Virus record (IMG/VR): IMGVR_UViG_3300021197_001928 | Location: 31,830 to 95,829 of that record | Source: a virus | Strand: one strand, 5' to 3' | DNA length: 64,000 bases | Part shown: piece after piece, positions 1 to 64,000 of the stretch | Layout: each line of letters begins with the position of its first letter | Numbering within the stretch: position 1 is the first letter of the stretch | Notes under the pieces: generated by a model | The model's input: the letters and a program-made list of their open reading frames with translations, nothing else | What the model was told of the DNA's origin: nothing | Databases searched by the model: none | Position numbers and translations under genes: made by a program

Positions 1-2
1 AT

Positions 3-3000
3 TACACGCCAACGCCACATTGCCATTTCTTCTTCTGGGATAGTAACTAGCCCGACCAGAGAACTGGGTGTCCAATCTTCTGCTGGTAGATTTTGCTGCC
101 CGAACATTGGTGCTACTTGATCTAGTTTAGGATTCTGAACTGGTTTTATCTCGTCTTCGAATTTGATATCGTTTCCTGCTAGCACAACTTCGGCATCGAT
201 CTGAGCTAATTCAACTAAGGAAAAGAAGTCATACGGCCAGTTGTACGATATATCGACGTTGACACCTTCTGGTCTTAGTATACTGGCTGCTTGGAACGCT
301 TGTTGCACTGAATTATCCAACTCGCCGACAACTTTATTGTAATAATTGGTTTGCGCTCTCTGTTTGGCCTTAAATACCATCCATCTGATTTTCTCTGGTA
401 ATGGTTCTCCTTTTTCTATCTTGCCTTCTTTAATCACCTTTCCACCACCTAATAGTTCGTGGGCCAAAAGGGGATGCGACAACGACACCTCGGATTCTTC
501 AAATTCAGTTCCAATCGATGGAGGCAAGTTCTGCCAAATATCGGCTAGATCTTGTTGTGATAGCTTGTGTGTAAATTCGAAAATGTACATTGCAAACGGC
601 TCGACCTCTTTGACATTCACGAAATCGAGCGAAGGGGGTATAACAAATCTTTGCATCTTGTCTACCATATCCAAAATTGCACTACTCACTACACCCTCTG
701 CCACTGATCTGGCTTCGATGGCCATTCTAATTGAATTAGAATCTATTTTAAAAAATTTGCGCTGATTATTTTCTTCAATAAAGGGTATGGCAACAACTGC
801 CTCTCTGATTATTTTAGCTGAAGCAACGTGCCCTAAGCGCTTTGGCTCGTCTTTAAAACCACAAAGGTCTTTTAAGGAGAATTCAGTAATAGACCCGCTC
901 ACATGTTCTTGAAAACTTGATGGTATGTCTGTTACTTGCAAAAAGATCCCCTTTTCTGGTGAGTCTTCGATTCTACCATATTGGTGCCACATACCTCTTG
1001 GTACAGATCTAGCGCCTTTTGTTGGCTGGTATACAGTGTCTGATCCGGAATAGTGATTAAAGTTTAACATCGGAGTTTCAAACTTTGTTTGGATTACCCA
1101 TCTAGATTTTTCTCCGCTTGATACATCAACAGCAATGTTAACTTTCTCAGATGTTGAATCGTCTAAGAGATCAACCGACTTTAATTCTCCTTGTGTGAAA
1201 AGGTTAACAGAGGCTGACAGTTGCATCGCATCTCTATTGTAAAGCTCATTGATAATTTGTGATTCTAAATACGGAAACGAATCCGCTATGGCTGTTTTAC
1301 CACCAGAAGTTTTATCAACATATCTCCAGTACGTTACACTTGATTCTCTAATTATTTCTCCAATTGTGTATTTTTTTGTCTCGTCTGGTGTAAACTTAAT
1401 ATCAGCCCACCCTTGTCCATAGTAGTATGGCGGCGTGAATGGGTAGTTTTCACCATTACGAGAATCATTTCCATATCCGGGATGGCCGGGCCACACCGAA
1501 GAGGTAATAAAACTTGGGGGACCAAATGCTGTTGGTCTAGAATACATTGTGAAGTTTTCATGAATACCATTAGCATATTGTGGCACCATAAAAAAGTCAA
1601 CACCAGAGGACCCAGACCTTACAGGTTGGAGAGGGGTCTGGGCAGTTTTATACATCTTAACCCTCATTGAGTAAGTCGCATCCTTGACTGCGTTGCCAAC
1701 GTTTTCATGATCTGAGGGTAATGAATATATAGTAGAAAATTGTGATCCCTGTAGGAAGAAGTTTGGGACTTCCGCTAAAAAATTGTGTGCCATCATTTTG
1801 TATAAATTATCGCCAGAGCCATCCCAAAAAGCGCTGATTTTTGTATTTGATTCAGCGTGAGGCTCCTGACAGAAAAACTTTCTATTTGAAAGGAATCTTT
1901 CGGGCTCCACTAGGGCCTTAAACGGAATTCTTCTTGGAAACAGCACATCAGCATGACCAAAATGAGCAACGGCGCCCGAAGTAGGCTGCAATAGATAATT
2001 ATTAGAATTTAAGTAATTGATAAAATGGGAATCATTTGAACTCGTTACCACAGGATAATCACAAGCCACTCCAGATTTTATTGCATTAAACAGCACACCC
2101 GGAGCAAATAAAGGATTTAGGATGTTTTGTTTGGCATGTTCTACGTTACTTGCGAATGGGTTGAACGATCCACCGGCATTGTGGCCGGTAATTGATCCGC
2201 TATAAGAGGCGTAAAATTGTTCTGCTAGGTCTACAGTTCTTTGGCATGGATAAAATCCATTGTATGGTAAAAATTTCTTGATTGCTTTACATTTTAATGT
2301 AATCTTCATTGGATCCACAAATTCTTTATGGTCGTCTTTAATCAAATCGAAATGCTTCAAAAATTCACTAGTTGAGTAGATTTTATAAAAGTTGTCTTCA
2401 TCGCTGCCATTGGCGCTCGACAGACCACCAACCATCTCGAACATATTGGAAAACTTTTTTTCAACTCCTTCAGCAACTATTGTTGGGATGTGATTACTAA
2501 TTCTGAATTCGGGTATGATTGTATAACCTTTGCCTTTTTGTCTAACACCTTGGGCAAAGGCATCGTAAGAATCATAAAAAGGAGTTTTACCAGATTGCTC
2601 TGCTGCTTGCCACAAAGCCTCACCTGACGGTATGTCTTGTGTTTGGTGCAGGTTTGCCTTTGTGCCATAGGTTATGTCCTCAATTTGCATTCCGTTCGGG
2701 GATACACAAGATTCTGACGGAGTCAAAGTGTGTTTTCTTGCGTATATAGGGGCTGGCTTATAGATATCATTCAGGTCGCTTTTCGAAAAAGTACCGGGCA
2801 TATCACCACATTGATTATAATTATTTTGCAAAATTCCATGATGTTTACGATGATCATAGCCATAATGAGCAGTGAACCTGTTATCGGTGCCAGTTTCGCC
2901 TTGAGTCTTGTCGTAATCAAGTGGCCATATACTATCTTTGACCGTGTTTCCAAAGCCATTATCTGCACTGTCACGTTTCCTGTCCGGATAATTATGTCTC

Positions 3001-3884
3001 CAATTGAAAGAGAAGGTTGTTCTTTGCCTTGTGTAGCTTTTATTAGTATACACTTGGGTAGGATAAATAGTCTCCGCATACTCAACCATACTGAATGAGT
3101 TGATTGGAGAATTAGAATCCTCTAGGGCGCCTTTCAAATACATCTTTGTGATTTGTTTGTATTCTGGGTTTGCACAATTGTCAAAGTTGTAATATTTGTC
3201 CAAATCTATGTTATTAAAGTGACAAACACTGTTACCCATTGATGTTCTGATTTCTAGTTCCATCTTGCCATCTGCGGATGCCAGAACTTTTAAAGGCTTA
3301 TAGCGAGATATGACGGGTGCCTCAATAAACAGTTTGAGATCTCCGTACCTTTGATTTATTTGTGATCCTTCGATCTGGATTGATGGCCCGGGCTCTTCGA
3401 CATGTGTGAAAATGTTGTGCTTCACTTGTTTTCTTATGAGAGGACTTTGTCCTACTCTTATTTGTTTCCATGTTGGGTGGCCATAGGGACCATTACGATG
3501 TAACATAAGGGCCGGGAAAAAAGAAGCCGTGGCTCTATGTTCAAAACCAGCAGCCGGAGTAACACCGGTTCTAGGGTCGGGAAGCCAATGAGGAAAAATA
3601 ACGTTTTTATAATTCTGTAGTCCTGCGTGGAATGTTCCTATTGTTGGCTGATCGGGGCACAGTTTAGAGTTTACTATCGCAGCAATAGAACCACCGGCGC
3701 CAGTATAAGAGGTATCATTCCAGCCAATATTGTTTATTCCGGGTTCTAAAGGGTATCCAGTTCCCGCTTCCGAGTGTTTTTCAACTAAAACTCCGGTGCC
3801 ATTGTCCAGTCTACAAAATTCGTACCCAACAGGTTCATAAATAAAAGTGTTCAATCCAACAAAGTCTAAATAATAATTCGCCAT
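3..3884 (-). CDS. Giant virion structural protein, partial (at least 1294 aa, runs off the left edge)
   Basis: Not in the ORF track, consistent with having no stop in the window. ATG at 3884 lies 1 nt past the TAG of the upstream gene and reads MANYYLDFVGLNTFIYEPVGYEF. The same frame is still coding at ~180-255 (DISYNWPYDFFSLVELAQIDAEVV). I checked both ends by hand, not every codon. Located in the baseplate operon. Confidence 0.8.
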   Translation of the reverse strand, partial: MANYYLDFVGLNTFIYEPVGYEFCRLDNGTGVLVEKHSEAGTGYPLEPGINNIGWNDTSYTGAGGSIAAIVNSKLCPDQPTIGTFHAGLQNYKNVIFPHWLPDPRTGVTPAAGFEHRATASFFPALMLHRNGPYGHPTWKQIRVGQSPLIRKQVKHNIFTHVEEPGPSIQIEGSQINQRYGDLKLFIEAPVISRYKPLKVLASADGKMELEIRTSMGNSVCHFNNIDLDKYYNFDNCANPEYKQITKMYLKGALEDSNSPINSFSMVEYAETIYPTQVYTNKSYTRQRTTFSFNWRHNYPDRKRDSADNGFGNTVKDSIWPLDYDKTQGETGTDNRFTAHYGYDHRKHHGILQNNYNQCGDMPGTFSKSDLNDIYKPAPIYARKHTLTPSESCVSPNGMQIEDITYGTKANLHQTQDIPSGEALWQAAEQSGKTPFYDSYDAFAQGVRQKGKGYTIIPEFRISNHIPTIVAEGVEKKFSNMFEMVGGLSSANGSDEDNFYKIYSTSEFLKHFDLIKDDHKEFVDPMKITLKCKAIKKFLPYNGFYPCQRTVDLAEQFYASYSGSITGHNAGGSFNPFASNVEHAKQNILNPLFAPGVLFNAIKSGVACDYPVVTSSNDSHFINYLNSNNYLLQPTSGAVAHFGHADVLFPRRIPFKALVEPERFLSNRKFFCQEPHAESNTKISAFWDGSGDNLYKMMAHNFLAEVPNFFLQGSQFSTIYSLPSDHENVGNAVKDATYSMRVKMYKTAQTPLQPVRSGSSGVDFFMVPQYANGIHENFTMYSRPTAFGPPSFITSSVWPGHPGYGNDSRNGENYPFTPPYYYGQGWADIKFTPDETKKYTIGEIIRESSVTYWRYVDKTSGGKTAIADSFPYLESQIINELYNRDAMQLSASVNLFTQGELKSVDLLDDSTSEKVNIAVDVSSGEKSRWVIQTKFETPMLNFNHYSGSDTVYQPTKGARSVPRGMWHQYGRIEDSPEKGIFLQVTDIPSSFQEHVSGSITEFSLKDLCGFKDEPKRLGHVASAKIIREAVVAIPFIEENNQRKFFKIDSNSIRMAIEARSVAEGVVSSAILDMVDKMQRFVIPPSLDFVNVKEVEPFAMYIFEFTHKLSQQDLADIWQNLPPSIGTEFEESEVSLSHPLLAHELLGGGKVIKEGKIEKGEPLPEKIRWMVFKAKQRAQTNYYNKVVGELDNSVQQAFQAASILRPEGVNVDISYNWPYDFFSLVELAQIDAEVVLAGNDIKFEDEIKPVQNPKLDQVAPMFGQQNLPAEDWTPSSLVGLVTIPEEEMAMWRWRV

Positions 3885-3885
3885 T

Positions 3886-6800
3886 CTATACTCCAAAAAT
3901 CTCTGATGCGGTTGGAAAGTTTATCGCTGCAACATGGCCACTTTCACCACCTATATCTACCGAAGAACTCAACATGCCATCTGCGTCTGCGTATCCATAA
4001 ATTCTTTGCTTTCCGCTCTTATATGAATAATTACTTCCCAACGAAGAAGTTACCCAAGAATATTGAAAGTCAGAGCGTGGCAACAAGGAACTCATGTGTG
4101 CGTTGTTATGATCTTCGTTGAACACAGGAGCAGGTATTGTTGATGTGTCAGTTGGTTTTCTTCCAACATTACGGTGCATCTTGTTTGTTGACGCTTCCGC
4201 TTCGTATCCGGATGATATAACCACACCAAACTGTGAGTCAACTCCAAATTTGCCACTATGTCTAGATAATAAAGTTCTTTGGCCCTCTCTTCGCCCTGCG
4301 TCGCTATTGAGACGAATTGTTGAGCTTTCTCCCGATCCAGAACTTCTGACCGTTAAGTTACGATAGTTCAGAGAGTTGTAGACCGAGTATTCTCTTGAAT
4401 ACACATCTAAATAGGCTGGGGATGTTTCAATCCCGCCGGGAGCAGAAAATCGAGAAGAAATAATTGTTCTTGTTGCTGAGGATGTCACATTGGCATTCAC
4501 GACATCGTGTGCTCTTCTTACATCGCCGGGATCATCATCAATGCCACCGCTCACATCATCACTATTCAATACAAAAGAACATTTGCTTGAAACAAAATTA
4601 ATATTATAAGCAGACCCATTTTGGCTAGCCGTTATCGCAAACTCTGCTTGGCTTGCTGTCAAGGGAATACTGCTGGTCACAAAAGTAAATCTAGAGGCAT
4701 CGTCCTCGTGAACATTTAGTGAATTTACAGCACCGTCGCCGGCTATATTGGTTATTCTATTTCCGTAGTTGGCTCCATCACCGCCGAAGTCTCCAAAAGT
4801 ATAAAAGAACCCTAGTGCACTAGGATCTAACAAGAACGAGTCATTTTTAGATGTTGGCGCAATGCCACAATTGTATATTGATTCAACTTGAGATGTTGTT
4901 GCCGCAGCATTCCACCATAGAAATTCACTGATGGCTCCTCTAAAGTATCTGTTTGACGTTAATGTTTCATTCAACACAAATGCCCCTTCTGGGTCCACTA
5001 GTGTAAAAGCCTCAGAAGTTGGAGATATCGGAAAACTACCTACGGTATTCCACGATGTCGCTACCCCATTAATAAACAAATTCACAGTACCAGCGGCTGA
5101 GGATGAGTTATATGTTAATATAATATTTGTCCATTTGTTATGATAAGTTGCCGGAAAACCATTATATTCCCACTTTCGTGCTCTAGATGTACCAGAGCCC
5201 CCTTTAAATTTCATTTCAAATATTAACCTATCTGTTCCTGATATGTAAAGCTGATGGGTGCAATCTGTTGGGCTTGATGAGATTGACTGTGATGAAGTAA
5301 GATTAAAAATAGTATATTGTTGTCCGACCGAAGCAGTAGTTGGTTTTATGCTAACATATGCCGTGAAGTCATCTGCGTTGACGCTTTGCAAGGAACCACT
5401 TAACACTCTTTGCCCAGCGGCGGGGTGATTTGCTTGAAGACCCATGCTGTATGTTGCAGATGAGGTTGCGTAAGTGATTGAATATTGCGATGGAAAAGCG
5501 GATAAGAAAGAGGCAGTAAATTCATTGAACAACCCGGTATCAGTTGATCCTGTAAAGTAGAATTTGGAAGAGGTATCTGAGGAGTTGCCAACAATTAATT
5601 CTCTGTTGGTACTACCAGTTGCTTGCAATACGTGTCCTGAAATGATGTTTTCAAAACCAATTATTTTTAAGCTACCGCTAGCACGTACTCCCGGTGCGGG
5701 CTCTTTAACTGTTAAGTTGCCATCCGGCTGTCTGTTGTTGTAGTGCGTCCCAAAAACGTTACCAGAGACAAACGGCGCCTGACCGAATAATGACATCGGG
5801 TGTGTAGTCTCCGGCAGTATAGCGGCAATTGGAGACGGAAGGTAATTTGATTGTTCAGGGTTTTTTCTAAAATGAAGGTTATTCTGCTGTTTACCGCCGG
5901 CAGTAATTACTTCGTAATTTTCTTTGAAGTTACCAAGATTTTTACTCCCTGTTGTATACTGAATATTTTTTATGTTAACGGGGCGTTTAGCTCGCTCTTC
6001 ACGATAGAAAACAGCAGCCTTACGTGCAGGATCAGGGTATGGACCACCATAATCGGGACCAACAATGCCTAGAGCGCCATCCAAAGGAGTGTATTTGTCT
6101 CCCAGTTTCAACATCCAACCTTCTGCTCTGGTGTATTTGTTATCTAAATTATTAAGAGGGGCTGTTCCTGTATCGTCATCAACCAGAGTCGTGTCATACC
6201 TGTTGATTGGGGCATGTCGATGTTGATGCCCGCCAACCCAAGTTTCAGCAAAAGGGCCCTGCATCGGTATATGGTTTGTAGGTGACGTTGTATCGGAATG
6301 TATATTTGTAATAACAGAAGCAGAATCAAATTGATTCACAACATCCGTGTTGTATCCGCTATTAAGCGATTGTGACATTATTGTAACTGGTAGGCCAAGC
6401 TCGGTCACCCTATAGGAATATGTACTATCGGTGTTTTTAGGGCCGGGTACTTCGCCTTCATCCGAATATCTTCCCGCAAACACATCTAACCTGACTCTTT
6501 TCTTGAGGTTTGGGTCTATTGTATCGGTCACTTGTTGCGAGTTAATACCATTGCCGGTTCCCGGACCAGCAACTACAACGTTCAGTGGTTGGCCGTAGTT
6601 ACCTTTTGGGCCGTGTCTCTGGACTAGGTGGTAAATGTTATCTCGGTCCTTTTTAGGCGGATAATTAATACCGCCACGCAGGGGAGGCTCAAGTTCTTGA
6701 GAAATCCTATAAGGTCTGGATAGTCGACGCAAAGCAAAGGTAGATCCCTGATACGTTGTCAAGTCTGATTTAGCAAGATCTATATGGCTACCCGTGTTTT

Positions 6801-9800
6801 CTGTTATTATGACCTTTCTTAATTCTTCTCTTTCAGTTATATCAGATCTTTCTTTCCGTAACTTTTGCCAAACTTGATTGTTATTTGCATCCCCGTCAAC
6901 AGGGGCATGTCCGAATTTCCAATTATATCGTATTTCTGAACTACCTTTAATTGGAGATTCAGTGGCTGTGAATGTTTTCAATGTTGGAAATTTATTTTTA
7001 TATTTACTTCTCTCAAAGATGTGACTCTCGACAACATCGTATATCTGACCTGAGTGTCTTGCTGAGATTGGAAATAGTTGTGATGTCATACTGGAGACGG
7101 AAGAGTCAATCCATTTGTAATATCTTGTGAATTTATCGAAATCAGGGTCTTCTTCTACTTTTTCATAAAACAATCTCCTAAGTAAGTCTAAATTTTTATA
7201 ACCTTCTCTATATCTGTATACTGCCTTACCGATTAAATCGTTAAATTCTACAATTGAAGAAATCATCTTTAACATTTCATCAGATACAATTTGTGACATA
7301 CTCTTCTCTAAGGAATAGAAATTGTCACTTATATCTTCGTCTTTAACAAAATTACGAGTCTCTTCATTTTCAATTTTGACTTTATCTGCATTGAAGCTTA
7401 TTTCTGGTTGTTGTTTCTTGTTTGAATAGATGACCTCGTTTCTTAGAACCGCAGTGCTTGAGACGGGGAAGCCAAAACCCTCTCCTCTGTTTTCAACCAT
7501 TGATACATTATCAATCCATCCATATCTAGTTGAAACAGAACCGCTTGAAATATCATCAACAATAAATTCCCCGCTAGCATCTGATGTGGTGACTGTTTCA
7601 AAATCCCAATTTATTGCCACTAGGTCTGCGGCTGGTATGGATTTATTGCCCATGTCAACATTAAACATGGTTGAGGACTTATGTATGCTGTCCATTCCAA
7701 AACTAGTTGGGTCCATGTTGTGTTTTCTAATTGTAGAGTCTGATAGGTAATCTATATAATATTTAAAACCTCCCACCTTGATATCACTTTGAGCTACGAC
7801 AGTGCCGGTAAAGTTTGTTCTATGTGCTCCAACATAAAATCTTTTTGATTTTGTCAAGAATGCAGAACCACTAGCGTTATCGAGACTAGCCGACAGAGAA
7901 AACTCACTCTGTACGGTTCCAAATGCGTGATTTACACCATAAAACTCTATTTTGTAAGTCGGGCTTACTGTTTGAACGACATTCCCTTGGAAAGGATATT
8001 TTTCTGGTTTTACTCTTACTGCAAAATTCCAAGACTGATTTGAGTACACTTCTGGGTAGTAGCTCGACGTTAGAATTGTTCTTCCATCATACGTCTCCAA
8101 AATAAATTTGGCCCTACTTGAATCTAACTTATCTCTTTCGGCTGATACTTGAAAATTAGCTACATCAGTTGCCTCCCAAGTATAATCTCCGGGGACTGCG
8201 GATGCCTCATGCATACCAAAAATAGATGACTTCTTAAATGGAATTTTAAAGCTATTTTTTTCAAATACACTAAGACTTTGTGGAAAAATTGTTGCCACTT
8301 CGGCTGTGAATGCAGAATTTATTTCTTTTTGAGATGCATCCGACCCTGTTATGAATGTCAGTGAATTATTAACAGACGCAGTTTGATATATTGTCGCATT
8401 AAACCGATTAACATCAAAAAAGTTAACATATTTTTTCATCAAAGAAGTTTGTCTGTATTTGTCAGAAAAATAATGCATTCCACCATCAGTGTATACATTC
8501 ATTTTTATTAGCTCATCATCAATACCAAAGCACCTCAAGGTGTTCCTGATTGACTTTTCATTTCCTTTAGATTTAAATATCGAAGCTAGATTATTATAAA
8601 GATTGGTATATATGAGATTTTTTACCTCTGCTATATCTTTCTCAAAATGAACTTTCTGGTTGTCTATGCCTTCGATCTTTTCCAAAAGATCTGAATTTAG
8701 CAGTATATCATTAGTAATAAACCCTTTGTTTTCTAGCAGTTTCTTTGCAAACGGAATAGCTTTTCCCTGCTTAAGTGGGTACACTGTGTCTCTCAAAGAA
8801 GTTAGAGAAGTTGTCTGGGTATATAGCGTATCAAAGTAGCTTGACATAATTTGATATATGTATCTTAAATTGCTACCTCCTTCGTCCATATCCTCATCCT
8901 TGATCCATTCCGGCACAGTTTTAAAATATAGATTTGTTGTATTTTTTGTGTCCCAACTCGAACCGCTTGTTTTTAGCTCTGCTAGCAAGGACACAACTTC
9001 TGGATGGTTACTTCTAATAATTGGATCTGCTGCTTCCACTATCGTATGTGATGAAGAATGAAAGGCGGACCCTGTGTTTCTAGATCCTGCTTGGTATCCA
9101 TACCAAGTTCCGTTTGCAATCCTTCCTGAATAGTCAAGAACAACCGAATCATATGAAGCATCTCCGATTATACCCTCGTTAAATTTAAAATAAAGGCCCA
9201 AATTAACATTAGCATCATCGGTGTTTGTACCTCCGCCCACATTACGATGCCAGTTATTATAAATTTGTTTGTCTGTTCTCCGTGTATTCCAGAATCTGAA
9301 TTCATCCAAACTAGCACTTAGCTTGCCGGCATATTGTGCAGCAGAGGATGCGGAAGGAGAAGTCTGTAATGCTCCCAGATAACCATTAAATAATCCAGTG
9401 ATTGACCCAAGGCCTTTAGAGCCCAGAATTTTTTGATTATCAAGGGCACCATCGACATATAACCTAGACGTTACACCAGATGCCCCAGAAACGAACGATA
9501 AGGCATAATGCTTCCAGTTTCCGAGCGAAGAGGTGGTAACAGTGGTCGAACCAATAGCCTCGTTAAAAAAGCCATCTGTGCCCGATTGCAGAGAAAGCCT
9601 AAATGTGTCAGCGCCAGACTGGGCAACGCCCGTTCCTGATAGTTCTATTGTAAATCGTCCGTAATTTGCTGATGAGGTAGCTTCTCCGTTCCACAAATCA
9701 AGAACTACTTCTTTTTCTGTTTTCGAGATATCGAATGCGTCCTTCTTCAGCCAGAATTCAACTGTGATTCCTTTATCGAGGTTTACTTTAAAGGTTGTTG

Positions 9801-10311
9801 TGCGATTTTTATCTGAGTCGTACACCACCGAATCTGCGAATGTTTTCCATAAAGGTTTGTTTTTCATACCAGCCGAAGCAGTGTGCATACCACCACGTGC
9901 ATATAAATACTCAACTGATGAAGGTAAACCATACCCATCGGCTGTTTTTGAACCGTTGAGGGCGCCCCAACTGCCGTATGAAAAATTTGCATAACCAGTT
10001 GATTTGGGGTATTTGTTATTGAATATCCATCGATCCAAAAATGAAGATGATAATTCAAACAACAATTTTTCATTACGAGAGCCATCATACGGATAATCAT
10101 TGTATACTCTCTTAATTGAAGTTTCGTAGTATAACTCAGCGGAACCAAATTTGGCGAAATTAGAAGCAGATGAAAAATCAATATTTGGGATATATTGATC
10201 ATCCTTCTTGACTGTTGATAATATTAAGTCTTTTGATTCTACTTTTGCACTACCAGTGGCAGCATTCTCAAAACTGCTTATTTTGTTTTTAAATAAATTT
10301 TTAATACTCAT
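3886..10311 (-). CDS. Large baseplate/tail protein with LamG (concanavalin-A-like) domains, gp7/gpI-like wedge region
   Basis: 2141 aa. LamG-type strands WKHYALSF...LDEFRFWN and WTNIILTY...FRGAISEFLWWN. FKSKGNEKSIRNTLRCFGI resembles the KG motif of gpI/gp7-like wedge proteins. Lies downstream of the gp6-like gene. Confidence 0.7.
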   Translation of the reverse strand: MSIKNLFKNKISSFENAATGSAKVESKDLILSTVKKDDQYIPNIDFSSASNFAKFGSAELYYETSIKRVYNDYPYDGSRNEKLLFELSSSFLDRWIFNNKYPKSTGYANFSYGSWGALNGSKTADGYGLPSSVEYLYARGGMHTASAGMKNKPLWKTFADSVVYDSDKNRTTTFKVNLDKGITVEFWLKKDAFDISKTEKEVVLDLWNGEATSSANYGRFTIELSGTGVAQSGADTFRLSLQSGTDGFFNEAIGSTTVTTSSLGNWKHYALSFVSGASGVTSRLYVDGALDNQKILGSKGLGSITGLFNGYLGALQTSPSASSAAQYAGKLSASLDEFRFWNTRRTDKQIYNNWHRNVGGGTNTDDANVNLGLYFKFNEGIIGDASYDSVVLDYSGRIANGTWYGYQAGSRNTGSAFHSSSHTIVEAADPIIRSNHPEVVSLLAELKTSGSSWDTKNTTNLYFKTVPEWIKDEDMDEGGSNLRYIYQIMSSYFDTLYTQTTSLTSLRDTVYPLKQGKAIPFAKKLLENKGFITNDILLNSDLLEKIEGIDNQKVHFEKDIAEVKNLIYTNLYNNLASIFKSKGNEKSIRNTLRCFGIDDELIKMNVYTDGGMHYFSDKYRQTSLMKKYVNFFDVNRFNATIYQTASVNNSLTFITGSDASQKEINSAFTAEVATIFPQSLSVFEKNSFKIPFKKSSIFGMHEASAVPGDYTWEATDVANFQVSAERDKLDSSRAKFILETYDGRTILTSSYYPEVYSNQSWNFAVRVKPEKYPFQGNVVQTVSPTYKIEFYGVNHAFGTVQSEFSLSASLDNASGSAFLTKSKRFYVGAHRTNFTGTVVAQSDIKVGGFKYYIDYLSDSTIRKHNMDPTSFGMDSIHKSSTMFNVDMGNKSIPAADLVAINWDFETVTTSDASGEFIVDDISSGSVSTRYGWIDNVSMVENRGEGFGFPVSSTAVLRNEVIYSNKKQQPEISFNADKVKIENEETRNFVKDEDISDNFYSLEKSMSQIVSDEMLKMISSIVEFNDLIGKAVYRYREGYKNLDLLRRLFYEKVEEDPDFDKFTRYYKWIDSSVSSMTSQLFPISARHSGQIYDVVESHIFERSKYKNKFPTLKTFTATESPIKGSSEIRYNWKFGHAPVDGDANNNQVWQKLRKERSDITEREELRKVIITENTGSHIDLAKSDLTTYQGSTFALRRLSRPYRISQELEPPLRGGINYPPKKDRDNIYHLVQRHGPKGNYGQPLNVVVAGPGTGNGINSQQVTDTIDPNLKKRVRLDVFAGRYSDEGEVPGPKNTDSTYSYRVTELGLPVTIMSQSLNSGYNTDVVNQFDSASVITNIHSDTTSPTNHIPMQGPFAETWVGGHQHRHAPINRYDTTLVDDDTGTAPLNNLDNKYTRAEGWMLKLGDKYTPLDGALGIVGPDYGGPYPDPARKAAVFYREERAKRPVNIKNIQYTTGSKNLGNFKENYEVITAGGKQQNNLHFRKNPEQSNYLPSPIAAILPETTHPMSLFGQAPFVSGNVFGTHYNNRQPDGNLTVKEPAPGVRASGSLKIIGFENIISGHVLQATGSTNRELIVGNSSDTSSKFYFTGSTDTGLFNEFTASFLSAFPSQYSITYATSSATYSMGLQANHPAAGQRVLSGSLQSVNADDFTAYVSIKPTTASVGQQYTIFNLTSSQSISSSPTDCTHQLYISGTDRLIFEMKFKGGSGTSRARKWEYNGFPATYHNKWTNIILTYNSSSAAGTVNLFINGVATSWNTVGSFPISPTSEAFTLVDPEGAFVLNETLTSNRYFRGAISEFLWWNAAATTSQVESIYNCGIAPTSKNDSFLLDPSALGFFYTFGDFGGDGANYGNRITNIAGDGAVNSLNVHEDDASRFTFVTSSIPLTASQAEFAITASQNGSAYNINFVSSKCSFVLNSDDVSGGIDDDPGDVRRAHDVVNANVTSSATRTIISSRFSAPGGIETSPAYLDVYSREYSVYNSLNYRNLTVRSSGSGESSTIRLNSDAGRREGQRTLLSRHSGKFGVDSQFGVVISSGYEAEASTNKMHRNVGRKPTDTSTIPAPVFNEDHNNAHMSSLLPRSDFQYSWVTSSLGSNYSYKSGKQRIYGYADADGMLSSSVDIGGESGHVAAINFPTASEIFGV

Positions 10312-11833
10312 TCTTGTCTACTCTGATTTTAAAGATGTATGGTTGTTCAACATAGGACCCAATTGATTCTTCATAAAAAGAATATGAAATTCCATAGGTG
10401 TATCCCTGTTCTAGCATGGACATATCCAAATCAAAATAGTTTCCCGATACATCATATGATAGGACAGTGTGATTGGTTGATGAAGTGCCATAAGAAACAA
10501 CTACTTTATCGTCTATCAATCTTTTAATTTTATACGATGCGCTCTCTATCAACAAGGCGTCAGGAGTTGTTTGCGCCTTTGTATAAATACTAGGACTCCA
10601 GTTTTTGTATCTTGCATACAGCCTAAACCTTTCTGTTCCGCTGTCTGGGTATGAGGTTTTTAGATTTGGCATTGTCACTACGTATTTAGGATTGGGGTTG
10701 AAATCCGAAAAGCTATGAGTTTTGGGAGTTATCATAGAACCTGTAAATATTTCTGCTCCAGAGTAACTCCAGACATCAAATAAATAAGGATACGTATCAA
10801 CAACTGCACTACTAGCTGTCGAAAACTGAATTTTGTATATTCCTTTTGATACTCTTGAGGCATTCAATGAGGATACAGTGCTGTTGCTGGAGTTTTCAAA
10901 ACTCCTAGAATTACCTTCTGGGACAGAACCTGATCCATAATAAAGTTTCATTGTTGGTACAGCGGAATCCGATCCCGCTATATCTTTCAAAGCTCCTTTA
11001 AAATAATTGTATAAATATAGAGTGTTTAAGTTATCAGCAGTTGTCAGAGTTGAGCTTTTAAAGTGAAAGTTGCCCCTGTTGTCTCGTATCGAGGAGTCCC
11101 AACGTGCTTCAATTTTTGGCCTCTCAAAAAAGAATTCAGAAGACCTAGCAAAGAACTTTTTGGTATAATATGATTTTGCTGCGCCTGTTAGGTTTATTGA
11201 ACTTGAAGCTTCGTAACTAGCACTAAGTTTTATGATAAATCCATGGTCGTCTTTCTTTCCGATTGTATTACCTTGCGTGTTGATCCATTGTTCAACCACA
11301 GTTGTCACATCTAATTCTAAATCCTCATCACCATTTTCGAATCTAGTTGTGTAATATGAAATGTTATCAGTATACCAATCGCCACCTTCTGCTGCCCAGC
11401 CAGTTGACCCAGCTATGTTAACCCAGTTCGATCCTATTTTATCGTAAGTTAGGTCAGTATAATTTTCCATATCCATACCGACTCCTTCTTCCCACGATGA
11501 AGAAATTGAACTAGAAACAGCAGCAACAGTCAAATAGAAATCCCTTGGCAAAGTCCTTGTATGCTCTGCATTATACATTTTTAAGTAAAATGACACACTT
11601 CCCGATGCTGGTATTGTTCCCTCTTGTCTGCTAGATGATATATCCGTGATTGGGAACTTTAATAATACTCTGGAAAGTTCTGCTGAACCAGAGTCTCTTT
11701 GGGCGTATAGGGAAAACACTTCTAAAATGTCAGCCTGACCCATGTTGGACCCGGTACCTCTTGTATTGAAGTCTTCTTTGTAAGCATTTGTTATAGTGTT
11801 GTCAGCGTTTGCTATATATCTTTTGATTGCCAT
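10301..11833 (-). CDS. Virion structural protein (DNRLRE/CBM96-like N-terminal beta domain)
   Basis: 510 aa. A.ADNTI...SRVLLKF...WEEG...LELDVT..V..W...GFIIK pattern. Coupled to flanking baseplate genes. Confidence 0.55.
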   Translation of the reverse strand: MAIKRYIANADNTITNAYKEDFNTRGTGSNMGQADILEVFSLYAQRDSGSAELSRVLLKFPITDISSSRQEGTIPASGSVSFYLKMYNAEHTRTLPRDFYLTVAAVSSSISSSWEEGVGMDMENYTDLTYDKIGSNWVNIAGSTGWAAEGGDWYTDNISYYTTRFENGDEDLELDVTTVVEQWINTQGNTIGKKDDHGFIIKLSASYEASSSINLTGAAKSYYTKKFFARSSEFFFERPKIEARWDSSIRDNRGNFHFKSSTLTTADNLNTLYLYNYFKGALKDIAGSDSAVPTMKLYYGSGSVPEGNSRSFENSSNSTVSSLNASRVSKGIYKIQFSTASSAVVDTYPYLFDVWSYSGAEIFTGSMITPKTHSFSDFNPNPKYVVTMPNLKTSYPDSGTERFRLYARYKNWSPSIYTKAQTTPDALLIESASYKIKRLIDDKVVVSYGTSSTNHTVLSYDVSGNYFDLDMSMLEQGYTYGISYSFYEESIGSYVEQPYIFKIRVDKNEY

Positions 11834-13632
11834 TATTTTACCGCTCCTTTTATGTCTAGGTTGGGATATTTTATCTCAAGGATTATATTCTTAGGAACTT
11901 TGTAATAAGATCCATCCCGGCTGAGGCCTACTTGTACATTATAATTAATAGCGCTGTATTGGTTTCCTGTTTTATTAAAAATGTGAACCCTTTTAACGTC
12001 TTGCACACCCTCTACGTTGTTTAGCACTTCGTAAATCCTTGTTAAATATAGTGGCTCCCCAATATACATTATGTCACCAAAATAATTCTTAACAGCATCT
12101 TGGCAATCGAATAGCACACTTTGGGAATCGTAATTTTTGTCATTGACAACAGTAAATTCTATTCCGATATTGACTATAAAAACATCTTTTATTGTAACAG
12201 AGTCATTAATAGGTATATAATGGGTCAAATAGTTCTTAATATTGTTTTTTGTAATCTGATGGGTCTTTGCTAGCTTTCCATCGTTATCCACAGAAACCAC
12301 ATACATACTTATCTCTCGGTTGGTACTGGATGGGTCGTTAACAATATTAGCCCTTGATACACCGCCAAACTTAGTTGGCATTTGATAAACCAGTGATTCA
12401 TAATCTTGTTTTGTCACTGCCCTGTTCTGTGCAGCATAATATGCCTTGGCTCTCTCTTTCAACTCTTGATTCGAAACGTCTTGAGAGTTTGACACAATTG
12501 GTTCTTCGTTTATACATTCGAGAGAATTAACTACTGATCCTCTTAAATTTGATGTAAGGACCGTTTCATCTTTAAATTCAATTAAGGAGTTGGTAACAAC
12601 CTGAACAGAGTTTGATGCTGCGGCTGTTTTACCTCCCTCATTCATTCTTATAACAACTCTTAATTTTGTATTATAAGGGGAGATTCCCAATTTGTTCGTA
12701 GAAATTAATTTTGTTGGATCAAAAGATAGATCACTTATAGTATTTTTACCATGCATTTTTAGAGCAACTTTTGAAGGGTCTATAATCCCACTTGAATCAT
12801 CGTCTTGAGACCCAAACCCAAACTGTAAGTAGGTTCCGGAATCATCTTGATAGATTGTGAATTTTCTTGTTGTTACAAAGGGCTTTAGAATGGATCTGAC
12901 TCCATCTGCAACAGCGTCTTTATTTGTCGTCTCTACAAAAACAACCTCTTGAGATAGATTGTCGACCTCATAATATTTATTGCCTTCAGAATCAGTAACA
13001 GAAAAAACCTCTGTGATATTATCATCTCCCACTCTTACTCTTCTAAATCTCTCAAAGACCTCATCTTTAAGATCCATTTCAACTACTGCGTAGACACCAG
13101 ATTGTACTTGGCCATATGCCTTACAAGCAAAATATGTTGTGGCACCTGTCGTTGAATCGAATCTAGCTGCTACGAATTGAGTATTCGCATTATCAAAGAC
13201 AACGTCCTCGGTTAAAATATAATTACCACCAGAATTGCTGCTAACAGTTGTCCCCCTCTTGAGAGTTGGCAAGTAGTCCAAATCTGGTGCTGTTCCGGCT
13301 GCATTTGATGGACATAATATAAAGAATGCTATAACCCCATATGAAGACGGTATGCCTCTAAATTTATACCCCAAGGCACGGGCATGTTTTCTAATATTAT
13401 TAAACTCTACAGCAGTATCTAGGAACGATTCATTAACAGCATAGTCTAAATAATATGATAATATATCTCCAACATATGAGACACTATCCAGCACCATCGA
13501 ACCGAAAGAAGGAGTTGTAAAGTCTCTATAATTTTCCGGATAAAACCTTTTGGCGTGTTCAACCAGATCATCCTTAATCGTTTCGAATTCTCTGCTAGTG
13601 TATTTTATTGTTATGTTTTTACTTTTTGGCAT
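11833..13632 (-). CDS. Baseplate wedge subunit (T4 gp6 / P2 gpJ-like)
   Basis: YTSREFETIKDDL, SYVGDILSYYLDYAVNESFLDTA, ARALGYK and AQNRAVTKQDY are gp6-type motifs. Start refined to ATG 13632 (MPKSKN) behind GGAG. Confidence 0.9.
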   Translation of the reverse strand: MPKSKNITIKYTSREFETIKDDLVEHAKRFYPENYRDFTTPSFGSMVLDSVSYVGDILSYYLDYAVNESFLDTAVEFNNIRKHARALGYKFRGIPSSYGVIAFFILCPSNAAGTAPDLDYLPTLKRGTTVSSNSGGNYILTEDVVFDNANTQFVAARFDSTTGATTYFACKAYGQVQSGVYAVVEMDLKDEVFERFRRVRVGDDNITEVFSVTDSEGNKYYEVDNLSQEVVFVETTNKDAVADGVRSILKPFVTTRKFTIYQDDSGTYLQFGFGSQDDDSSGIIDPSKVALKMHGKNTISDLSFDPTKLISTNKLGISPYNTKLRVVIRMNEGGKTAAASNSVQVVTNSLIEFKDETVLTSNLRGSVVNSLECINEEPIVSNSQDVSNQELKERAKAYYAAQNRAVTKQDYESLVYQMPTKFGGVSRANIVNDPSSTNREISMYVVSVDNDGKLAKTHQITKNNIKNYLTHYIPINDSVTIKDVFIVNIGIEFTVVNDKNYDSQSVLFDCQDAVKNYFGDIMYIGEPLYLTRIYEVLNNVEGVQDVKRVHIFNKTGNQYSAINYNVQVGLSRDGSYYKVPKNIILEIKYPNLDIKGAVK

Positions 13633-13660
13633 TTCTTTTTTAATCTCCAACAATCAAATA

Positions 13661-13667
13661 TAAATAG
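13661..13667 (-). promoter_or_regulatory. Putative late promoter motif CTATTTA
   Basis: Sense-strand CTATTTA in the gap upstream of the gp6-like gene; recurs upstream of many genes in the window. Confidence 0.55.
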
Positions 13668-13685
13668 ATTTAGAAGAGATTTTAA

Positions 13686-14087
13686 CTATTCGCTAATAAT
13701 CAAATCGAATCTAGCATGCTTTTTAATATTAGGTATTGTATATTGTATTACGATTTTTATGGCATTTGGGCTGTCTTCTGTGGTGGTGACCAGTGTATTA
13801 TCAATAATAATATACGGAACATATTCGTTAATGCCATTTATTATATTGCTTTCTAATTGTTCAAAATCTTGTAGTTGCCCGGAATTGTATGAAAATAAGA
13901 ATGTTTTTGCTGCACAGCCAAAATCTGGGTCACTGCGTCTTTCTCCCGGGTGTGTTAAGATAGTACTTTTAATGTTAAAATTTATAACATCTACAATTTC
14001 ATCTTCCCCTAGGGTTTCAAAAGTTTCAGTTTTCGCCCCGCCCTGTTCCAAAGGAAATTTTACGGTATAGTTTACATTAGACATCAT
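13686..14087 (-). CDS. Baseplate wedge protein gp25/gpW-like
   Basis: ILTHPGERRSDPDFGC motif, 133 aa, adjacent to the gp6-like gene. Confidence 0.9.
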   Translation of the reverse strand: MMSNVNYTVKFPLEQGGAKTETFETLGEDEIVDVINFNIKSTILTHPGERRSDPDFGCAAKTFLFSYNSGQLQDFEQLESNIINGINEYVPYIIIDNTLVTTTEDSPNAIKIVIQYTIPNIKKHARFDLIISE

Positions 14088-17000
14088 TATTCTCCTGCTA
14101 TGTTAACTAGTCCGCTGAACTGATTCCCACAGGGCTTTCCGTCTTCATCAGTTTCTTTTCTTTTGAATTTTGATTTCATCCACCATGGCACATCAGCGCC
14201 TATAAATATGTTATTAACTGTTTTTGATAAGATATCTTTTGTTAAGTTCTCGACAAAGCCTCCACTTTTCTCTTCTTCGTTGTCTGGGTCGAAGTCTTTT
14301 CTTTTGTAATTTGATACAAATAACTTTCTCAACTCATCCTTCGTATCATTAAAAAGATTTTCTAATCTTACAGGCTTGTTATCATCTTCGTCTTCTCTTT
14401 CATCGGGATCTCTACCCAGCGAAGAATAAAAATTTAAATAAGAATAGATACACGCAATGGATGGTATCCTTTTTGCACTAGTGATATGATCAAACAATAG
14501 TTTAAATTCTGGAGTTTCACACATCAAATCAACATAACACTTTAGATCTTGATTAAAATTACTATCCGAATCAATATATGAGGCCAATTTGTTATCTGGT
14601 ATGTCTCGCTCGAATGAACAAATAGGAAAAACATACTTTGATGATACTGTTGGGGGATATTTAAATACATAGCTCTTTTCTTGATTTGCTTTTTGCATAA
14701 TTTCTTGAGTAATTGATTTAAGAGGTTCAAAATTGCGAGGCATTACCATACAAAGCCTAACTCCAAATTTAACACCTATGCTTCCATCATACCCATCCTC
14801 TAATAACTTCAATTTTGCATTTCCAAAAAAATCAGAAACATTAGCATCCACTGGGATGTTAGATGCATTTGTGGATAAAAATTCTTTAAATTTAGCAATG
14901 TTTACCACACCTTTAAGATTATTATCTCGGTTGTCCAAAAAAGACCTATTTAATTGTATTCTTTGTGCTGCTATGGTCTGCGGTGATACTTTTTTGTCTT
15001 CTATTCTTAGATATTTTTCTAAAAAGAGACCCCCATTTTCGTTTAATTCATTAGCGTCAATTTCAATTCCATCTAGAGGGTGCTGACTGTTTACACTGTT
15101 TACACAATCTGGTATTGATCCGTAGTCAAAATTTGATTTTCCTCCCGTAGGTGCCTCTACTTCTACTTCACCGGCCCTTATATTGCCCTTCATCATTATG
15201 TTAGATGATCCAATTAAGAATTTTGATATGTCATATATATAAGGCCTTGGCTGAATGACTTCTGATAGCATATCTGAATAGAAATTTAGTTGTTCTTCTA
15301 CCAAATATGATAATCCTTCCATGCATTCTCCCATTACATCATGAATAGCTCCTAGCTTTGCTGCAAACCTTAACTGATTTAATGTAAATGCTGAGGATAG
15401 GGCGATTGCTGTGGCACCAATTCCCACAAAAGCTGGGGCCGCTAATAATCCACCAGCAGCTATTAATCCGCCAATTGATACCCTGTCTACAACACCATCA
15501 TTTTTAAAATCACCAAAGACATCCGCATAGGTTGGGCTAACATAAGTTTTCTGTATTTCGTTTAATGCATTCATTATGTCATCGAGTTGGCTATCAGATT
15601 CTATTTCTCCGCTGTCCATTTTTCTCTTTAATAGTTGCATGGCCTGTTCTACAAACAAATACCAATATACTCCGCCTTCATATGTCGAGGCAAATAAAGA
15701 AAACTGGTTTGACAAACTCTCTTCTAGCTTTCTAACAATTAATCTAGAGATCATTTTACTATGATTTCTTTTAAAATTCATGTCGACATTAGCATTGATT
15801 GGAAAGGTCCTTAACATATAATCAACAACGTGCATTCGGATTATCGCTGTTACAACGCCGCCTATAGTGGATAGCGTTGACGGATTAGCTATTTTGTCAA
15901 AAGGTTTTTCAATAACACAATCAGGTGCTAGTTGTAGTCTTTCGTCTGGTTTTATTGAAGACTCATCTTCGCCCATCTTATCCATGATGTCTTGAAAAAA
16001 CATAAAATTACTTTGGACATCCTTACACCCTTTAATGTTGGATACAATGACTTTTGCAAATTGGGACCATCCTTGCTTTTCCTCTGCTAATATATTATAA
16101 AACGGAGCAGAATAGGATCCCCCGTGTTGAGCAGGGTCTAAAAACATCACTCTGGGGTTGTTGGTTAAACTTCTACCTAAGACTTTTGCTGATTCTTCAT
16201 AAGTGTATTCCGTAGCTCCTGACTCAGGGTTTACATAAGTAAGATCGGCTGCTGATATCTCGACAGCGTTGTAGCCATAAAGAAAGCCTTGGGAAGGCTG
16301 TCCGCTTGAATCTGATACTAACAACTTTAGTACCTTATCAAACATTATTTTATTTATAATTGATATTGCATCTTCGGCATCATCTAGGGTCATTTTACTT
16401 TCTCCAAATAACGACCAAGACTTTTCCAACATTGCTCTCATTATCTTTGCTCTATATCTACCGCCCGCTTCAATATACGGATCCAGATCGTTGAGCATTT
16501 TCATGTGCACTTCTTCAACACTTTCCATTACTTCAATATTATAATCAGGAAATTCTGGCGTTACTATTCTGATTTTATGTGCAAAGGAGTCCTCACCCCC
16601 ATCATATACCTTTATTTTGGTTTCAAAAAGTCCATCTTCGTAATCTCCAGTAAAAGTTAAATTCATCTTTGGGGTTTTATCTTTGTCCCACTCTTCTGTC
16701 TGGGCCAGAAACTGGTTTCTCATTTCTATAGCAACAGTATTTGGCAGATCTGCACTTTCTGGGAATATGAATGCAAGAGGGCCCAGAGATGACCGAACAT
16801 TTCTATACCAATTATAATAGTTTAAGGAACCTCCTTTTTTATCTGCTAATATCTGTCCTAAAATTCCGGGACCATCAAATGGCTCCCAAAGATTCCAATC
16901 AACCATGTCATCCATAAACGCTTTCTGTACTCTCTTGAATATTCCTGCCTTTACATTCTTAAAAGATTCAGTCTCTCTTGCTTTTTTCAATACAGCACCA

Positions 17001-20000
17001 ACACTATTAATATTGTCTACACAATCCGGATCGGTGGTTGGTGATAACGCCTGATCTATAATATCACCTAAAACGGAATCGGGGCCATTCAACACCATAT
17101 CCAGAACTTGCTCTACATTATCCTCTGATCGGTCTTTCTCTTGCTGCTTATAGTCGTCTAAAACGTCCTGAGGCAAAGAAGATAATGCTTCATCTGTCGC
17201 TTCATTTAGTGCTATCATTTCTGAATTTTCCAAACATTTGCTCGTTGGTGATTCTATGTATACAACTGAATCGACTTGATTGTCCATTGCATCTAGCTGA
17301 TCGGCAGTTAATAGCCCAGATGCCATTTGAAAAAATTCCCCAACAGCATCTGCATTTGATAGTAAATCAGCAAATGCTGGCGAATTGGCGCTAACCGACT
17401 CTGCTATACTTTTCAAATATTCGCTGTCCGGGTTGCCTGTTAGGGCACGTTTCATTTGTACATCAGTTCCTGCGTTTGAAATTGTCTTGGCTAATTTGCC
17501 ATATTCCTCTTCAGGCAAGGGGGGTCGACCTTCAGGGGCCATACCGGCTGCTCTTAGAATATCTGACTCTTTGCAATCTTCCCTTCCAAGAAGGTCCATT
17601 AGACTAACGGTTGTAGGTAATTGGCCACCTAATAATTTACACAAAGATGCATCAATCAGTTGAGCTAGTTTGGCAAACAAAGCAGCCATTGCCTGCTTAA
17701 ATGTTATTTTTAAAGCTGCTATGAACGCCTTGACAAGGTTATCGAGCATATTGCTCCAGCTAAACTTTGGAAACTGTTTTAGCGCTGGTAGTGCTAGATC
17801 TGGCTTTTCCCAATTGCAAGGGTCTAAAGTTAGTGTGCTCAAGAAGCTGTCAATTGGTGGAAATATAAAATGAGTTCTTGGGCATTTAAATTTTGATACA
17901 ATACTGGTTAGAATTTTAATTCCGGGCAAGTTGTCTATGGCGCTCATTATCTCTTGAATTTCTGCTGTTTCCATTATTGCATCTTTATATGCTTTCATAA
18001 TTGCCTGTTGAGTATTACCAAGAGCCTTTCCCATTGTGCCCTGTTCGTAATTGTCTCCGGGATTCAGGCTGGCAAAATTGTTTTTGTTGGCTTCGGCCGA
18101 TATTAAGGCTTGCCTTTCCTGTTCAGATAAGTTACTCCAATTCTCAAATTGTCTAGTTTCTTCCAAATCCTTCTGTAGATTTAGTGCCTCTCCACGCATC
18201 TGTTCTATTTTAGTTAGGGAAGCAATTGCCACTTTAGATAAATCTTGCATAACGCCAATAATATCTGGAGACTCTCCGGATCTTAAATCTGAAATTTCTT
18301 GATTTACCTCTCTCATTTGATCTTCTTTCTCTTCTTGGCGAAAGCCTAGGTTGAATATCCGATCTTTGATCTCTTGTATTGCTGCGGGGTTCTCATCGAG
18401 AGCCACTTGTTCAAGTTCATTATCAGCTAATATTTCTCTTAGTTCTCTTATTTCTGCTTTTATGTCTGTTATTTCTTTTGATACTTCTAATAATTTTTTT
18501 TCTTTTTCATATATTTTAGAAAGTATTATTTCATCGATAGCTGGGCTGTCTTCTACTGGTATATAATTTTTTATATTTGTGATATACTCACCGATTTGGG
18601 CGGGTGTTTCTCTTATTATAAATTTTAAAACATCGACTTTAGCGTTAAGGTCTCCAACTCTTTCGTCTGAGTTTGAGCCTTTTGTTTCCGACCAACCTTT
18701 TTTTTCGTTTGGGCTATAATCTAATATATAACTAATAAAAGATTCGGAAGCAAATGATATTTGTATATTTGCCTTAAAGTTTGCTTTTTTCAATTCTGAA
18801 AATATTTGTTTAATTCTATCCTGTAGTTTTGATAGCCCACTCTCAGCATTCAGTCTTTTATCCTTCGCTTCTGTTGCCCTGTTGGTTCGAGGTTCTGCTA
18901 ATGAACCGGCTTTCCATCCGGGTTCCCATGGTGCCGGCATGTTTCCAAATTCTTTTTCGACAACTTTTCTAATTTGCTCCTGTTTGTCTGCCGGTAGGGA
19001 CATCACGATTACCTCTAGACCTTCTCCAGCAACATTTTTCATAACTGATTTGATAATAGATAAATAAGCAGAGCTTAAGTCCATGCCTCGAAACAAGCAT
19101 TTTAATAGTGTCAAAGCAAAATCTTTAAATGAACAGGGGTTAAACATTCTTGCTAATGTCAACAGGTGTTCTCCGACACCCTCATCCCCCTCAAAAGATA
19201 ATTTAAAATCGGACAAGGCCTTAAATATTGGGGATTTTTCTTTCATTTTTCTATTTTCTTTTCTATATTTGTCATGAACGTATGATTTCATATAATCTAT
19301 TCGACCATTAAAAGTTTCCCTCTTAAATTTATCAGTGTCAAAACCAAAATTAGGTATAGTTTTAAATACTTTTGTCTTATCTGGGTCGAAATCAGAGGGA
19401 GTCTGGTCGAAAATATAACCATTTCCATACATGGAGATGCAGTTTGCTTGATTAAACTGGTATGCAAAAGCATTAGAAAAACTCAATGCAGTTTTCAATA
19501 CCGCACCATTAATTGCATTTATATCAGACAGGCATGTATCTGGTCTTTGATCTTTAAATTTTTCAGCGCTCCCAAAATCAATGCTTAGTTGCGGAAAGGT
19601 ATATTCTACAACAAAATCTAACCAATTTGGAGTTTGTCTGGCTGTAAGCTTTGGGTGTATTTTATCAAGCACGGCAACATAGCCCATCGTTGTTTGGTCC
19701 ATATTATATTTTCTTATGAAACGTCCGATACCGCCCTTTTTCATCTTTTTCCAGCGGCAATTTTTCTTTTTAACTCTAATTCTCTTAATCTTAAATGGCT
19801 TTTCTTCATCAGATTTATCAAAAGTTATCTCTATTTGGTGTGCCCTTGGCCCAAAGGAGGGAGCATTTCCATATTTAAAGTTATTATTTTCTATAAGAGT
19901 TTCAAGTGCACTTCTAAATCTTTTCATCCTTCCTATTACAAAGGACAAATAAAATTGTTTGTTTGATTCCGCAAAGAATAAGCTGCCGTTCTCCATTTGG

Positions 20001-20773
20001 AAAAAATGTGACTGGTATTTAGAGAAAACCTCCAAGGCAGAAGTCGTTTCTTTCAACGCTGTGTCGAATTCTTCAACATTCATAACTAACTTCTTGACAC
20101 TAGTATCAACCTCTGGTATATCGGGCATGTCTGGTACCCTGTCTAAGACAAATGCTGGTACGGTTATTAATACTTGTAATATACCATTGTCACTCAAGGT
20201 AGTAAATCTAAATTCTGGGGTTCTTGCATACACCTCTAGGGCGTCCATATTTGTTGCCTTGCCACCAACAACCGGCGGACTGTCTCCTTTAGTTGTAGGC
20301 ACAGTGTGGTATGTGAGCGTAGTTGTTCCTAAATCAACAGGGCGCTCTTCTAAATTTATATAGTCATCAAAGTTTACATCAAAAGTTGTACCACATTGAC
20401 CTCCGGGATTTTCAGGTGGTAATGCACAAATTATTTCGTCAGAAATCATTTTACCATAATAAGCCAACATCATACGAATACCGGGCTTTACGTAAGTTCT
20501 CTTTAATGCTTGAAATCCGTTGCTTTCCGATGCCACTCCAATAGTACCAACAGTAAATGTATCTCCATTTTCATTTATCGTAACTGATATGGAGTATTCG
20601 CAAGTTTTCTTGTTTAAAAAGGGCTTATCCAGCGTCCACCAGTCAGGGGGCACAAAATTCTCGTCTGGTATGCATGTTGGGCAGACCTTATCGGGCTCTT
20701 TTTCTTGTTTGGGTCCTATTTCACAAATGTCTTGCTGAGAAACAAGAAATTCTGATTTGTTTTCTATTGCCAT
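14087..20773 (-). CDS. Very large virion-associated protein (coiled coil plus a hydrophobic segment), function unknown
   Basis: 2228-aa open frame in the baseplate operon with a long heptad-rich central region and segment VSIGGLIAAGGLLAAPAFVGIGATAIAL. Confidence 0.6.
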   Translation of the reverse strand: MAIENKSEFLVSQQDICEIGPKQEKEPDKVCPTCIPDENFVPPDWWTLDKPFLNKKTCEYSISVTINENGDTFTVGTIGVASESNGFQALKRTYVKPGIRMMLAYYGKMISDEIICALPPENPGGQCGTTFDVNFDDYINLEERPVDLGTTTLTYHTVPTTKGDSPPVVGGKATNMDALEVYARTPEFRFTTLSDNGILQVLITVPAFVLDRVPDMPDIPEVDTSVKKLVMNVEEFDTALKETTSALEVFSKYQSHFFQMENGSLFFAESNKQFYLSFVIGRMKRFRSALETLIENNNFKYGNAPSFGPRAHQIEITFDKSDEEKPFKIKRIRVKKKNCRWKKMKKGGIGRFIRKYNMDQTTMGYVAVLDKIHPKLTARQTPNWLDFVVEYTFPQLSIDFGSAEKFKDQRPDTCLSDINAINGAVLKTALSFSNAFAYQFNQANCISMYGNGYIFDQTPSDFDPDKTKVFKTIPNFGFDTDKFKRETFNGRIDYMKSYVHDKYRKENRKMKEKSPIFKALSDFKLSFEGDEGVGEHLLTLARMFNPCSFKDFALTLLKCLFRGMDLSSAYLSIIKSVMKNVAGEGLEVIVMSLPADKQEQIRKVVEKEFGNMPAPWEPGWKAGSLAEPRTNRATEAKDKRLNAESGLSKLQDRIKQIFSELKKANFKANIQISFASESFISYILDYSPNEKKGWSETKGSNSDERVGDLNAKVDVLKFIIRETPAQIGEYITNIKNYIPVEDSPAIDEIILSKIYEKEKKLLEVSKEITDIKAEIRELREILADNELEQVALDENPAAIQEIKDRIFNLGFRQEEKEDQMREVNQEISDLRSGESPDIIGVMQDLSKVAIASLTKIEQMRGEALNLQKDLEETRQFENWSNLSEQERQALISAEANKNNFASLNPGDNYEQGTMGKALGNTQQAIMKAYKDAIMETAEIQEIMSAIDNLPGIKILTSIVSKFKCPRTHFIFPPIDSFLSTLTLDPCNWEKPDLALPALKQFPKFSWSNMLDNLVKAFIAALKITFKQAMAALFAKLAQLIDASLCKLLGGQLPTTVSLMDLLGREDCKESDILRAAGMAPEGRPPLPEEEYGKLAKTISNAGTDVQMKRALTGNPDSEYLKSIAESVSANSPAFADLLSNADAVGEFFQMASGLLTADQLDAMDNQVDSVVYIESPTSKCLENSEMIALNEATDEALSSLPQDVLDDYKQQEKDRSEDNVEQVLDMVLNGPDSVLGDIIDQALSPTTDPDCVDNINSVGAVLKKARETESFKNVKAGIFKRVQKAFMDDMVDWNLWEPFDGPGILGQILADKKGGSLNYYNWYRNVRSSLGPLAFIFPESADLPNTVAIEMRNQFLAQTEEWDKDKTPKMNLTFTGDYEDGLFETKIKVYDGGEDSFAHKIRIVTPEFPDYNIEVMESVEEVHMKMLNDLDPYIEAGGRYRAKIMRAMLEKSWSLFGESKMTLDDAEDAISIINKIMFDKVLKLLVSDSSGQPSQGFLYGYNAVEISAADLTYVNPESGATEYTYEESAKVLGRSLTNNPRVMFLDPAQHGGSYSAPFYNILAEEKQGWSQFAKVIVSNIKGCKDVQSNFMFFQDIMDKMGEDESSIKPDERLQLAPDCVIEKPFDKIANPSTLSTIGGVVTAIIRMHVVDYMLRTFPINANVDMNFKRNHSKMISRLIVRKLEESLSNQFSLFASTYEGGVYWYLFVEQAMQLLKRKMDSGEIESDSQLDDIMNALNEIQKTYVSPTYADVFGDFKNDGVVDRVSIGGLIAAGGLLAAPAFVGIGATAIALSSAFTLNQLRFAAKLGAIHDVMGECMEGLSYLVEEQLNFYSDMLSEVIQPRPYIYDISKFLIGSSNIMMKGNIRAGEVEVEAPTGGKSNFDYGSIPDCVNSVNSQHPLDGIEIDANELNENGGLFLEKYLRIEDKKVSPQTIAAQRIQLNRSFLDNRDNNLKGVVNIAKFKEFLSTNASNIPVDANVSDFFGNAKLKLLEDGYDGSIGVKFGVRLCMVMPRNFEPLKSITQEIMQKANQEKSYVFKYPPTVSSKYVFPICSFERDIPDNKLASYIDSDSNFNQDLKCYVDLMCETPEFKLLFDHITSAKRIPSIACIYSYLNFYSSLGRDPDEREDEDDNKPVRLENLFNDTKDELRKLFVSNYKRKDFDPDNEEEKSGGFVENLTKDILSKTVNNIFIGADVPWWMKSKFKRKETDEDGKPCGNQFSGLVNIAGE

Positions 20774-20780
20774 AATTACC

Positions 20781-21737
20781 TCAAGTTATAAATACTGAAT
20801 TGCTTACGATTGACTTGGCTCCCTTAAGTATCTCCAAATCATCTAAATAATTCATTTTTCTTAATTCAGAGTTTATGGAACCAAATATTTGTTCTGTCCA
20901 TTGTCCAATATTTCCAGCGAAATTGGTTGAAAATGGAGGGGATCCGAATGTTAGCACCGACATCATGCCATTAAGAGCCATTAAATTTTCTGCTATGGTT
21001 TGTACGCTTTGATTAAAGTTCTTTAGTTGCTCTTCGACGGTATCCAAGTATTCTATCAAATTATCACCTAAAACTGCGGGCTGTAATAGGTTTTCTGACC
21101 CTGCTACAAGGTCAATCCGTGGTCTAGATAGCTTTCCACCTAGCGTGTTTGTTTCTCCATCTTTCCCTAAACCCTCAACATTTGAGGCGCCGCCACAATA
21201 AATTCTAAACGTTTCCCTTCCAATAATTCTAACATTGTCTGCTTTTATTCCAACGGCAGATTTATTGCTAATTACACCAGATGGTGTCTTGGTGTTTTTC
21301 ATTCCAAAATATTGGTCTATGTTCAGGGATTTTTGTGTTATGTAGATCCTTGCGGCGTCTGTTATGAAATTTGGATTAACGGTTTCTTCTTCTCCGATTG
21401 GCTTTTTACCTTTTGCCATCTCATGAGCAGAATTCAAAGCGCATCTTCCAACTACTAAATCAATCATTCCACATGATGTGTACCCTTGGCCACCACAACC
21501 AGAAACAAGAGAATCGGGCCTATCTCTCCCTAAGACTATAAAGCAGTTATTGTTTGGTTCTCCCGGCTTGGTATACTGTGTTATCACCTTTTCGCACTGG
21601 GCTCTTCTAAAATTGGGAACAGGTTCTCTGACTGTTGTGCAAAAGAGTCCTTCTTCTACACCTAGGTCAATCATTTCCTCAATGTTGTCATCATATTTTA
21701 TCCTTTTAAAAGGAGTAAACTTTGGTATTGTTGGCAT
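20781..21737 (-). CDS. Putative baseplate hub/spike protein (gp5 C-terminal-like)
   Basis: Short beta-strand runs IVLGRDRP, IDLVVGR, DAARIYI, IKADNVRIIGR; lies between the M23 gene and the wedge genes. Confidence 0.5.
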   Translation of the reverse strand: MPTIPKFTPFKRIKYDDNIEEMIDLGVEEGLFCTTVREPVPNFRRAQCEKVITQYTKPGEPNNNCFIVLGRDRPDSLVSGCGGQGYTSCGMIDLVVGRCALNSAHEMAKGKKPIGEEETVNPNFITDAARIYITQKSLNIDQYFGMKNTKTPSGVISNKSAVGIKADNVRIIGRETFRIYCGGASNVEGLGKDGETNTLGGKLSRPRIDLVAGSENLLQPAVLGDNLIEYLDTVEEQLKNFNQSVQTIAENLMALNGMMSVLTFGSPPFSTNFAGNIGQWTEQIFGSINSELRKMNYLDDLEILKGAKSIVSNSVFIT

Positions 21738-21749
21738 ATTTTCCTCTTA

Positions 21750-23075
21750 TTATGGGTCGGTAGATGTTGAAGATGTTGATAATGATGCTGAATTTGGATC
21801 AATTTTCCATCCATGCTTTTCTTTTATTGACCCTCTTTTGTTTGGCCACCCTAAGCTTAACATTGGATTAAGTTTAACGTATTTTCCCTTTGCAAGAATT
21901 TTTAAATTTAAATGCAGGTGACTCCCTGTACTGCCGCCTTCATTTCCTTGGGCGGCGATTGCTTGACCTTGTCTTACAGTCTCTCCAACTTTAACATATG
22001 AACCTCCAACATGTCCATATTCAGCAATAATTGTTTGAGATGAGCCATCTAGAGCCGTCACTTTACTCCTTATACGAACCCATGCACCAAATCCACCAAC
22101 CTTTGATCCATCAATTGATGTGCCTCTAGAATCTATAACGTCTCCCGCAAAAAGACTATATAATGGGCCTAGGTGAGGACCAACATCAAAATCAACTCCA
22201 CCATGTCCCGATAAAGCTGCGCCGCCAAATGGATCAGGTCGTGACCCCATTACAGAAGTTACATAAGTCTCTTTAGGGTTGCCTATAAAAGAAGAGTTAG
22301 GAAACATTGTGCTTTTATTCAAACTATTATCCCAGAGAGGTAAGATTCTGATGTCTTGGTCCGGAGGCACTGGAGGGTTTGGTGGTAGCCTATACACTGG
22401 CTTTCCTGCATCGTTAAGAATGCCGGGCACAGGTTTTGGATCTGGTCCTGAATTATAGGCTGTCCAGAGTGACATATCATAACCCGGTGTTCCAAATGCG
22501 CCGGCACCTGAAAATCCCGGCACAAGTCCGTCTTGTAACCCAAGGCCTCCTCCGGCTTCGTAACACCCCTTACCTTTTCTAGATAGTTGGTTTGACTTCA
22601 CATCTGGTAATAAAGTAAATTCGGCACCTCTTGTTTTGCCACCTTGCTTTGGTGCTCCCCCCGGAAAGCTAACTAAAACCTGTATATTGGTGAGAGTGCT
22701 TGGTACATTTATATCCATCCCTGCCTGTTGTAATTCACTGCTGAAAAAAGTAGAAATAGCAGTTGTGTGGCTAAATGCTAATATTGCATCTTGTTTTTTT
22801 GAAAACTTTCTCGCATTACCTGTGTCATCTGAACACCTGTTTGCGGGGATATGATGACCATGAAGCTCTGGTATTCTTATTGTTGCTATGATTTTGTCTC
22901 CCTTATCCGTCTTTACAGCCTGCCAAGATATTATAGATCCAAGATACGGACCCTCTTTTAAGTCTGAACTGTCTTCGATAACCAAATCATTTAACTCTTC
23001 ATTTTGCATTTGAAGTCTTGTTTTATAATCCGACAAATCATAAGCGTTTGCTGTTTTATTATATTTATAACTCAC
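21750..23075 (-). CDS. M23 family peptidoglycan endopeptidase, probably baseplate-associated
   Basis: Zinc motifs HGGVD (HxxxD), AEYGH and GNEGGSTGSHLH (HxH) at the C-terminus. N-terminal IRIPELH resembles the gp5 OB-fold region. Confidence 0.85.
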   Translation of the reverse strand: MSYKYNKTANAYDLSDYKTRLQMQNEELNDLVIEDSSDLKEGPYLGSIISWQAVKTDKGDKIIATIRIPELHGHHIPANRCSDDTGNARKFSKKQDAILAFSHTTAISTFFSSELQQAGMDINVPSTLTNIQVLVSFPGGAPKQGGKTRGAEFTLLPDVKSNQLSRKGKGCYEAGGGLGLQDGLVPGFSGAGAFGTPGYDMSLWTAYNSGPDPKPVPGILNDAGKPVYRLPPNPPVPPDQDIRILPLWDNSLNKSTMFPNSSFIGNPKETYVTSVMGSRPDPFGGAALSGHGGVDFDVGPHLGPLYSLFAGDVIDSRGTSIDGSKVGGFGAWVRIRSKVTALDGSSQTIIAEYGHVGGSYVKVGETVRQGQAIAAQGNEGGSTGSHLHLNLKILAKGKYVKLNPMLSLGWPNKRGSIKEKHGWKIDPNSASLSTSSTSTDP

Positions 23076-23362
23076 TCATCACTCTCCGATGAAATTGCAT
23101 TGTAAATGTCTTCCATATCTTTCTTACTAAGACCTTCGCTGTTTTTATCTTTTGAAACCATTCCAGCAATCTTAACCAATTGTTCATTGGAACGCTGTAA
23201 GGTTTCAACGTATTTAGACATAACCAAGCCAACCTCTTTGTGTCTGGATTCATCTTTGGATAGCCACTTAATTGCATCATCTAGCAATTCACGTGTTATT
23301 TTACGATCATTGCGAATGTTATCAAGAACCTCATCAATATATTTATCTAACTTTTTACTCAT
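23072..23362 (-). CDS. Hypothetical helical protein
   Basis: 96 aa, ATGA overlap with the M23 gene, preceded by CTATTTA. Confidence 0.7.
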   Translation of the reverse strand: MSKKLDKYIDEVLDNIRNDRKITRELLDDAIKWLSKDESRHKEVGLVMSKYVETLQRSNEQLVKIAGMVSKDKNSEGLSKKDMEDIYNAISSESDE

Positions 23363-23369
23363 ATCACCC

Positions 23370-23376
23370 TAAATAG
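23370..23376 (-). promoter_or_regulatory. Putative late promoter motif CTATTTA heading the baseplate operon
   Basis: Sense-strand motif in the 21-nt gap between the sigma gene and the first gene of the structural run. Confidence 0.55.
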
Positions 23377-23383
23377 AAATTAA

Positions 23384-24070
23384 TCAAATTTTACCCTTAT
23401 CCCAGTCGTCCTTAAAGAGCCTATATTTTTTTCTGAATTTGTTTAGCTGGCATACAATCTGCTTTGTATTCATTCCTGTTATTTCACGAAGGTAAAGATA
23501 TATAGCCTTTTTGTTGAAAATCTCAATCTTTTCAACAGATCCTAGGATCTCCCTGATTGCAAAATAAACTTTCTTTTCATTATCTTTCATATCATCAGTG
23601 CCCCAGCCATCCATCTCAAGCCACAATTTAAGCCAAAAGTCTTCTTTTTCCTTGTCTTCATGATAAGGATTAAAACAAACAATCTTAGAAGGATCAACTT
23701 CATTGAGAGCCTTTTCATAGTCGACTTCTCTTTGGTTTCTTTTTGTGGTCTTCTTTACTTGATGAATAAACCAGTTCTTGGTTATAACGCTAAAATAAGA
23801 AAAGGCCTTTGAACCTTTCTTTGGGTCGTATTTCTCTAGTATTGTTGTCAACCAGACTTTACACTCACACCTTAGCTCATCAACATTTGGCAGTGTAGTA
23901 AATTTATAGGTAAAGACAATTTTATCAACCATCTGGTCAAAGGCTGGTTGTATCCATCTAACATATAAATCTGTTCTTATTTTGTTGCAATCTGTTTGCG
24001 TGTAATCAATTATTGCTTGTTCGTGTTCCTGCGTAAAATACATTTTCTTGGTCGATTTTCTTCGTGGCAT
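23384..24070 (-). CDS. Phage late-transcription sigma factor (T4 gp55-like)
   Basis: KYDPKKGSKAFSYFSVITKNWFI resembles the gp55/sigma region-2 F.YF..I..N.F motif; 228 aa. Confidence 0.75.
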   Translation of the reverse strand: MPRRKSTKKMYFTQEHEQAIIDYTQTDCNKIRTDLYVRWIQPAFDQMVDKIVFTYKFTTLPNVDELRCECKVWLTTILEKYDPKKGSKAFSYFSVITKNWFIHQVKKTTKRNQREVDYEKALNEVDPSKIVCFNPYHEDKEKEDFWLKLWLEMDGWGTDDMKDNEKKVYFAIREILGSVEKIEIFNKKAIYLYLREITGMNTKQIVCQLNKFRKKYRLFKDDWDKGKI

Positions 24071-24422
24071 CTTTTATATTTTCCTCTTGGTTTTCTTCTA
24101 ATTCTTCTACTTTGTCTTCCGGATTTTCATCTGGTGGTACTGCTATCTCATAAATGTCTTCGTACTCTTCTAAAACTTCATGAAGGCTAGTTGTGTGCTT
24201 CATAAGGTGCTCCAGAGTCTCGTCTCCATAAAACATTTCCATACTGTATATTGTTTTTATGTGGTTTCTATAACTTGCTATCATTTGGGCTAAATCGCTC
24301 AGATTTTCGCCTACAAAAAATAGCTTACCCAATAGTGAACGAATGTAATAAAGAGCTAATAAATTAGCACTCACGGACGTTAAAAGGGCTAATATAAGCC
24401 AGAATGTTAAATCAATCTTCAT
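24006..24422 (-). CDS. Membrane-anchored hypothetical protein
   Basis: N-terminal hydrophobic segment FWLILALLTSVSANLLALYYI and an acidic C-terminus. Confidence 0.65.
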   Translation of the reverse strand: MKIDLTFWLILALLTSVSANLLALYYIRSLLGKLFFVGENLSDLAQMIASYRNHIKTIYSMEMFYGDETLEHLMKHTTSLHEVLEEYEDIYEIAVPPDENPEDKVEELEENQEENIKDATKKIDQENVFYAGTRTSNN

Positions 24423-24669
24423 AAATTTGGCTCCTTGCTTCTTTTTTCATATTTTTAAGAAGCTCTTGATTTTGTTTGATATAATCGTTCGTAATATCTC
24501 CAGTTGCCTGCTTGTCAGTTGCAACTTCCTTTATGGATGGAATTTGTGGTACCCTAATTAAGTGATCTTCTATATTACAAAGATCACACTTGAGTTGGCT
24601 ATCTCTCATTCCATGCCACACTTGAAAGTGCCCCTCACAAGACAGGCAACGATATACATACCTTGGCAT
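24412..24669 (-). CDS. FmdB-family zinc-ribbon protein
   Basis: MPRYVYRCLSC...CDLC. Confidence 0.8.
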   Translation of the reverse strand: MPRYVYRCLSCEGHFQVWHGMRDSQLKCDLCNIEDHLIRVPQIPSIKEVATDKQATGDITNDYIKQNQELLKNMKKEARSQIYED

Positions 24670-24884
24670 TAACTTGTAACAACTCGGCTTGTTTCAGTGG
24701 TAGTGGTTACTGGTGATCCCTCTCCTTTGACTAAAGGCGGATTCATTACAACCAACTGTCCGGCGTCGTCGATTTGTACATTGAAGCCCTGAAGAACGGG
24801 AACAATATCGGCCTGTTCCATCAGGGATTTTTGCAGAGCCATCATTACGGCTCCAATTGCTTGATTTGATAATTTATAATTCAT
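24669..24884 (-). CDS. Hypothetical protein
   Basis: 71 aa, AGGAG RBS, coupled to neighbours. Confidence 0.7.
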   Translation of the reverse strand: MNYKLSNQAIGAVMMALQKSLMEQADIVPVLQGFNVQIDDAGQLVVMNPPLVKGEGSPVTTTTETSRVVTS

Positions 24885-24893
24885 TTTTAGCTC

Positions 24894-25844
24894 CTACCAT
24901 TTAAAATTATTCTTATAATATTCAACGATTTTTATAAGTTCTTCGTCAAATTTCTTTTTTGGGCTCCAACCTAAACGTCTTAATTTATTATCATTAAGAG
25001 CGTATCTTACGTCTTGCCCTTCTCTTTTGTATTCGAGATTTAAATTGTTTATGTAATCCTTGTCTGTTCCTTTAAAACACTTTATTATTTTTCTAGCTGT
25101 TTCTATATTTTTCTGCTCGAATCCGCCTGCAACATTATAAATTTCATTAACTGTTCCGGATTCAATTATCTTGACCACTGCTGATGCTGTATCATCTGCG
25201 TGGAGCCAATTGCGTATTGGGTCTCCTTTATCGTGTAACCTTATTTTTTTCCCTCTCATTAGGTGTTTTACACAAATGGGAATAAGTTTTTCAGGATATT
25301 GCCCTATACCATAATTGTTTGTCGGTCTCAATATGACATATTTTATATTGTAAGTACGGGCCCAAGCAAAAATTAACATATCAGAAGATGCCTTTGAAGC
25401 AGAATACGGGTTAGAGGGTTTGAGAATGTCAGTCTCAACGTGCTCACCATTAGCTATATCACCATACACCTCATCTGTACTGAAGTGAAAAAAGACTGGT
25501 TGATCGTCTACGTTTTTTGGCTTTTTTCTGATTAGATCCAATATATTTTTAACTCCAACGACATTTGAATGTATGAAATCTTCTGATTCAATTATGCTGT
25601 TTCCTACGTGTGATTCTGCCGCTATATTGATTATGTAGTCACAATCAGGTATATACTTTATCTTGGCGATATCTTTTTTGACAAAGGTAAAGTTTTTATG
25701 TTTCACAAATTCATCTAAAAAATTTAGATTCGCAGCATAAGTGCATTTGTCGATGCCATAAACTTTCCAACCTTTCTCTAAGCACTGTCTGGTTACATAA
25801 GAACCAATAAGGCCCAAGCAGCCAGTTATTACAACTAATTTCAT
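24894..25844 (-). CDS. rfbB: dTDP-glucose 4,6-dehydratase (extended SDR)
   Basis: TGCLGLIG Rossmann motif, DKCTYAAN, AAESHV, STDEVYG, PYSASKA, NNYG.GQYPEKLIP, R.GQDVRYA. Confidence 0.9.
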   Translation of the reverse strand: MKLVVITGCLGLIGSYVTRQCLEKGWKVYGIDKCTYAANLNFLDEFVKHKNFTFVKKDIAKIKYIPDCDYIINIAAESHVGNSIIESEDFIHSNVVGVKNILDLIRKKPKNVDDQPVFFHFSTDEVYGDIANGEHVETDILKPSNPYSASKASSDMLIFAWARTYNIKYVILRPTNNYGIGQYPEKLIPICVKHLMRGKKIRLHDKGDPIRNWLHADDTASAVVKIIESGTVNEIYNVAGGFEQKNIETARKIIKCFKGTDKDYINNLNLEYKREGQDVRYALNDNKLRRLGWSPKKKFDEELIKIVEYYKNNFKW

Positions 25845-26275
25845 TATAATTCTCCAACAAAGTCACTACATATTCCGGCGATATCCATATTGTAGTAATA
25901 TTCAGTCTCTTCTTTGGTATGACAAACAATAACACTATTTTTGGTAACAGGTTTTTTTGGAAAAGTCCAAATAAAACCCTCGCTAGTTATTGTAAAGTCA
26001 TCTGTTTGGTGCCAGAAACAGTGCACGTTGTTATCTAACATGTATTGTAGGGCGTCTAGGTTTTTAGCGTGGCACCAGAAATTTTCATTTTTTAAGAACT
26101 CTAAGGATACCTTATATTTTGGCTCGTCATGTCCAAGAAACAATTCATTATTTATCAGCCAAACATCAATTTCCACATGAAATCCAGAGTTTGATAAATT
26201 AGTCAATACATCTGGTTTGTTTTCTATGTATGGATCTGTCCCGGTTGTGTTTCCCCGGTGTGATATTAAAAACAT
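25844..26275 (-). CDS. Glycerophosphodiester phosphodiesterase/PLC-like protein
   Basis: ISHRGN...EN...VEIDVW...LGHD...WCHAKN...GICSD. Confidence 0.7.
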   Translation of the reverse strand: MFLISHRGNTTGTDPYIENKPDVLTNLSNSGFHVEIDVWLINNELFLGHDEPKYKVSLEFLKNENFWCHAKNLDALQYMLDNNVHCFWHQTDDFTITSEGFIWTFPKKPVTKNSVIVCHTKEETEYYYNMDIAGICSDFVGEL

Positions 26276-26961
26276 TAAAATCCTCCATAATACGGATAAC
26301 CATTTGCTTTACCCCATAAGTGTTTCAGGCTGAATGGTCCTGCTTTAGTTTTACTTTGGAAGTCCCAATTATTTTCAAGAGTATACCATTCAATAGCAGA
26401 AGGGCTTATATAATGAGCATTTTTATTTAAATATTCTTTGGCACTGTTGTCTAATTGTGCTGCGTTATCAAACAAATTATACAATCCACTTTTATTGTGG
26501 TCCCAAGGTTTGCAAGACCATAGATCAAGCATCAGCTTTGTATTCCCAAACATCAGAAGGTCTCCAATCATATTTTTTTGCATACAGGTCTGTTCTGTTA
26601 GGATTAGTTTGTGGTGATTTAATAAATTATACAATAACTTCTCATTACCTATGATATCACAGTATCTTAACTTTACAGATTTATTTATATTATTCTTCAA
26701 TAATATTTCATATGACTTTATGCACATTCTTGGGTGTCCACGTCCTATTTGTTGGTTGTCAATGTCCTTTTCCCAATATAAATCATCAATCTTATCTAAA
26801 ATTCTTTTTGGCGGGGACGTGCCATGACCAGACAGTACAATAAAGAAATCTTCATAAAAATTATCAAAATGTTTAATAGCGTATTCGAGCATATTAAATT
26901 TATACATTTCATTTGATCTTGTGTGTATGTGGCTGAATATAAGCCCTGTTTTATTTTTCAT
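26275..26961 (-). CDS. Hypothetical protein, glycosyltransferase-like
   Basis: In the sugar cluster; KLRYCD and GDLLMFG motifs. Start refined to MKNKTG. Confidence 0.45.
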   Translation of the reverse strand: MKNKTGLIFSHIHTRSNEMYKFNMLEYAIKHFDNFYEDFFIVLSGHGTSPPKRILDKIDDLYWEKDIDNQQIGRGHPRMCIKSYEILLKNNINKSVKLRYCDIIGNEKLLYNLLNHHKLILTEQTCMQKNMIGDLLMFGNTKLMLDLWSCKPWDHNKSGLYNLFDNAAQLDNSAKEYLNKNAHYISPSAIEWYTLENNWDFQSKTKAGPFSLKHLWGKANGYPYYGGF

Positions 26962-27523
26962 ATTTAAACCTTTCAAAATCCTCTTTGTAGAAGTTGATTA
27001 TTATCTGCTTCATCTCGTGATCGAAAAATCTTGGATCATCTGGTCTTCTGCTTGACCACCTCTCTTTCTTAAGAGGTTTATTTTCAATACCAATGATGCC
27101 TTCTATTTTGGCAAAATCTGCTTGTAGCGATTCAAATCTTCCAACAAAATCAACACCGATATCATCATTTATTTTAATATATTCTGACTGGGGTCGTAAA
27201 TGAATATATTGCGAGTATTCGCTGTTTTTTAAATCTAATATAAACTCTCTAAAATTTCTTTTCTTCTTCAATTCGGTGGCCCAATCGTGCCCATCGTATT
27301 TTAGATTTATATATGTACTGTATACCCGATCATATGGGTTTCTAACAAAAGCAAACTTAAAATATTCTTTAGCAACTGGATGCTTATATACAATGTCTTT
27401 TAAGAACATATGGTATTTATGAGGAGGCGGGTCTATGTGGTAACCGAACCTTCGACTGATTGAGGTCGAGGCGCACTTTGCAATACACACAAAGATAAAT
27501 TTATTATCATGATCAACAATCAT
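26951..27523 (-). CDS. Sulfotransferase (Sulfotransfer_2-like)
   Basis: PAPS-binding-like motifs IAKCASTS and FVRNPYDRVYS, plus HLRPQ, FVGRFESL and YKEDFERF. TAATG coupling at 27523. Confidence 0.85.
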   Translation of the reverse strand: MIVDHDNKFIFVCIAKCASTSISRRFGYHIDPPPHKYHMFLKDIVYKHPVAKEYFKFAFVRNPYDRVYSTYINLKYDGHDWATELKKKRNFREFILDLKNSEYSQYIHLRPQSEYIKINDDIGVDFVGRFESLQADFAKIEGIIGIENKPLKKERWSSRRPDDPRFFDHEMKQIIINFYKEDFERFKYEK

Positions 27524-28260
27524 TAGAGATCCTCTTTTCTTTTTGTGGGCCAATTAAATCTATTGTCTGATGAATATGTTCTTCCGCCATGCACCCAACG
27601 TGCTTGATAATCGCCCAATTCATTAATATCTACAATATCAAAATTATCAATAAAGGTGCTTTTTAGTTCCCAGTTGTTAGTAATTTTTTTTGCATTTAGA
27701 AAACTTTTAGCCAATATATTCTCCGCTGTCTGTCTTGGTGGAAACCCTTGTATTAGCCATGGATTTTTAAACAAGTTTGCGCCGGTTGTATAAGAATCAT
27801 ATAAAAAATCATAACCTTTACGCAAATATTCTGTCTTTGCAACAAAGAGGTGATCCCCAATATGATATGGAGAGTGGGACCATGGTTTTGCGAATATATT
27901 ACCAAAAACAAATTTCTCATCATCTTGCCGGAATACTTCTTTTAATTCGGAAAAATCGGAATAAAATTCGTCACTTCTCATTTTTATAGTATATTTTGAT
28001 TTGCTATTTTTTATCCCCATCAGGGTTGAGCAAATTGAATAATAAAATGTACTGTCTTTCATAACGCCAAAAGTTTTTTCTCTGTTTGGTGTTTCCTGAG
28101 ATACCAGAAGGGTGTTTTTTGACCTGATTCGTTTCCTTAAATCGCTATCGTCCTCATTCCAATGTGAAACAATCACATTTTCAAACTGATTTGATATTGC
28201 ATCAATAGAATTTATTGAAGCTTCATTTAAAGGGCCCTGAATTACTAAATTAAATTCCAT
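27523..28260 (-). CDS. WavE-like polysaccharide synthesis protein
   Basis: LVIQGP, VIVSHW, TIKMRSD and GDHLF motifs. Confidence 0.6.
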   Translation of the reverse strand: MEFNLVIQGPLNEASINSIDAISNQFENVIVSHWNEDDSDLRKRIRSKNTLLVSQETPNREKTFGVMKDSTFYYSICSTLMGIKNSKSKYTIKMRSDEFYSDFSELKEVFRQDDEKFVFGNIFAKPWSHSPYHIGDHLFVAKTEYLRKGYDFLYDSYTTGANLFKNPWLIQGFPPRQTAENILAKSFLNAKKITNNWELKSTFIDNFDIVDINELGDYQARWVHGGRTYSSDNRFNWPTKRKEDL

Positions 28261-28262
28261 AA

Positions 28263-28742
28263 CTACCTCTTTAAATTAACATAATATGGCACCTTTGTAT
28301 TTATTATGTTTTGAAACTCTACTTCGAGTTCTTGTTCATTTGGCCACATCTTTTTCATATTATGAAAGCCAGAAAGGTGCTCTCTGTCATCAGTGGCCCA
28401 GTGTGAAAACCCGGCTGCTCCATAATCCTTATCTCTACCGGCTGCTGCTAGTATTACTGGGATTTTTTCATGGTCTATAAATGTTCTTATGACCTCAAAA
28501 GGCCGATATAACAGAAACGGGGTCATTGAGTAACACACAGGAATCTTTCCTTCCATCGCCATTCCGCAGGCCATTCCTAAAAGAAGCATCTCTGCTGCTC
28601 CGGGATTAAACACACGATCGGGAAATTCTTCTCTAATTGCGTCAAAGTGGCCATAGCCTAGGTCACCTATCACAAACATAATATCTTCGTTTTTCCTCAT
28701 CTCTCCATGAAGAAGTTTTACAAATGTCTTTCTAACGCTCAT
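28263..28742 (-). CDS. Transketolase-like pyrimidine-binding subunit (short)
   Basis: IGDLGYG, RVFNPGAAE, GMAMEG.IPVCYS, RPFEVIR, GFSHWA; 159 aa with no C-terminal domain. Confidence 0.85.
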   Translation of the reverse strand: MSVRKTFVKLLHGEMRKNEDIMFVIGDLGYGHFDAIREEFPDRVFNPGAAEMLLLGMACGMAMEGKIPVCYSMTPFLLYRPFEVIRTFIDHEKIPVILAAAGRDKDYGAAGFSHWATDDREHLSGFHNMKKMWPNEQELEVEFQNIINTKVPYYVNLKR

Positions 28743-29379
28743 TGTTCAATACCTCCAATGCTTCTTTATATTGTTCATCGTTAATCTTAATATAGTGAGC
28801 ATCAAGCCCCCAAAGGAAAGAGAAAGGAAAAGTTTGAGCCTCTGTTCTGTGGAAGTGAATCCTTGGTAAAAAAGCCTTGCATCTTCTTTCTAAGTAATCA
28901 ACGTCCATTTCATCGTAACACGCATACCCATTAGCATTAACATGAACTTCAATATTCTCAACGTTCATCTCTTCTATATATCGCAAAGCTTCCCATACAG
29001 AACCCTCAGTCGACTCACCATCACTAATCATAGTGTGAACAGTGATTTTTGGATTTGCAACCGCTCTACCTACTGCCATCATAATTCCCATTCCTAAACT
29101 ACCAGCAGAGCAATAAATATGATTATGTTCGTCTCTATTGGGGTGACCACCGTGCTTATTGACTAATTCATCTGCGTCAACGTGAGTGTGGTATTTTTCT
29201 AAAACACTGTATAGGGCATATGCGGCATGGCCGTTGGATAGCACAAATATGTCGTCTTTGGCTTTACTAGCAAATATATTGTCAATTATGTCAATACAAG
29301 AAAAGCAGCTTCCAACATGTTCTTCATTGTGCTCATATAGCAGTTTCAATAATCTTTTATGTAAATTTATATCTTTCAT
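28732..29379 (-). CDS. Transketolase-like TPP-binding N-terminal subunit
   Basis: HVGSCFS, FVLSNGHA, GSLGMG, SDGESTEGSVWEA...NAN. Confidence 0.88.
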   Translation of the reverse strand: MKDINLHKRLLKLLYEHNEEHVGSCFSCIDIIDNIFASKAKDDIFVLSNGHAAYALYSVLEKYHTHVDADELVNKHGGHPNRDEHNHIYCSAGSLGMGIMMAVGRAVANPKITVHTMISDGESTEGSVWEALRYIEEMNVENIEVHVNANGYACYDEMDVDYLERRCKAFLPRIHFHRTEAQTFPFSFLWGLDAHYIKINDEQYKEALEVLNNER

Positions 29380-29382
29380 ACA

Positions 29383-30543
29383 TTATCCTATAGTTTTCTT
29401 CATTCTGGTCATGTGCCTGCCGCCATCGAAAGTTGATTTCTTCCAGATTTTTATCATCTGGTCTAGTTCCTCTTCAGAGACATATTTTTCTGGTATTGTG
29501 AAGAAATTTGCACAGTTATGCCTAATTGCATATTCAGCCATATATTCATCTATGACTAAAGCAGACCTGATTCCTTCTAGATGATTTGCTAAAATATTAA
29601 CTCCCTGACCAGTTCGACAAAAGCCCATTGCGAAATCACAGACCTTGTTTTTTATAGAGTCAACTGCTGCGACTACATACTCGTTATAATCACAATCTTT
29701 CTTAACATATGTACCAAAGTCTATATAAGGTATATTATTAGACTCCAATAATTTTTTTGCTGTTTCTTTCATTTGAAAGCCAGAATGATCACAACAAAGC
29801 GCTACAGGTTTCTCTCCGAATTTGGCTGTTACGTTATCAACAAAAAACTCCAACTCTGCTGGTGTCCCAAGGACGTGCATTTTTTCTACCATGTTAATAC
29901 CAACTTTTAAATTATCTCTAATCATCAAGTTATACATTGGGCAAATATAAAACTCATTCTTTGTGCGAATGTTTTTCGATATCATCTCTTCCGCATACTC
30001 TACGAACATCTTCCCAGTTTTGTAGTAATATACTCCGACGGCTGCGTTTTGACTTATAACTTCTTTTTCTGCTGTTCTTGTTGCTAACCCGGCGGCATCT
30101 AATTCAACATAACTGTGAGCGGGGCTATTTGCCTTAAATGTCAATAAGAAACCATCTAGGTCTTTTGAGACAGAAGCCGGATCAAATTGATTTTCGAAAT
30201 AAACGTCTGGTGTGTAGATAATCAGTGGCAAGTCATTGTTTATATGGTCTTTGGCTAATAAGCAAGTAGACACCGATCCATCAGTGACTCTGTCGATTAT
30301 AACAATCTCTATATCATCTCCAAACTTTTTTCTTAAAATATCATCAATAGAAAAATTGTTTATATGCTCAAGCCTAACTGCGAAGATTACTTTGCACTCA
30401 TCCATATTGATTGAATCCATGGACCAGTCAATAATGTGTTTATCTTTGGACATAATTAATGGCTTGGGCATCGTGTACCCTTCATTTATGAATCTTTGGG
30501 CTCTACCAGCTATCGGTAGAAGTAGGTTATATTTTTTACTCAT
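29383..30543 (-). CDS. Sugar-phosphate nucleotidyltransferase-like domain fused to RpiB/LacAB isomerase
   Basis: N-terminus PIAGRAQRF...PKPLI, AEKEVIS, NEFYICP, LGTPAEL; C-terminus CCDHSG, CRTGQG, HNCAN, FDGGRH. Confidence 0.85.
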   Translation of the reverse strand: MSKKYNLLLPIAGRAQRFINEGYTMPKPLIMSKDKHIIDWSMDSINMDECKVIFAVRLEHINNFSIDDILRKKFGDDIEIVIIDRVTDGSVSTCLLAKDHINNDLPLIIYTPDVYFENQFDPASVSKDLDGFLLTFKANSPAHSYVELDAAGLATRTAEKEVISQNAAVGVYYYKTGKMFVEYAEEMISKNIRTKNEFYICPMYNLMIRDNLKVGINMVEKMHVLGTPAELEFFVDNVTAKFGEKPVALCCDHSGFQMKETAKKLLESNNIPYIDFGTYVKKDCDYNEYVVAAVDSIKNKVCDFAMGFCRTGQGVNILANHLEGIRSALVIDEYMAEYAIRHNCANFFTIPEKYVSEEELDQMIKIWKKSTFDGGRHMTRMKKTIG

Positions 30544-31245
30544 TTATTCCTCCCTGTTTAATAACAAATCAGTAGTACTTTTGGCGGCATATCTTGCACA
30601 TTCCGCAAGGTCACCAGTGGGTTTACAATCTAAAAAATGTGCAGCGTATATATCGCCAGCACCATTAACGTTTAAATTTTCATATTTAATTGTTTTTTCT
30701 TTATGAATAGGCTCCCCATTCACAATAATTTCAAAACCATCAGGTTCATGTAAAATTATAGGAGTTCGGGTTGATATGTTTGAATATAAATGTTTTCTTT
30801 CACGAGAGTCAAATATAATACTTGACCTTTCCATTAAATTTATATAATCGACCCTGTTTTTATCTGTGCAGAAATCTAAACTAAAGGGTATAGCAATGTG
30901 TTCTAATTTGGAAAAACACTCTATGTCATCAACATAACTAACATGCAGCCAGTCAAAATTGTCATTTATTTTATTTATTTGGTTTTTTGTTAGGAGTGAC
31001 TCTTCATTATTTAACACGATGGAAGTTCGAGTGCTCCTGCTCTTGTCGCTAATTATAAATGCTTTCTTGGTACCTATAGTGATTGGGCTCATTATCCAAT
31101 TAACCATCTTAGTTTCAAAAAAGTTATATATACCACCACGTTTTTGTCTTATGGCTGAACAATCGTTTGTTTCGCCTTCTCTTAGTTGCTGTACAAACAT
31201 AATTGTATCGGAATATTCTTTACCAATCAAACAAAGAGACTTCAC
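30544..31245 (-). CDS. PfkB-family carbohydrate kinase-like protein
   Basis: C-terminal NVNGAGDIYAA signature. Confidence 0.7.
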   Translation of the reverse strand: MKSLCLIGKEYSDTIMFVQQLREGETNDCSAIRQKRGGIYNFFETKMVNWIMSPITIGTKKAFIISDKSRSTRTSIVLNNEESLLTKNQINKINDNFDWLHVSYVDDIECFSKLEHIAIPFSLDFCTDKNRVDYINLMERSSIIFDSRERKHLYSNISTRTPIILHEPDGFEIIVNGEPIHKEKTIKYENLNVNGAGDIYAAHFLDCKPTGDLAECARYAAKSTTDLLLNREE

Positions 31246-31769
31246 TAAAAACTCTCCTTTTTATCTAGGTTTTCTATATCCTGCATTGTGCAGTCATTTA
31301 TTAATTTTCTTGCTTGTAATGTTTCTACCATCTCGCAAATAACATTATTACCACCATTGTTTGATAGGGTATTATCAATACCACACACAGATTTAATATC
31401 AGTACATGCATCGTTAGGACAAAAAGCATATCCAACAATTTCCATTATACTTTTGTCAAACAAATCGTCACCAATATAGAGCATGTTTTCTCTCTTAGTA
31501 TTATATGTTTTCTCGAACAATTCAACAAAACTAGCTTTATCTTTTCCTCTAGCGGAATAAAAATCTATGTTTCTGTTCCATGCCATAGGTTTGTTGATAC
31601 GATCGTCACCAGACAAAAAGCAAACTTTTACACCAGCACCACGCATTCTTTTGATCGCCGTGAAGTCCTTGTCGCAATAAGTTTTAGCGAAAGGTATACC
31701 GTTAAGACCATAATATTTTCTACCATCGGTCAGTACCCCATCAATATCCAATATTACTAATTCAATCAT
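31245..31769 (-). CDS. KdsC/YrbI-like HAD sugar-phosphate phosphatase
   Basis: LDIDGVLTDG, LSG, K, YIGDDLFD, CPNDA. Confidence 0.85.
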   Translation of the reverse strand: MIELVILDIDGVLTDGRKYYGLNGIPFAKTYCDKDFTAIKRMRGAGVKVCFLSGDDRINKPMAWNRNIDFYSARGKDKASFVELFEKTYNTKRENMLYIGDDLFDKSIMEIVGYAFCPNDACTDIKSVCGIDNTLSNNGGNNVICEMVETLQARKLINDCTMQDIENLDKKESF

Positions 31770-32488
31770 GTTTCACCTCTTATATTTTTATTAATATTAT
31801 TCTCTTTTAAAATTCTGTTTAATTCATCTGGATACCCGGACAGATTCCACTTTCCTTTAACAATTGCTGTTGCAACATAAGGATAGGCGTTGGAGTCATA
31901 ATGAAACATTCCCTTTTTCTCTTCATTATTATAATGGAACAGTCCTTTCATATTCATATAGCGGCAAACCTGCTGTACGTTAGGTTCAAAATCCCTAATA
32001 TGGTTGATATTTGTATTATTATACATCTCCAACAATCTATCTGTTTTACATATTGAAGGTTGGACTGAAAAGATATATTGGGAATATGATGGAATAGGAA
32101 ATAATGTTCTGGTTTTTTTATATGGAAAGACGGGCTTGTCAACCGATCTCAATAGTCTGATGAAATCTATGTCTTCATTCATAACAATGGCTTCATATTC
32201 ATCAAGCAATTTATAGTTCGGTTCTGTATATAAAAACATGTCCTCATGGTGCAAAAAGCACAAGTCTGTTTCTATACTTTTCAAACACTTAGATACTCTT
32301 TCTGAATATGTTTCTGACTCGTCATACTTTATAAACTTCCACCCTTCAGGGATCTTTTCTTCACCGGAATCTGAGAACACAACTTTGTTATAATTAGACA
32401 TGTATTTGTCTGCTTGTTTAAAAAACGGAGCCCAAACATCTGAATAAGAAGAGTGACTATACATGAATAATGTTATGTTTTTTTTCAT
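31766..32488 (-). CDS. Glycosyltransferase-like hypothetical protein
   Basis: YSDVWAPFF, HEDMFL, AIVKGKW; within the sugar cluster. Confidence 0.5.
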   Translation of the reverse strand: MKKNITLFMYSHSSYSDVWAPFFKQADKYMSNYNKVVFSDSGEEKIPEGWKFIKYDESETYSERVSKCLKSIETDLCFLHHEDMFLYTEPNYKLLDEYEAIVMNEDIDFIRLLRSVDKPVFPYKKTRTLFPIPSYSQYIFSVQPSICKTDRLLEMYNNTNINHIRDFEPNVQQVCRYMNMKGLFHYNNEEKKGMFHYDSNAYPYVATAIVKGKWNLSGYPDELNRILKENNINKNIRGET

Positions 32489-33306
32489 TTTAAATCCCTT
32501 GTAATATCAATAAATTTACACTTGTTATAAAGACCGCTGTCTATGAAGTACCATTTATACAGTTTATGATTGTCGATACATGCCCACAGAGGCCACGTCT
32601 TAGGACTGTTGCATTTGTGGCTATTAAAAAATTCATTACTAAAATCATCATAAGAATTGCTGTCGGGCCAACCATTGGTAACCTTCTCTACATACTCGCT
32701 ATCGAGTTGATAATATTCAACTACCTTATCATAAAGACGGGACACTTTATCCATATTTTTTGAGTTTGAATAAAACCAGTGATCCGCAAATCCATGATTA
32801 AGCTGGTTCCAGAAAGCACTATATAGGAAATTCATATCAAGTGAAGGGTTAAAATTAAAGTTAGTAGCATAGTATTTTTGTGAATGCTCCTTTCCTCTTT
32901 GGCCCAAATCAAATCTAGCCAGTATCACACAATCATATTTAAATTTATTGTCTTTCTCATACTCTTTCTTTAGATGCATTGTTGCTTTTCTAGAGTATAG
33001 GAAACTTAGCGCTTTAAAAGTATTATTTGTTTTATACATTCCGGGCGCTTCCCCTTGTAGGCCAAAAAAATCTGATTGTTTGACAATTTTTAATTCTTCT
33101 TCGAATTGTATTTGTTTTTCAAACAACGCATGTTTTGGTTTATATAAAGATTTAACTAAATCCTCATTTTCTAAATCCCAACTATGGATGAATGTATCGA
33201 CATCATATTTTAAAAGTTTGGAAGTGATATAATCGTGCCCTCTAATAGAAGCTTCAACTCCACCAGCATTTTTAAAATAACCATGCAAACATAAAGCAAC
33301 CTTCAC
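32485..33306 (-). CDS. Glycan-biosynthesis-associated hypothetical protein
   Basis: KVALCLHG, DTFIHSW, YDCVILARFD, FADHWFY. Confidence 0.5.
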   Translation of the reverse strand: MKVALCLHGYFKNAGGVEASIRGHDYITSKLLKYDVDTFIHSWDLENEDLVKSLYKPKHALFEKQIQFEEELKIVKQSDFFGLQGEAPGMYKTNNTFKALSFLYSRKATMHLKKEYEKDNKFKYDCVILARFDLGQRGKEHSQKYYATNFNFNPSLDMNFLYSAFWNQLNHGFADHWFYSNSKNMDKVSRLYDKVVEYYQLDSEYVEKVTNGWPDSNSYDDFSNEFFNSHKCNSPKTWPLWACIDNHKLYKWYFIDSGLYNKCKFIDITRDLK

Positions 33307-33917
33307 TCAACCACCTCAATGTCTTTAAATAAATCAAACTCTCTCAAATCTCTATAGAAAGGCTGTTCCGGTAGATCTTCGTTATGCTCTGGGTAATTCT
33401 GCATCAGCATCAGTCCTCTTGCAGCTTGTTCTGGAGACATATAAGCATTCCACCCATTTATCTCGATATTGTCTTGGTGGTACATAACCTCTCCACGACC
33501 TTCATAGCGGCTCTTGCGTAGCCATTTTGCAGCGTTTTCGTCATCAGTGAGTATCATACCCCCCTTGCCTATCTTAAGGTGTTTTTTGATGTGAAATGAG
33601 AGGCACATGAAAGATCCGGGAATATACATATTAGAGGTTAAGCGCTTTGCGGCATCCCAAATGGGATACGGCTCTAGCCTATATATCCCCTTCCACTTGT
33701 AGTCTCTAAATTTGACTGTGCCGCCGGCATGTATAATTGACTGTGGAACGGAAAGATATGTTCTTGATGGTATTGTCACCTCTCTTACATTGAAATATTC
33801 ACAGCACATAAGTATTGCGTCTGTGCAGTTGTCAGTTGATACGGCATATTTAGATCCGCAATAATCTGCGACAGTTTCTTCAAACATTTTGACAATTTTA
33901 TATGGGTTATGTCTCAT
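33303..33917 (-). CDS. Short DegT/DnrJ/EryC1/StrS PLP-dependent sugar aminotransferase
   Basis: FEE.VADY.G.KYAV...NCT.A, DAA, SFHIKKHL.IGKGGMILT (PLP-lysine loop), GWN.YMS; only 204 aa. Confidence 0.8.
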   Translation of the reverse strand: MRHNPYKIVKMFEETVADYCGSKYAVSTDNCTDAILMCCEYFNVREVTIPSRTYLSVPQSIIHAGGTVKFRDYKWKGIYRLEPYPIWDAAKRLTSNMYIPGSFMCLSFHIKKHLKIGKGGMILTDDENAAKWLRKSRYEGRGEVMYHQDNIEINGWNAYMSPEQAARGLMLMQNYPEHNEDLPEQPFYRDLREFDLFKDIEVVE

Positions 33918-34297
33918 TATTTCTCCAGTAGATAATATTTCTTCACAAACCCGTTCTTCTCAAATAACCTCAGGCTAGCTTTATTATTTATTTTAACTTT
34001 AGCTTGTGCTTCAGGGCTTTGCTTCATAACTTCATTAAGCATAAACGAAGCCACGCCCAAACCTTGATAATTAGGGTGCGTAGCAACACGAATATCATCA
34101 TCTATAATACCAATATAACCTATTGGAGCGCTTTTGTCAAGACAAATCCAAAAAAAACTACTATTTTTTTTCATAAATTCTTCGTGTTGTGTTCTTGTTA
34201 TTATGTTCTGCTTAACAAAGCCTTCCCTTATCCCGTCCATATTACGAAGGTCCCTAACAAATTCCCAGTATATATAAGAGTTCTTTACTAACTCCAT
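33917..34297 (-). CDS. GNAT N-acetyltransferase (PseH-like)
   Basis: HPNYQGLGVA and NKASLRLFEKNGF; adjacent to the aminotransferase. Confidence 0.85.
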   Translation of the reverse strand: MELVKNSYIYWEFVRDLRNMDGIREGFVKQNIITRTQHEEFMKKNSSFFWICLDKSAPIGYIGIIDDDIRVATHPNYQGLGVASFMLNEVMKQSPEAQAKVKINNKASLRLFEKNGFVKKYYLLEK

Positions 34298-35082
34298 TTA
34301 TCTACCTGTTTGCCGAATCGACTGCCTGAATTGAGCCAGTAACTTGTAAGGTATCCTCTGGTGTATTTCCACCCTTCCAGATTTAGAAGGGGATTTAGAC
34401 ACGAGCCAATATCTAAAAAGGTATTGTTAGAGTTCTCTTTGTAACACTCGTAAATAATGAAATTGGATAATGAAGCAGCAGAACAAAGTATTACCGCATC
34501 TTTAATATTATTTTCCTTGATGAACAATTTGACTTTTTCAGTGGTGTCGTAGTTATTTATCATACAATTTGAACCTATCTTAAACTCTTTTATAGTTTGA
34601 AATGGTAATTTGCTCGTGTCCGCCAACTCATTTACAATATATATTACGTCCCTATTGCATAACTTCGGCACTAATTGTTCGATAAATTTACTATAATTTG
34701 CATTTATTAAAAGATTTGCAAAAGTTAAATTAGTATGGTCTGTGCTGTGAAAGTTCAACATCCACTCAAAGTTTTCTTTACCTACATGGCCATCTGTTTG
34801 TGTGCAAATACCTTTAAAATATTTTTCTTGGTCGTGCCTATAACATTCTATCAATTTATTTCTATACATTTGATGCTTCGTTGGATAGAATTCTTTATGT
34901 TCTTCTTTTGTGTACCGATTGCTTCCTTTTATATTGCCGGTAATATAATGATTATCTGCCAAAACTACAGTTTTGTTCTGCATTATGAACAGTTCTCCAT
35001 CGGAGAATCTAGTAAATGCAAAATTCTCTTCTTGCTTAATCATATTTAAGATTTGATCGAATGCTTTATTAAAGTCTTTCAT
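34288..35082 (-). CDS. GT-D-fold (DUF1792-like) glycosyltransferase-like protein
   Basis: FAFTRFSDGE and FLDIGS motifs. Confidence 0.6.
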   Translation of the reverse strand: MKDFNKAFDQILNMIKQEENFAFTRFSDGELFIMQNKTVVLADNHYITGNIKGSNRYTKEEHKEFYPTKHQMYRNKLIECYRHDQEKYFKGICTQTDGHVGKENFEWMLNFHSTDHTNLTFANLLINANYSKFIEQLVPKLCNRDVIYIVNELADTSKLPFQTIKEFKIGSNCMINNYDTTEKVKLFIKENNIKDAVILCSAASLSNFIIYECYKENSNNTFLDIGSCLNPLLNLEGWKYTRGYLTSYWLNSGSRFGKQVDKWS

Positions 35083-36692
35083 AATTTAATATTCCTAACT
35101 GTCTTCCAACCTTTTTTGATTCCCGTTTGTACACAGAGATCCCTTTCAGAGAAAAACTGCCTATGTGAAATTGCTGAATTGGTTGAAGTTGCTTTATTAT
35201 CAATACCCAGTTCATTACCAAGTATAGAGCCATGCATACTTTTGTCTTCAGGTGGATGGGGTGGACAATATGTGGGTATATTACCGTGTATTTTTGCCAT
35301 GAATCCAAATTGTATATCTTCTCCGTTGTCCCACGTAACAGGTTTTTCTTGCCACAAATATCTTAGCCATTCTCTTTTGAAAAACCAAGAGTGGCCGACC
35401 AGATCAACCTCAGTAGTTTTTTTGTTTTGAGTGGGCCAGCCGCACCTCTCATGTTCTACATATTTATTGCCATTTAGAATAATTCCAGCAGATCCCAAAA
35501 TACCTTCATGTGTTTTCATTGTGTTTAAGCAATTCTCATGCCAGCGATTTCCGGGTATTGTATCGTCATCGTACAAAGCAACGTATTTTGTGTCTGCTAA
35601 TAGTGCGGCAGCAAATCTACCGTAAAACTTCCAATTAAAATCGTTCTTAAATACTCTATCAACTCCAAGAGTTTCTGGGTCGAAACCCTTATTATCTTCA
35701 TGATAATTGATCCATAGCCATATTTGCACCGGCTTGACAGATTGTGCACGGATTGCGTCAACTTGCATTCTCAGGTTATATGGTCTTCTATAGCAATTTA
35801 ATATTACTGTTATATCTCCTTCTTTTGAGTCATCATTAGTTTTAAATAAGTTGTCTTTGATGGTTGTCACAACAACCTCCCTTTGTGAGTTAATATAATC
35901 AATTAAACCAGAACCCTTTAACTTTCTGAACCAAGGTTCATAGGTGCACCCATTTAGGTTATTTGTCATCAGTTTGCAACCAAGCATTCTAGCCTCAACG
36001 ACAACCCGACAGAAACTTTCTAATGTCTTTGGAAAGAAAACAAATTTCTCGTAAGCACCTAGAGCTTTTAGATACTCATCATAAGGCATTTTGTCCAATA
36101 AATCAAATTCAATTTTTTTCGACTGGCATATCTGTATTGATTCCGCTGTGCCTTTTATAATATTCGGATCATTTATAATCATGGCTTTATTATTTTTATT
36201 TACAGAAACATTTTTTATCTTAGTTATTTGCTCTTCAGACCACAAAGAGCACCCAAGGTTAATAACATGTTTGATTTTAAGGTTTGAACTCAGTACCTCA
36301 GCATGTTTAACAGATTGGCAAAATACCGCAGATGCAGCAGAATAAAAGTCCCTATTGATTACCATTTGAGGCGGAGCAATAAAATCTTTAAAATCTGCTG
36401 GATTGCGGTTTGTTAGGTATTTGTGGTCATGTTCAATTATACAGTATCTTCCTGTATGTGTTTGTAATATATCTTTTATGCGCTTATCCAAATTAATAAA
36501 ATTCGAGATTAAAAAATTAAAACCAAATTTTTCATATAAATGAAAATGTTTGTTTGTAAACTCATGCGAATGAAACTTGCAAACCTTTACGCCTTTTTTC
36601 TCTAATTCTTTTATTAATAGATCGTCGTAGATCTCAGCGCCACCTCGAACATCATTAACAAAAAAGTCCGAAATGAATACTAATTTGTTCAT
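35079..36692 (-). CDS. Two-domain glycosyltransferase (GT-B/GT4-like plus GT-A/GT2-like)
   Basis: GGAE and ESFCRVVVEARMLGC, followed by ITVILNCYRR and LYDDD. Confidence 0.8.
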   Translation of the reverse strand: MNKLVFISDFFVNDVRGGAEIYDDLLIKELEKKGVKVCKFHSHEFTNKHFHLYEKFGFNFLISNFINLDKRIKDILQTHTGRYCIIEHDHKYLTNRNPADFKDFIAPPQMVINRDFYSAASAVFCQSVKHAEVLSSNLKIKHVINLGCSLWSEEQITKIKNVSVNKNNKAMIINDPNIIKGTAESIQICQSKKIEFDLLDKMPYDEYLKALGAYEKFVFFPKTLESFCRVVVEARMLGCKLMTNNLNGCTYEPWFRKLKGSGLIDYINSQREVVVTTIKDNLFKTNDDSKEGDITVILNCYRRPYNLRMQVDAIRAQSVKPVQIWLWINYHEDNKGFDPETLGVDRVFKNDFNWKFYGRFAAALLADTKYVALYDDDTIPGNRWHENCLNTMKTHEGILGSAGIILNGNKYVEHERCGWPTQNKKTTEVDLVGHSWFFKREWLRYLWQEKPVTWDNGEDIQFGFMAKIHGNIPTYCPPHPPEDKSMHGSILGNELGIDNKATSTNSAISHRQFFSERDLCVQTGIKKGWKTVRNIKL

Positions 36693-37927
36693 TCAAACTC
36701 CATCACCACTTCTTCTGTTTCTTGATCGATAATAGATGAATCAAAACCCAGAACCCCGTCTACAAAGCCTTTAAATAGCTTTTCTTCATTGAATTTTTCT
36801 TTTATGATGATTGATAGTGCCTCGGCTCGTTCTTTGATTTTTGGCCAGTTTTTGAGCGTTTTACGTAAGGTCATCTTATATGATCCCTGTTCTGCATATG
36901 CCCACATTGAGCTTTTTTGAAGCACTCCATCCCACACAGCTTCTGGGTGGATTGGTTGCATAGTATATTTGACAGACTCAAAATAGTCTTTACCATCATG
37001 ATGCAGAAAATCCATTTGACCTGACCATCCGATTGTCACAACGGGCAATGCCTCTCTAGCCGCCTCAAAGAGAGGAAGGCCAAAACCCTCGCCATGTGCT
37101 ATGTTGACGAGAGCCTTAACCTTGTTATGATTATACAACCAAGTCATTTGACCGGATGTTAAATCACCATGGAGGACATATACTTTACACTTTCTATCAA
37201 CATAGGGAGTAAGCATATTCTTCATTTGCTTCTCTAAATGATCCCAATCTATTATTGAGTTGGTCTTGATATTTGTTTTAACAATAAGACCAACCTCTTG
37301 ATCGTGAAATTCTTCGACCCACCATTTGATGGCATTAGCAAAGTTCTTTCTTGGGCCCATTTGAGAGATCATCAAAAAATTATTATCATATTCTAAATTT
37401 ATTTCGTTTACTGGTTCTGGTTCTGCTCTTGGAGTAGTTTCCCAGACAATATCGATTGGGGTTTTAAGATTATACGGAATAACCTCGCCAGTCTGGTTAT
37501 TGGTTGCAGTTGTAGAAGAATTGGCATATGTGCTTTTCGCATGGCTAGAAACAACAAGAATTTTATCCATCTCATTTCCTTTTTGAAGCCAAACAGGGGA
37601 AACCTTATTTGTTTCAATACCAGCAGTATATCCAATATTCACAGGACACATTTTTTGGAATTCGTTTGGAATTGTGATTTGCAAACTGATGTCTGGTTGC
37701 AACTGTTTTTGTTGCATTAAAATTTGTGTTACTGTTATCTTAGAATCCATCCATTGTCTGAATTCAGATTCTTCCCAGACCCAACCTGTTTGTCCCCATG
37801 GGATTGGTTGGATATAAACATCAAACAAGTCTTCTCTTGCTTTTAATGCCCTTAGTGCAAAGCGAGATTGTTCACCATAACCGCTTTGGGACAGGACAGG
37901 TCCCCTTACAAAAATTTTCTTTTTCAT
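36689..37927 (-). CDS. GT4-family glycosyltransferase
   Basis: SGYGEQSR, PRKN, HGEGFGLPLFEAA. Confidence 0.88.
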   Translation of the reverse strand: MKKKIFVRGPVLSQSGYGEQSRFALRALKAREDLFDVYIQPIPWGQTGWVWEESEFRQWMDSKITVTQILMQQKQLQPDISLQITIPNEFQKMCPVNIGYTAGIETNKVSPVWLQKGNEMDKILVVSSHAKSTYANSSTTATNNQTGEVIPYNLKTPIDIVWETTPRAEPEPVNEINLEYDNNFLMISQMGPRKNFANAIKWWVEEFHDQEVGLIVKTNIKTNSIIDWDHLEKQMKNMLTPYVDRKCKVYVLHGDLTSGQMTWLYNHNKVKALVNIAHGEGFGLPLFEAAREALPVVTIGWSGQMDFLHHDGKDYFESVKYTMQPIHPEAVWDGVLQKSSMWAYAEQGSYKMTLRKTLKNWPKIKERAEALSIIIKEKFNEEKLFKGFVDGVLGFDSSIIDQETEEVVMEFE

Positions 37928-37950
37928 TGCTTTTTTAAGCTCCTAATAAT

Positions 37951-37979
37951 ATTATAACGTATCTTCTTACGTTTGTCAA
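37951..37979 (-). promoter_or_regulatory. Sigma70-type promoter for the glycan operon
   Basis: TTGACA(37979-37974)-17 nt-TATAAT(37956-37951), exact consensus. Confidence 0.8.
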
Positions 37980-38209
37980 GTAATTTTGTGATTTTTTTTA
38001 ATTTTTATTAATGCAAATGCTAAATAACAATAAACGTCACCATTTATTAGCACATGATAATAATCCACCTTATCTGTTGGGTACTCTCTGTGTTGGCCTA
38101 TCTTTACAACAATTCCATAATCACCCAATACAGTTGAGACCAACTCACCAACATTAAAAATAAAGTTTTCGATGATTAATAAATCACTATTGATTGGGTA
38201 TGTGATCAT
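37976..38209 (-). CDS. Small SH3/KOW-like protein
   Basis: FNVGELVST...YGIVV...YYHV. Confidence 0.55.
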   Translation of the reverse strand: MITYPINSDLLIIENFIFNVGELVSTVLGDYGIVVKIGQHREYPTDKVDYYHVLINGDVYCYLAFALIKIKKNHKIT

Positions 38210-39474
38210 GCAACTTCTTTAAATCTAATGCCGGTTGTATATTTTCTTGTGTCCCATGATCCATGAGTCTCGTGTATTTGTGTCATCTTTTCAACCCAAG
38301 ATTTATTAAAATTATCAAAGTTATAATTGGCCAAAACATGTTTTCTACCATTTAAGCCCATTTCTTTTCTTCCGTCTTTACCGAGTGCCATCATTTTATC
38401 CATCGCAGAAAAGAAGTGTTCTTTTTTGATTCTGTCTTCGTAAATATAAGGAACCTCTTGGGAACCGATAACTGCTTTTGAAGAAGGATAAATACCAATA
38501 CCAAACCAATTAAAACCGTCAACAACTTGTTCTTGAAGGCCTCCCGTCATATTTACGATAATTGGCGTACCACACGAGAGAGACTCTAGTGTTGCGAGGC
38601 CAAAACCTTCTGCATCTGAAATGTTTATGGTACAATCGGCTAAATTGTATAACGCCGCTAAATGCTGGGGTGTTATTTTATTAACAGATAACAAAACCTG
38701 CCGGTGCTGGTCTAGTCCCAAGTGTTCAATGATATGTTGCAAATCTTGACCATGAGGGTCTTTTGGATCAGTGTGCATAATCAGTTGTGCCTTTTCATGA
38801 TTGTCTGTTTTATCTAGCCAATCTTTGAACCAGTGTATTAATGTACCGGACTGTTTTCGCCTTGCATTTCTGTTGTTCCAGAAAAAGATAGTTTTATCTC
38901 TATCAGACTCTGGTAGTGAATTTGTACGCAGTTGTTTAATATCTGATTCTGTTACTGGTTTAAAAACATTACTAGCAACGGCATGAGGTATATATGTGCA
39001 GGGTACGTCTGGTGATACATTTCTCACGATATCGTCTGTTACTTTTGAAATTGTGATAATTTCATCATTCGAATCATAAAACTTTTTATTAAATATTGGA
39101 TATGGATAATTGTCCCAAACATGATAATAAACCATTGGCACCAATGGTCGAATTTCGTTTTCCATCTGCCATAGCCAACCCCAGAACCGTGGATCTGTCA
39201 TTAGCCAGAGAATATCTGGTTTTTCTGTTCTTAATATAGACCGAATTATTTCTGGTGTTCCATAGCCATCGATTGGAATAACCCTCCAACTATCGCCGTA
39301 TGGTTCCACTTTTACGGGATCATAGTTGTGATGCTTGATCGCACCACCTAATGAGATGATCTCAAATTTACCAGAATCCAATAGCGCCTCGCAAACATAT
39401 TTTGTTTGTGATCCAACGCCAGAAGGCGACAGTGGATGGTCGCCTAATGTTAATACTTTAATTTTTTTTGTCAT
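38206..39474 (-). CDS. GT4-family glycosyltransferase
   Basis: PSGVG, IPHAV, RNARRK, AEGFGLATLESLSCGTPII...TGG. Confidence 0.88.
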   Translation of the reverse strand: MTKKIKVLTLGDHPLSPSGVGSQTKYVCEALLDSGKFEIISLGGAIKHHNYDPVKVEPYGDSWRVIPIDGYGTPEIIRSILRTEKPDILWLMTDPRFWGWLWQMENEIRPLVPMVYYHVWDNYPYPIFNKKFYDSNDEIITISKVTDDIVRNVSPDVPCTYIPHAVASNVFKPVTESDIKQLRTNSLPESDRDKTIFFWNNRNARRKQSGTLIHWFKDWLDKTDNHEKAQLIMHTDPKDPHGQDLQHIIEHLGLDQHRQVLLSVNKITPQHLAALYNLADCTINISDAEGFGLATLESLSCGTPIIVNMTGGLQEQVVDGFNWFGIGIYPSSKAVIGSQEVPYIYEDRIKKEHFFSAMDKMMALGKDGRKEMGLNGRKHVLANYNFDNFNKSWVEKMTQIHETHGSWDTRKYTTGIRFKEVA

Positions 39475-39484
39475 TTAATCTCCG

Positions 39485-40261
39485 TTATGGACAATTTTTC
39501 GTTTTATAAAACTCACACCCTCTACATGATAAACGGTTTTTGATATACATTTTTCTATCAATATTGATAAGGGCCTTATGTAGCAAATCTGTTGCGTTGC
39601 TTGTTTTCTTTGGTCCTGATGTAACTCTAAAAATTTCAACATTATCCTTCTTAGCCGTTCTCTTTAAAAGAGCGAAATGTGTTTCAACTAATTTTGGATC
39701 AATGTCATGCTTCTGACAAAAGAATTTTTTATAGAGAGTTAATTGATATGTAATCATTTTACTATTTCGTTTTTCTCTATCCCATCCCCAAGAACAGGTT
39801 TTCCAGTCAATAACATGATACTTTCCATCATTTGTTTTAATCACTAAGTCAATATAACCTTTAAAAGTGCTTTTGTCAAGTGATAAATCATTAATTTTTT
39901 CATAAAGTTTTTCTTCAACCGAAAAAACCTCGAACTCTCCGAAGTCTTTAGTTAATTGCGGCATTATTAAAGGGCTAATTATTTTTGCTTGTTCTCGCAT
40001 TTGTTCAACGAGGTCTGTTCGCAATTCAAATTCTGGTCCGAGTTGTTCCAACTCTCTTTCAAAATGGAGAGAAAAGAACTCGTCATAGTCTGATTCTTGC
40101 AAGAGATCTTGAACCGCATTTTCACATAAAGCGTGTAAAGAGCTACCAAAAGCAGTATATTCATTTCCTGTAAATCCTTTGAGTTTATCAATATATAATA
40201 GTTTGTGTTTTCTGGGACATTCGGACCAGATTTTTAATTCAGAATAAGATATGTGTTTCAT
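39485..40261 (-). CDS. Cas4/AddB-like PD-(D/E)XK exonuclease with a predicted Fe-S cluster
   Basis: ISYSEL..W.ECP, KGYIDL, IDWKT, QLTLY and C-terminal CRGC...CP. Start refined to MKHISYS. Confidence 0.85.
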   Translation of the reverse strand: MKHISYSELKIWSECPRKHKLLYIDKLKGFTGNEYTAFGSSLHALCENAVQDLLQESDYDEFFSLHFERELEQLGPEFELRTDLVEQMREQAKIISPLIMPQLTKDFGEFEVFSVEEKLYEKINDLSLDKSTFKGYIDLVIKTNDGKYHVIDWKTCSWGWDREKRNSKMITYQLTLYKKFFCQKHDIDPKLVETHFALLKRTAKKDNVEIFRVTSGPKKTSNATDLLHKALINIDRKMYIKNRLSCRGCEFYKTKNCP

Positions 40262-40932
40262 TATTTCTCCATGTATTCTAAGTTTTCTAATTTTGAATAT
40301 AAAACAGGGCACAGGTTTTTGATTGTGCGCTTTTCACCCATGAAATAATATTCAAATCCAATTGCAAAATATTCTCTTAGAGACGTTGTAGAATATGGAG
40401 AAGGAAAAAGTCCATTGATAATATTCCACATGGCTTCATAGCCAACTTCTTTATAAAAATACATGTCAATTTTCTCACTGTAATGATACATTGTCTTAAT
40501 CGCAGGGGAAGGATCATAATCATAGCTAGATAAAATCTCATATAGTCTTTTTCTCTTACCTACAAATTCATTTTTAAGATCGTTCTCATCATAAATATAT
40601 TGTGTGAACTTTTCTTCAACCGAATGTGCTAGTTCATGAATAATATCATCAATCATGTCTTGATTTGAGTCTTGCTCATTTGAAACGTAGATCGCCCCAT
40701 CTTGAAACACAGCATTAGCTTGTTTTTGTTTAAACACATCAAACTGACCAACGTAAACAATATCAACCCCGGTTAATAAATGAGATGGTATTAACTTACT
40801 AAAAGTAGAAAAAACCAAATCTGGGTCGATATGGCTTGGCAATTGATCCTTGATAAAAATATCTATCTCTTGCATTTTATAATGATCCTTCAATTTATTT
40901 GATCTTTTAACTGATTCTTGAATCCAGTCCAT
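40261..40932 (-). CDS. Zincin metallopeptidase-like protein (HExxH, lethal-factor-like)
   Basis: IIHELAHSVE and YSTTSLREYFA. Start refined to MDWIQES behind GGAG. Confidence 0.7.
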   Translation of the reverse strand: MDWIQESVKRSNKLKDHYKMQEIDIFIKDQLPSHIDPDLVFSTFSKLIPSHLLTGVDIVYVGQFDVFKQKQANAVFQDGAIYVSNEQDSNQDMIDDIIHELAHSVEEKFTQYIYDENDLKNEFVGKRKRLYEILSSYDYDPSPAIKTMYHYSEKIDMYFYKEVGYEAMWNIINGLFPSPYSTTSLREYFAIGFEYYFMGEKRTIKNLCPVLYSKLENLEYMEK

Positions 40933-40954
40933 AGTGTTCTCCGTCATTAAATAT

Positions 40955-40983
40955 AATATAACCGATTATACTACTGCTGTCAA
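40955..40983 (-). promoter_or_regulatory. Sigma70-type promoter
   Basis: TTGACA-17 nt-TATATT. Confidence 0.7.
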
Positions 40984-40986
40984 GTA

Positions 40987-41658
40987 TTATTTTTTACATG
41001 CCCTTACTCTACAGGCACTTTTCTTTATCCAATAAAAACCAAAGGTGGCCTGACTAATAGTTTTACCAGTTATTAATGGAGGGATTTCTTCCATTCTGGG
41101 TGGCCATTGTTCAAAAATTTGTTTGGTTCCTGCGCCGAAAGCGCTTTGCTCCTTTATGGTTGTAAGTTTCCATTGAGGGTGCCACCTGATTGTCCCCCAT
41201 GCTGTTTGGCTTGAAGACGCTATTACAAGTCCACGTTCATCATAAAGGTAGACAGTAAAAGTAGAAAACTTAGCACCTACAGAAACAATTGTTCTTAAAG
41301 TCCAGTGAGCATTTTTAATTCCACACTGGACTGCATTGCGATAGTCGCATTTTTTAAAGGTTGGCATATATTGAATATTATTCCAATCGTAAACATTTAT
41401 CTCTCCCTGCCAAGTTTCTGCACCTGTGTGTCTATGCATTCTGTTTTCAAGTATAGATGTGTGTTGTGCCTCTTCCGCAATCATAACATTCAAAGGCATT
41501 GATGTCCCAATTTTTCCTTGGGGATCATGAACTTCTGTTATGTCGACATAAATTTGAATAACTTGATAGTCTCCTCTATCTCCTTCAATAACAATGCTTG
41601 CCGAGGGCTCTTCCGCATAAGCGAACGAGAATAGGGCAAAAAACAATATAAATAACAT
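40987..41658 (-). CDS. Secreted/periplasmic hypothetical protein
   Basis: Signal peptide MLFILFFALFSFAYA|EE. Confidence 0.7.
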   Translation of the reverse strand: MLFILFFALFSFAYAEEPSASIVIEGDRGDYQVIQIYVDITEVHDPQGKIGTSMPLNVMIAEEAQHTSILENRMHRHTGAETWQGEINVYDWNNIQYMPTFKKCDYRNAVQCGIKNAHWTLRTIVSVGAKFSTFTVYLYDERGLVIASSSQTAWGTIRWHPQWKLTTIKEQSAFGAGTKQIFEQWPPRMEEIPPLITGKTISQATFGFYWIKKSACRVRACKK

Positions 41659-41667
41659 GGGAATCTC

Positions 41668-42993
41668 CTACAATATCTTTGAGGCTAAAGTCGCTAATTT
41701 CGATCTTTCTCCTCGTTTAAACGTTATATGACCAGATAGATCATATGTTTTAAACCTTTCAACCGCAAAAGCTAGGCCATTGGAGGTTTCGTTTGTATAA
41801 ATGTTGTCAATCTGTTCTACGTCTCCGGTCAAAACAATTTTTGTATTGTCTCCGATCCTTGTAATGATGGTCTTAACTTCATGGGCTGTGAGATTCTGTG
41901 CTTCATCGATGATAACAAATGCATTGGAAATTGAACGTCCACGGATATAAGTCAGGGCCTCAACCTCTAATTTGCCTTTCTCCATAAACCCTTGCAACAT
42001 TGTTTTATCGTGACCAACAACCATCTGTAGATTGTCTTGGATAGGCTTTAACCATGGCAACATCTTTTCTTCCATCGTTCCGGGAAGGAATCCAATATCT
42101 TTTCCAAGTGGCTGGACTGGTCTTGAAATAATTATTTTTTTGTATACCTTTGGACCCATGCCTAAACATTGTTCCATCGCAGCAGCAATTGCCATAAGCG
42201 TTTTTCCTGACCCGGCTTTACCAATTAAGGTTACCAGAGGGATATCATTATCAAAAAGTAGGTCAAAAGCAAAGGATTGCTCTTTATTACGTGGTTTGAT
42301 TCCCCAGCTAATTTCAGGCCATTTTTGCAGGATTGGCTTTAAGGGCTTGTGAGATGCATTGAAACGACAAAGCGCAGTTTTTTTAGGGTTTGCGGACGAT
42401 TGAAGCATAAGAAACTGGTTTGGGTAGAGCCTCACTCCCTGTTCTTCGTCCAATATAATTTCTTCTCCGGCATAAAAGTGATCAATGATTTGATCATCAA
42501 CCAATATTTCCTCAAATCCATCGTATAATTTATCTGCGTCATCGACTGCCTGCAATGTTTCATAATCTTCTGATTCCATTCCTAGTGAATTTGCAATCAC
42601 TCGCATGTTGATATCACGTGAAACAACAATAGTTTTACGTTTTGGCCAATTTGATTGGACTTTTAACGCTGCTGACAGAATAATATGGTCTGGGATGGTT
42701 AAATCTAGGGAGTTTTTAGATACTCCTTCGAAGTCATGATCACATACTTTAATGACGCCTTTGCCCTGTTCTGGTCTTATTCCGTTGACAAGGGACCCCT
42801 TCTCTCGGAGTGTATCAAGATGTTTTATTATCTTTCTTGCGTGAAATCCAACGGAATCTTGACGTTTTTTGTGGTTGTCAACTTCCTCTAATACCTTTAA
42901 AGGTATGAACACATCATTATTTCCAAATGAAAATAATGCATCAGCATCCGATAGAAATACTGATGTATCAATTACATAATTTTTCTTTGCCAT
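41668..42993 (-). CDS. phoH: PIN-domain PhoH-family ATPase (PhoH2/YlaK type)
   Basis: PIN motifs VIDTSV...VLEEVD...SRDINMR; Walker A GKAGSGKT, IGFLPG, IRGRS, IDEAQN, GDVEQID. Confidence 0.93.
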   Translation of the reverse strand: MAKKNYVIDTSVFLSDADALFSFGNNDVFIPLKVLEEVDNHKKRQDSVGFHARKIIKHLDTLREKGSLVNGIRPEQGKGVIKVCDHDFEGVSKNSLDLTIPDHIILSAALKVQSNWPKRKTIVVSRDINMRVIANSLGMESEDYETLQAVDDADKLYDGFEEILVDDQIIDHFYAGEEIILDEEQGVRLYPNQFLMLQSSANPKKTALCRFNASHKPLKPILQKWPEISWGIKPRNKEQSFAFDLLFDNDIPLVTLIGKAGSGKTLMAIAAAMEQCLGMGPKVYKKIIISRPVQPLGKDIGFLPGTMEEKMLPWLKPIQDNLQMVVGHDKTMLQGFMEKGKLEVEALTYIRGRSISNAFVIIDEAQNLTAHEVKTIITRIGDNTKIVLTGDVEQIDNIYTNETSNGLAFAVERFKTYDLSGHITFKRGERSKLATLASKIL

Positions 42994-45900
42994 TATTTAC
43001 CTCTCATTAGTTTTTGAATTAGCGGCTTAAGGGTTCTTTCAATTTGCTCTTGTTGGGCTGTCTTTTTATTCATGGCCGTTTTAACCTTTTCATAAACAGC
43101 ATCAAACAAGGATGGTTTTTCTATTGATATTTTTTTCAATAATTTTTGTAGCTTTTCGTCTGGTGTTTTGAGCATCTTCATTGCTAATTTAACATGATTT
43201 TTATCATTAATTTCTCCGCCCTTTTCCCATGTTTTTTTCAGCTTTAATTGCCAGTTCTTTAAAGGTTGGGGTTTTTTACCCTTTATTTTTCGGTTTCTAT
43301 TTCTTCGAAGTTTTCGCTCTTCTTCCATAGGATTATCAGATAATGAATCCTCCCATGCTTTGGCTAATTGTAATATTTCATCTTCGACAAACTTATTCTT
43401 TGACAATTTTTTTAATGAGTCAATTGATGCTTGACCTAAGATAGGAGAGGGTTCATCATCTTCTATTTCAAAGTCATCATCTTCAACATTAATATCCTCA
43501 AGATCTTTTATTGCGGCCGCATCACCAGACATATCAAGATCAGACAGGTCCAGATCTGCAAACTCGTCATCACCTTCTAAATTAGAATCTATTGGTGGTG
43601 ATGGAAACTCTTCTTCTGGTTTGTGTTTTTTCCAAGCTCTTTCAAAAAGTTCCATATAATCTTGCATCACTGCGAAGCCTTGGTTAACAGCCTTGGGTTT
43701 TAATTTATCTGTTTGTTTTTTCTTTATTATTTCTATAAAAGACTCAACATACTTAAGTTTGTTTTGAAATTTCTCGAAATCAACACTGGACTTATCTTCT
43801 TGCAACATGCCAGCAGCAATATCAAGCCATTCCTCAGTTTGATTGAAGCGTCCATTTGTTTTTTGGTCAACGTTTCGATATAATCTATTTATACTTTTAT
43901 AAAATTTAATATTTTTATTGTCATCGAAGAATGTCTTCCACTTACCATCGGATTCAGGCGACTTTGGTTCTTCTGTTTCTTCATCATCCTTTTTTTCTTC
44001 TGGTTCTATTATAGCTTTATCCATTTTACCCATAAAATCTGGGACCGAATTTTCTATATTCAGGGGCTGAGGAAGTTTATACATAATAGACTGTTCACTT
44101 CTTCCGCCACGGCCAATTTGAATTTCTATTGCTATGTTTGGATATTTTGATTTTAGGATCATGTCGGTTATAATATTCGCCTTTTTCTCCACAAGATTAT
44201 CTTCAATTTGAGGAAATTCGTCTGGGTTTAGGAAGTGTTTTCCGTCTGAATACTTTTGTTTATATTCTCTTTCGAACACACTCTCAAGACCTTGAAACAC
44301 TTCTTTGAAATCTTCTTTTGTGGTTTCGGGTTTCTTTTCATCATTTTTCTTTTTGTCATCACCTTTTGGGTCATCTTTAATTTCGTCGCCATAATTGTCT
44401 TGGAAATCTCTAAGGAAACTTGAAATAAGATTTATACCCTTCTTCCCTTTAAACAAATCATTTGATTTAAGGTCTCCGGCCATCTCTTCCCAATTTGACT
44501 TCAATATTGCTTCAACTATATATTTCTTTATTGCTCTGCGGAGACGAGATTCTGTGACATCAAACACGCCTCTGCTGGGTTCTTTGTCTTCACTTTCTTC
44601 GTCGTCATATTTTTCAATAGCATTTAAGACTGCTGTTTTTTGATCTTTTGACATTTGCTTCCACGAATCAAACTCTGGGAGTTTAGAATACTTTTTCCTA
44701 AACTTGCTATCTTCAAAGGGGTCTTTTTCTGTGTCAAGTGTGAGACCACCGGATGAAGCTAATAAATCTTGCACAATTGGTTCTAAAACAGAATCTGGTT
44801 GGCCTGATGACCATGAAAAGACTTCTTCGTTACCTTCATCTTGAACAACGTCAATGACCTTTGTAGCAATAGCAGTTTTTAATTCTTCGTATCCATCATA
44901 ATTATCCATATCAAATGTTGGAGCATCTTTGATTTTTTCAATTGTTTGCTTTACCACATCTGCTTCTTCTTCTGGGATTTCTAGGGTGGGGTCCTTGAAG
45001 TTTAGATTCAACAACATTGCCAACTTAAGACCTTTTGTATTGAATTTATAATTTTTCTTTTCAATGAATACCTCGATTGCATTGAAAAGTTTCACTACTT
45101 TTACTTTATTATCTTTCATCCATTTCATCGCCCATTTGAAAAGTTCCTTGTCCTTTTTCATAATTAAAGTGAGCACAGCCCTGCGTTTATCGCCAGCGAG
45201 TGGTTCGCTGACGTTCATCATGGTTGAAATAGATTCTTTTTTGAGCGCTGGTATAAATTCGGCATCTGATGCCAACAAATAAGCTAAAAGCCTTAAAAGG
45301 TTGTTTTCATCTTGAGAACCTGATTTTATTCCTATGTCTTCTATTCTGGCGGAGATGGTTGTGTTTTTTAAAAGTTTCATTGTTATGAATTTAGATACAC
45401 TTATTGCTGTGTTGAATGGCGTTTTGGTCGCTTCCATACCCTTGGCATCAACTCTCTGGAGGAAATCAACAAAAGCATCAGCCTTTTTCTTGTCACCCAA
45501 GACTTTATTAATTAAGACTGCGTAGTTTGGATTTATTTCACGAATAACAACAATGGCAGCACCAAGTTTAGTTTTGATTTTATCTGCTATATTTTCTGTT
45601 ATTAGGCCCTCTTTCATAAAAAATGATATCAAATAGTAAAACGCTGTTTTTTGCGCCTCTGTTTCCAGAGACATTATGAACTCGTCAGTTGCATACTTTC
45701 TTTTAGCAGCTTCGGCGCCTTCCTTATAAAAATCGGTAGCTTCTTCCTCTTCGGCTTCCTCGTCCTCCTTATCATCTTCTCTTTCTGCATCCGGATCGGC
45801 AGAATCTTTTTCTGTCAGTCCGGGAATACCAAAGATTCTCTCAATATCTTTTGAAAACTCAATTATTCTGTCTTGAAAACTCAATATTGCAACTTTGCCT

Positions 45901-47663
45901 TGATCTCCTTCTAGAACATCCTTGAGAGTCTGAATGTCCGAAGAGTCTAGATCTAATTTTGCGATGGCTTCTTTGTACTGATCTGTAATGTCAGTTGCTT
46001 GAAGTTTACTTCCTTCGAATGGCACAATTGATGGAAAGAATTTTTTGATTGTAGACAATAACTCTAAGGCTTTCTTAACACCTCTTTCAATTTCATTAAA
46101 GCTCATCTTAACTGGTGGGGATTTGGAAAGGTTGTCAATAATTCGGCCAAGGCCTCCCTTTTCTATGTCTGTCCCAACAATGATTTCATATACATCTTCG
46201 ATTCTATCCAAAGTCTCACGATATTTTTGCATCTTTGCTTCAATATCAGGGCTAAGTTTCTCTTGTAATGAACCTCTTTCAACCGGTCCCATAATTTTAT
46301 TGATCGAATCATTTAACATCTTAATCTTTTCTTGAGTTGCGGTTGCAAATTTGACAACTTTCGCCCTTGAGGCATCACTGACGAGCTTTCCTCCCTTGGT
46401 GTCCTTCATTGCTTGGATCACAAGTTGTTCTGATAATTTAAGTGCTCGCTGAAATGCTCGTACAGAAGTCTTAAAATTTCTAATGTCGTTTGGCTTGGCA
46501 GCAATTTTATCGGCCCCTTCAGTTTCTTTGGCGGCAGGATCTTCTACTTCGTAGAGGTCATCTCTCTTAGCTGGTGTGTCCGTTGTAGGCTCTGCTGGTG
46601 ATTTTGTTGATCGATCACGGTCCGCTCGTCTTCCATATGCTTCGGCGGACTCTTCGTCTGAGAATGCTTTTAGGGCCTTCAAGAGAGCGGTTACTAATAC
46701 GGCTTGTTCTTGTAATTTTTTTTCTTTATAAAATTGATTTTTAAATTTGCCAAAAGAAATTCTAAGGGCTTTAAGTTTTTCTGGGTCTGGGTCGACTATT
46801 TCTTCGTCGTCTCCACCTTCTGTTTCTGCTGCCGGTTCTTCTGGTTTTGCGCTATCAGGTCCCGTCAATGCTTTTTTCAAAAACTCCATCACAGTGTCCT
46901 TTTTCAAAGCAGCAAAAAAGGATTTCTTGTCTTCTGTAGCCAAAGACCTCATATATTCCTCGAAAATTTCCTTAGTAAAGACACCAGCCTTGATGTATGG
47001 TGTGGCGCTTTCTTTTAATAATTTCTTTGTTGACAAAAATACTAAAAACTTTACAATTGCGTTTTGTTCAGCGGTGTCTGGTAGAATGTTCTTTATTTGC
47101 TCGCCATACTTATCGCTGATTTTTTTCACTGCTGGGTCTGTTTTTGCGGGCTCTTTTTCACCTTTGAGTTGCGCCAACGCTTTTTTGAGGTTTGGGTCTT
47201 CTTTGTTGTAAGCCATTAGATTTTGAATTAGTAGATTTTCAGTCTTAATTAAGTCAGCAAGCTGTTTACGGAAGTTGGCTTTAGCTTTTGGTTTGGCTTT
47301 GGACATCTTTTCTTCGTTTGAGAAAAGTTCAATCAGATCCATAAAGTTCTTAAAGTCACCTTTGAGAGGTTCTACTTTTTTCATTAATGAATCGTATGCC
47401 CCTTTGGCTATTGCTTCTCCCTGTTCGGGGTTATCTTTTCTAAGTTTAGCGTAGAAACCTTCTATGCCATCGCCATTCGAAAGATTTATCTTGCCTTGTT
47501 TTATCAACTGCATGAACACGGCCGTCGCTTTTTCAACAGAAGCTTTTATATCGCCTGCGGGTTGTTGCTGTTGGTTTTTGTTTTGCAACGGTAGGGGTTG
47601 CTGGATTTGTTTGTCTTCTGTTTCGTTAACAAAGCTCTGCCAGTTTTCTAATATAAGTTTCAT
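42993..47663 (-). CDS. Giant charged helical protein with MKLILENWQSFVNE leader; putative internal head (poly)protein
   Basis: 1556 aa, K/E/D-rich and Cys-poor. Shares a leader with 57434 and 60138, has many L/I-x-E sites, and has CTATTTA upstream. Confidence 0.6.
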   Translation of the reverse strand: MKLILENWQSFVNETEDKQIQQPLPLQNKNQQQQPAGDIKASVEKATAVFMQLIKQGKINLSNGDGIEGFYAKLRKDNPEQGEAIAKGAYDSLMKKVEPLKGDFKNFMDLIELFSNEEKMSKAKPKAKANFRKQLADLIKTENLLIQNLMAYNKEDPNLKKALAQLKGEKEPAKTDPAVKKISDKYGEQIKNILPDTAEQNAIVKFLVFLSTKKLLKESATPYIKAGVFTKEIFEEYMRSLATEDKKSFFAALKKDTVMEFLKKALTGPDSAKPEEPAAETEGGDDEEIVDPDPEKLKALRISFGKFKNQFYKEKKLQEQAVLVTALLKALKAFSDEESAEAYGRRADRDRSTKSPAEPTTDTPAKRDDLYEVEDPAAKETEGADKIAAKPNDIRNFKTSVRAFQRALKLSEQLVIQAMKDTKGGKLVSDASRAKVVKFATATQEKIKMLNDSINKIMGPVERGSLQEKLSPDIEAKMQKYRETLDRIEDVYEIIVGTDIEKGGLGRIIDNLSKSPPVKMSFNEIERGVKKALELLSTIKKFFPSIVPFEGSKLQATDITDQYKEAIAKLDLDSSDIQTLKDVLEGDQGKVAILSFQDRIIEFSKDIERIFGIPGLTEKDSADPDAEREDDKEDEEAEEEEATDFYKEGAEAAKRKYATDEFIMSLETEAQKTAFYYLISFFMKEGLITENIADKIKTKLGAAIVVIREINPNYAVLINKVLGDKKKADAFVDFLQRVDAKGMEATKTPFNTAISVSKFITMKLLKNTTISARIEDIGIKSGSQDENNLLRLLAYLLASDAEFIPALKKESISTMMNVSEPLAGDKRRAVLTLIMKKDKELFKWAMKWMKDNKVKVVKLFNAIEVFIEKKNYKFNTKGLKLAMLLNLNFKDPTLEIPEEEADVVKQTIEKIKDAPTFDMDNYDGYEELKTAIATKVIDVVQDEGNEEVFSWSSGQPDSVLEPIVQDLLASSGGLTLDTEKDPFEDSKFRKKYSKLPEFDSWKQMSKDQKTAVLNAIEKYDDEESEDKEPSRGVFDVTESRLRRAIKKYIVEAILKSNWEEMAGDLKSNDLFKGKKGINLISSFLRDFQDNYGDEIKDDPKGDDKKKNDEKKPETTKEDFKEVFQGLESVFEREYKQKYSDGKHFLNPDEFPQIEDNLVEKKANIITDMILKSKYPNIAIEIQIGRGGRSEQSIMYKLPQPLNIENSVPDFMGKMDKAIIEPEEKKDDEETEEPKSPESDGKWKTFFDDNKNIKFYKSINRLYRNVDQKTNGRFNQTEEWLDIAAGMLQEDKSSVDFEKFQNKLKYVESFIEIIKKKQTDKLKPKAVNQGFAVMQDYMELFERAWKKHKPEEEFPSPPIDSNLEGDDEFADLDLSDLDMSGDAAAIKDLEDINVEDDDFEIEDDEPSPILGQASIDSLKKLSKNKFVEDEILQLAKAWEDSLSDNPMEEERKLRRNRNRKIKGKKPQPLKNWQLKLKKTWEKGGEINDKNHVKLAMKMLKTPDEKLQKLLKKISIEKPSLFDAVYEKVKTAMNKKTAQQEQIERTLKPLIQKLMRGK

Positions 47664-47693
47664 TCTTTTTCCTCAAAGATATCTTTTACTACC

Positions 47694-47700
47694 TAAATAG
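47694..47700 (-). promoter_or_regulatory. Putative late promoter motif CTATTTA
   Basis: Immediately downstream of a terminator, 30 nt before ATG 47663. Confidence 0.6.
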
Positions 47701-47701
47701 C

Positions 47702-47727
47702 AAAAAAGGAGGGTTTTAGCCCTCCTT
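47702..47727 (-). terminator. Rho-independent terminator
   Basis: AAGGAGGG-CTAAAA-CCCTCCTT followed by a T run on the minus strand. Confidence 0.85.
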
Positions 47728-47731
47728 CATA

Positions 47732-47989
47732 TTAATTTAGTAATTCATCCGTTACTGTAACCCTGCTCAGTAAATACTGTAGTAGTGATTCTAGTTCTGG
47801 TTGTTGCGACACAACCCATCCCAGAGTGCATACGCTGGCTACCTCTTTCATGGATAAACCCAAATGTCCCGCTTTCCTTGCGCCCATTATTAAATCATTA
47901 ATAAGTGCTTTTAATTCCATATTGTCAGGATCATTTTCTATTTTTTGCAATAATGCTTCCATTGTTGTAAAATCAAAATTCTTGTCCAT
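47732..47989 (-). CDS. Hypothetical protein
   Basis: 85 aa, GGAGG RBS. Confidence 0.65.
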   Translation of the reverse strand: MDKNFDFTTMEALLQKIENDPDNMELKALINDLIMGARKAGHLGLSMKEVASVCTLGWVVSQQPELESLLQYLLSRVTVTDELLN

Positions 47990-48416
47990 CGTATACCCTC
48001 CTTCCGTATTTTGCTTTACTTACCAAGGTTGAAGACGACTGAATCTTTCCTCCTCCAATATTCCAAAGCATTTGAATTCCTAGTTCTTTACATGTTTTCA
48101 TTTCCGGAGTATTGGTATCATAACGATCACCTCCGTTTGCGAAATAGTCTGGTTTCATTCTTTCTAGAGCAGCGCATACCGTACCATCCGAATCGTTAAC
48201 ATTCATTACTACTGATACGCCTTTGATACTTCCTGCTATAAAGGCTCTTTCTTCAAAGGTCATAAATTTATATCCCTTTTTTCTTACTAACCAGTCGTCT
48301 GAATTTAATATTACAATGACTTGGCCGTATTCTGCCGCCTCCCTGATCATTTGAACATGACCTTTATGAATCGGATCAAATCCGCCGCTTACGGCGATTG
48401 TTGGTATTCTTCTCAT
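47973..48416 (-). CDS. Cytidylyltransferase (TagD/RibL-like HxGH nucleotidyltransferase)
   Basis: SGGFDPIHKGH, LNSD, ER, ANGGDR, KIQSSS. Confidence 0.9.
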   Translation of the reverse strand: MRRIPTIAVSGGFDPIHKGHVQMIREAAEYGQVIVILNSDDWLVRKKGYKFMTFEERAFIAGSIKGVSVVMNVNDSDGTVCAALERMKPDYFANGGDRYDTNTPEMKTCKELGIQMLWNIGGGKIQSSSTLVSKAKYGRRVYDGQEF

Positions 48417-48418
48417 TT

Positions 48419-48919
48419 TTACTCCTTTAAAAATACTATCCAGTCTTTATGTATTGAAATGTTTCTGTTTAGATCCAAGAGGCCAACTCGTGGGGAATGA
48501 GGTCTTCGTAGTAATGGCATACGTGCTTCTTTGGGTGTTCTATTTCTCTTTTTAGAATTACATGCACCGCAAGAGGTTACAATATTTTCCCATGACTTTC
48601 CGCCACCCATTGACTTAGGTAAAACATGATCCATAGTCAGATCATCAAATTTAAACTTCTCTCCACAATATTGGCATTGGTTATCATCTCTCCAAAAAAT
48701 GTTCTTTCTGTTGCAAGATAAACGAAATGGAAATTTCCTAATATAATTATTTAAAACAATAACCGAGGGTATCAGCACCCCATCAATATTATTTGAAGAG
48801 ACCGCTTTGGCCCTACCTGAATAGCACATATTAAATGCCTTGTATCCAGTTATTATATCTAGAGGTTGCCATGCCGCATCTAGTTTTAGAGAATATGTTG
48901 TTAGCCATTCTTGTTCCAC
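48419..48919 (-). CDS. HNH endonuclease (McrA-like)
   Basis: RDDNQCQYCG, TMDHVLPKSMGG, WENIVTSCGACNSKK; GTG start. Confidence 0.9.
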   Translation of the reverse strand: MEQEWLTTYSLKLDAAWQPLDIITGYKAFNMCYSGRAKAVSSNNIDGVLIPSVIVLNNYIRKFPFRLSCNRKNIFWRDDNQCQYCGEKFKFDDLTMDHVLPKSMGGGKSWENIVTSCGACNSKKRNRTPKEARMPLLRRPHSPRVGLLDLNRNISIHKDWIVFLKE

Positions 48920-48927
48920 ATAATAAA

Positions 48928-49251
48928 TTAGTTTTTAATAATCAATTTTGCCGCTGCGCCTTCAGTTGGTAGTTTTTCTTTTGCCAATTCCGGTAATGAA
49001 AAGTTATCAATAAATGATTTCATCTCGTTACAGGCTCTTTTATAGTCTGGTTCAAATTCTACTGAGGTTTTGCCGCCATGTCCATGAATTGCATGAACTT
49101 CGCCTATATTGTCGTATATTGTGACAGATGGGTGCTCAGATAACCAAGTTACTGCTACTTTTCCATTATCAAAAACAAATCCTTGAGCCACCCTTCCGGT
49201 ACCACTAATACCGCTCTCGTCTTCTTCTCTCTTTAAATAAAATATTTTCAT
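48928..49251 (-). CDS. Phage hypothetical protein
   Basis: REEDESGISGTGRVAQG...IHGHGGKT; 107 aa. Confidence 0.75.
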   Translation of the reverse strand: MKIFYLKREEDESGISGTGRVAQGFVFDNGKVAVTWLSEHPSVTIYDNIGEVHAIHGHGGKTSVEFEPDYKRACNEMKSFIDNFSLPELAKEKLPTEGAAAKLIIKN

Positions 49252-49253
49252 TT

Positions 49254-49418
49254 TTAACCCTCATTGATCTTCTTTAAATACTTTTGTTTTTCAAAAATGA
49301 TCTTTGGTCTCTCATTCAATATCCATTTTACCACTATTGTTTCGCCCAGAACATGAACAACGGTCCCTGTTCCATATTGCGGTTTCCACTTTCTTGATAC
49401 TAAATCGCCGGGCTTCAT
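49254..49418 (-). CDS. Small SH3/KOW-like protein
   Basis: MKPGDLV...YGTGTVV...VKW; AGGAG RBS before ATG 49418. Confidence 0.7.
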   Translation of the reverse strand: MKPGDLVSRKWKPQYGTGTVVHVLGETIVVKWILNERPKIIFEKQKYLKKINEG

Positions 49419-49505
49419 ATAACTCTCCTTTTTTAGAGATGGGGGAGAAATCATGAACACTAATATTAATATGGTTTAAAGTAAGCATTCACATGGCTCC
49501 CCTCA

Positions 49506-49880
49506 TCAAATCCAATCTAAATCTTTATTATCTTGTTTTTCTCTTTTTCTTCTTTCTAATTCTTTTTGCCTTTTTGCCTCTGCTTTAATATGTAGAAATT
49601 TTAAAACTTCAAAAACAGCATCTATCCAGCCTTCATCAGTTATTGGTATGCATTGGATCGTTGTTTTTTCCAATTCTACTGAAAGCAGTGGATCAAAAAA
49701 TATTGACTCTATTGTCACCTTTCTGTTGCTATAGTGTGCAGTCAATCCTGTTTCTTCGTTCACAAAAACATGTAAATCTTTAAGAAAAAGGTTGCATTCA
49801 AACATATTATAGCCATCCATATTGATACCATTTTTAATCAAACTAGCAATTGATTCGACTAATACTTTTCTACTAGTCAT
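49506..49880 (-). CDS. Hypothetical protein
   Basis: 124 aa, coupled to the PMM gene. Confidence 0.65.
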   Translation of the reverse strand: MTSRKVLVESIASLIKNGINMDGYNMFECNLFLKDLHVFVNEETGLTAHYSNRKVTIESIFFDPLLSVELEKTTIQCIPITDEGWIDAVFEVLKFLHIKAEAKRQKELERRKREKQDNKDLDWI

Positions 49881-50676
49881 TTTTAATCACCTTGGTAATT
49901 TCTTTAATTATCCCTGCTGTGTTTTCTGTATTTCTGGTCCAAAATGCTCTGCCTTCTTTATTTAAGAATTCATAAATCTCTTTGTCGTTCCCACCTTCTC
50001 CACATCGATCACCAACAAACCAACAGGTATAATCTTGAAAATGTTTGAGGGCGTATGTTTTATCCCATCCGTTTGGATAAATATCAAAGCTGGTTTCTCC
50101 TCCGAGAGCTACCATAACTTCTTTTGGGCATCTAAGATTAATCTTGTGTTTTATTTTATCCATTTCCCTTTGACGTAATGTCGGTGATATTGAATTATCA
50201 ATACCAACAAAAATCTTTCTTTGGTCGTTGTTTGCATTCCTACCAATAGGACACCAGTTAACAGTAGAGCCTCTATAGGATATAAAATGACCGGTTAATG
50301 GAAGTCGGTTGTCATAACACATCCCTTCTTGTTGAGCACATAAGATCATCATCAGTTGTCTGAAACAGGGAGTTCCTAAGTGCTTCTCCATATCCATTTC
50401 ATGGATCAGTTGGTATTCTTCACTGGAAGAAGAGGGAGGTAATAAATGTTTAGTACCATTGCATGGAAGCAAGTGAGTTTTATATCTTAGCTCTGAGAAT
50501 CTTATTAATAAATCCATTTGCTGGTTGACATAGTCTAAATCGCTACCAGTTAGAATTCCTATTTCAGCATAGCTAGAAAGATCTCTTAAAGGCTGTAATA
50601 GTCTTTTATCAAATTCTTCTCTAGGTTTAGTTAGTGTACCATCCATATCAAATAATACTATATGTTTCTTATTCAT
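49873..50676 (-). CDS. Eukaryotic-type (HAD-IIB) phosphomannomutase
   Basis: LFDMDGTLTKPR, TGSD, NWCPIGR, GG.TSFDIYP.GWDKTYAL, FVGDRCGEGGND.EIY. Confidence 0.88.
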   Translation of the reverse strand: MNKKHIVLFDMDGTLTKPREEFDKRLLQPLRDLSSYAEIGILTGSDLDYVNQQMDLLIRFSELRYKTHLLPCNGTKHLLPPSSSSEEYQLIHEMDMEKHLGTPCFRQLMMILCAQQEGMCYDNRLPLTGHFISYRGSTVNWCPIGRNANNDQRKIFVGIDNSISPTLRQREMDKIKHKINLRCPKEVMVALGGETSFDIYPNGWDKTYALKHFQDYTCWFVGDRCGEGGNDKEIYEFLNKEGRAFWTRNTENTAGIIKEITKVIKND

Positions 50677-50776
50677 TATATTCCTATTAAAATAGTAATT
50701 TATATATATTATTAAAACATTATACTAATATTCATATTATAGTAGTAATTTAAATAATAATAATTAATTATATATT

Positions 50777-50805
50777 AATATAACATATATAGGATTATTT
50801 GTCAA
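50777..50805 (-). promoter_or_regulatory. Sigma70-type promoter upstream of the PMM operon
   Basis: TTGACA-17 nt-TATATT followed by a ~100-nt very AT-rich leader. Confidence 0.7.
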
Positions 50806-50811
50806 GTAAAT

Positions 50812-51180
50812 TTATTTAGTTTTATTTTCCAACATACCTTTTTCTCTGTAGAGTTCACCCTCCAGATAGTGTTTTACTTTAGCAATATAATCATTAGCAA
50901 GTGTAATTTTTAACTCAACCCATTCAGGAAGATTATCTTCATCAGATATCATTTGCATTAATTCTTCAGCATAATTTCTCATATGCATTAGTTGGGAACG
51001 AGACATACTTCCCTCGTTGTTATTATGGTTGTGCATCATATCAGGACAACCACATGGTTCATCATCCATAGCAATTCCAATTTCAGGAACATGTATTGTT
51101 TGAGCCATTGGATCTTCAATTGGTCCCCCGCATTCATTTAATTTGCTTTCATTTATAATTTTAACTTTAATCTTTTTCAT
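50812..51180 (-). CDS. Hypothetical protein, probably head-associated
   Basis: MKKIKVKIINE leader and EGSMSRSQL...LPEWVELKIT.A.DYI module. Confidence 0.6.
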   Translation of the reverse strand: MKKIKVKIINESKLNECGGPIEDPMAQTIHVPEIGIAMDDEPCGCPDMMHNHNNNEGSMSRSQLMHMRNYAEELMQMISDEDNLPEWVELKITLANDYIAKVKHYLEGELYREKGMLENKTK

Positions 51181-51192
51181 AATTTTGTTCCT

Positions 51193-51570
51193 TTATTTTA
51201 AAGAAATATGACCTCTTCCGCCAAATTGCATATTCCCGCTTGTGTCATCAGGTACTAGGTCAACTTTTTCGCCGGTATCAATTGATTTGCCCATTCTATA
51301 AATTTTGCCACCACTATGATTTACAAAAATTTCTATATCTTGGCCATCTTTATTGATAATAAACCGCATATATTCACCATCCTGTTCTTTTCTTATAGGA
51401 TGTGTTGACATACCACCGGGCTCATTAGGGTTATATAATAAAAGGTTCCTTGCATAGCTAATGAGATCTCTGCTGGTTCGGGGTCTTTTTTTGTAAGAAT
51501 TGAATCCCCTTCGCATCTCGCTAATTTCTTCCTTAATCATTTTCCGTAATAGTTCAGTTGTTATTTTCAT
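51193..51570 (-). CDS. Leader-bearing protein (MKITTELLRKMIKEE)
   Basis: Shared N-terminal leader; CTATTTA at 51595-51589. Confidence 0.7.
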   Translation of the reverse strand: MKITTELLRKMIKEEISEMRRGFNSYKKRPRTSRDLISYARNLLLYNPNEPGGMSTHPIRKEQDGEYMRFIINKDGQDIEIFVNHSGGKIYRMGKSIDTGEKVDLVPDDTSGNMQFGGRGHISLK

Positions 51571-51587
51571 AATAAATCCTCTTGATA

Positions 51588-51965
51588 CTAAATAGGTTCC
51601 TCAAAGTTATCGAACTTCATTTCGGCTAAATCAATTTTAAATTTATGTATTTCTTTTCTTAATTCTCCGGGTCTAATTCCAAGAAAAGAGGCTGCATCGT
51701 CAAAAGTCCTCGTTGAAGAAAGAGCAAATTTGAGACACGCCTCTTTGACAATATATTTCATAGACCTAAAAACAGGAAAGTTATATAATTTATTATTTAT
51801 ATGAGAAGCTGCCAACTCTAATTTAAGCCCAATAATATCCTCCAGAGAAAGACTTTGGAGCATAACCTCAAAATCGTCAGTGATCTTTTTTTCACGCTTT
51901 AATTTATTTCTTAGAGAATACTTGTAGTTTTTGCCTTTATATTCTCTTAACTTTTTTTTCCACAT
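51588..51965 (-). CDS. Fis-like HTH protein
   Basis: C-terminal ALSSTRTFDDAASFLGI...LRK. Confidence 0.55.
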   Translation of the reverse strand: MWKKKLREYKGKNYKYSLRNKLKREKKITDDFEVMLQSLSLEDIIGLKLELAASHINNKLYNFPVFRSMKYIVKEACLKFALSSTRTFDDAASFLGIRPGELRKEIHKFKIDLAEMKFDNFEEPI

Positions 51966-51970
51966 TTTTC

Positions 51971-51999
51971 TTGACTATTGGTTAATAATATGTTATATT
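51971..51999 (+). promoter_or_regulatory. Sigma70-type promoter oriented antisense to the minus-strand genes
   Basis: TTGACT-17 nt-TATATT with TGn extension. Confidence 0.45.
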
Positions 52000-52002
52000 A
52001 TA

Positions 52003-52905
52003 TTATGCTGTTTGTTTTGCTTGGTCATATTCTGGTGTTGTTGGCTCATCCACAGATGTTTGAAGCTCATCTTCAAATTTATCGAAGTAAAGCTTTATAT
52101 TCGTGACAAGATAATCCAAAAAGATTTTTTTATCCTCTGGGTTAGCTAGTGAATCATATGCATCAAGGATATACTGTGAGATCTTGCGATAACAAGTATA
52201 TGCGTGGTTACGTCCTGTTTCGTCCATTCCTTCTAAGCCACCACCAAAGTCCTCTTCAGGGCTTGGCTCATCGTCATCCTCAACAGGTATTTTTTTGTCA
52301 TCGTCACCTTCGTCATCAATATCAATTTCTATATCAGCTTCTTCAAGTGCGCCCAAGTCAGCGTCTTCTTCATCATCCAAGCCTAGATCGACATCTTCTA
52401 CATCCATGTCTTTCCCTTCACCACCACCAGTTGGTTCAGAAAGTAAAGTGGAACTACCACCAGAACCGCCTTGTAAATATTGAGAATTCACAGTCTCAGG
52501 CTTAAGTGCATCTATAATAGCTTTAACAATGTGTGATCTGAACGATTTTCGTTGATTTTCGTCTGTTGTGAGTTTTTTATAATCAGTACGTAATGTTGGT
52601 ATAGATTTTTTAAGAACATCTTCCAAGGTATTAATACCGGTTGATCTATGTGGATGAGTATCAGATAAATCTCCCTCTTTGAGAAGGTCACGAATAATAA
52701 CCCTTAATTGATATTCTTGTTTAATTTGCTCACTCAATAAATTTTTTAGTTTTCTTCGAACGTGCTCTCTTAATATTTTTTCATCTTCTGTCATTTCGTC
52801 TTCCTTTTTAACGGCAACACCTTGAACTGCACCTGCACCCATCGCAGACATTTCAAGTAATTGTTCAATTGTTGTAATTTCAACGATTGTGTTTTGATCC
52901 ATCAC
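52003..52905 (-). CDS. Acidic scaffold-like/internal head protein candidate
   Basis: Long D/E tract; LLE, LRE, LSE, LKE and LEE sites; internal leader-like LRVIIRDLLKE. Confidence 0.55.
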   Translation of the reverse strand: MMDQNTIVEITTIEQLLEMSAMGAGAVQGVAVKKEDEMTEDEKILREHVRRKLKNLLSEQIKQEYQLRVIIRDLLKEGDLSDTHPHRSTGINTLEDVLKKSIPTLRTDYKKLTTDENQRKSFRSHIVKAIIDALKPETVNSQYLQGGSGGSSTLLSEPTGGGEGKDMDVEDVDLGLDDEEDADLGALEEADIEIDIDDEGDDDKKIPVEDDDEPSPEEDFGGGLEGMDETGRNHAYTCYRKISQYILDAYDSLANPEDKKIFLDYLVTNIKLYFDKFEDELQTSVDEPTTPEYDQAKQTA

Positions 52906-53684
52906 TTTTTACCTTTTTTCTTGTTATCTAAATATGCCTGAAGGCCGGGATTTAATTTTCCTTTCTTTTTCTTGGGTTTGTCTTCACCTTCACCCTCTTC
53001 CTCACCAGTATTATCTTCACTATCACCTTCATTTTCTTTCATAGGTTTTTCATCTTTTTCGGTGTCGCCCTCTTCTTTATCCTTGGCAGCATCAGACATT
53101 GATTCCTCTTTGTCACCATCACCATCGATATCAGCAAAGTCAGGTTTCTTTTCTTCTTTAAGTTTTCCAAGATCCATTTTGAATCCCCACTTTCCGGTGA
53201 GAAGACCACCGATTTCTTTGTTTTTCCATTCTTTTAAAGACATTTTTCTATTTCTCCTTTCGTTATAAATAGTATTTTCTTTCTCTTTTAGACTATCTTC
53301 CCAGTCTCTAAACAACATTGGGTCATTAGCCTCTTTTTCCATCTTTCTTAGATGTGGGTTTTTCTGTGCATATCCCTTACCAGAGTAACCTGAGTCTTCA
53401 AACTCACCATTCTCATTCTGGCTGTGATGCACCAATTCGTGCGCTATAGATCTTAGGATGTCCTTGGGGTGCCTGTTAGTTGCAAACACGTGAATTTCCA
53501 TAGTGTTGGGGTCGTAATGGCCTGTTTTGCCAAGAGTGTTACTAGCATTTCTCTTGTCATGGTTAAGAAAGATACTTGGGGGCTTTTCAAAGCCTAATCT
53601 TTGTTGAGCGAAATCACAAAGACTGTGTACTTCTTTTTCATATTCAACCGGAGATCCTGTTTTGTTGTTAATTTTAAAATTCAT
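52902..53684 (-). CDS. Zincin-like metallopeptidase domain with an acidic/basic tail
   Basis: RHPKDILRSIAHELVHHSQN...MEKEAN; tail DFADIDGDGDKEE. Start uncertain (53684-53696). Confidence 0.7.
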   Translation of the reverse strand: MNFKINNKTGSPVEYEKEVHSLCDFAQQRLGFEKPPSIFLNHDKRNASNTLGKTGHYDPNTMEIHVFATNRHPKDILRSIAHELVHHSQNENGEFEDSGYSGKGYAQKNPHLRKMEKEANDPMLFRDWEDSLKEKENTIYNERRNRKMSLKEWKNKEIGGLLTGKWGFKMDLGKLKEEKKPDFADIDGDGDKEESMSDAAKDKEEGDTEKDEKPMKENEGDSEDNTGEEEGEGEDKPKKKKGKLNPGLQAYLDNKKKGKK

Positions 53685-54456
53685 AATCGTCATCATCCTC
53701 TAAATTAATTCCGCTAAAATCCAGATCATCGTGACCGCCGAACATTTTTTCAAATTCATCCTTTTCTGGTTCCGGCGGCACCAATTCATCTTTACCGTAT
53801 CCTCTCATGTCAAGAACGGCACCAGCGACGTCGGTTGCACTTGAGGGGACACCTCTATTATGCACGATTTTTAATAGAGTTTCGTTTGTTATATTAGGGT
53901 GCTGTGCCGCAGACCCAACAAGCTGGAAATCGATTTTCTTTATTCCATGGTCAACTAAGCGGTCAAGTATTTCGGCTGTTGCACTAGGATTAGAGGCAAC
54001 ATTGCGCTTTGTCCGTTGGTGTTCCTTTTCCATTGATAAGGTATCGAGCATTTCTTTAGTCGAAGAAGAATTTAAAGCAAGGCTAGCACGTACTCTAAGT
54101 TTGTCGTTATCCAATAAATTTTGCAAAACATCCACTGGAGTTACCGGGTTTACGGCAACTTTCGCCAAGACATATGTATTTGCAGGTGGCGCCGTGGCAA
54201 AGATTCTCATTGCTTCGGGTGATTGCTTTATTGTTGGGTGTGCTATAACCATTCTTATAATTTTTGAGTTTTGACTCAAATCACTGTAGGAGACTGGCAC
54301 ACCCAGCATATCTGCTAGCTCAATTCCTTGAATCACAAAAGTTCCATCGTCTGATTTAAGCAATTGATCAAGTTTTGGCATTCCGGTACTCTCTCTGAGG
54401 GCTTTTGAGAGTTCTTCTTTTATTATTTGTTTTAATTGTTTTGTTGTTAATTTCAT
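53674..54456 (-). CDS. Leader-bearing protein (MKLTTKQLKQIIKEE) with LRV/HEAT-like repeats
   Basis: Repeats VAVNPVTPVDVL, LALNSSSTKEML, VASNPSATAEIL, AAQHPNITNETL. Confidence 0.75.
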   Translation of the reverse strand: MKLTTKQLKQIIKEELSKALRESTGMPKLDQLLKSDDGTFVIQGIELADMLGVPVSYSDLSQNSKIIRMVIAHPTIKQSPEAMRIFATAPPANTYVLAKVAVNPVTPVDVLQNLLDNDKLRVRASLALNSSSTKEMLDTLSMEKEHQRTKRNVASNPSATAEILDRLVDHGIKKIDFQLVGSAAQHPNITNETLLKIVHNRGVPSSATDVAGAVLDMRGYGKDELVPPEPEKDEFEKMFGGHDDLDFSGINLEDDDDYEF

Positions 54457-55028
54457 TGTTTATTTCCACTTAATATTGCGTCTTGTTCCTCTTTGGTAGT
54501 CTTTATTGCTTTGATTTTATCAAAGGTCATAACTGTCGGTTCCCCGCTGGCCCTGTATCCAAGTCTGTGGTATGTACCAACATAATTTTGTCTTATATCT
54601 TCGAAGAAATTATCCCACTGAAGGAAAGAATATTGGGGATGTTTGTGCTTTTTATGCATCCCCTCTGGGTCGTTCTGCCAGTCATATATTTTGTTTCCGG
54701 GGATATCCGCATAGAAGAGCCCACCATGACCAGAAGTAACCATTCCTTCGGTATTCTCAAGATCAACATACCAATAGGATCGCTTATATCCGCTAGCGTT
54801 AACATCCCGCATTGTATATCTTTGCTTACCAAACATTTCAGGGTCAACTACCATACTGTCTTGTTCAGAGTGCCCCCCTTTAGGAGTATAATGAAAAACT
54901 CTCAGCACACCGGGTGCATATAATCCGATGTAGTCACTTAGTTCTTTGGTACCTTCTGGTTCCTCGGATAGAACATTTTTGAGTTCTTCTTTTATTATTT
55001 GTTTTAACCGTTCTGTTGTCAATTTCAT
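54453..55028 (-). CDS. Leader-bearing protein (MKLTTERLKQIIKEE), possible ADP-ribosyltransferase-like fold
   Basis: Start refined to ATG 55028 (ATGA overlap). RVFHYT...KRSYWY...LFYADIPGNKIYD resembles ART-superfamily strands; the fold call is weak. Confidence 0.55.
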   Translation of the reverse strand: MKLTTERLKQIIKEELKNVLSEEPEGTKELSDYIGLYAPGVLRVFHYTPKGGHSEQDSMVVDPEMFGKQRYTMRDVNASGYKRSYWYVDLENTEGMVTSGHGGLFYADIPGNKIYDWQNDPEGMHKKHKHPQYSFLQWDNFFEDIRQNYVGTYHRLGYRASGEPTVMTFDKIKAIKTTKEEQDAILSGNKQ

Positions 55029-55360
55029 ATCTTCATATCCTTTTTGCACTCTTCGTTATAATGTATAAACTCGACCACATTGCCATCCGGGTCTTTTACA
55101 TAACAACCAGTTGTACCGTCCCTATGTTGGACAACTTGCCCTAAATGTGAAGGCAAATCTCGATATTCACCAACATAAATACCTATGTGGGCATCACTAT
55201 AATGTTTTTTATCAATAAGAGCGAGTGTGACATTGCCCATAGCCATTCTTTTATACTTATAGTCTTCAAAAACTAACTCAGCACCACAGTTTTTTTCATA
55301 CCATTTCTGTGAGATTTCCAGATCTTCTACTAAAATTGCTATATGGTCTACTATTTTCAT
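55025..55360 (-). CDS. VOC/glyoxalase-family protein
   Basis: DHIAILVEDLE.S..WY, HIGI, YVKDPDGNVVE. Confidence 0.88.
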   Translation of the reverse strand: MKIVDHIAILVEDLEISQKWYEKNCGAELVFEDYKYKRMAMGNVTLALIDKKHYSDAHIGIYVGEYRDLPSHLGQVVQHRDGTTGCYVKDPDGNVVEFIHYNEECKKDMKI

Positions 55361-55364
55361 AATT

Positions 55365-55583
55365 CTAATTAGTCTCCTCAAGTCTTAATTGAAATGGACT
55401 AAGGGATATTGTGTCTCCCGTCTTCGAACAAACAACCATTATCACACTCACAGGTCTTCCACCCATAATTTTAGCTATTTTATCGATAATTGTGCCATAA
55501 TAGACCACTTCTATAATATCATTATCAACAACTGCCCACTCAGACCATGAAACTAGATCACCTAGTTCAAATCCGTAGGACAT
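55365..55583 (-). CDS. Small SH3/KOW-like protein
   Basis: FELGDLVSW...YGTII. Start refined to MSYGF. Confidence 0.6.
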   Translation of the reverse strand: MSYGFELGDLVSWSEWAVVDNDIIEVVYYGTIIDKIAKIMGGRPVSVIMVVCSKTGDTISLSPFQLRLEETN

Positions 55584-55602
55584 TGTTTCACCAAAAGCAA
55601 CT

Positions 55603-55773
55603 TTACTCTCCAATTTTGACATTTTCAACCCAACAACACAAGCCTTTACCTAAGTAGTTATACATTAATTCTATTGCAATATCATAATCATAGGGCCCTA
55701 GCGTTTGCCAAGACTCATTAATTAAAGTTTTCTTGTAAATTCTTACATAATATTTCACATAATTGAGAGTCAT
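55603..55773 (-). CDS. Small hypothetical protein (56 aa, not in ORF track)
   Basis: MTLNYVKYYVRIYKK...GPYDYDIAIELMYNYLGKGLCCWVE; TAATG coupling with the upstream ORF. Confidence 0.6.
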   Translation of the reverse strand: MTLNYVKYYVRIYKKTLINESWQTLGPYDYDIAIELMYNYLGKGLCCWVENVKIGE

Positions 55774-55904
55774 TAGTCATTCTGCTCTCCAATTTTTAAA
55801 TAAATTAGACACAAAACCACTATGACAGGTATATCAAAGCCAAAAATAACATACAAAAACAAAATTGACATCATAAAGAGGATGCCAAACAAAGCTTTTT
55901 CCAT
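55773..55904 (-). CDS. Small membrane protein (43 aa, not in ORF track)
   Basis: MEKALFGILFMMSILFLYVIFGFDIPVIVVLCLIYLKIGEQND; TGATG coupling. Confidence 0.6.
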   Translation of the reverse strand: MEKALFGILFMMSILFLYVIFGFDIPVIVVLCLIYLKIGEQND

Positions 55905-56221
55905 CAATTTAGACCAATCCATTCAATTTCTTCCTCTGGTACCATAACTAAGACACCTAATCCAAAGGTGTAGGGTGTAAATAAGCAGTATCTTCCTTGT
56001 TTATCCTTCTTAATGCTGTCAACCCAATAGAAATCAGCACTCTTTTCTATCCATACGAAGGACTTATCTGCTAAAGACCAGTAAAAAGCCTTCCCTTTTC
56101 CTTTAATTTTGACCGTATACAGGCAGTCACCCTTCTTATTTTTAATAAACCCGGCCATACGAGCGGCTAATTTGATGTAATTCGTGAAAAACTCTTGATC
56201 TTCCTCTTCAAATGACACCAT
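55904..56221 (-). CDS. Hypothetical protein
   Basis: 105 aa; CTATTTA at 56244-56238 upstream. Confidence 0.65.
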   Translation of the reverse strand: MVSFEEEDQEFFTNYIKLAARMAGFIKNKKGDCLYTVKIKGKGKAFYWSLADKSFVWIEKSADFYWVDSIKKDKQGRYCLFTPYTFGLGVLVMVPEEEIEWIGLN

Positions 56222-56255
56222 AAGTACCCCCTACAAGTAAATAGAAACCAAAAAC

Positions 56256-57434
56256 TTATTCTCCACCACCGTCGCCACCACTGTCACCACCGGAATCATG
56301 TGCATGGGAGCCTATATAAGGCCATAATGACCCCCTATTTCGGCGTTTTTTGGGTGTTTTACGGCGCTTTTTACGCCCTTTCTTGCGCTTTTCATCCATA
56401 TTTTGGACGATTTTTACCTTAATTTTGCGTTTTTTTTTATCATCTTTCTCTTCCAAAGCTCCAAAGCCGGCTGGTGCACTCTTTGAACGACTCATTTTAG
56501 GCCTTTTATGGCCTTTTCCGCCTCCAAAACTCTTATTTTTGCCTAATCCAATCAACTTTTTCTTCATTTTCTTATGTTTTCGCTTCTGAGAGCGCTGAAA
56601 ACGGCTCTCTTCACTGATTATTCCTTGATTTTTGATCATTTCTACCGCTGAACGTACAATTTGAGTGCCATTTTTGGCATATTTAAACATTTCATCCACA
56701 GAAACCCACACATATTCGTCATTTTCTTGAAAATCTTGCATATCTAGGTTGATTTCGGGCTCATTTTGCTCTAATTTGGTCTGAAAAAAAGTAATATTGT
56801 TATTTTTACCCTTCCAGTGGAATATTTGAGAGCCAATTTTCTCTAAATACGGCAATAACAAGCCTGTTTCTTCCATTATTTCCCTTTCTGTGCCCTCAAT
56901 AGGTCCATCTGGGCGATTTACTTCCAATTCTTTGAGGTGTCCGCCCGGAATATCCCATTTTCTGCCTTCATCTGTGCGCCTTAAGAGTAAAATTCGGTCA
57001 TTTTTGTCATATATGATAGCTTTTCCAACTTCTGGGCTGTCTTTTAAGAAATCAAACGGATTTTTTACCTGTATTTTGCCAAAGTTGTTGGAAATCTCCT
57101 CTAAACTATCATCATAATGGAGCGTAGAGCCTAAATTTTCGAGCTTTTCTAACTTTAATGCACCTTCGGTATAGTGAATTCTTTCGGGCGTAAAATAACT
57201 GCTTAATAAGAGCTTCTCAAGGTATGCCGGAACTGTAAATTCGGGAAAAAGATCTTCTTTATCTCTAGATCGTGCTGTAACAATATGAATATCGTCTCCT
57301 TTTTCAATATGAGATTGGATTAACTCAATAATTTTATCATTATAGCCATCAAAAACAAAAATTGGCTTATTATCTTCAATTAGCATGTGAGCCATAACGA
57401 TTGTGTCATCAAAATCGAAAGTTATTACAGCCAT
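56256..57434 (-). CDS. HAD-like phosphatase-Nudix hydrolase fusion with a strongly basic tail
   Basis: FDFDDT, VTAR, HYDD; Nudix box WDIPGG...REIMEETGL; K/R-rich C-terminus. Confidence 0.8.
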   Translation of the reverse strand: MAVITFDFDDTIVMAHMLIEDNKPIFVFDGYNDKIIELIQSHIEKGDDIHIVTARSRDKEDLFPEFTVPAYLEKLLLSSYFTPERIHYTEGALKLEKLENLGSTLHYDDSLEEISNNFGKIQVKNPFDFLKDSPEVGKAIIYDKNDRILLLRRTDEGRKWDIPGGHLKELEVNRPDGPIEGTEREIMEETGLLLPYLEKIGSQIFHWKGKNNNITFFQTKLEQNEPEINLDMQDFQENDEYVWVSVDEMFKYAKNGTQIVRSAVEMIKNQGIISEESRFQRSQKRKHKKMKKKLIGLGKNKSFGGGKGHKRPKMSRSKSAPAGFGALEEKDDKKKRKIKVKIVQNMDEKRKKGRKKRRKTPKKRRNRGSLWPYIGSHAHDSGGDSGGDGGGE

Positions 57435-58183
57435 TACTTCTCATCTCCGTGAATTCCGGTTTTTTCCGGCTGATATTCGTTGTTAAATAATCTATTTGCT
57501 TGTTTTGCTATTTCTCTTCGTATAAGATTCACTGATATATCGCTTTTATCTAAATAATCATTTAAATTATTAATTTGCTTTGTTACAATGGCCTGAACGG
57601 AGGAAATTCTTTCCGGAGGGATCTGTAGGCTATGATCTGAGGCCGCTTTATAGACACTTACGTCATCACAGTCGTCATTAGGGTCTGGTGTTGTCCCATT
57701 ATAATCAAAAGTATCACTTCCACCGATTATTTCTCCATCTTCATTGTATTCTTCTGTGCCCGGTGCAGTTTTTCTCTTAATGTATCCAAATTCGTTTTCA
57801 AGTTTGTTCCAAACTTTTGCTGCTGGCTTGGTAGTACTAGTCAAATGGTCCGAGGTTATGCCTCCTTTATAATTTTTTAGCACTAAGAGTGAGGCGACTT
57901 CATATAAATACGTTCCAATACCTCTTTCAAGAGCGCTTGGGTGAACCGCAACGGCACCAATTTCATGTGTGTCCGGAATGCAGGGCTTATCTGTCATTGT
58001 ACTTGTCTCAATCATTCCAATAACCATTGGTGTCTCTGGAGGTTGTGCCGATGCTAAATCAACAAGAGCCAAATTCATGCCGACTGATGTCTGAAAGGTA
58101 TATAATCCTAAGGTTTCCATTTTATATTCTTTGGTCCAAGATTCATTTACAAATTTACGCCAGCTTTCCATTAATAATTTCAT
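57434..58183 (-). CDS. Leader-bearing (MKLLMESWRKFVNE) GNAT acetyltransferase-like protein
   Basis: AVAVHPSALERGIGTYLYE (GNAT motif A) and SD...T..A..VW. Confidence 0.7.
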   Translation of the reverse strand: MKLLMESWRKFVNESWTKEYKMETLGLYTFQTSVGMNLALVDLASAQPPETPMVIGMIETSTMTDKPCIPDTHEIGAVAVHPSALERGIGTYLYEVASLLVLKNYKGGITSDHLTSTTKPAAKVWNKLENEFGYIKRKTAPGTEEYNEDGEIIGGSDTFDYNGTTPDPNDDCDDVSVYKAASDHSLQIPPERISSVQAIVTKQINNLNDYLDKSDISVNLIRREIAKQANRLFNNEYQPEKTGIHGDEK

Positions 58184-58196
58184 TGTTTTTTCCTAT

Positions 58197-58245
58197 ATTA
58201 TAGCACATTTTGTGCCGTTTGTCAAACGTTTTCGACAATAAATAG
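58197..58245 (-). promoter_or_regulatory. Tandem promoters: CTATTTA motif plus consensus sigma70 promoter
   Basis: CTATTTA at 58245-58239; TTGACA(58225-58220)-17 nt-TATAAT(58202-58197) with TGn extension. Confidence 0.75.
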
Positions 58246-58251
58246 TTAAAT

Positions 58252-59217
58252 TTACTGATAATAGTAAGCAATCTCCACTAAACTTTTTTCATCAGGCATT
58301 GTATTGAAATAAACACGGTTTTCAGCATCAACATAATGCCAATCATAATTGGGCACACCATCAATAAAAACATAAATCCTATCATTATAAAGTGGAACAT
58401 GTGTTAACTCCCAATAATCATATTGAGTAATCTGTGTTCCGGCGTCTGCAACGCCCTGAGACCAGTCTTCAGAACAAATATCTATCGTTTGACCGGGTAA
58501 TCCATTAGCGGCATCAATATATCTTTTTCCTTCATTCAAGGGTGAGGCTGGTTGACACTCGGTATCTCCCTCCTTCAACTGTACTATCGAAGAAACAAAA
58601 ACATATTCTCTCTCGGTAGATATCCAACCTATAAAATCACTAGGGCTGGGAAAATGCACATAGCTTTGCTCTTCTTCATCTGATACAAAAACAATCAATA
58701 AAGCAGCATCTTCTCTCATCCATGTAGAGGCATAACCATTTCCCATATACGATCTCACCGCATCAAAACCTTTCTCGTGGTGCCCTGTTACAGTTGTGCT
58801 TAGTTGATCCTCGGCTTCTTGAGACCCGTCTCCCGGAATTAGAGGGAACTCTTGGGTTTGAGCAGACCGAGTCGGATCAGCAGATATAATCGCTAATCTC
58901 CAACCAGAAACCGGCAACACACTTAACATATCACCAATTCCAGCAACTACTCTTGGCCTATCATTAATCATAGAACCAGAAGGGTCGATCACCCATAAGA
59001 TGTCAACCCCTTCAAAATTGCCCGGCTGTGTAAAATTATCAACCCATATGTCTGCTGCGTCCTGTCCAGTATCTTGGATAATTATCGTATCCCCTTCAAT
59101 ATAAACATCTTGCTGAGACACCCACGTCTCAACCTCTTCGTAAGTTATTTTTTCAACCTCGTATGTGAGCATGTGATCCGATATACATGCGAACAAAAAT
59201 AAAAACCAGACAAACAT
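58252..59217 (-). CDS. vWA-domain lipoprotein
   Basis: Lipobox LFAC; MIDAS motif VDILWVIDPSGSM; IVFVSDE. Confidence 0.8.
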   Translation of the reverse strand: MFVWFLFLFACISDHMLTYEVEKITYEEVETWVSQQDVYIEGDTIIIQDTGQDAADIWVDNFTQPGNFEGVDILWVIDPSGSMINDRPRVVAGIGDMLSVLPVSGWRLAIISADPTRSAQTQEFPLIPGDGSQEAEDQLSTTVTGHHEKGFDAVRSYMGNGYASTWMREDAALLIVFVSDEEEQSYVHFPSPSDFIGWISTEREYVFVSSIVQLKEGDTECQPASPLNEGKRYIDAANGLPGQTIDICSEDWSQGVADAGTQITQYDYWELTHVPLYNDRIYVFIDGVPNYDWHYVDAENRVYFNTMPDEKSLVEIAYYYQ

Positions 59218-59263
59218 AACATAAATCCCCCCATACTAGTAACTATGAGGTAAAATTATTAAT

Positions 59264-59686
59264 CTATTTTTGTTTTGAAAAAAGCCGAAGACAGTTTTTT
59301 GGGATGGTATAAGTATAATCTTCCTCTGCAAAATAAACAAGGTAAGAGTCAATCACATTGCTCATTTCTCTTCCGTCAAAATCTGAGGTTTTAATTATTG
59401 TTTCTGCGATGATTGTACCAATCCCTTTGTAATTTAAAATTTCTTTAATATTTGGTTTTAACTCAACCAAATCACCAATTTTTAATTTATCTTTTTTAGT
59501 ATTCATGCTTATTTTGTCGATGTAGTCATTCATTAGAGTAATGTCTTCACTATCTGTAAATAGGCGGATCTTAGAAGAATAAAGACCAACGTATGTAATT
59601 ACACCCGGCACATGGCGAGCCCCGATTAAACCAATCAGCCATGGATTATTGCTTATTACTATGTCTCCGATTTGAAACTGCATCAT
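59264..59686 (-). CDS. Tandem SH3/KOW-like protein
   Basis: FQIGDIV and LKIGDLV repeats. Confidence 0.6.
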   Translation of the reverse strand: MMQFQIGDIVISNNPWLIGLIGARHVPGVITYVGLYSSKIRLFTDSEDITLMNDYIDKISMNTKKDKLKIGDLVELKPNIKEILNYKGIGTIIAETIIKTSDFDGREMSNVIDSYLVYFAEEDYTYTIPKNCLRLFSKQK

Positions 59687-59864
59687 CTATTTCAGTGCAG
59701 AACACCAACCTCCTTAAATCTTCTTGTGGAAAATGTACCACGTAAGAATTTAAAATTTCGCCAAAGTTAATTGACTCCCTTTTTTCAATAACTATGCCAT
59801 ATCCATAATTAATGAACCGATGCTTAACTAGGTCTCCAATGTTAAAATTAATTTTTCTATGCAT
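59646..59864 (-). CDS. Small SH3/KOW-like protein
   Basis: FNIGDLVKH...YGIVI...YVVHF. Confidence 0.6.
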   Translation of the reverse strand: MHRKINFNIGDLVKHRFINYGYGIVIEKRESINFGEILNSYVVHFPQEDLRRLVFCTEIDDAVSNRRHSNKQ

Positions 59865-59879
59865 ATTTATAATTATAAC

Positions 59880-59908
59880 TTGACACAAAGTTTATAGTGT
59901 GTTATAAT
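59880..59908 (+). promoter_or_regulatory. Sigma70-type promoter
   Basis: TTGACA-17 nt-TATAAT, exact consensus. Confidence 0.8.
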
Positions 59909-59924
59909 ATCAAATGGAGAAAAT

Positions 59925-60104
59925 ATGGACAAAGAAAGAAAAGAAAGAATCAAAAAAATGCTTGTGGGAGCCATCACTCACCCTCTAGAGGCATGTGTAG
60001 AGCTTAGTTTTTATATTATATCACTCGCAGTTGGTATATGGATATTAGGCTTTGCTTTATCGTTTTTGGTCAAGATAATGCAGCCAATGATTTTTCTAAC
60101 ATAA
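59925..60104 (+). CDS. Small membrane protein (59 aa, not in ORF track)
   Basis: MDKERKERIKK...FYIISLAVGIWILGFALSFLV; GGAG RBS and a consensus promoter upstream. Confidence 0.7.
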   Translation: MDKERKERIKKMLVGAITHPLEACVELSFYIISLAVGIWILGFALSFLVKIMQPMIFLT

Positions 60105-60137
60105 AAGACTATTTAGGATTATTGGAGAAACCAGAAT

Positions 60138-60914
60138 ATGACTACAAATATGAAACTTATTTTTGAAAATTACAGAAGAGGGATGCTTGCTGAGGAGGAA
60201 GAAGTAGAACCACAGACTGTTGGTTCGCTAGTTGATACTCTAGAGGCACACATACTTGCAAATAGTGATAAATTAAAAAGAGTGGCTAATGCGATTGTTA
60301 AAGCTTTTGAGACCTTTGCTGAAGAGTTCCCTGAAAAAGCTGAGGAGCTAGCAGAAATCACATCAAAAATAACAGAATTGTTTACCGAAATAGCAGCAAA
60401 CGGCTTACGTGCAGTGCTTAAAACCATGGGTAAATCAAAAGTTGTTGAATATTTAAAAATTATGGCAACAAACACAATAATTCAGGAGTTTTTAGCTAAA
60501 AAGGTTGGCGCAAAGGTGTTAAAATTCGTTCTCGAAGAAATGATACCAGCCGCCAAAGTGATTATTTCAACTGGTAGAACAATTATGGGACTATTTAAGG
60601 TCGCAAAGTCAGTTAGAGACGCAGTTGAATCTGGTACTGGGGATCCTAACAAAGCATTTGCCATGATTGTTAAGGATGTAATGACTGCCGAGGACAATAA
60701 AGCAACAACTGCTGGCTTTATGAAGATGCTTAACATTGATGATGAGTGGTCCAAGATGCTGGATAACAAAATTGAAATGGAATTTATCGAACAATCAATT
60801 CAATACATCAGAACAGTCGACCCAAGTACGACTCTAGATAAAATTAATCTAAACCAGAGACTTGTTGCATTCTTAAAGCAAAAATTTGATGGAAGAACAT
60901 TAGCAAAACAATAA
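60138..60914 (+). CDS. Leader-bearing helical protein (MKLIFENYRRGMLAE)
   Basis: 258 aa; ACTATTTAG at 60108-60116 on the sense strand; GGAG RBS. Confidence 0.7.
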   Translation: MTTNMKLIFENYRRGMLAEEEEVEPQTVGSLVDTLEAHILANSDKLKRVANAIVKAFETFAEEFPEKAEELAEITSKITELFTEIAANGLRAVLKTMGKSKVVEYLKIMATNTIIQEFLAKKVGAKVLKFVLEEMIPAAKVIISTGRTIMGLFKVAKSVRDAVESGTGDPNKAFAMIVKDVMTAEDNKATTAGFMKMLNIDDEWSKMLDNKIEMEFIEQSIQYIRTVDPSTTLDKINLNQRLVAFLKQKFDGRTLAKQ

Positions 60915-60921
60915 ATTTTAC

Positions 60922-60950
60922 TTGACAAAACCTCCTTAACAGGTTATATT
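60922..60950 (+). promoter_or_regulatory. Sigma70-type promoter
   Basis: TTGACA-17 nt-TATATT. Confidence 0.7.
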
Positions 60951-60967
60951 GTATAAGAGAGGTAATT

Positions 60968-61849
60968 ATGTTTTATATTTTGTTTGCGTTTTTATATGCA
61001 TGCAGTTCTGACGTGTCTGTGATCAAAAGGATAACCGAAGAAACGGGAGAAAAAGAATCCGGTATTGAGCCGGGTGTCGGACCATCTACGGAACCTGATT
61101 TGCCACCACCGCCCATTGAAGGGAATGGTGGGTATATTCACTATTATCTACGACAGATTGCATGTCCCGCCTGCGTTGGGGAGCAACAAGAACTCCTCGT
61201 GGAGTTCGGAGCCAAATTTTTTCAACCTACTAACGAAAATCACACGGATTGGATACCTCCTTTAGGAGAGTGTGTTGATCAATTGCTCATAACGAGCCCT
61301 TCAACAAACAAAATAGATGTTGGTGAGTCCCTTACAATAACAGGGCCGGTACATTCATTCATTGCTCAAAAGCAAGGAGACGAATATTATGCCCAGATCT
61401 ATGAGACACAGTATGATAGGAACTCAATCCACAATGTGTCTATACCGTCCGAGGATGCCGAAATTCAGTTCTTATCCATGGAAGGGTATGATTACATAGA
61501 ACCGCAAGAAATGCTGTATATTGACCCTTCTTATGCGTTCTCTGCCCCTATCTATAGGACGGGGATGACGTTTAGCTGGGCTCCCTATGATACCTCTCGT
61601 ACATACATGATATTATTAGCTGTATACTCCTCAGACGGATCACAATTGCTGGGTTACTCAGTTTGTACAGGTCCCGATCAGGGGTTTCTTGCATTTCCCG
61701 CATCAGCGTTACAGTCCTTTCCTTACGGGTCTCTAGTCTTGATTCATTTGTCTCGTCACCAAATTGACTTTTTTCCTTATGAACCGATGGGATCTCATAT
61801 TGAAACCCATATGGAGTGGGAAGTTATAGGAACAGGCTATATGCAGTAG
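60968..61849 (+). CDS. Lipoprotein, function unknown
   Basis: Lipobox LYAC-SSD, Pro-rich linker, CPAC; GAGG RBS. Confidence 0.75.
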   Translation: MFYILFAFLYACSSDVSVIKRITEETGEKESGIEPGVGPSTEPDLPPPPIEGNGGYIHYYLRQIACPACVGEQQELLVEFGAKFFQPTNENHTDWIPPLGECVDQLLITSPSTNKIDVGESLTITGPVHSFIAQKQGDEYYAQIYETQYDRNSIHNVSIPSEDAEIQFLSMEGYDYIEPQEMLYIDPSYAFSAPIYRTGMTFSWAPYDTSRTYMILLAVYSSDGSQLLGYSVCTGPDQGFLAFPASALQSFPYGSLVLIHLSRHQIDFFPYEPMGSHIETHMEWEVIGTGYMQ

Positions 61850-61853
61850 CTTT

Positions 61854-62498
61854 TTATTTTTCTCGCATATGCATTGGAACAGGATTATATAGAATTCCAT
61901 TTATTTCACGAATTTTTCCGTCCTCAATGTATTTTTGAATTTCCCCGACGATTAATCTATACAACTCAGGAGCATATGACATCCACTCAGCGTTGAATCT
62001 TTCTTGATCTGCCCCGCCACCCTCGGAATTTTTGTATTCTTCCCAGTTCATGGAATATAAATGGTCCATCATAAACCTTTGTTCCGTAGTGGCCAGTTGT
62101 TCCTTGGTTATGTGCATCGGTTCCCAGTATCCTTGACCTTGCATTGGGTTTTTCACGTACTGGTCCAAGTTAACACCTTGGTTTTGCCAATAGCGAATTC
62201 TGTTTCTTGTTGGAAGGTTCTGAATTCCGCTGATTGTTTCTCTAATGAACTTGGGAATCAATCTGGCACCTTGAAATTCAAGTTTATGAGCCATGCTTTC
62301 CTCGGAACCCATAGCCGAAGCTAATTCATATGAGGAAACATAATCCTCATAATCCCCGCTTGACTCTATATTGTCGAGTTTGCCCATTATTTCATCGTCA
62401 AAGCCAGCAGCCTTTCTAGCCATAAAGCGCCTAGAATTGGTTACCTCGTTTATTTCTTCGATGATAATTTTCCGTAATTGTTTTGTTGTTAACTTCAT
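61854..62498 (-). CDS. Leader-bearing protein (MKLTTKQLRKIIIEE)
   Basis: Shared leader; 214 aa. Confidence 0.7.
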   Translation of the reverse strand: MKLTTKQLRKIIIEEINEVTNSRRFMARKAAGFDDEIMGKLDNIESSGDYEDYVSSYELASAMGSEESMAHKLEFQGARLIPKFIRETISGIQNLPTRNRIRYWQNQGVNLDQYVKNPMQGQGYWEPMHITKEQLATTEQRFMMDHLYSMNWEEYKNSEGGGADQERFNAEWMSYAPELYRLIVGEIQKYIEDGKIREINGILYNPVPMHMREK

Positions 62499-62956
62499 TA
62501 TAAAATTCCTTTTTCTTGTAAAAACTCTTGAAACTCTTCCACGTTTTGGAATGCATTGTCGTTCATGTGCTCAACTCCCACCAAGTCAAAAAGCGCTTTC
62601 TTATTTCTACCATAATTTTTAAAAAATTCATCTAATGCTTTTTCGGCCATATCAACTTCACTATAGAAGCCGCTTTGCTGTGCCTGATGGAGTGTATTTT
62701 GCAATCGCTGTTGTTCAGGGTTTGCTCGTATACCAATACTGTTATGCCAAATGCCTTGCGCCAGTTGGCGCTTTAAATCCGGGCCTATGTTATCTAGGTC
62801 AAGCACTTCCATAAAGTCTAGTGCCATCGCCATTTCAGTTTTCATCATATCAATAACCTTCATTACTTCTTGTTCAGTCATTTGGTTATCTTCTTGTATA
62901 ACGTATGCCAATTCTTCTTTTATTATTTGTCTTAATTGTTTTTGTGTCAATTTCAT
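62498..62956 (-). CDS. Leader-bearing protein (MKLTQKQLRQIIKEE)
   Basis: Shared leader; 152 aa. Confidence 0.7.
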   Translation of the reverse strand: MKLTQKQLRQIIKEELAYVIQEDNQMTEQEVMKVIDMMKTEMAMALDFMEVLDLDNIGPDLKRQLAQGIWHNSIGIRANPEQQRLQNTLHQAQQSGFYSEVDMAEKALDEFFKNYGRNKKALFDLVGVEHMNDNAFQNVEEFQEFLQEKGIL

Positions 62957-63303
62957 TTTACTTTTTCCGGGGGATACGCTTCAATTCGAACTTGAGCGTC
63001 GATACAAATAGTATGTTTTTCAATTTCCTCAATCAGGTCGGGGTGTATTTCGAGTATTGATGATGACAGTCTAAACCACCATGTATCCCAAATATTTTTC
63101 CGGTCCCTATCAACCTTCTTGCAGCGAAGCACCATTTGGTGCATTCCTCTCTTAACTTCGAGTTGACTACAGTGTGATTTCCGCAGTTTTTTTTCTAGCC
63201 TAACTAAACAATCAACTCCGCCCATTACACCACGAGCTTTTTCAATTTGTTTATTAGTCGTCATACAACTACCAAGTGTTAATAAAAATAATAAATTGAA
63301 CAT
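62953..63303 (-). CDS. Cys-rich lipoprotein
   Basis: Lipobox LGSC; CTATTTA at 63329-63323 upstream. Confidence 0.7.
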   Translation of the reverse strand: MFNLLFLLTLGSCMTTNKQIEKARGVMGGVDCLVRLEKKLRKSHCSQLEVKRGMHQMVLRCKKVDRDRKNIWDTWWFRLSSSILEIHPDLIEEIEKHTICIDAQVRIEAYPPEKVK

Positions 63304-63372
63304 ATTATACCTTTGTTAGTAGTAAATAGTCTCAAAACCGTGAATTTTTTTTGAAAAATTTTTAAATTTAGT

Positions 63373-63401
63373 TTGACAACTTAAAGCGTTTATGTTATGT
63401 T
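63373..63401 (+). promoter_or_regulatory. Sigma70-type promoter with upstream A/T tracts
   Basis: TTGACA-17 nt-TATGTT with TGn extension. Confidence 0.6.
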
Positions 63402-63431
63402 ATATACATAACGAAACAACAGGAGAAAGTT

Positions 63432-63899
63432 ATGAAACAACAGTTTGAACACACAAAAAATCCAAGAGCGGTCTTCGACAAATTTAAACTTATGTGGCAT
63501 ATAAAAGGAAATTATAGTATACACGAAGGTAAAGTTAAAAAGTCTATTATTCAAAAGCAGGTACCCTATAAAACAATAGAGCTAATTCAGAAAGAACCTA
63601 GTTTAGATCAGTACCTGCGTCTTAGACAAGATTTAATCTATCTTGACGATAATGGTAAAACTAACATCTCAAAAACCAAAGAAAACGTTAGGGATGATTT
63701 AATTAAACTAAAAAAATACCTTGAGGAAGATATGAAGTTAGAAGGGGGCTTTCTAGATCATTGCATTGAGAATGGCTTTGAACACAAGCAACCGCCCCAA
63801 CCAAAACTTAAACGTTTAAACAAAAGAAAACAAAGGAAGTTAGATGAGTTAATGAGTCTAGGGCTCAAGAAAAAAACCCAAATCTCGGAAATTTCTTAG
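63432..63899 (+). CDS. Hypothetical basic protein
   Basis: 155 aa, AGGAG RBS. Confidence 0.7.
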   Translation: MKQQFEHTKNPRAVFDKFKLMWHIKGNYSIHEGKVKKSIIQKQVPYKTIELIQKEPSLDQYLRLRQDLIYLDDNGKTNISKTKENVRDDLIKLKKYLEEDMKLEGGFLDHCIENGFEHKQPPQPKLKRLNKRKQRKLDELMSLGLKKKTQISEIS

Positions 63900-64000
63900 A
63901 TATATTGAATGTACCTCCTTCGTCGCCCCGAAAAACTCCCTTTACTTGGGACTTATTTCATCGTCCATAAGGTCGGGGAGTAGGGGGATCTAGGGGGGAG

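Follow-up and report, generated by a model that had tools for sequence, protein, structure and literature searches.

Five minus-strand genes in a 64,000-nucleotide stretch of IMG/VR record IMGVR_UViG_3300021197_001928 (the window; positions 31,830 to 95,829 of the record) start with nearly the same N-terminal helix, here called the class-1 leader, and further genes of the window start with a second, shorter leader, class 2. The record is 95.8 kb long and about 53% complete, and the phage behind it is a distant, uncultured, marine relative of T4. The leader genes of the window, in window coordinates, and the protease of the same genome are:

51193..51570, minus strand: class-1 protein of 125 aa; leader at about residues 1-18 (about 51517-51570), ending in I-S-E
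53674..54456, minus strand: class-1 protein of 260 aa; leader at residues 1-22 (54391-54456), ending in L-R-E
54453..55028, minus strand: class-1 protein of 191 aa from the ATG at 55028; leader at residues 1-22 (54963-55028), ending in L-S-E
61854..62498, minus strand: class-1 protein of 214 aa; leader variant with IIIEE, in which I-N-E ends at residue 18
62498..62956, minus strand: class-1 protein of 152 aa; leader at residues 1-22 (62891-62956), ending in I-Q-E
57434..58183, minus strand: class-2 protein of 249 aa, starting MKLLMESWRKFVNE; body weakly GNAT-like
60150..60914, plus strand: diverged class-2-like protein of 254 aa from an internal ATG, starting MKLIFENYRRGMLAE; class assigned by eye only
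42993..47663, minus strand: class-2 protein of 1556 aa, starting MKLILENWQSFVNE
Genome positions 2124-2750, outside the window: gp21-type prohead protease, Peptidase_S77, from Pfam and an alignment with T4 gp21

The strand, start positions (51570, 54456, 55028, 62498 and 62956) and N-termini of the five class-1 ORFs are as the sequence-only reading gave them, and the leader, searched as a degenerate DNA pattern, hits exactly these five sites in the window, against 0 expected from 100 dinucleotide-preserving shuffles. The 22-residue consensus, MK[IL]TKxQL[KR]QIIKEE-[LI]-x-x-h-h-x-E, forms an amphipathic helix with hydrophobic residues every ~3-4 positions. The second [LIV]-x-E claimed for each protein is present in all five as an [LI]-x-E with its Glu at residue 18 or 22, and all five also carry I-K/I-E14. 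Five copies is the right count for the window and too low for the whole record, which has 11 class-1 genes (9 strong and 2 diverged copies). Behind the leader the bodies diverge completely, as had been stated: in an all-against-all BLASTP of the bodies every pair stays above E = 0.001, and the lowest value, E = 0.002 over 39 residues, belongs to the LRV-like protein (53674..54456) and a class-2 protein. Full-length homology of the bodies had been named beforehand as a refutation and is not seen in this comparison. The body of 51193..51570 is basic and matches nothing in Pfam or PHROG; that of 61854..62498 is likewise without an assigned family in Pfam and PHROG, and its tandem neighbour, 62498..62956, has an acidic body.

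The class-2 leader, MKL[LI]xENWxxF[LIV]xE (MKLxxENWxxFxxE), stands on four more genes of the record. Its conservation is down to background right after E14, and this leader, too, ends at h-x-E. Among its bearers in the window, 57434..58183 matches Acetyltransf_1 of Pfam at E = 0.0011, below the cut-off, and the 1556-aa protein has no match in Pfam or PHROG. A CTATTTA motif lies 25 nt upstream of 51193..51570, 37 nt upstream of 42993..47663 and 29 nt ahead of the annotated start of 60150..60914.

The end of the class-1 leader was located with 160 distinct IMG/VR leaders, in which positions 16-22 lay outside the search pattern. These positions are conserved nonetheless, and 101 of the 160 leaders have an [LIVMF]-x-E whose Glu is residue 21 or 22, compared with 1-15 at most other positions; about 37% have no h-x-E at residue 21/22. 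From residue 23 on, information content is at background, and the commonest residues are Gly, Glu and Asp. By its residue pattern the leader thus ends in a predicted prohead-protease site, h-x-E. In an AF2 model of the LRV-like member the leader is predicted as a separate helix ahead of the body, with residues 5-22 helical (pLDDT about 63), a break at 23-26 and a body of pLDDT above 90.

A protease suited to such a site is encoded in the T4-type head module of the record, which comprises TerL, a gp20-like portal (PHROG E = 1.8e-70) and the head maturation protease. The last matches Peptidase_S77 at E = 1.9e-35 (122.6 bits against a Pfam cut-off of 27), and an alignment with T4 gp21 (PDB 5JBL; E = 3e-20) shows both catalytic motifs, ELDHP with the His and SSRGLGS with the Ser, to be conserved. 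The absence of a Glu-specific prohead protease from the genome had been set beforehand as an argument against the leader being a capsid-targeting tag; an enzyme of this Glu-specific family is present. The interval from portal to protease contains one class-1 and one class-2 leader gene, the gene directly after the protease begins with a related helix containing four L/I-x-E sites, and in another genome a similar N-terminus is found on a gene slightly downstream of the protease. As judged from sequence, the N-termini of the protease's head-module neighbours are therefore leader-like.

In IMG/VR the leader occurs at no fewer than 119 loci (>= 119) of uncultured phages, and matches to a leader profile extend over 12,107 protein-cluster representatives. 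Five records, this one included, contain 5-14 copies per genome on the coding strand, with 0 hits for a reversed-pattern control, and in the records searched leader genes often form tandem arrays. Of 14 other large leader-bearing records, 13 have Peptidase_S77 (all records compared were leader-bearing), among them all three that are at least 96% complete. The distribution is near virus-only: 185,579 prokaryote species genomes yield 13 leader stretches, 12 of them in MAG contigs, several of which hold multi-copy leader arrays and look like mis-binned phage; the sole isolate match, which by eye resembles a GntR-type N-terminus, is probably due to chance. The leader is absent from the four cultured T4-like phages HTVC008M, P-SSM2, immuto and Mel-JY01, no cultured phage bearing it turned up in the searches, and the peptide was not found in the literature searched. 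The expectation of many strictly N-terminal leaders on unrelated bodies held in its number, the leader being portable among unrelated bodies in thousands of clusters, and failed in its strictness, since some metagenomic ORFs contain two to four copies of the motif and some internal copies have no Met. A free N-terminus is therefore not needed, and were an internal copy cut at its end, the tag would remain with the fragment upstream of the cut.

The cargo, as we shall call the bodies, is mostly small (median 114 aa) and mostly acidic, with 70-80% having a pI below 6 compared with 45% of all genes in the record. Class-1 cargo is mostly uncharacterised, 96% of the proteins of at least 110 aa having no Pfam domain. 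Class-2 cargo in IMG/VR includes the Pfam families GNAT, the commonest, NUDIX, Zeta-toxin-type kinase, HNH, HAD and GDSL. The leader is also joined to Pfam families that exist without it (AAA_33, FliG_C, GNAT, NUDIX, Zeta toxin and HNH).

Two bodies in the window had been assigned folds. The LRV/HEAT-like assignment of 53674-54456 is supported by sub-threshold matches to the LRV families of Pfam (PF01816 / PF25591; LRV_2 19.8 bits with a cut-off of 27, LRV 18.3 with a cut-off of 21.6), by several homologues with precomputed LRV matches and by a confident, all-alpha repeat AF2 model with weak fold matches to 1LRV and ARM/HEAT proteins (TM <= 0.38). The leader is followed here by a predicted alpha-solenoid (LRV/ARM/HEAT-like) body and an acidic C-terminal tail ending DDYEF. 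Within this family the leader stays near-identical while the bodies drop to 25-40% identity, an outcome that the seed-word search favours. The ART-like assignment of 54453-55028 survives as a lead only: ESM Atlas structural neighbours (RES, PARP and ART-PolyVal) are found at the low TM of 0.44-0.49, suggesting that the body may have an ART-superfamily fold; Pfam gives no match, the AF2 model (pLDDT 32) is unusable, and there is a single homologue, at 78% identity.

These observations suggest that the shared N-terminal helix is most likely a tag that loads proteins into the phage head. More specifically, we put at roughly 60% the probability that the 22-residue helix is a capsid-targeting propeptide, like the capsid-targeting sequence (CTS) of T4, that is removed by the prohead protease. 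We infer docking, then cleavage, with the body retained in the virion and finally injected. As the prohead assembles, the amphipathic helix would dock the attached protein on the scaffolding core; the gp21-type serine protease would then cut after the Glu of h-x-E at residue 21/22, perhaps with a further cut after I-K-E14; and the freed body would stay inside the head and exit with the DNA at infection. The shorter class-2 tag would likewise load larger, enzyme-like cargo. Since the tag is portable, the lineage would employ it for packaging the proteins of a large and rapidly changing repertoire, and by analogy with T4 these may act as effectors or against host defences.

The tag could instead target the prohead for another end, with the proteins serving as disposable core or scaffold filler that, like T4 gp22, gp67 and gp68, is cut up and expelled before DNA packaging, and so is neither retained nor injected. 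T4 core proteins are indeed cut at L/I-X-E and mostly exit the head (PMC9026906), many of the bodies here are small and acidic, with Gly, Glu and Asp abundant right after the leader, a leader gene is situated within the head module itself, between the portal and protease genes, and the 96% of larger class-1 cargo without a Pfam domain would suit filler. Filler would, however, be expected to contain many cuts, and several candidate folded bodies that were checked have few or no further L/I-x-E past residue 22. Some cargo also appears folded and function-like (the confident alpha-solenoid model, weak kinase-like matches), the families of class-2 cargo are difficult to reconcile with filler, and the extreme diversity of 12,107 clusters suits arms-race cargo better. 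We therefore consider this alternative unlikely.

The helix might also have its role outside the virion, as an oligomerisation or coiled-coil handle, or by binding some shared partner of host or phage origin (for instance polymerase, ribosome, chaperone or membrane) that co-locates the proteins in the infected cell. Its amphipathic character would be in keeping with this, internal and repeated copies are unusual for a cleaved N-terminal propeptide, and the GntR-like bacterial N-terminus that fits the pattern, if a chance match, implies that such helices arise easily. Left unexplained, however, are the h-x-E boundary at residue 21/22 with its instant loss of conservation, a second leader class ending exactly at h-x-E, the near-perfect association with Peptidase_S77 and the leader-like N-termini beside the protease, which makes a role of this kind quite improbable.

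That conservation acts on the nucleic acid, the 45-nt start being an A-rich translation-initiation enhancer or a cassette-swap recombination junction with the peptide as by-product, is very improbable, because a third of same-residue codon pairs differ (34% among the 11 genes of the record), the amino acids are near-invariant over distant genomes with different codons, conservation up to residue 22 persists only as a residue pattern, internal copies lack a start codon and no relation exists among the upstream sequences of the 11 genes, despite a same-residue codon identity of 66%, where the codon usage of the genome predicts 44%, and despite stretches of about 27 bases shared exactly by adjacent copies and variable tandem arrays. 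The unrelated upstream DNA and the differing codon pairs argue that selection acts at least partly on the peptide; some conservation of the leader may still be at the DNA level. In T4-like phages, promoter-stem-loop junctions are thought to let gene cassettes swap between phages, and here the shared start may incidentally help recombination, to the benefit of the phage.

If the helix works as a capsid-targeting tag, packaged proteins would be predictable from sequence by a simple rule, much marine viral 'dark matter' would become a defined class of proteins delivered with the DNA, and the hypothesis could be checked directly in existing viral metaproteomes. If it does otherwise, it still ranks with the most widespread of the undescribed peptide motifs of phages in our search. 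A wider proposal, which we offer tentatively and consider less likely than not, is that a near-invariant 22-residue code and a second one of 14 residues load more than ten thousand protein families into the virions of an abundant, uncultured, marine T4-like lineage, including multi-tag polyproteins, each to be split by the prohead protease into its individual cargoes. Were this so, one could read the injected 'first-strike' proteome of uncultured ocean phages straight from sequence, host-takeover and anti-defence proteins would become accessible from a very large and so far untouched reservoir, and the tag would be a ready-made handle for protein delivery.

Comparable address labels are known from several systems. 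Encapsulin cargo-loading peptides, compared here by description, are short and portable and dock diverse cargo inside an HK97-fold shell, that of a bacterial nanocompartment; they differ from the leader in being usually C-terminal and not removed by a protease, and have no sequence relation to it. In phage P1 the N-terminal 30 residues of DarB, of the Dar anti-restriction system, suffice for a reporter to be taken up into capsids, and the cargo reaches the cell, where it counters restriction (PMC9024508). P1 is not T4-like, and DarB, again compared by description, is a single protein in the stepwise Dar assembly pathway and does not represent a family-wide tag.

Closer parallels are found in the giant phages phiKZ, 201phi2-1 and SPN3US, in which diverged gp21 homologues cut the propeptides of head and ejection proteins after Glu, and many head-internal proteins have N-terminal propeptides, some as short as 20-24 residues (PMC10052503, PMC9026906). 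For these phages a short cleavage motif is described and no shared leader (PMC10052503, PMC9026906), whereas here the leader itself is conserved. Most of their propeptides are, moreover, long (111-254 residues).

Among T-even phages about ten leader-loaded injected proteins have been described, of which three block restriction nucleases. The cut made by T4 gp21 falls after L/I-X-E, and a CTS propeptide has 10-19 residues (PMC9026906); the CTS directs packaging into the scaffolding core, gp21 removes it, and the injected proteins block GmrSD nucleases (PMC3012670, PMC9026906, PMC12373910). As with T4 IPI, IPII, IPIII and the variable ip loci, a short N-terminal leader ending in L/I-x-E is here the sole thing common to unrelated small proteins, the genes lie in variable tandem clusters and the genome encodes a gp21-type protease. 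The T-even CTS, MKTYQEFIAE, has by inspection no more in common with the class-1 leader than MK at the start and h-x-E at the end, and no demonstrable homology to it, so that, judging from the motifs, the resemblance is one of architecture; the class-2 leader is closer in form. CTS-bearing T-even proteins are basic (PMC9026906), whereas the cargo here is mostly acidic, with a motif that is sometimes internal or repeated, and is known from sequence alone. Against the 10 residues of the T-even CTS the leader has 22, and against the three such genes of T4 there are 11 or more per half genome. What would be new relative to the T-even phages is a different and far more conserved tag, on 5-14 genes per genome and in more than 12,000 clusters from mostly marine phages, that stays near-invariant over a huge uncultured lineage.

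Five genes in the window begin with nearly the same N-terminal helix. Their starts, as claimed on the minus strand by the sequence-only reading, were all confirmed with the N-termini it had quoted, and a degenerate DNA pattern (M-[KN]-h-T-x3-L-x2-[IM]-I-x-E-E, where h is hydrophobic) gave exactly these five matches in the window and none in 100 dinucleotide-preserving shuffles of it. The second [LI]-x-E said to follow is present in each protein, ending at residue 18 or 22, and the bodies do diverge, with no pair at E <= 0.001 in an all-against-all BLASTP with the first 25 residues removed (best pair E = 0.002 across 39 residues). The window makes up the right-hand 64 kb of a 95,829-bp IMG/VR virus record, which CheckV estimates to be 53% complete, and a scan of the whole record found further copies of this class-1 leader, all eleven lying at the extreme start of an ORF:

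Window 51570, minus strand: start of a class-1 gene
Window 54456, minus strand: start of the class-1 gene for a 260-aa protein (53674-54456)
Window 55028, minus strand: start of the class-1 gene for a 191-aa protein (54453-55028)
Window 62498, minus strand: start of a class-1 gene
Window 62956, minus strand: start of a class-1 gene
Genome starts 3049, 9806, 11019 and 12498: further strong class-1 copies, outside the window
Genome starts 21415 and 22569: diverged class-1 copies, the protein at 22569 having weak kinase-like matches

Comparison of 160 distinct IMG/VR leaders, in which positions 1-4 and 8-15 were set by the search pattern and are hence uninformative, revealed that conservation extends to positions 16-22, which were free in that pattern. 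L, I or V occupies position 16 in 129 leaders, positions 19-20 are mostly hydrophobic, and Glu stands at position 22 in 75. An [LIVMF]-x-E ends at residue 21/22 in 101 of the 160, compared with 1-15 at most other positions, and is absent from there in about a third. Information content is at background from residue 23, where Gly, Glu and Asp are commonest. In the AF2 model of the 260-aa member (22 homologues, mean pLDDT 85.6) the leader forms a separate helix (5-22), followed by a break (23-26) and a confident α-solenoid body. Within the family of this protein the bodies fall to 25-40% identity and the leader is almost identical, in a homologue search that seeds on shared words and is thus biased toward leader-bearing matches. 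By inspection, the leader is highly charged and lacks a hydrophobic core, and it was accordingly rejected as a signal for secretion or lipoprotein formation. The DNA upstream of the leader genes is unrelated between copies, on which ground a mobile element or DNA repeat was rejected as well.

A second, unrelated leader ends in the same way. This class-2 leader (MKLxxE[NS]WxxF[VI]xE or MKL[LI]xENW[RNK]xF[LIV]xE) is 14 residues long, and its conservation is lost entirely right after the terminal [LIV]-x-E (E14). It heads three genes of the record, with a looser variant elsewhere:

Window 42993-47663: class-2 gene, 1556-aa protein
Window 57434-58183: class-2 gene, weakly GNAT-like protein
L001 (whole record) 3511-3927: class-2 gene, third of three
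Window 60150-60914: looser class-2 variant

At least 120 IMG/VR stretches carry the class-2 leader, several of them on contigs that also bear class 1. Class-2 cargo, with a median of 202 aa, is the larger of the two and often resembles enzymes, with Pfam matches (n = 100) to GNAT (4), HAD_SAK_1 (3), NUDIX (2), Zeta toxin (2) and AAA_33 (2), and single matches to GDSL lipase, HNH, tRNA-ligase CPD and ParB_N. These families are common without any leader, which supports leader portability.

Of the 93 class-1 cargo proteins with at least 110 aa, just 4 gave a Pfam match. Cargo is mostly acidic, with a pI below 6 in 70-80% compared with 45% of all genes in the record. The LRV/HEAT-like body proposed earlier is supported for the 260-aa protein, a probable LRV/ARM/HEAT-like solenoid in view of Pfam LRV matches below cut-off, LRV hits in several homologues, the confident AF2 model and weak fold matches (TM up to 0.38); the ART-like assignment, which concerns the 191-aa protein (AF2 pLDDT 32, from a 2-sequence alignment), is a lead only. 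Proteins of the LRV-like family share a conserved acidic tail at the C-terminus (window 53674-53710), whose last residues are DDYEF in several of them; it resembles the acidic tails with an aromatic end in single-strand DNA-binding proteins and could be a mimic of them. Also among the leader genes are 56256-57434, whose product is a NUDIX hydrolase that has a DxDxT motif of HAD type at its N-terminus and a long tail rich in Lys and Arg, and 52902-53696, whose product has a zincin-like HExxH motif and, after it, an acidic tail rich in Lys and Glu. The T4-type late promoter consensus TATAAATA lies upstream of only two genes, only one of them a leader gene. Sense-strand CTATTTA, which could be a late promoter, occurs 14-90 nt upstream of several tail- and head-module-region genes and some leader genes (window 13667, 23376, 47700, 51595, 56244, 58245, 60109, 63329 and others).

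A T4-type head module lies in the left part of the record and comprises a large terminase, a gp20-like portal (PHROG E = 1.8e-70) and, at genome 2124-2750, a head maturation protease. The Glu-specific-type prohead protease whose absence would have counted against the sequence-only reading is present: it scores above the curated cut-off for Pfam Peptidase_S77 (E = 1.9e-35) and aligns with T4 gp21 (structure 5JBL, E = 3e-20), in which alignment the motifs that contain the His (ELDHP) and the Ser (SSRGLGS) are both retained. Peptidase_S77 was likewise found in 13 of the 14 further large records with a leader that were tested; the remaining record is only 58% complete. Between portal and protease there is a gene of each leader class, the gene directly after the protease has a related N-terminal helix with four L/I-x-E sites, and in another genome a gene shortly downstream of the protease has a similar N-terminus. 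Judged by the portal, Flavobacterium phage immuto (39.5% identity) and Microcystis phage Mel-JY01 come nearest among cultured phages, Rhodothermus RM378 being more distant; immuto and Mel-JY01 have the same gene order, which runs from terminase and portal through a few small genes to the protease, the scaffold region and a gp23-type capsid protein. The capsid gene of our record is beyond the contig end, in the missing part of the genome that is also expected to contain a gp22-like scaffold. A very basic 68-aa protein (pI 11.8; L001:1508-1714, minus strand), two genes downstream of the protease, is probably a phage-encoded ribosomal protein S21, since Mel-JY01 has an annotated S21 gene at the same relative position. 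Adjacent to the portal is a further head-module protein:

L001:4571-5389, minus strand: conserved basic 272-aa protein

It has 12 L/I-x-E sites, about 3.4 times the genome density (mean 1.3 per 100 residues), and is a candidate prohead core or scaffold protein. Tara Oceans samples account for some of its 3,728 homologues, which indicates a phage lineage that is abundant and at least partly marine, with this protein as a marker. Modelled as a complex with this protein (alignment A3), the leader (alignment A1) scored 0.17, below the mark of 0.32, which speaks neither for nor against docking.

The class-1 leader is widespread in uncultured phages. An IMG/VR scan with the leader pattern found at least 119 stretches, and the 172 sites among the matches listed are almost all at ORF starts (median protein length 114 aa). 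Five records, including the present one and three that are >= 96% complete, were searched without a start-codon requirement and have between 5 and 14 copies apiece, always on the coding strand and often in tandem arrays; the reversed pattern gave 0 copies in every one, excluding a chance low-complexity match. A 30-column profile of 43 leaders retrieved 12,107 proteins at E <= 0.001 from 1.84 billion cluster representatives. A search of 185,579 prokaryote species genomes gave just 13 stretches with the pattern, twelve of them in MAG contigs, several of which bear multi-copy arrays and look like mis-binned phage; the sole isolate match, in Paenibacillus ehimensis (L268:1847-1891), has an N-terminus like that of a GntR-type regulator and probably resembles the leader by chance. 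No copy was found in Pelagibacter phage HTVC008M, Prochlorococcus phage P-SSM2, immuto or Mel-JY01. A tblastn search of 50,697 phage records with the 22-aa consensus, insensitive at such a query length, gave one weak match, to an uncultured 484-kb phage with two loose leader copies. Pfam and PHROG hold no family spanning the leader and nothing for most bodies, full-text literature searches for QIIKEE, RIIKEE and KIIKEE returned unrelated cGAS papers only, and topic searches for comparable systems only work on T4, phiKZ, SPN3US and P1.

The expectation of many strictly N-terminal hits held for most sites, which are ORF starts, but some copies are internal and repeated. Two to four copies per ORF occur in 105 of the best 150 of the 12,107 profile matches, a list in which multi-copy proteins rank high since their domain scores are summed. 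Metagenomic ORFs with 2-4 leaders in one frame (P0001, P0004, P0011, P0049 and P0074) could represent natural polyproteins or else tandem genes that have become fused. Internal copies mostly begin Met-Lys preceded by residues resembling a translated ribosome-binding site, which suggests fused tandem genes; a substantial minority have no Met, and the motif therefore appears able to work, or at least to be tolerated, internally. Cutting after an internal copy would strand the tag on the upstream fragment.

In T4, the only common part of the internal proteins is a 10-19-residue N-terminal capsid targeting sequence (CTS) with affinity for the prohead core, which gp21 cuts off after L/I-X-E before the proteins are injected with the DNA (PMC9026906, PMC3012670); Ip1, Ip2 and Ip3 each block another GmrSD restriction enzyme (PMC12373910). 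Because the features described here match this architecture point by point, we consider the same mechanism the best explanation, with a probability of about 60%. The leader would dock tagged proteins in the prohead, the protease would cleave it off, and the proteins would be retained in the head and then injected. The capsid-targeting proposal is partly supported, having withstood every in-silico refutation test available: the leader, its boundary, its distribution and its association with the protease are observed, and from these we infer docking, cleavage, retention and injection.

Among the alternatives, the proteins that the tag targets may be core filler to be disposed of and not cargo for delivery, which we think unlikely. 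Slightly less likely still, the leader could be a docking or oligomerisation helix unrelated to the virion, but this would leave unexplained both the sharp h-x-E boundary common to two unrelated leaders and the association with the protease. That the leader is conserved chiefly as nucleic acid, for translation or recombination, is very improbable, and here too boundary and protease association go unexplained. Some DNA-level conservation or shared recent origin is present among the nine strong copies, as same-residue codon identity is 66% vs 44% expected, although one third of such codon pairs are unlike and the upstream DNA is unrelated.

T4-type capsid targeting is our preferred reading, and the comparison extends to the protease itself, whose L-T-E at residues 6-8 is comparable to the LIE of T4 gp21, ending at residue 9 (PMC9026906). 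The cargo differs, being mostly acidic here whereas the CTS-bearing proteins of T-even phages are basic (PMC9026906). The leader system would represent a new variant of T4-style capsid targeting, distinguished by the near-invariance of its leader, the number of copies per genome and the size of the protein space that it tags.
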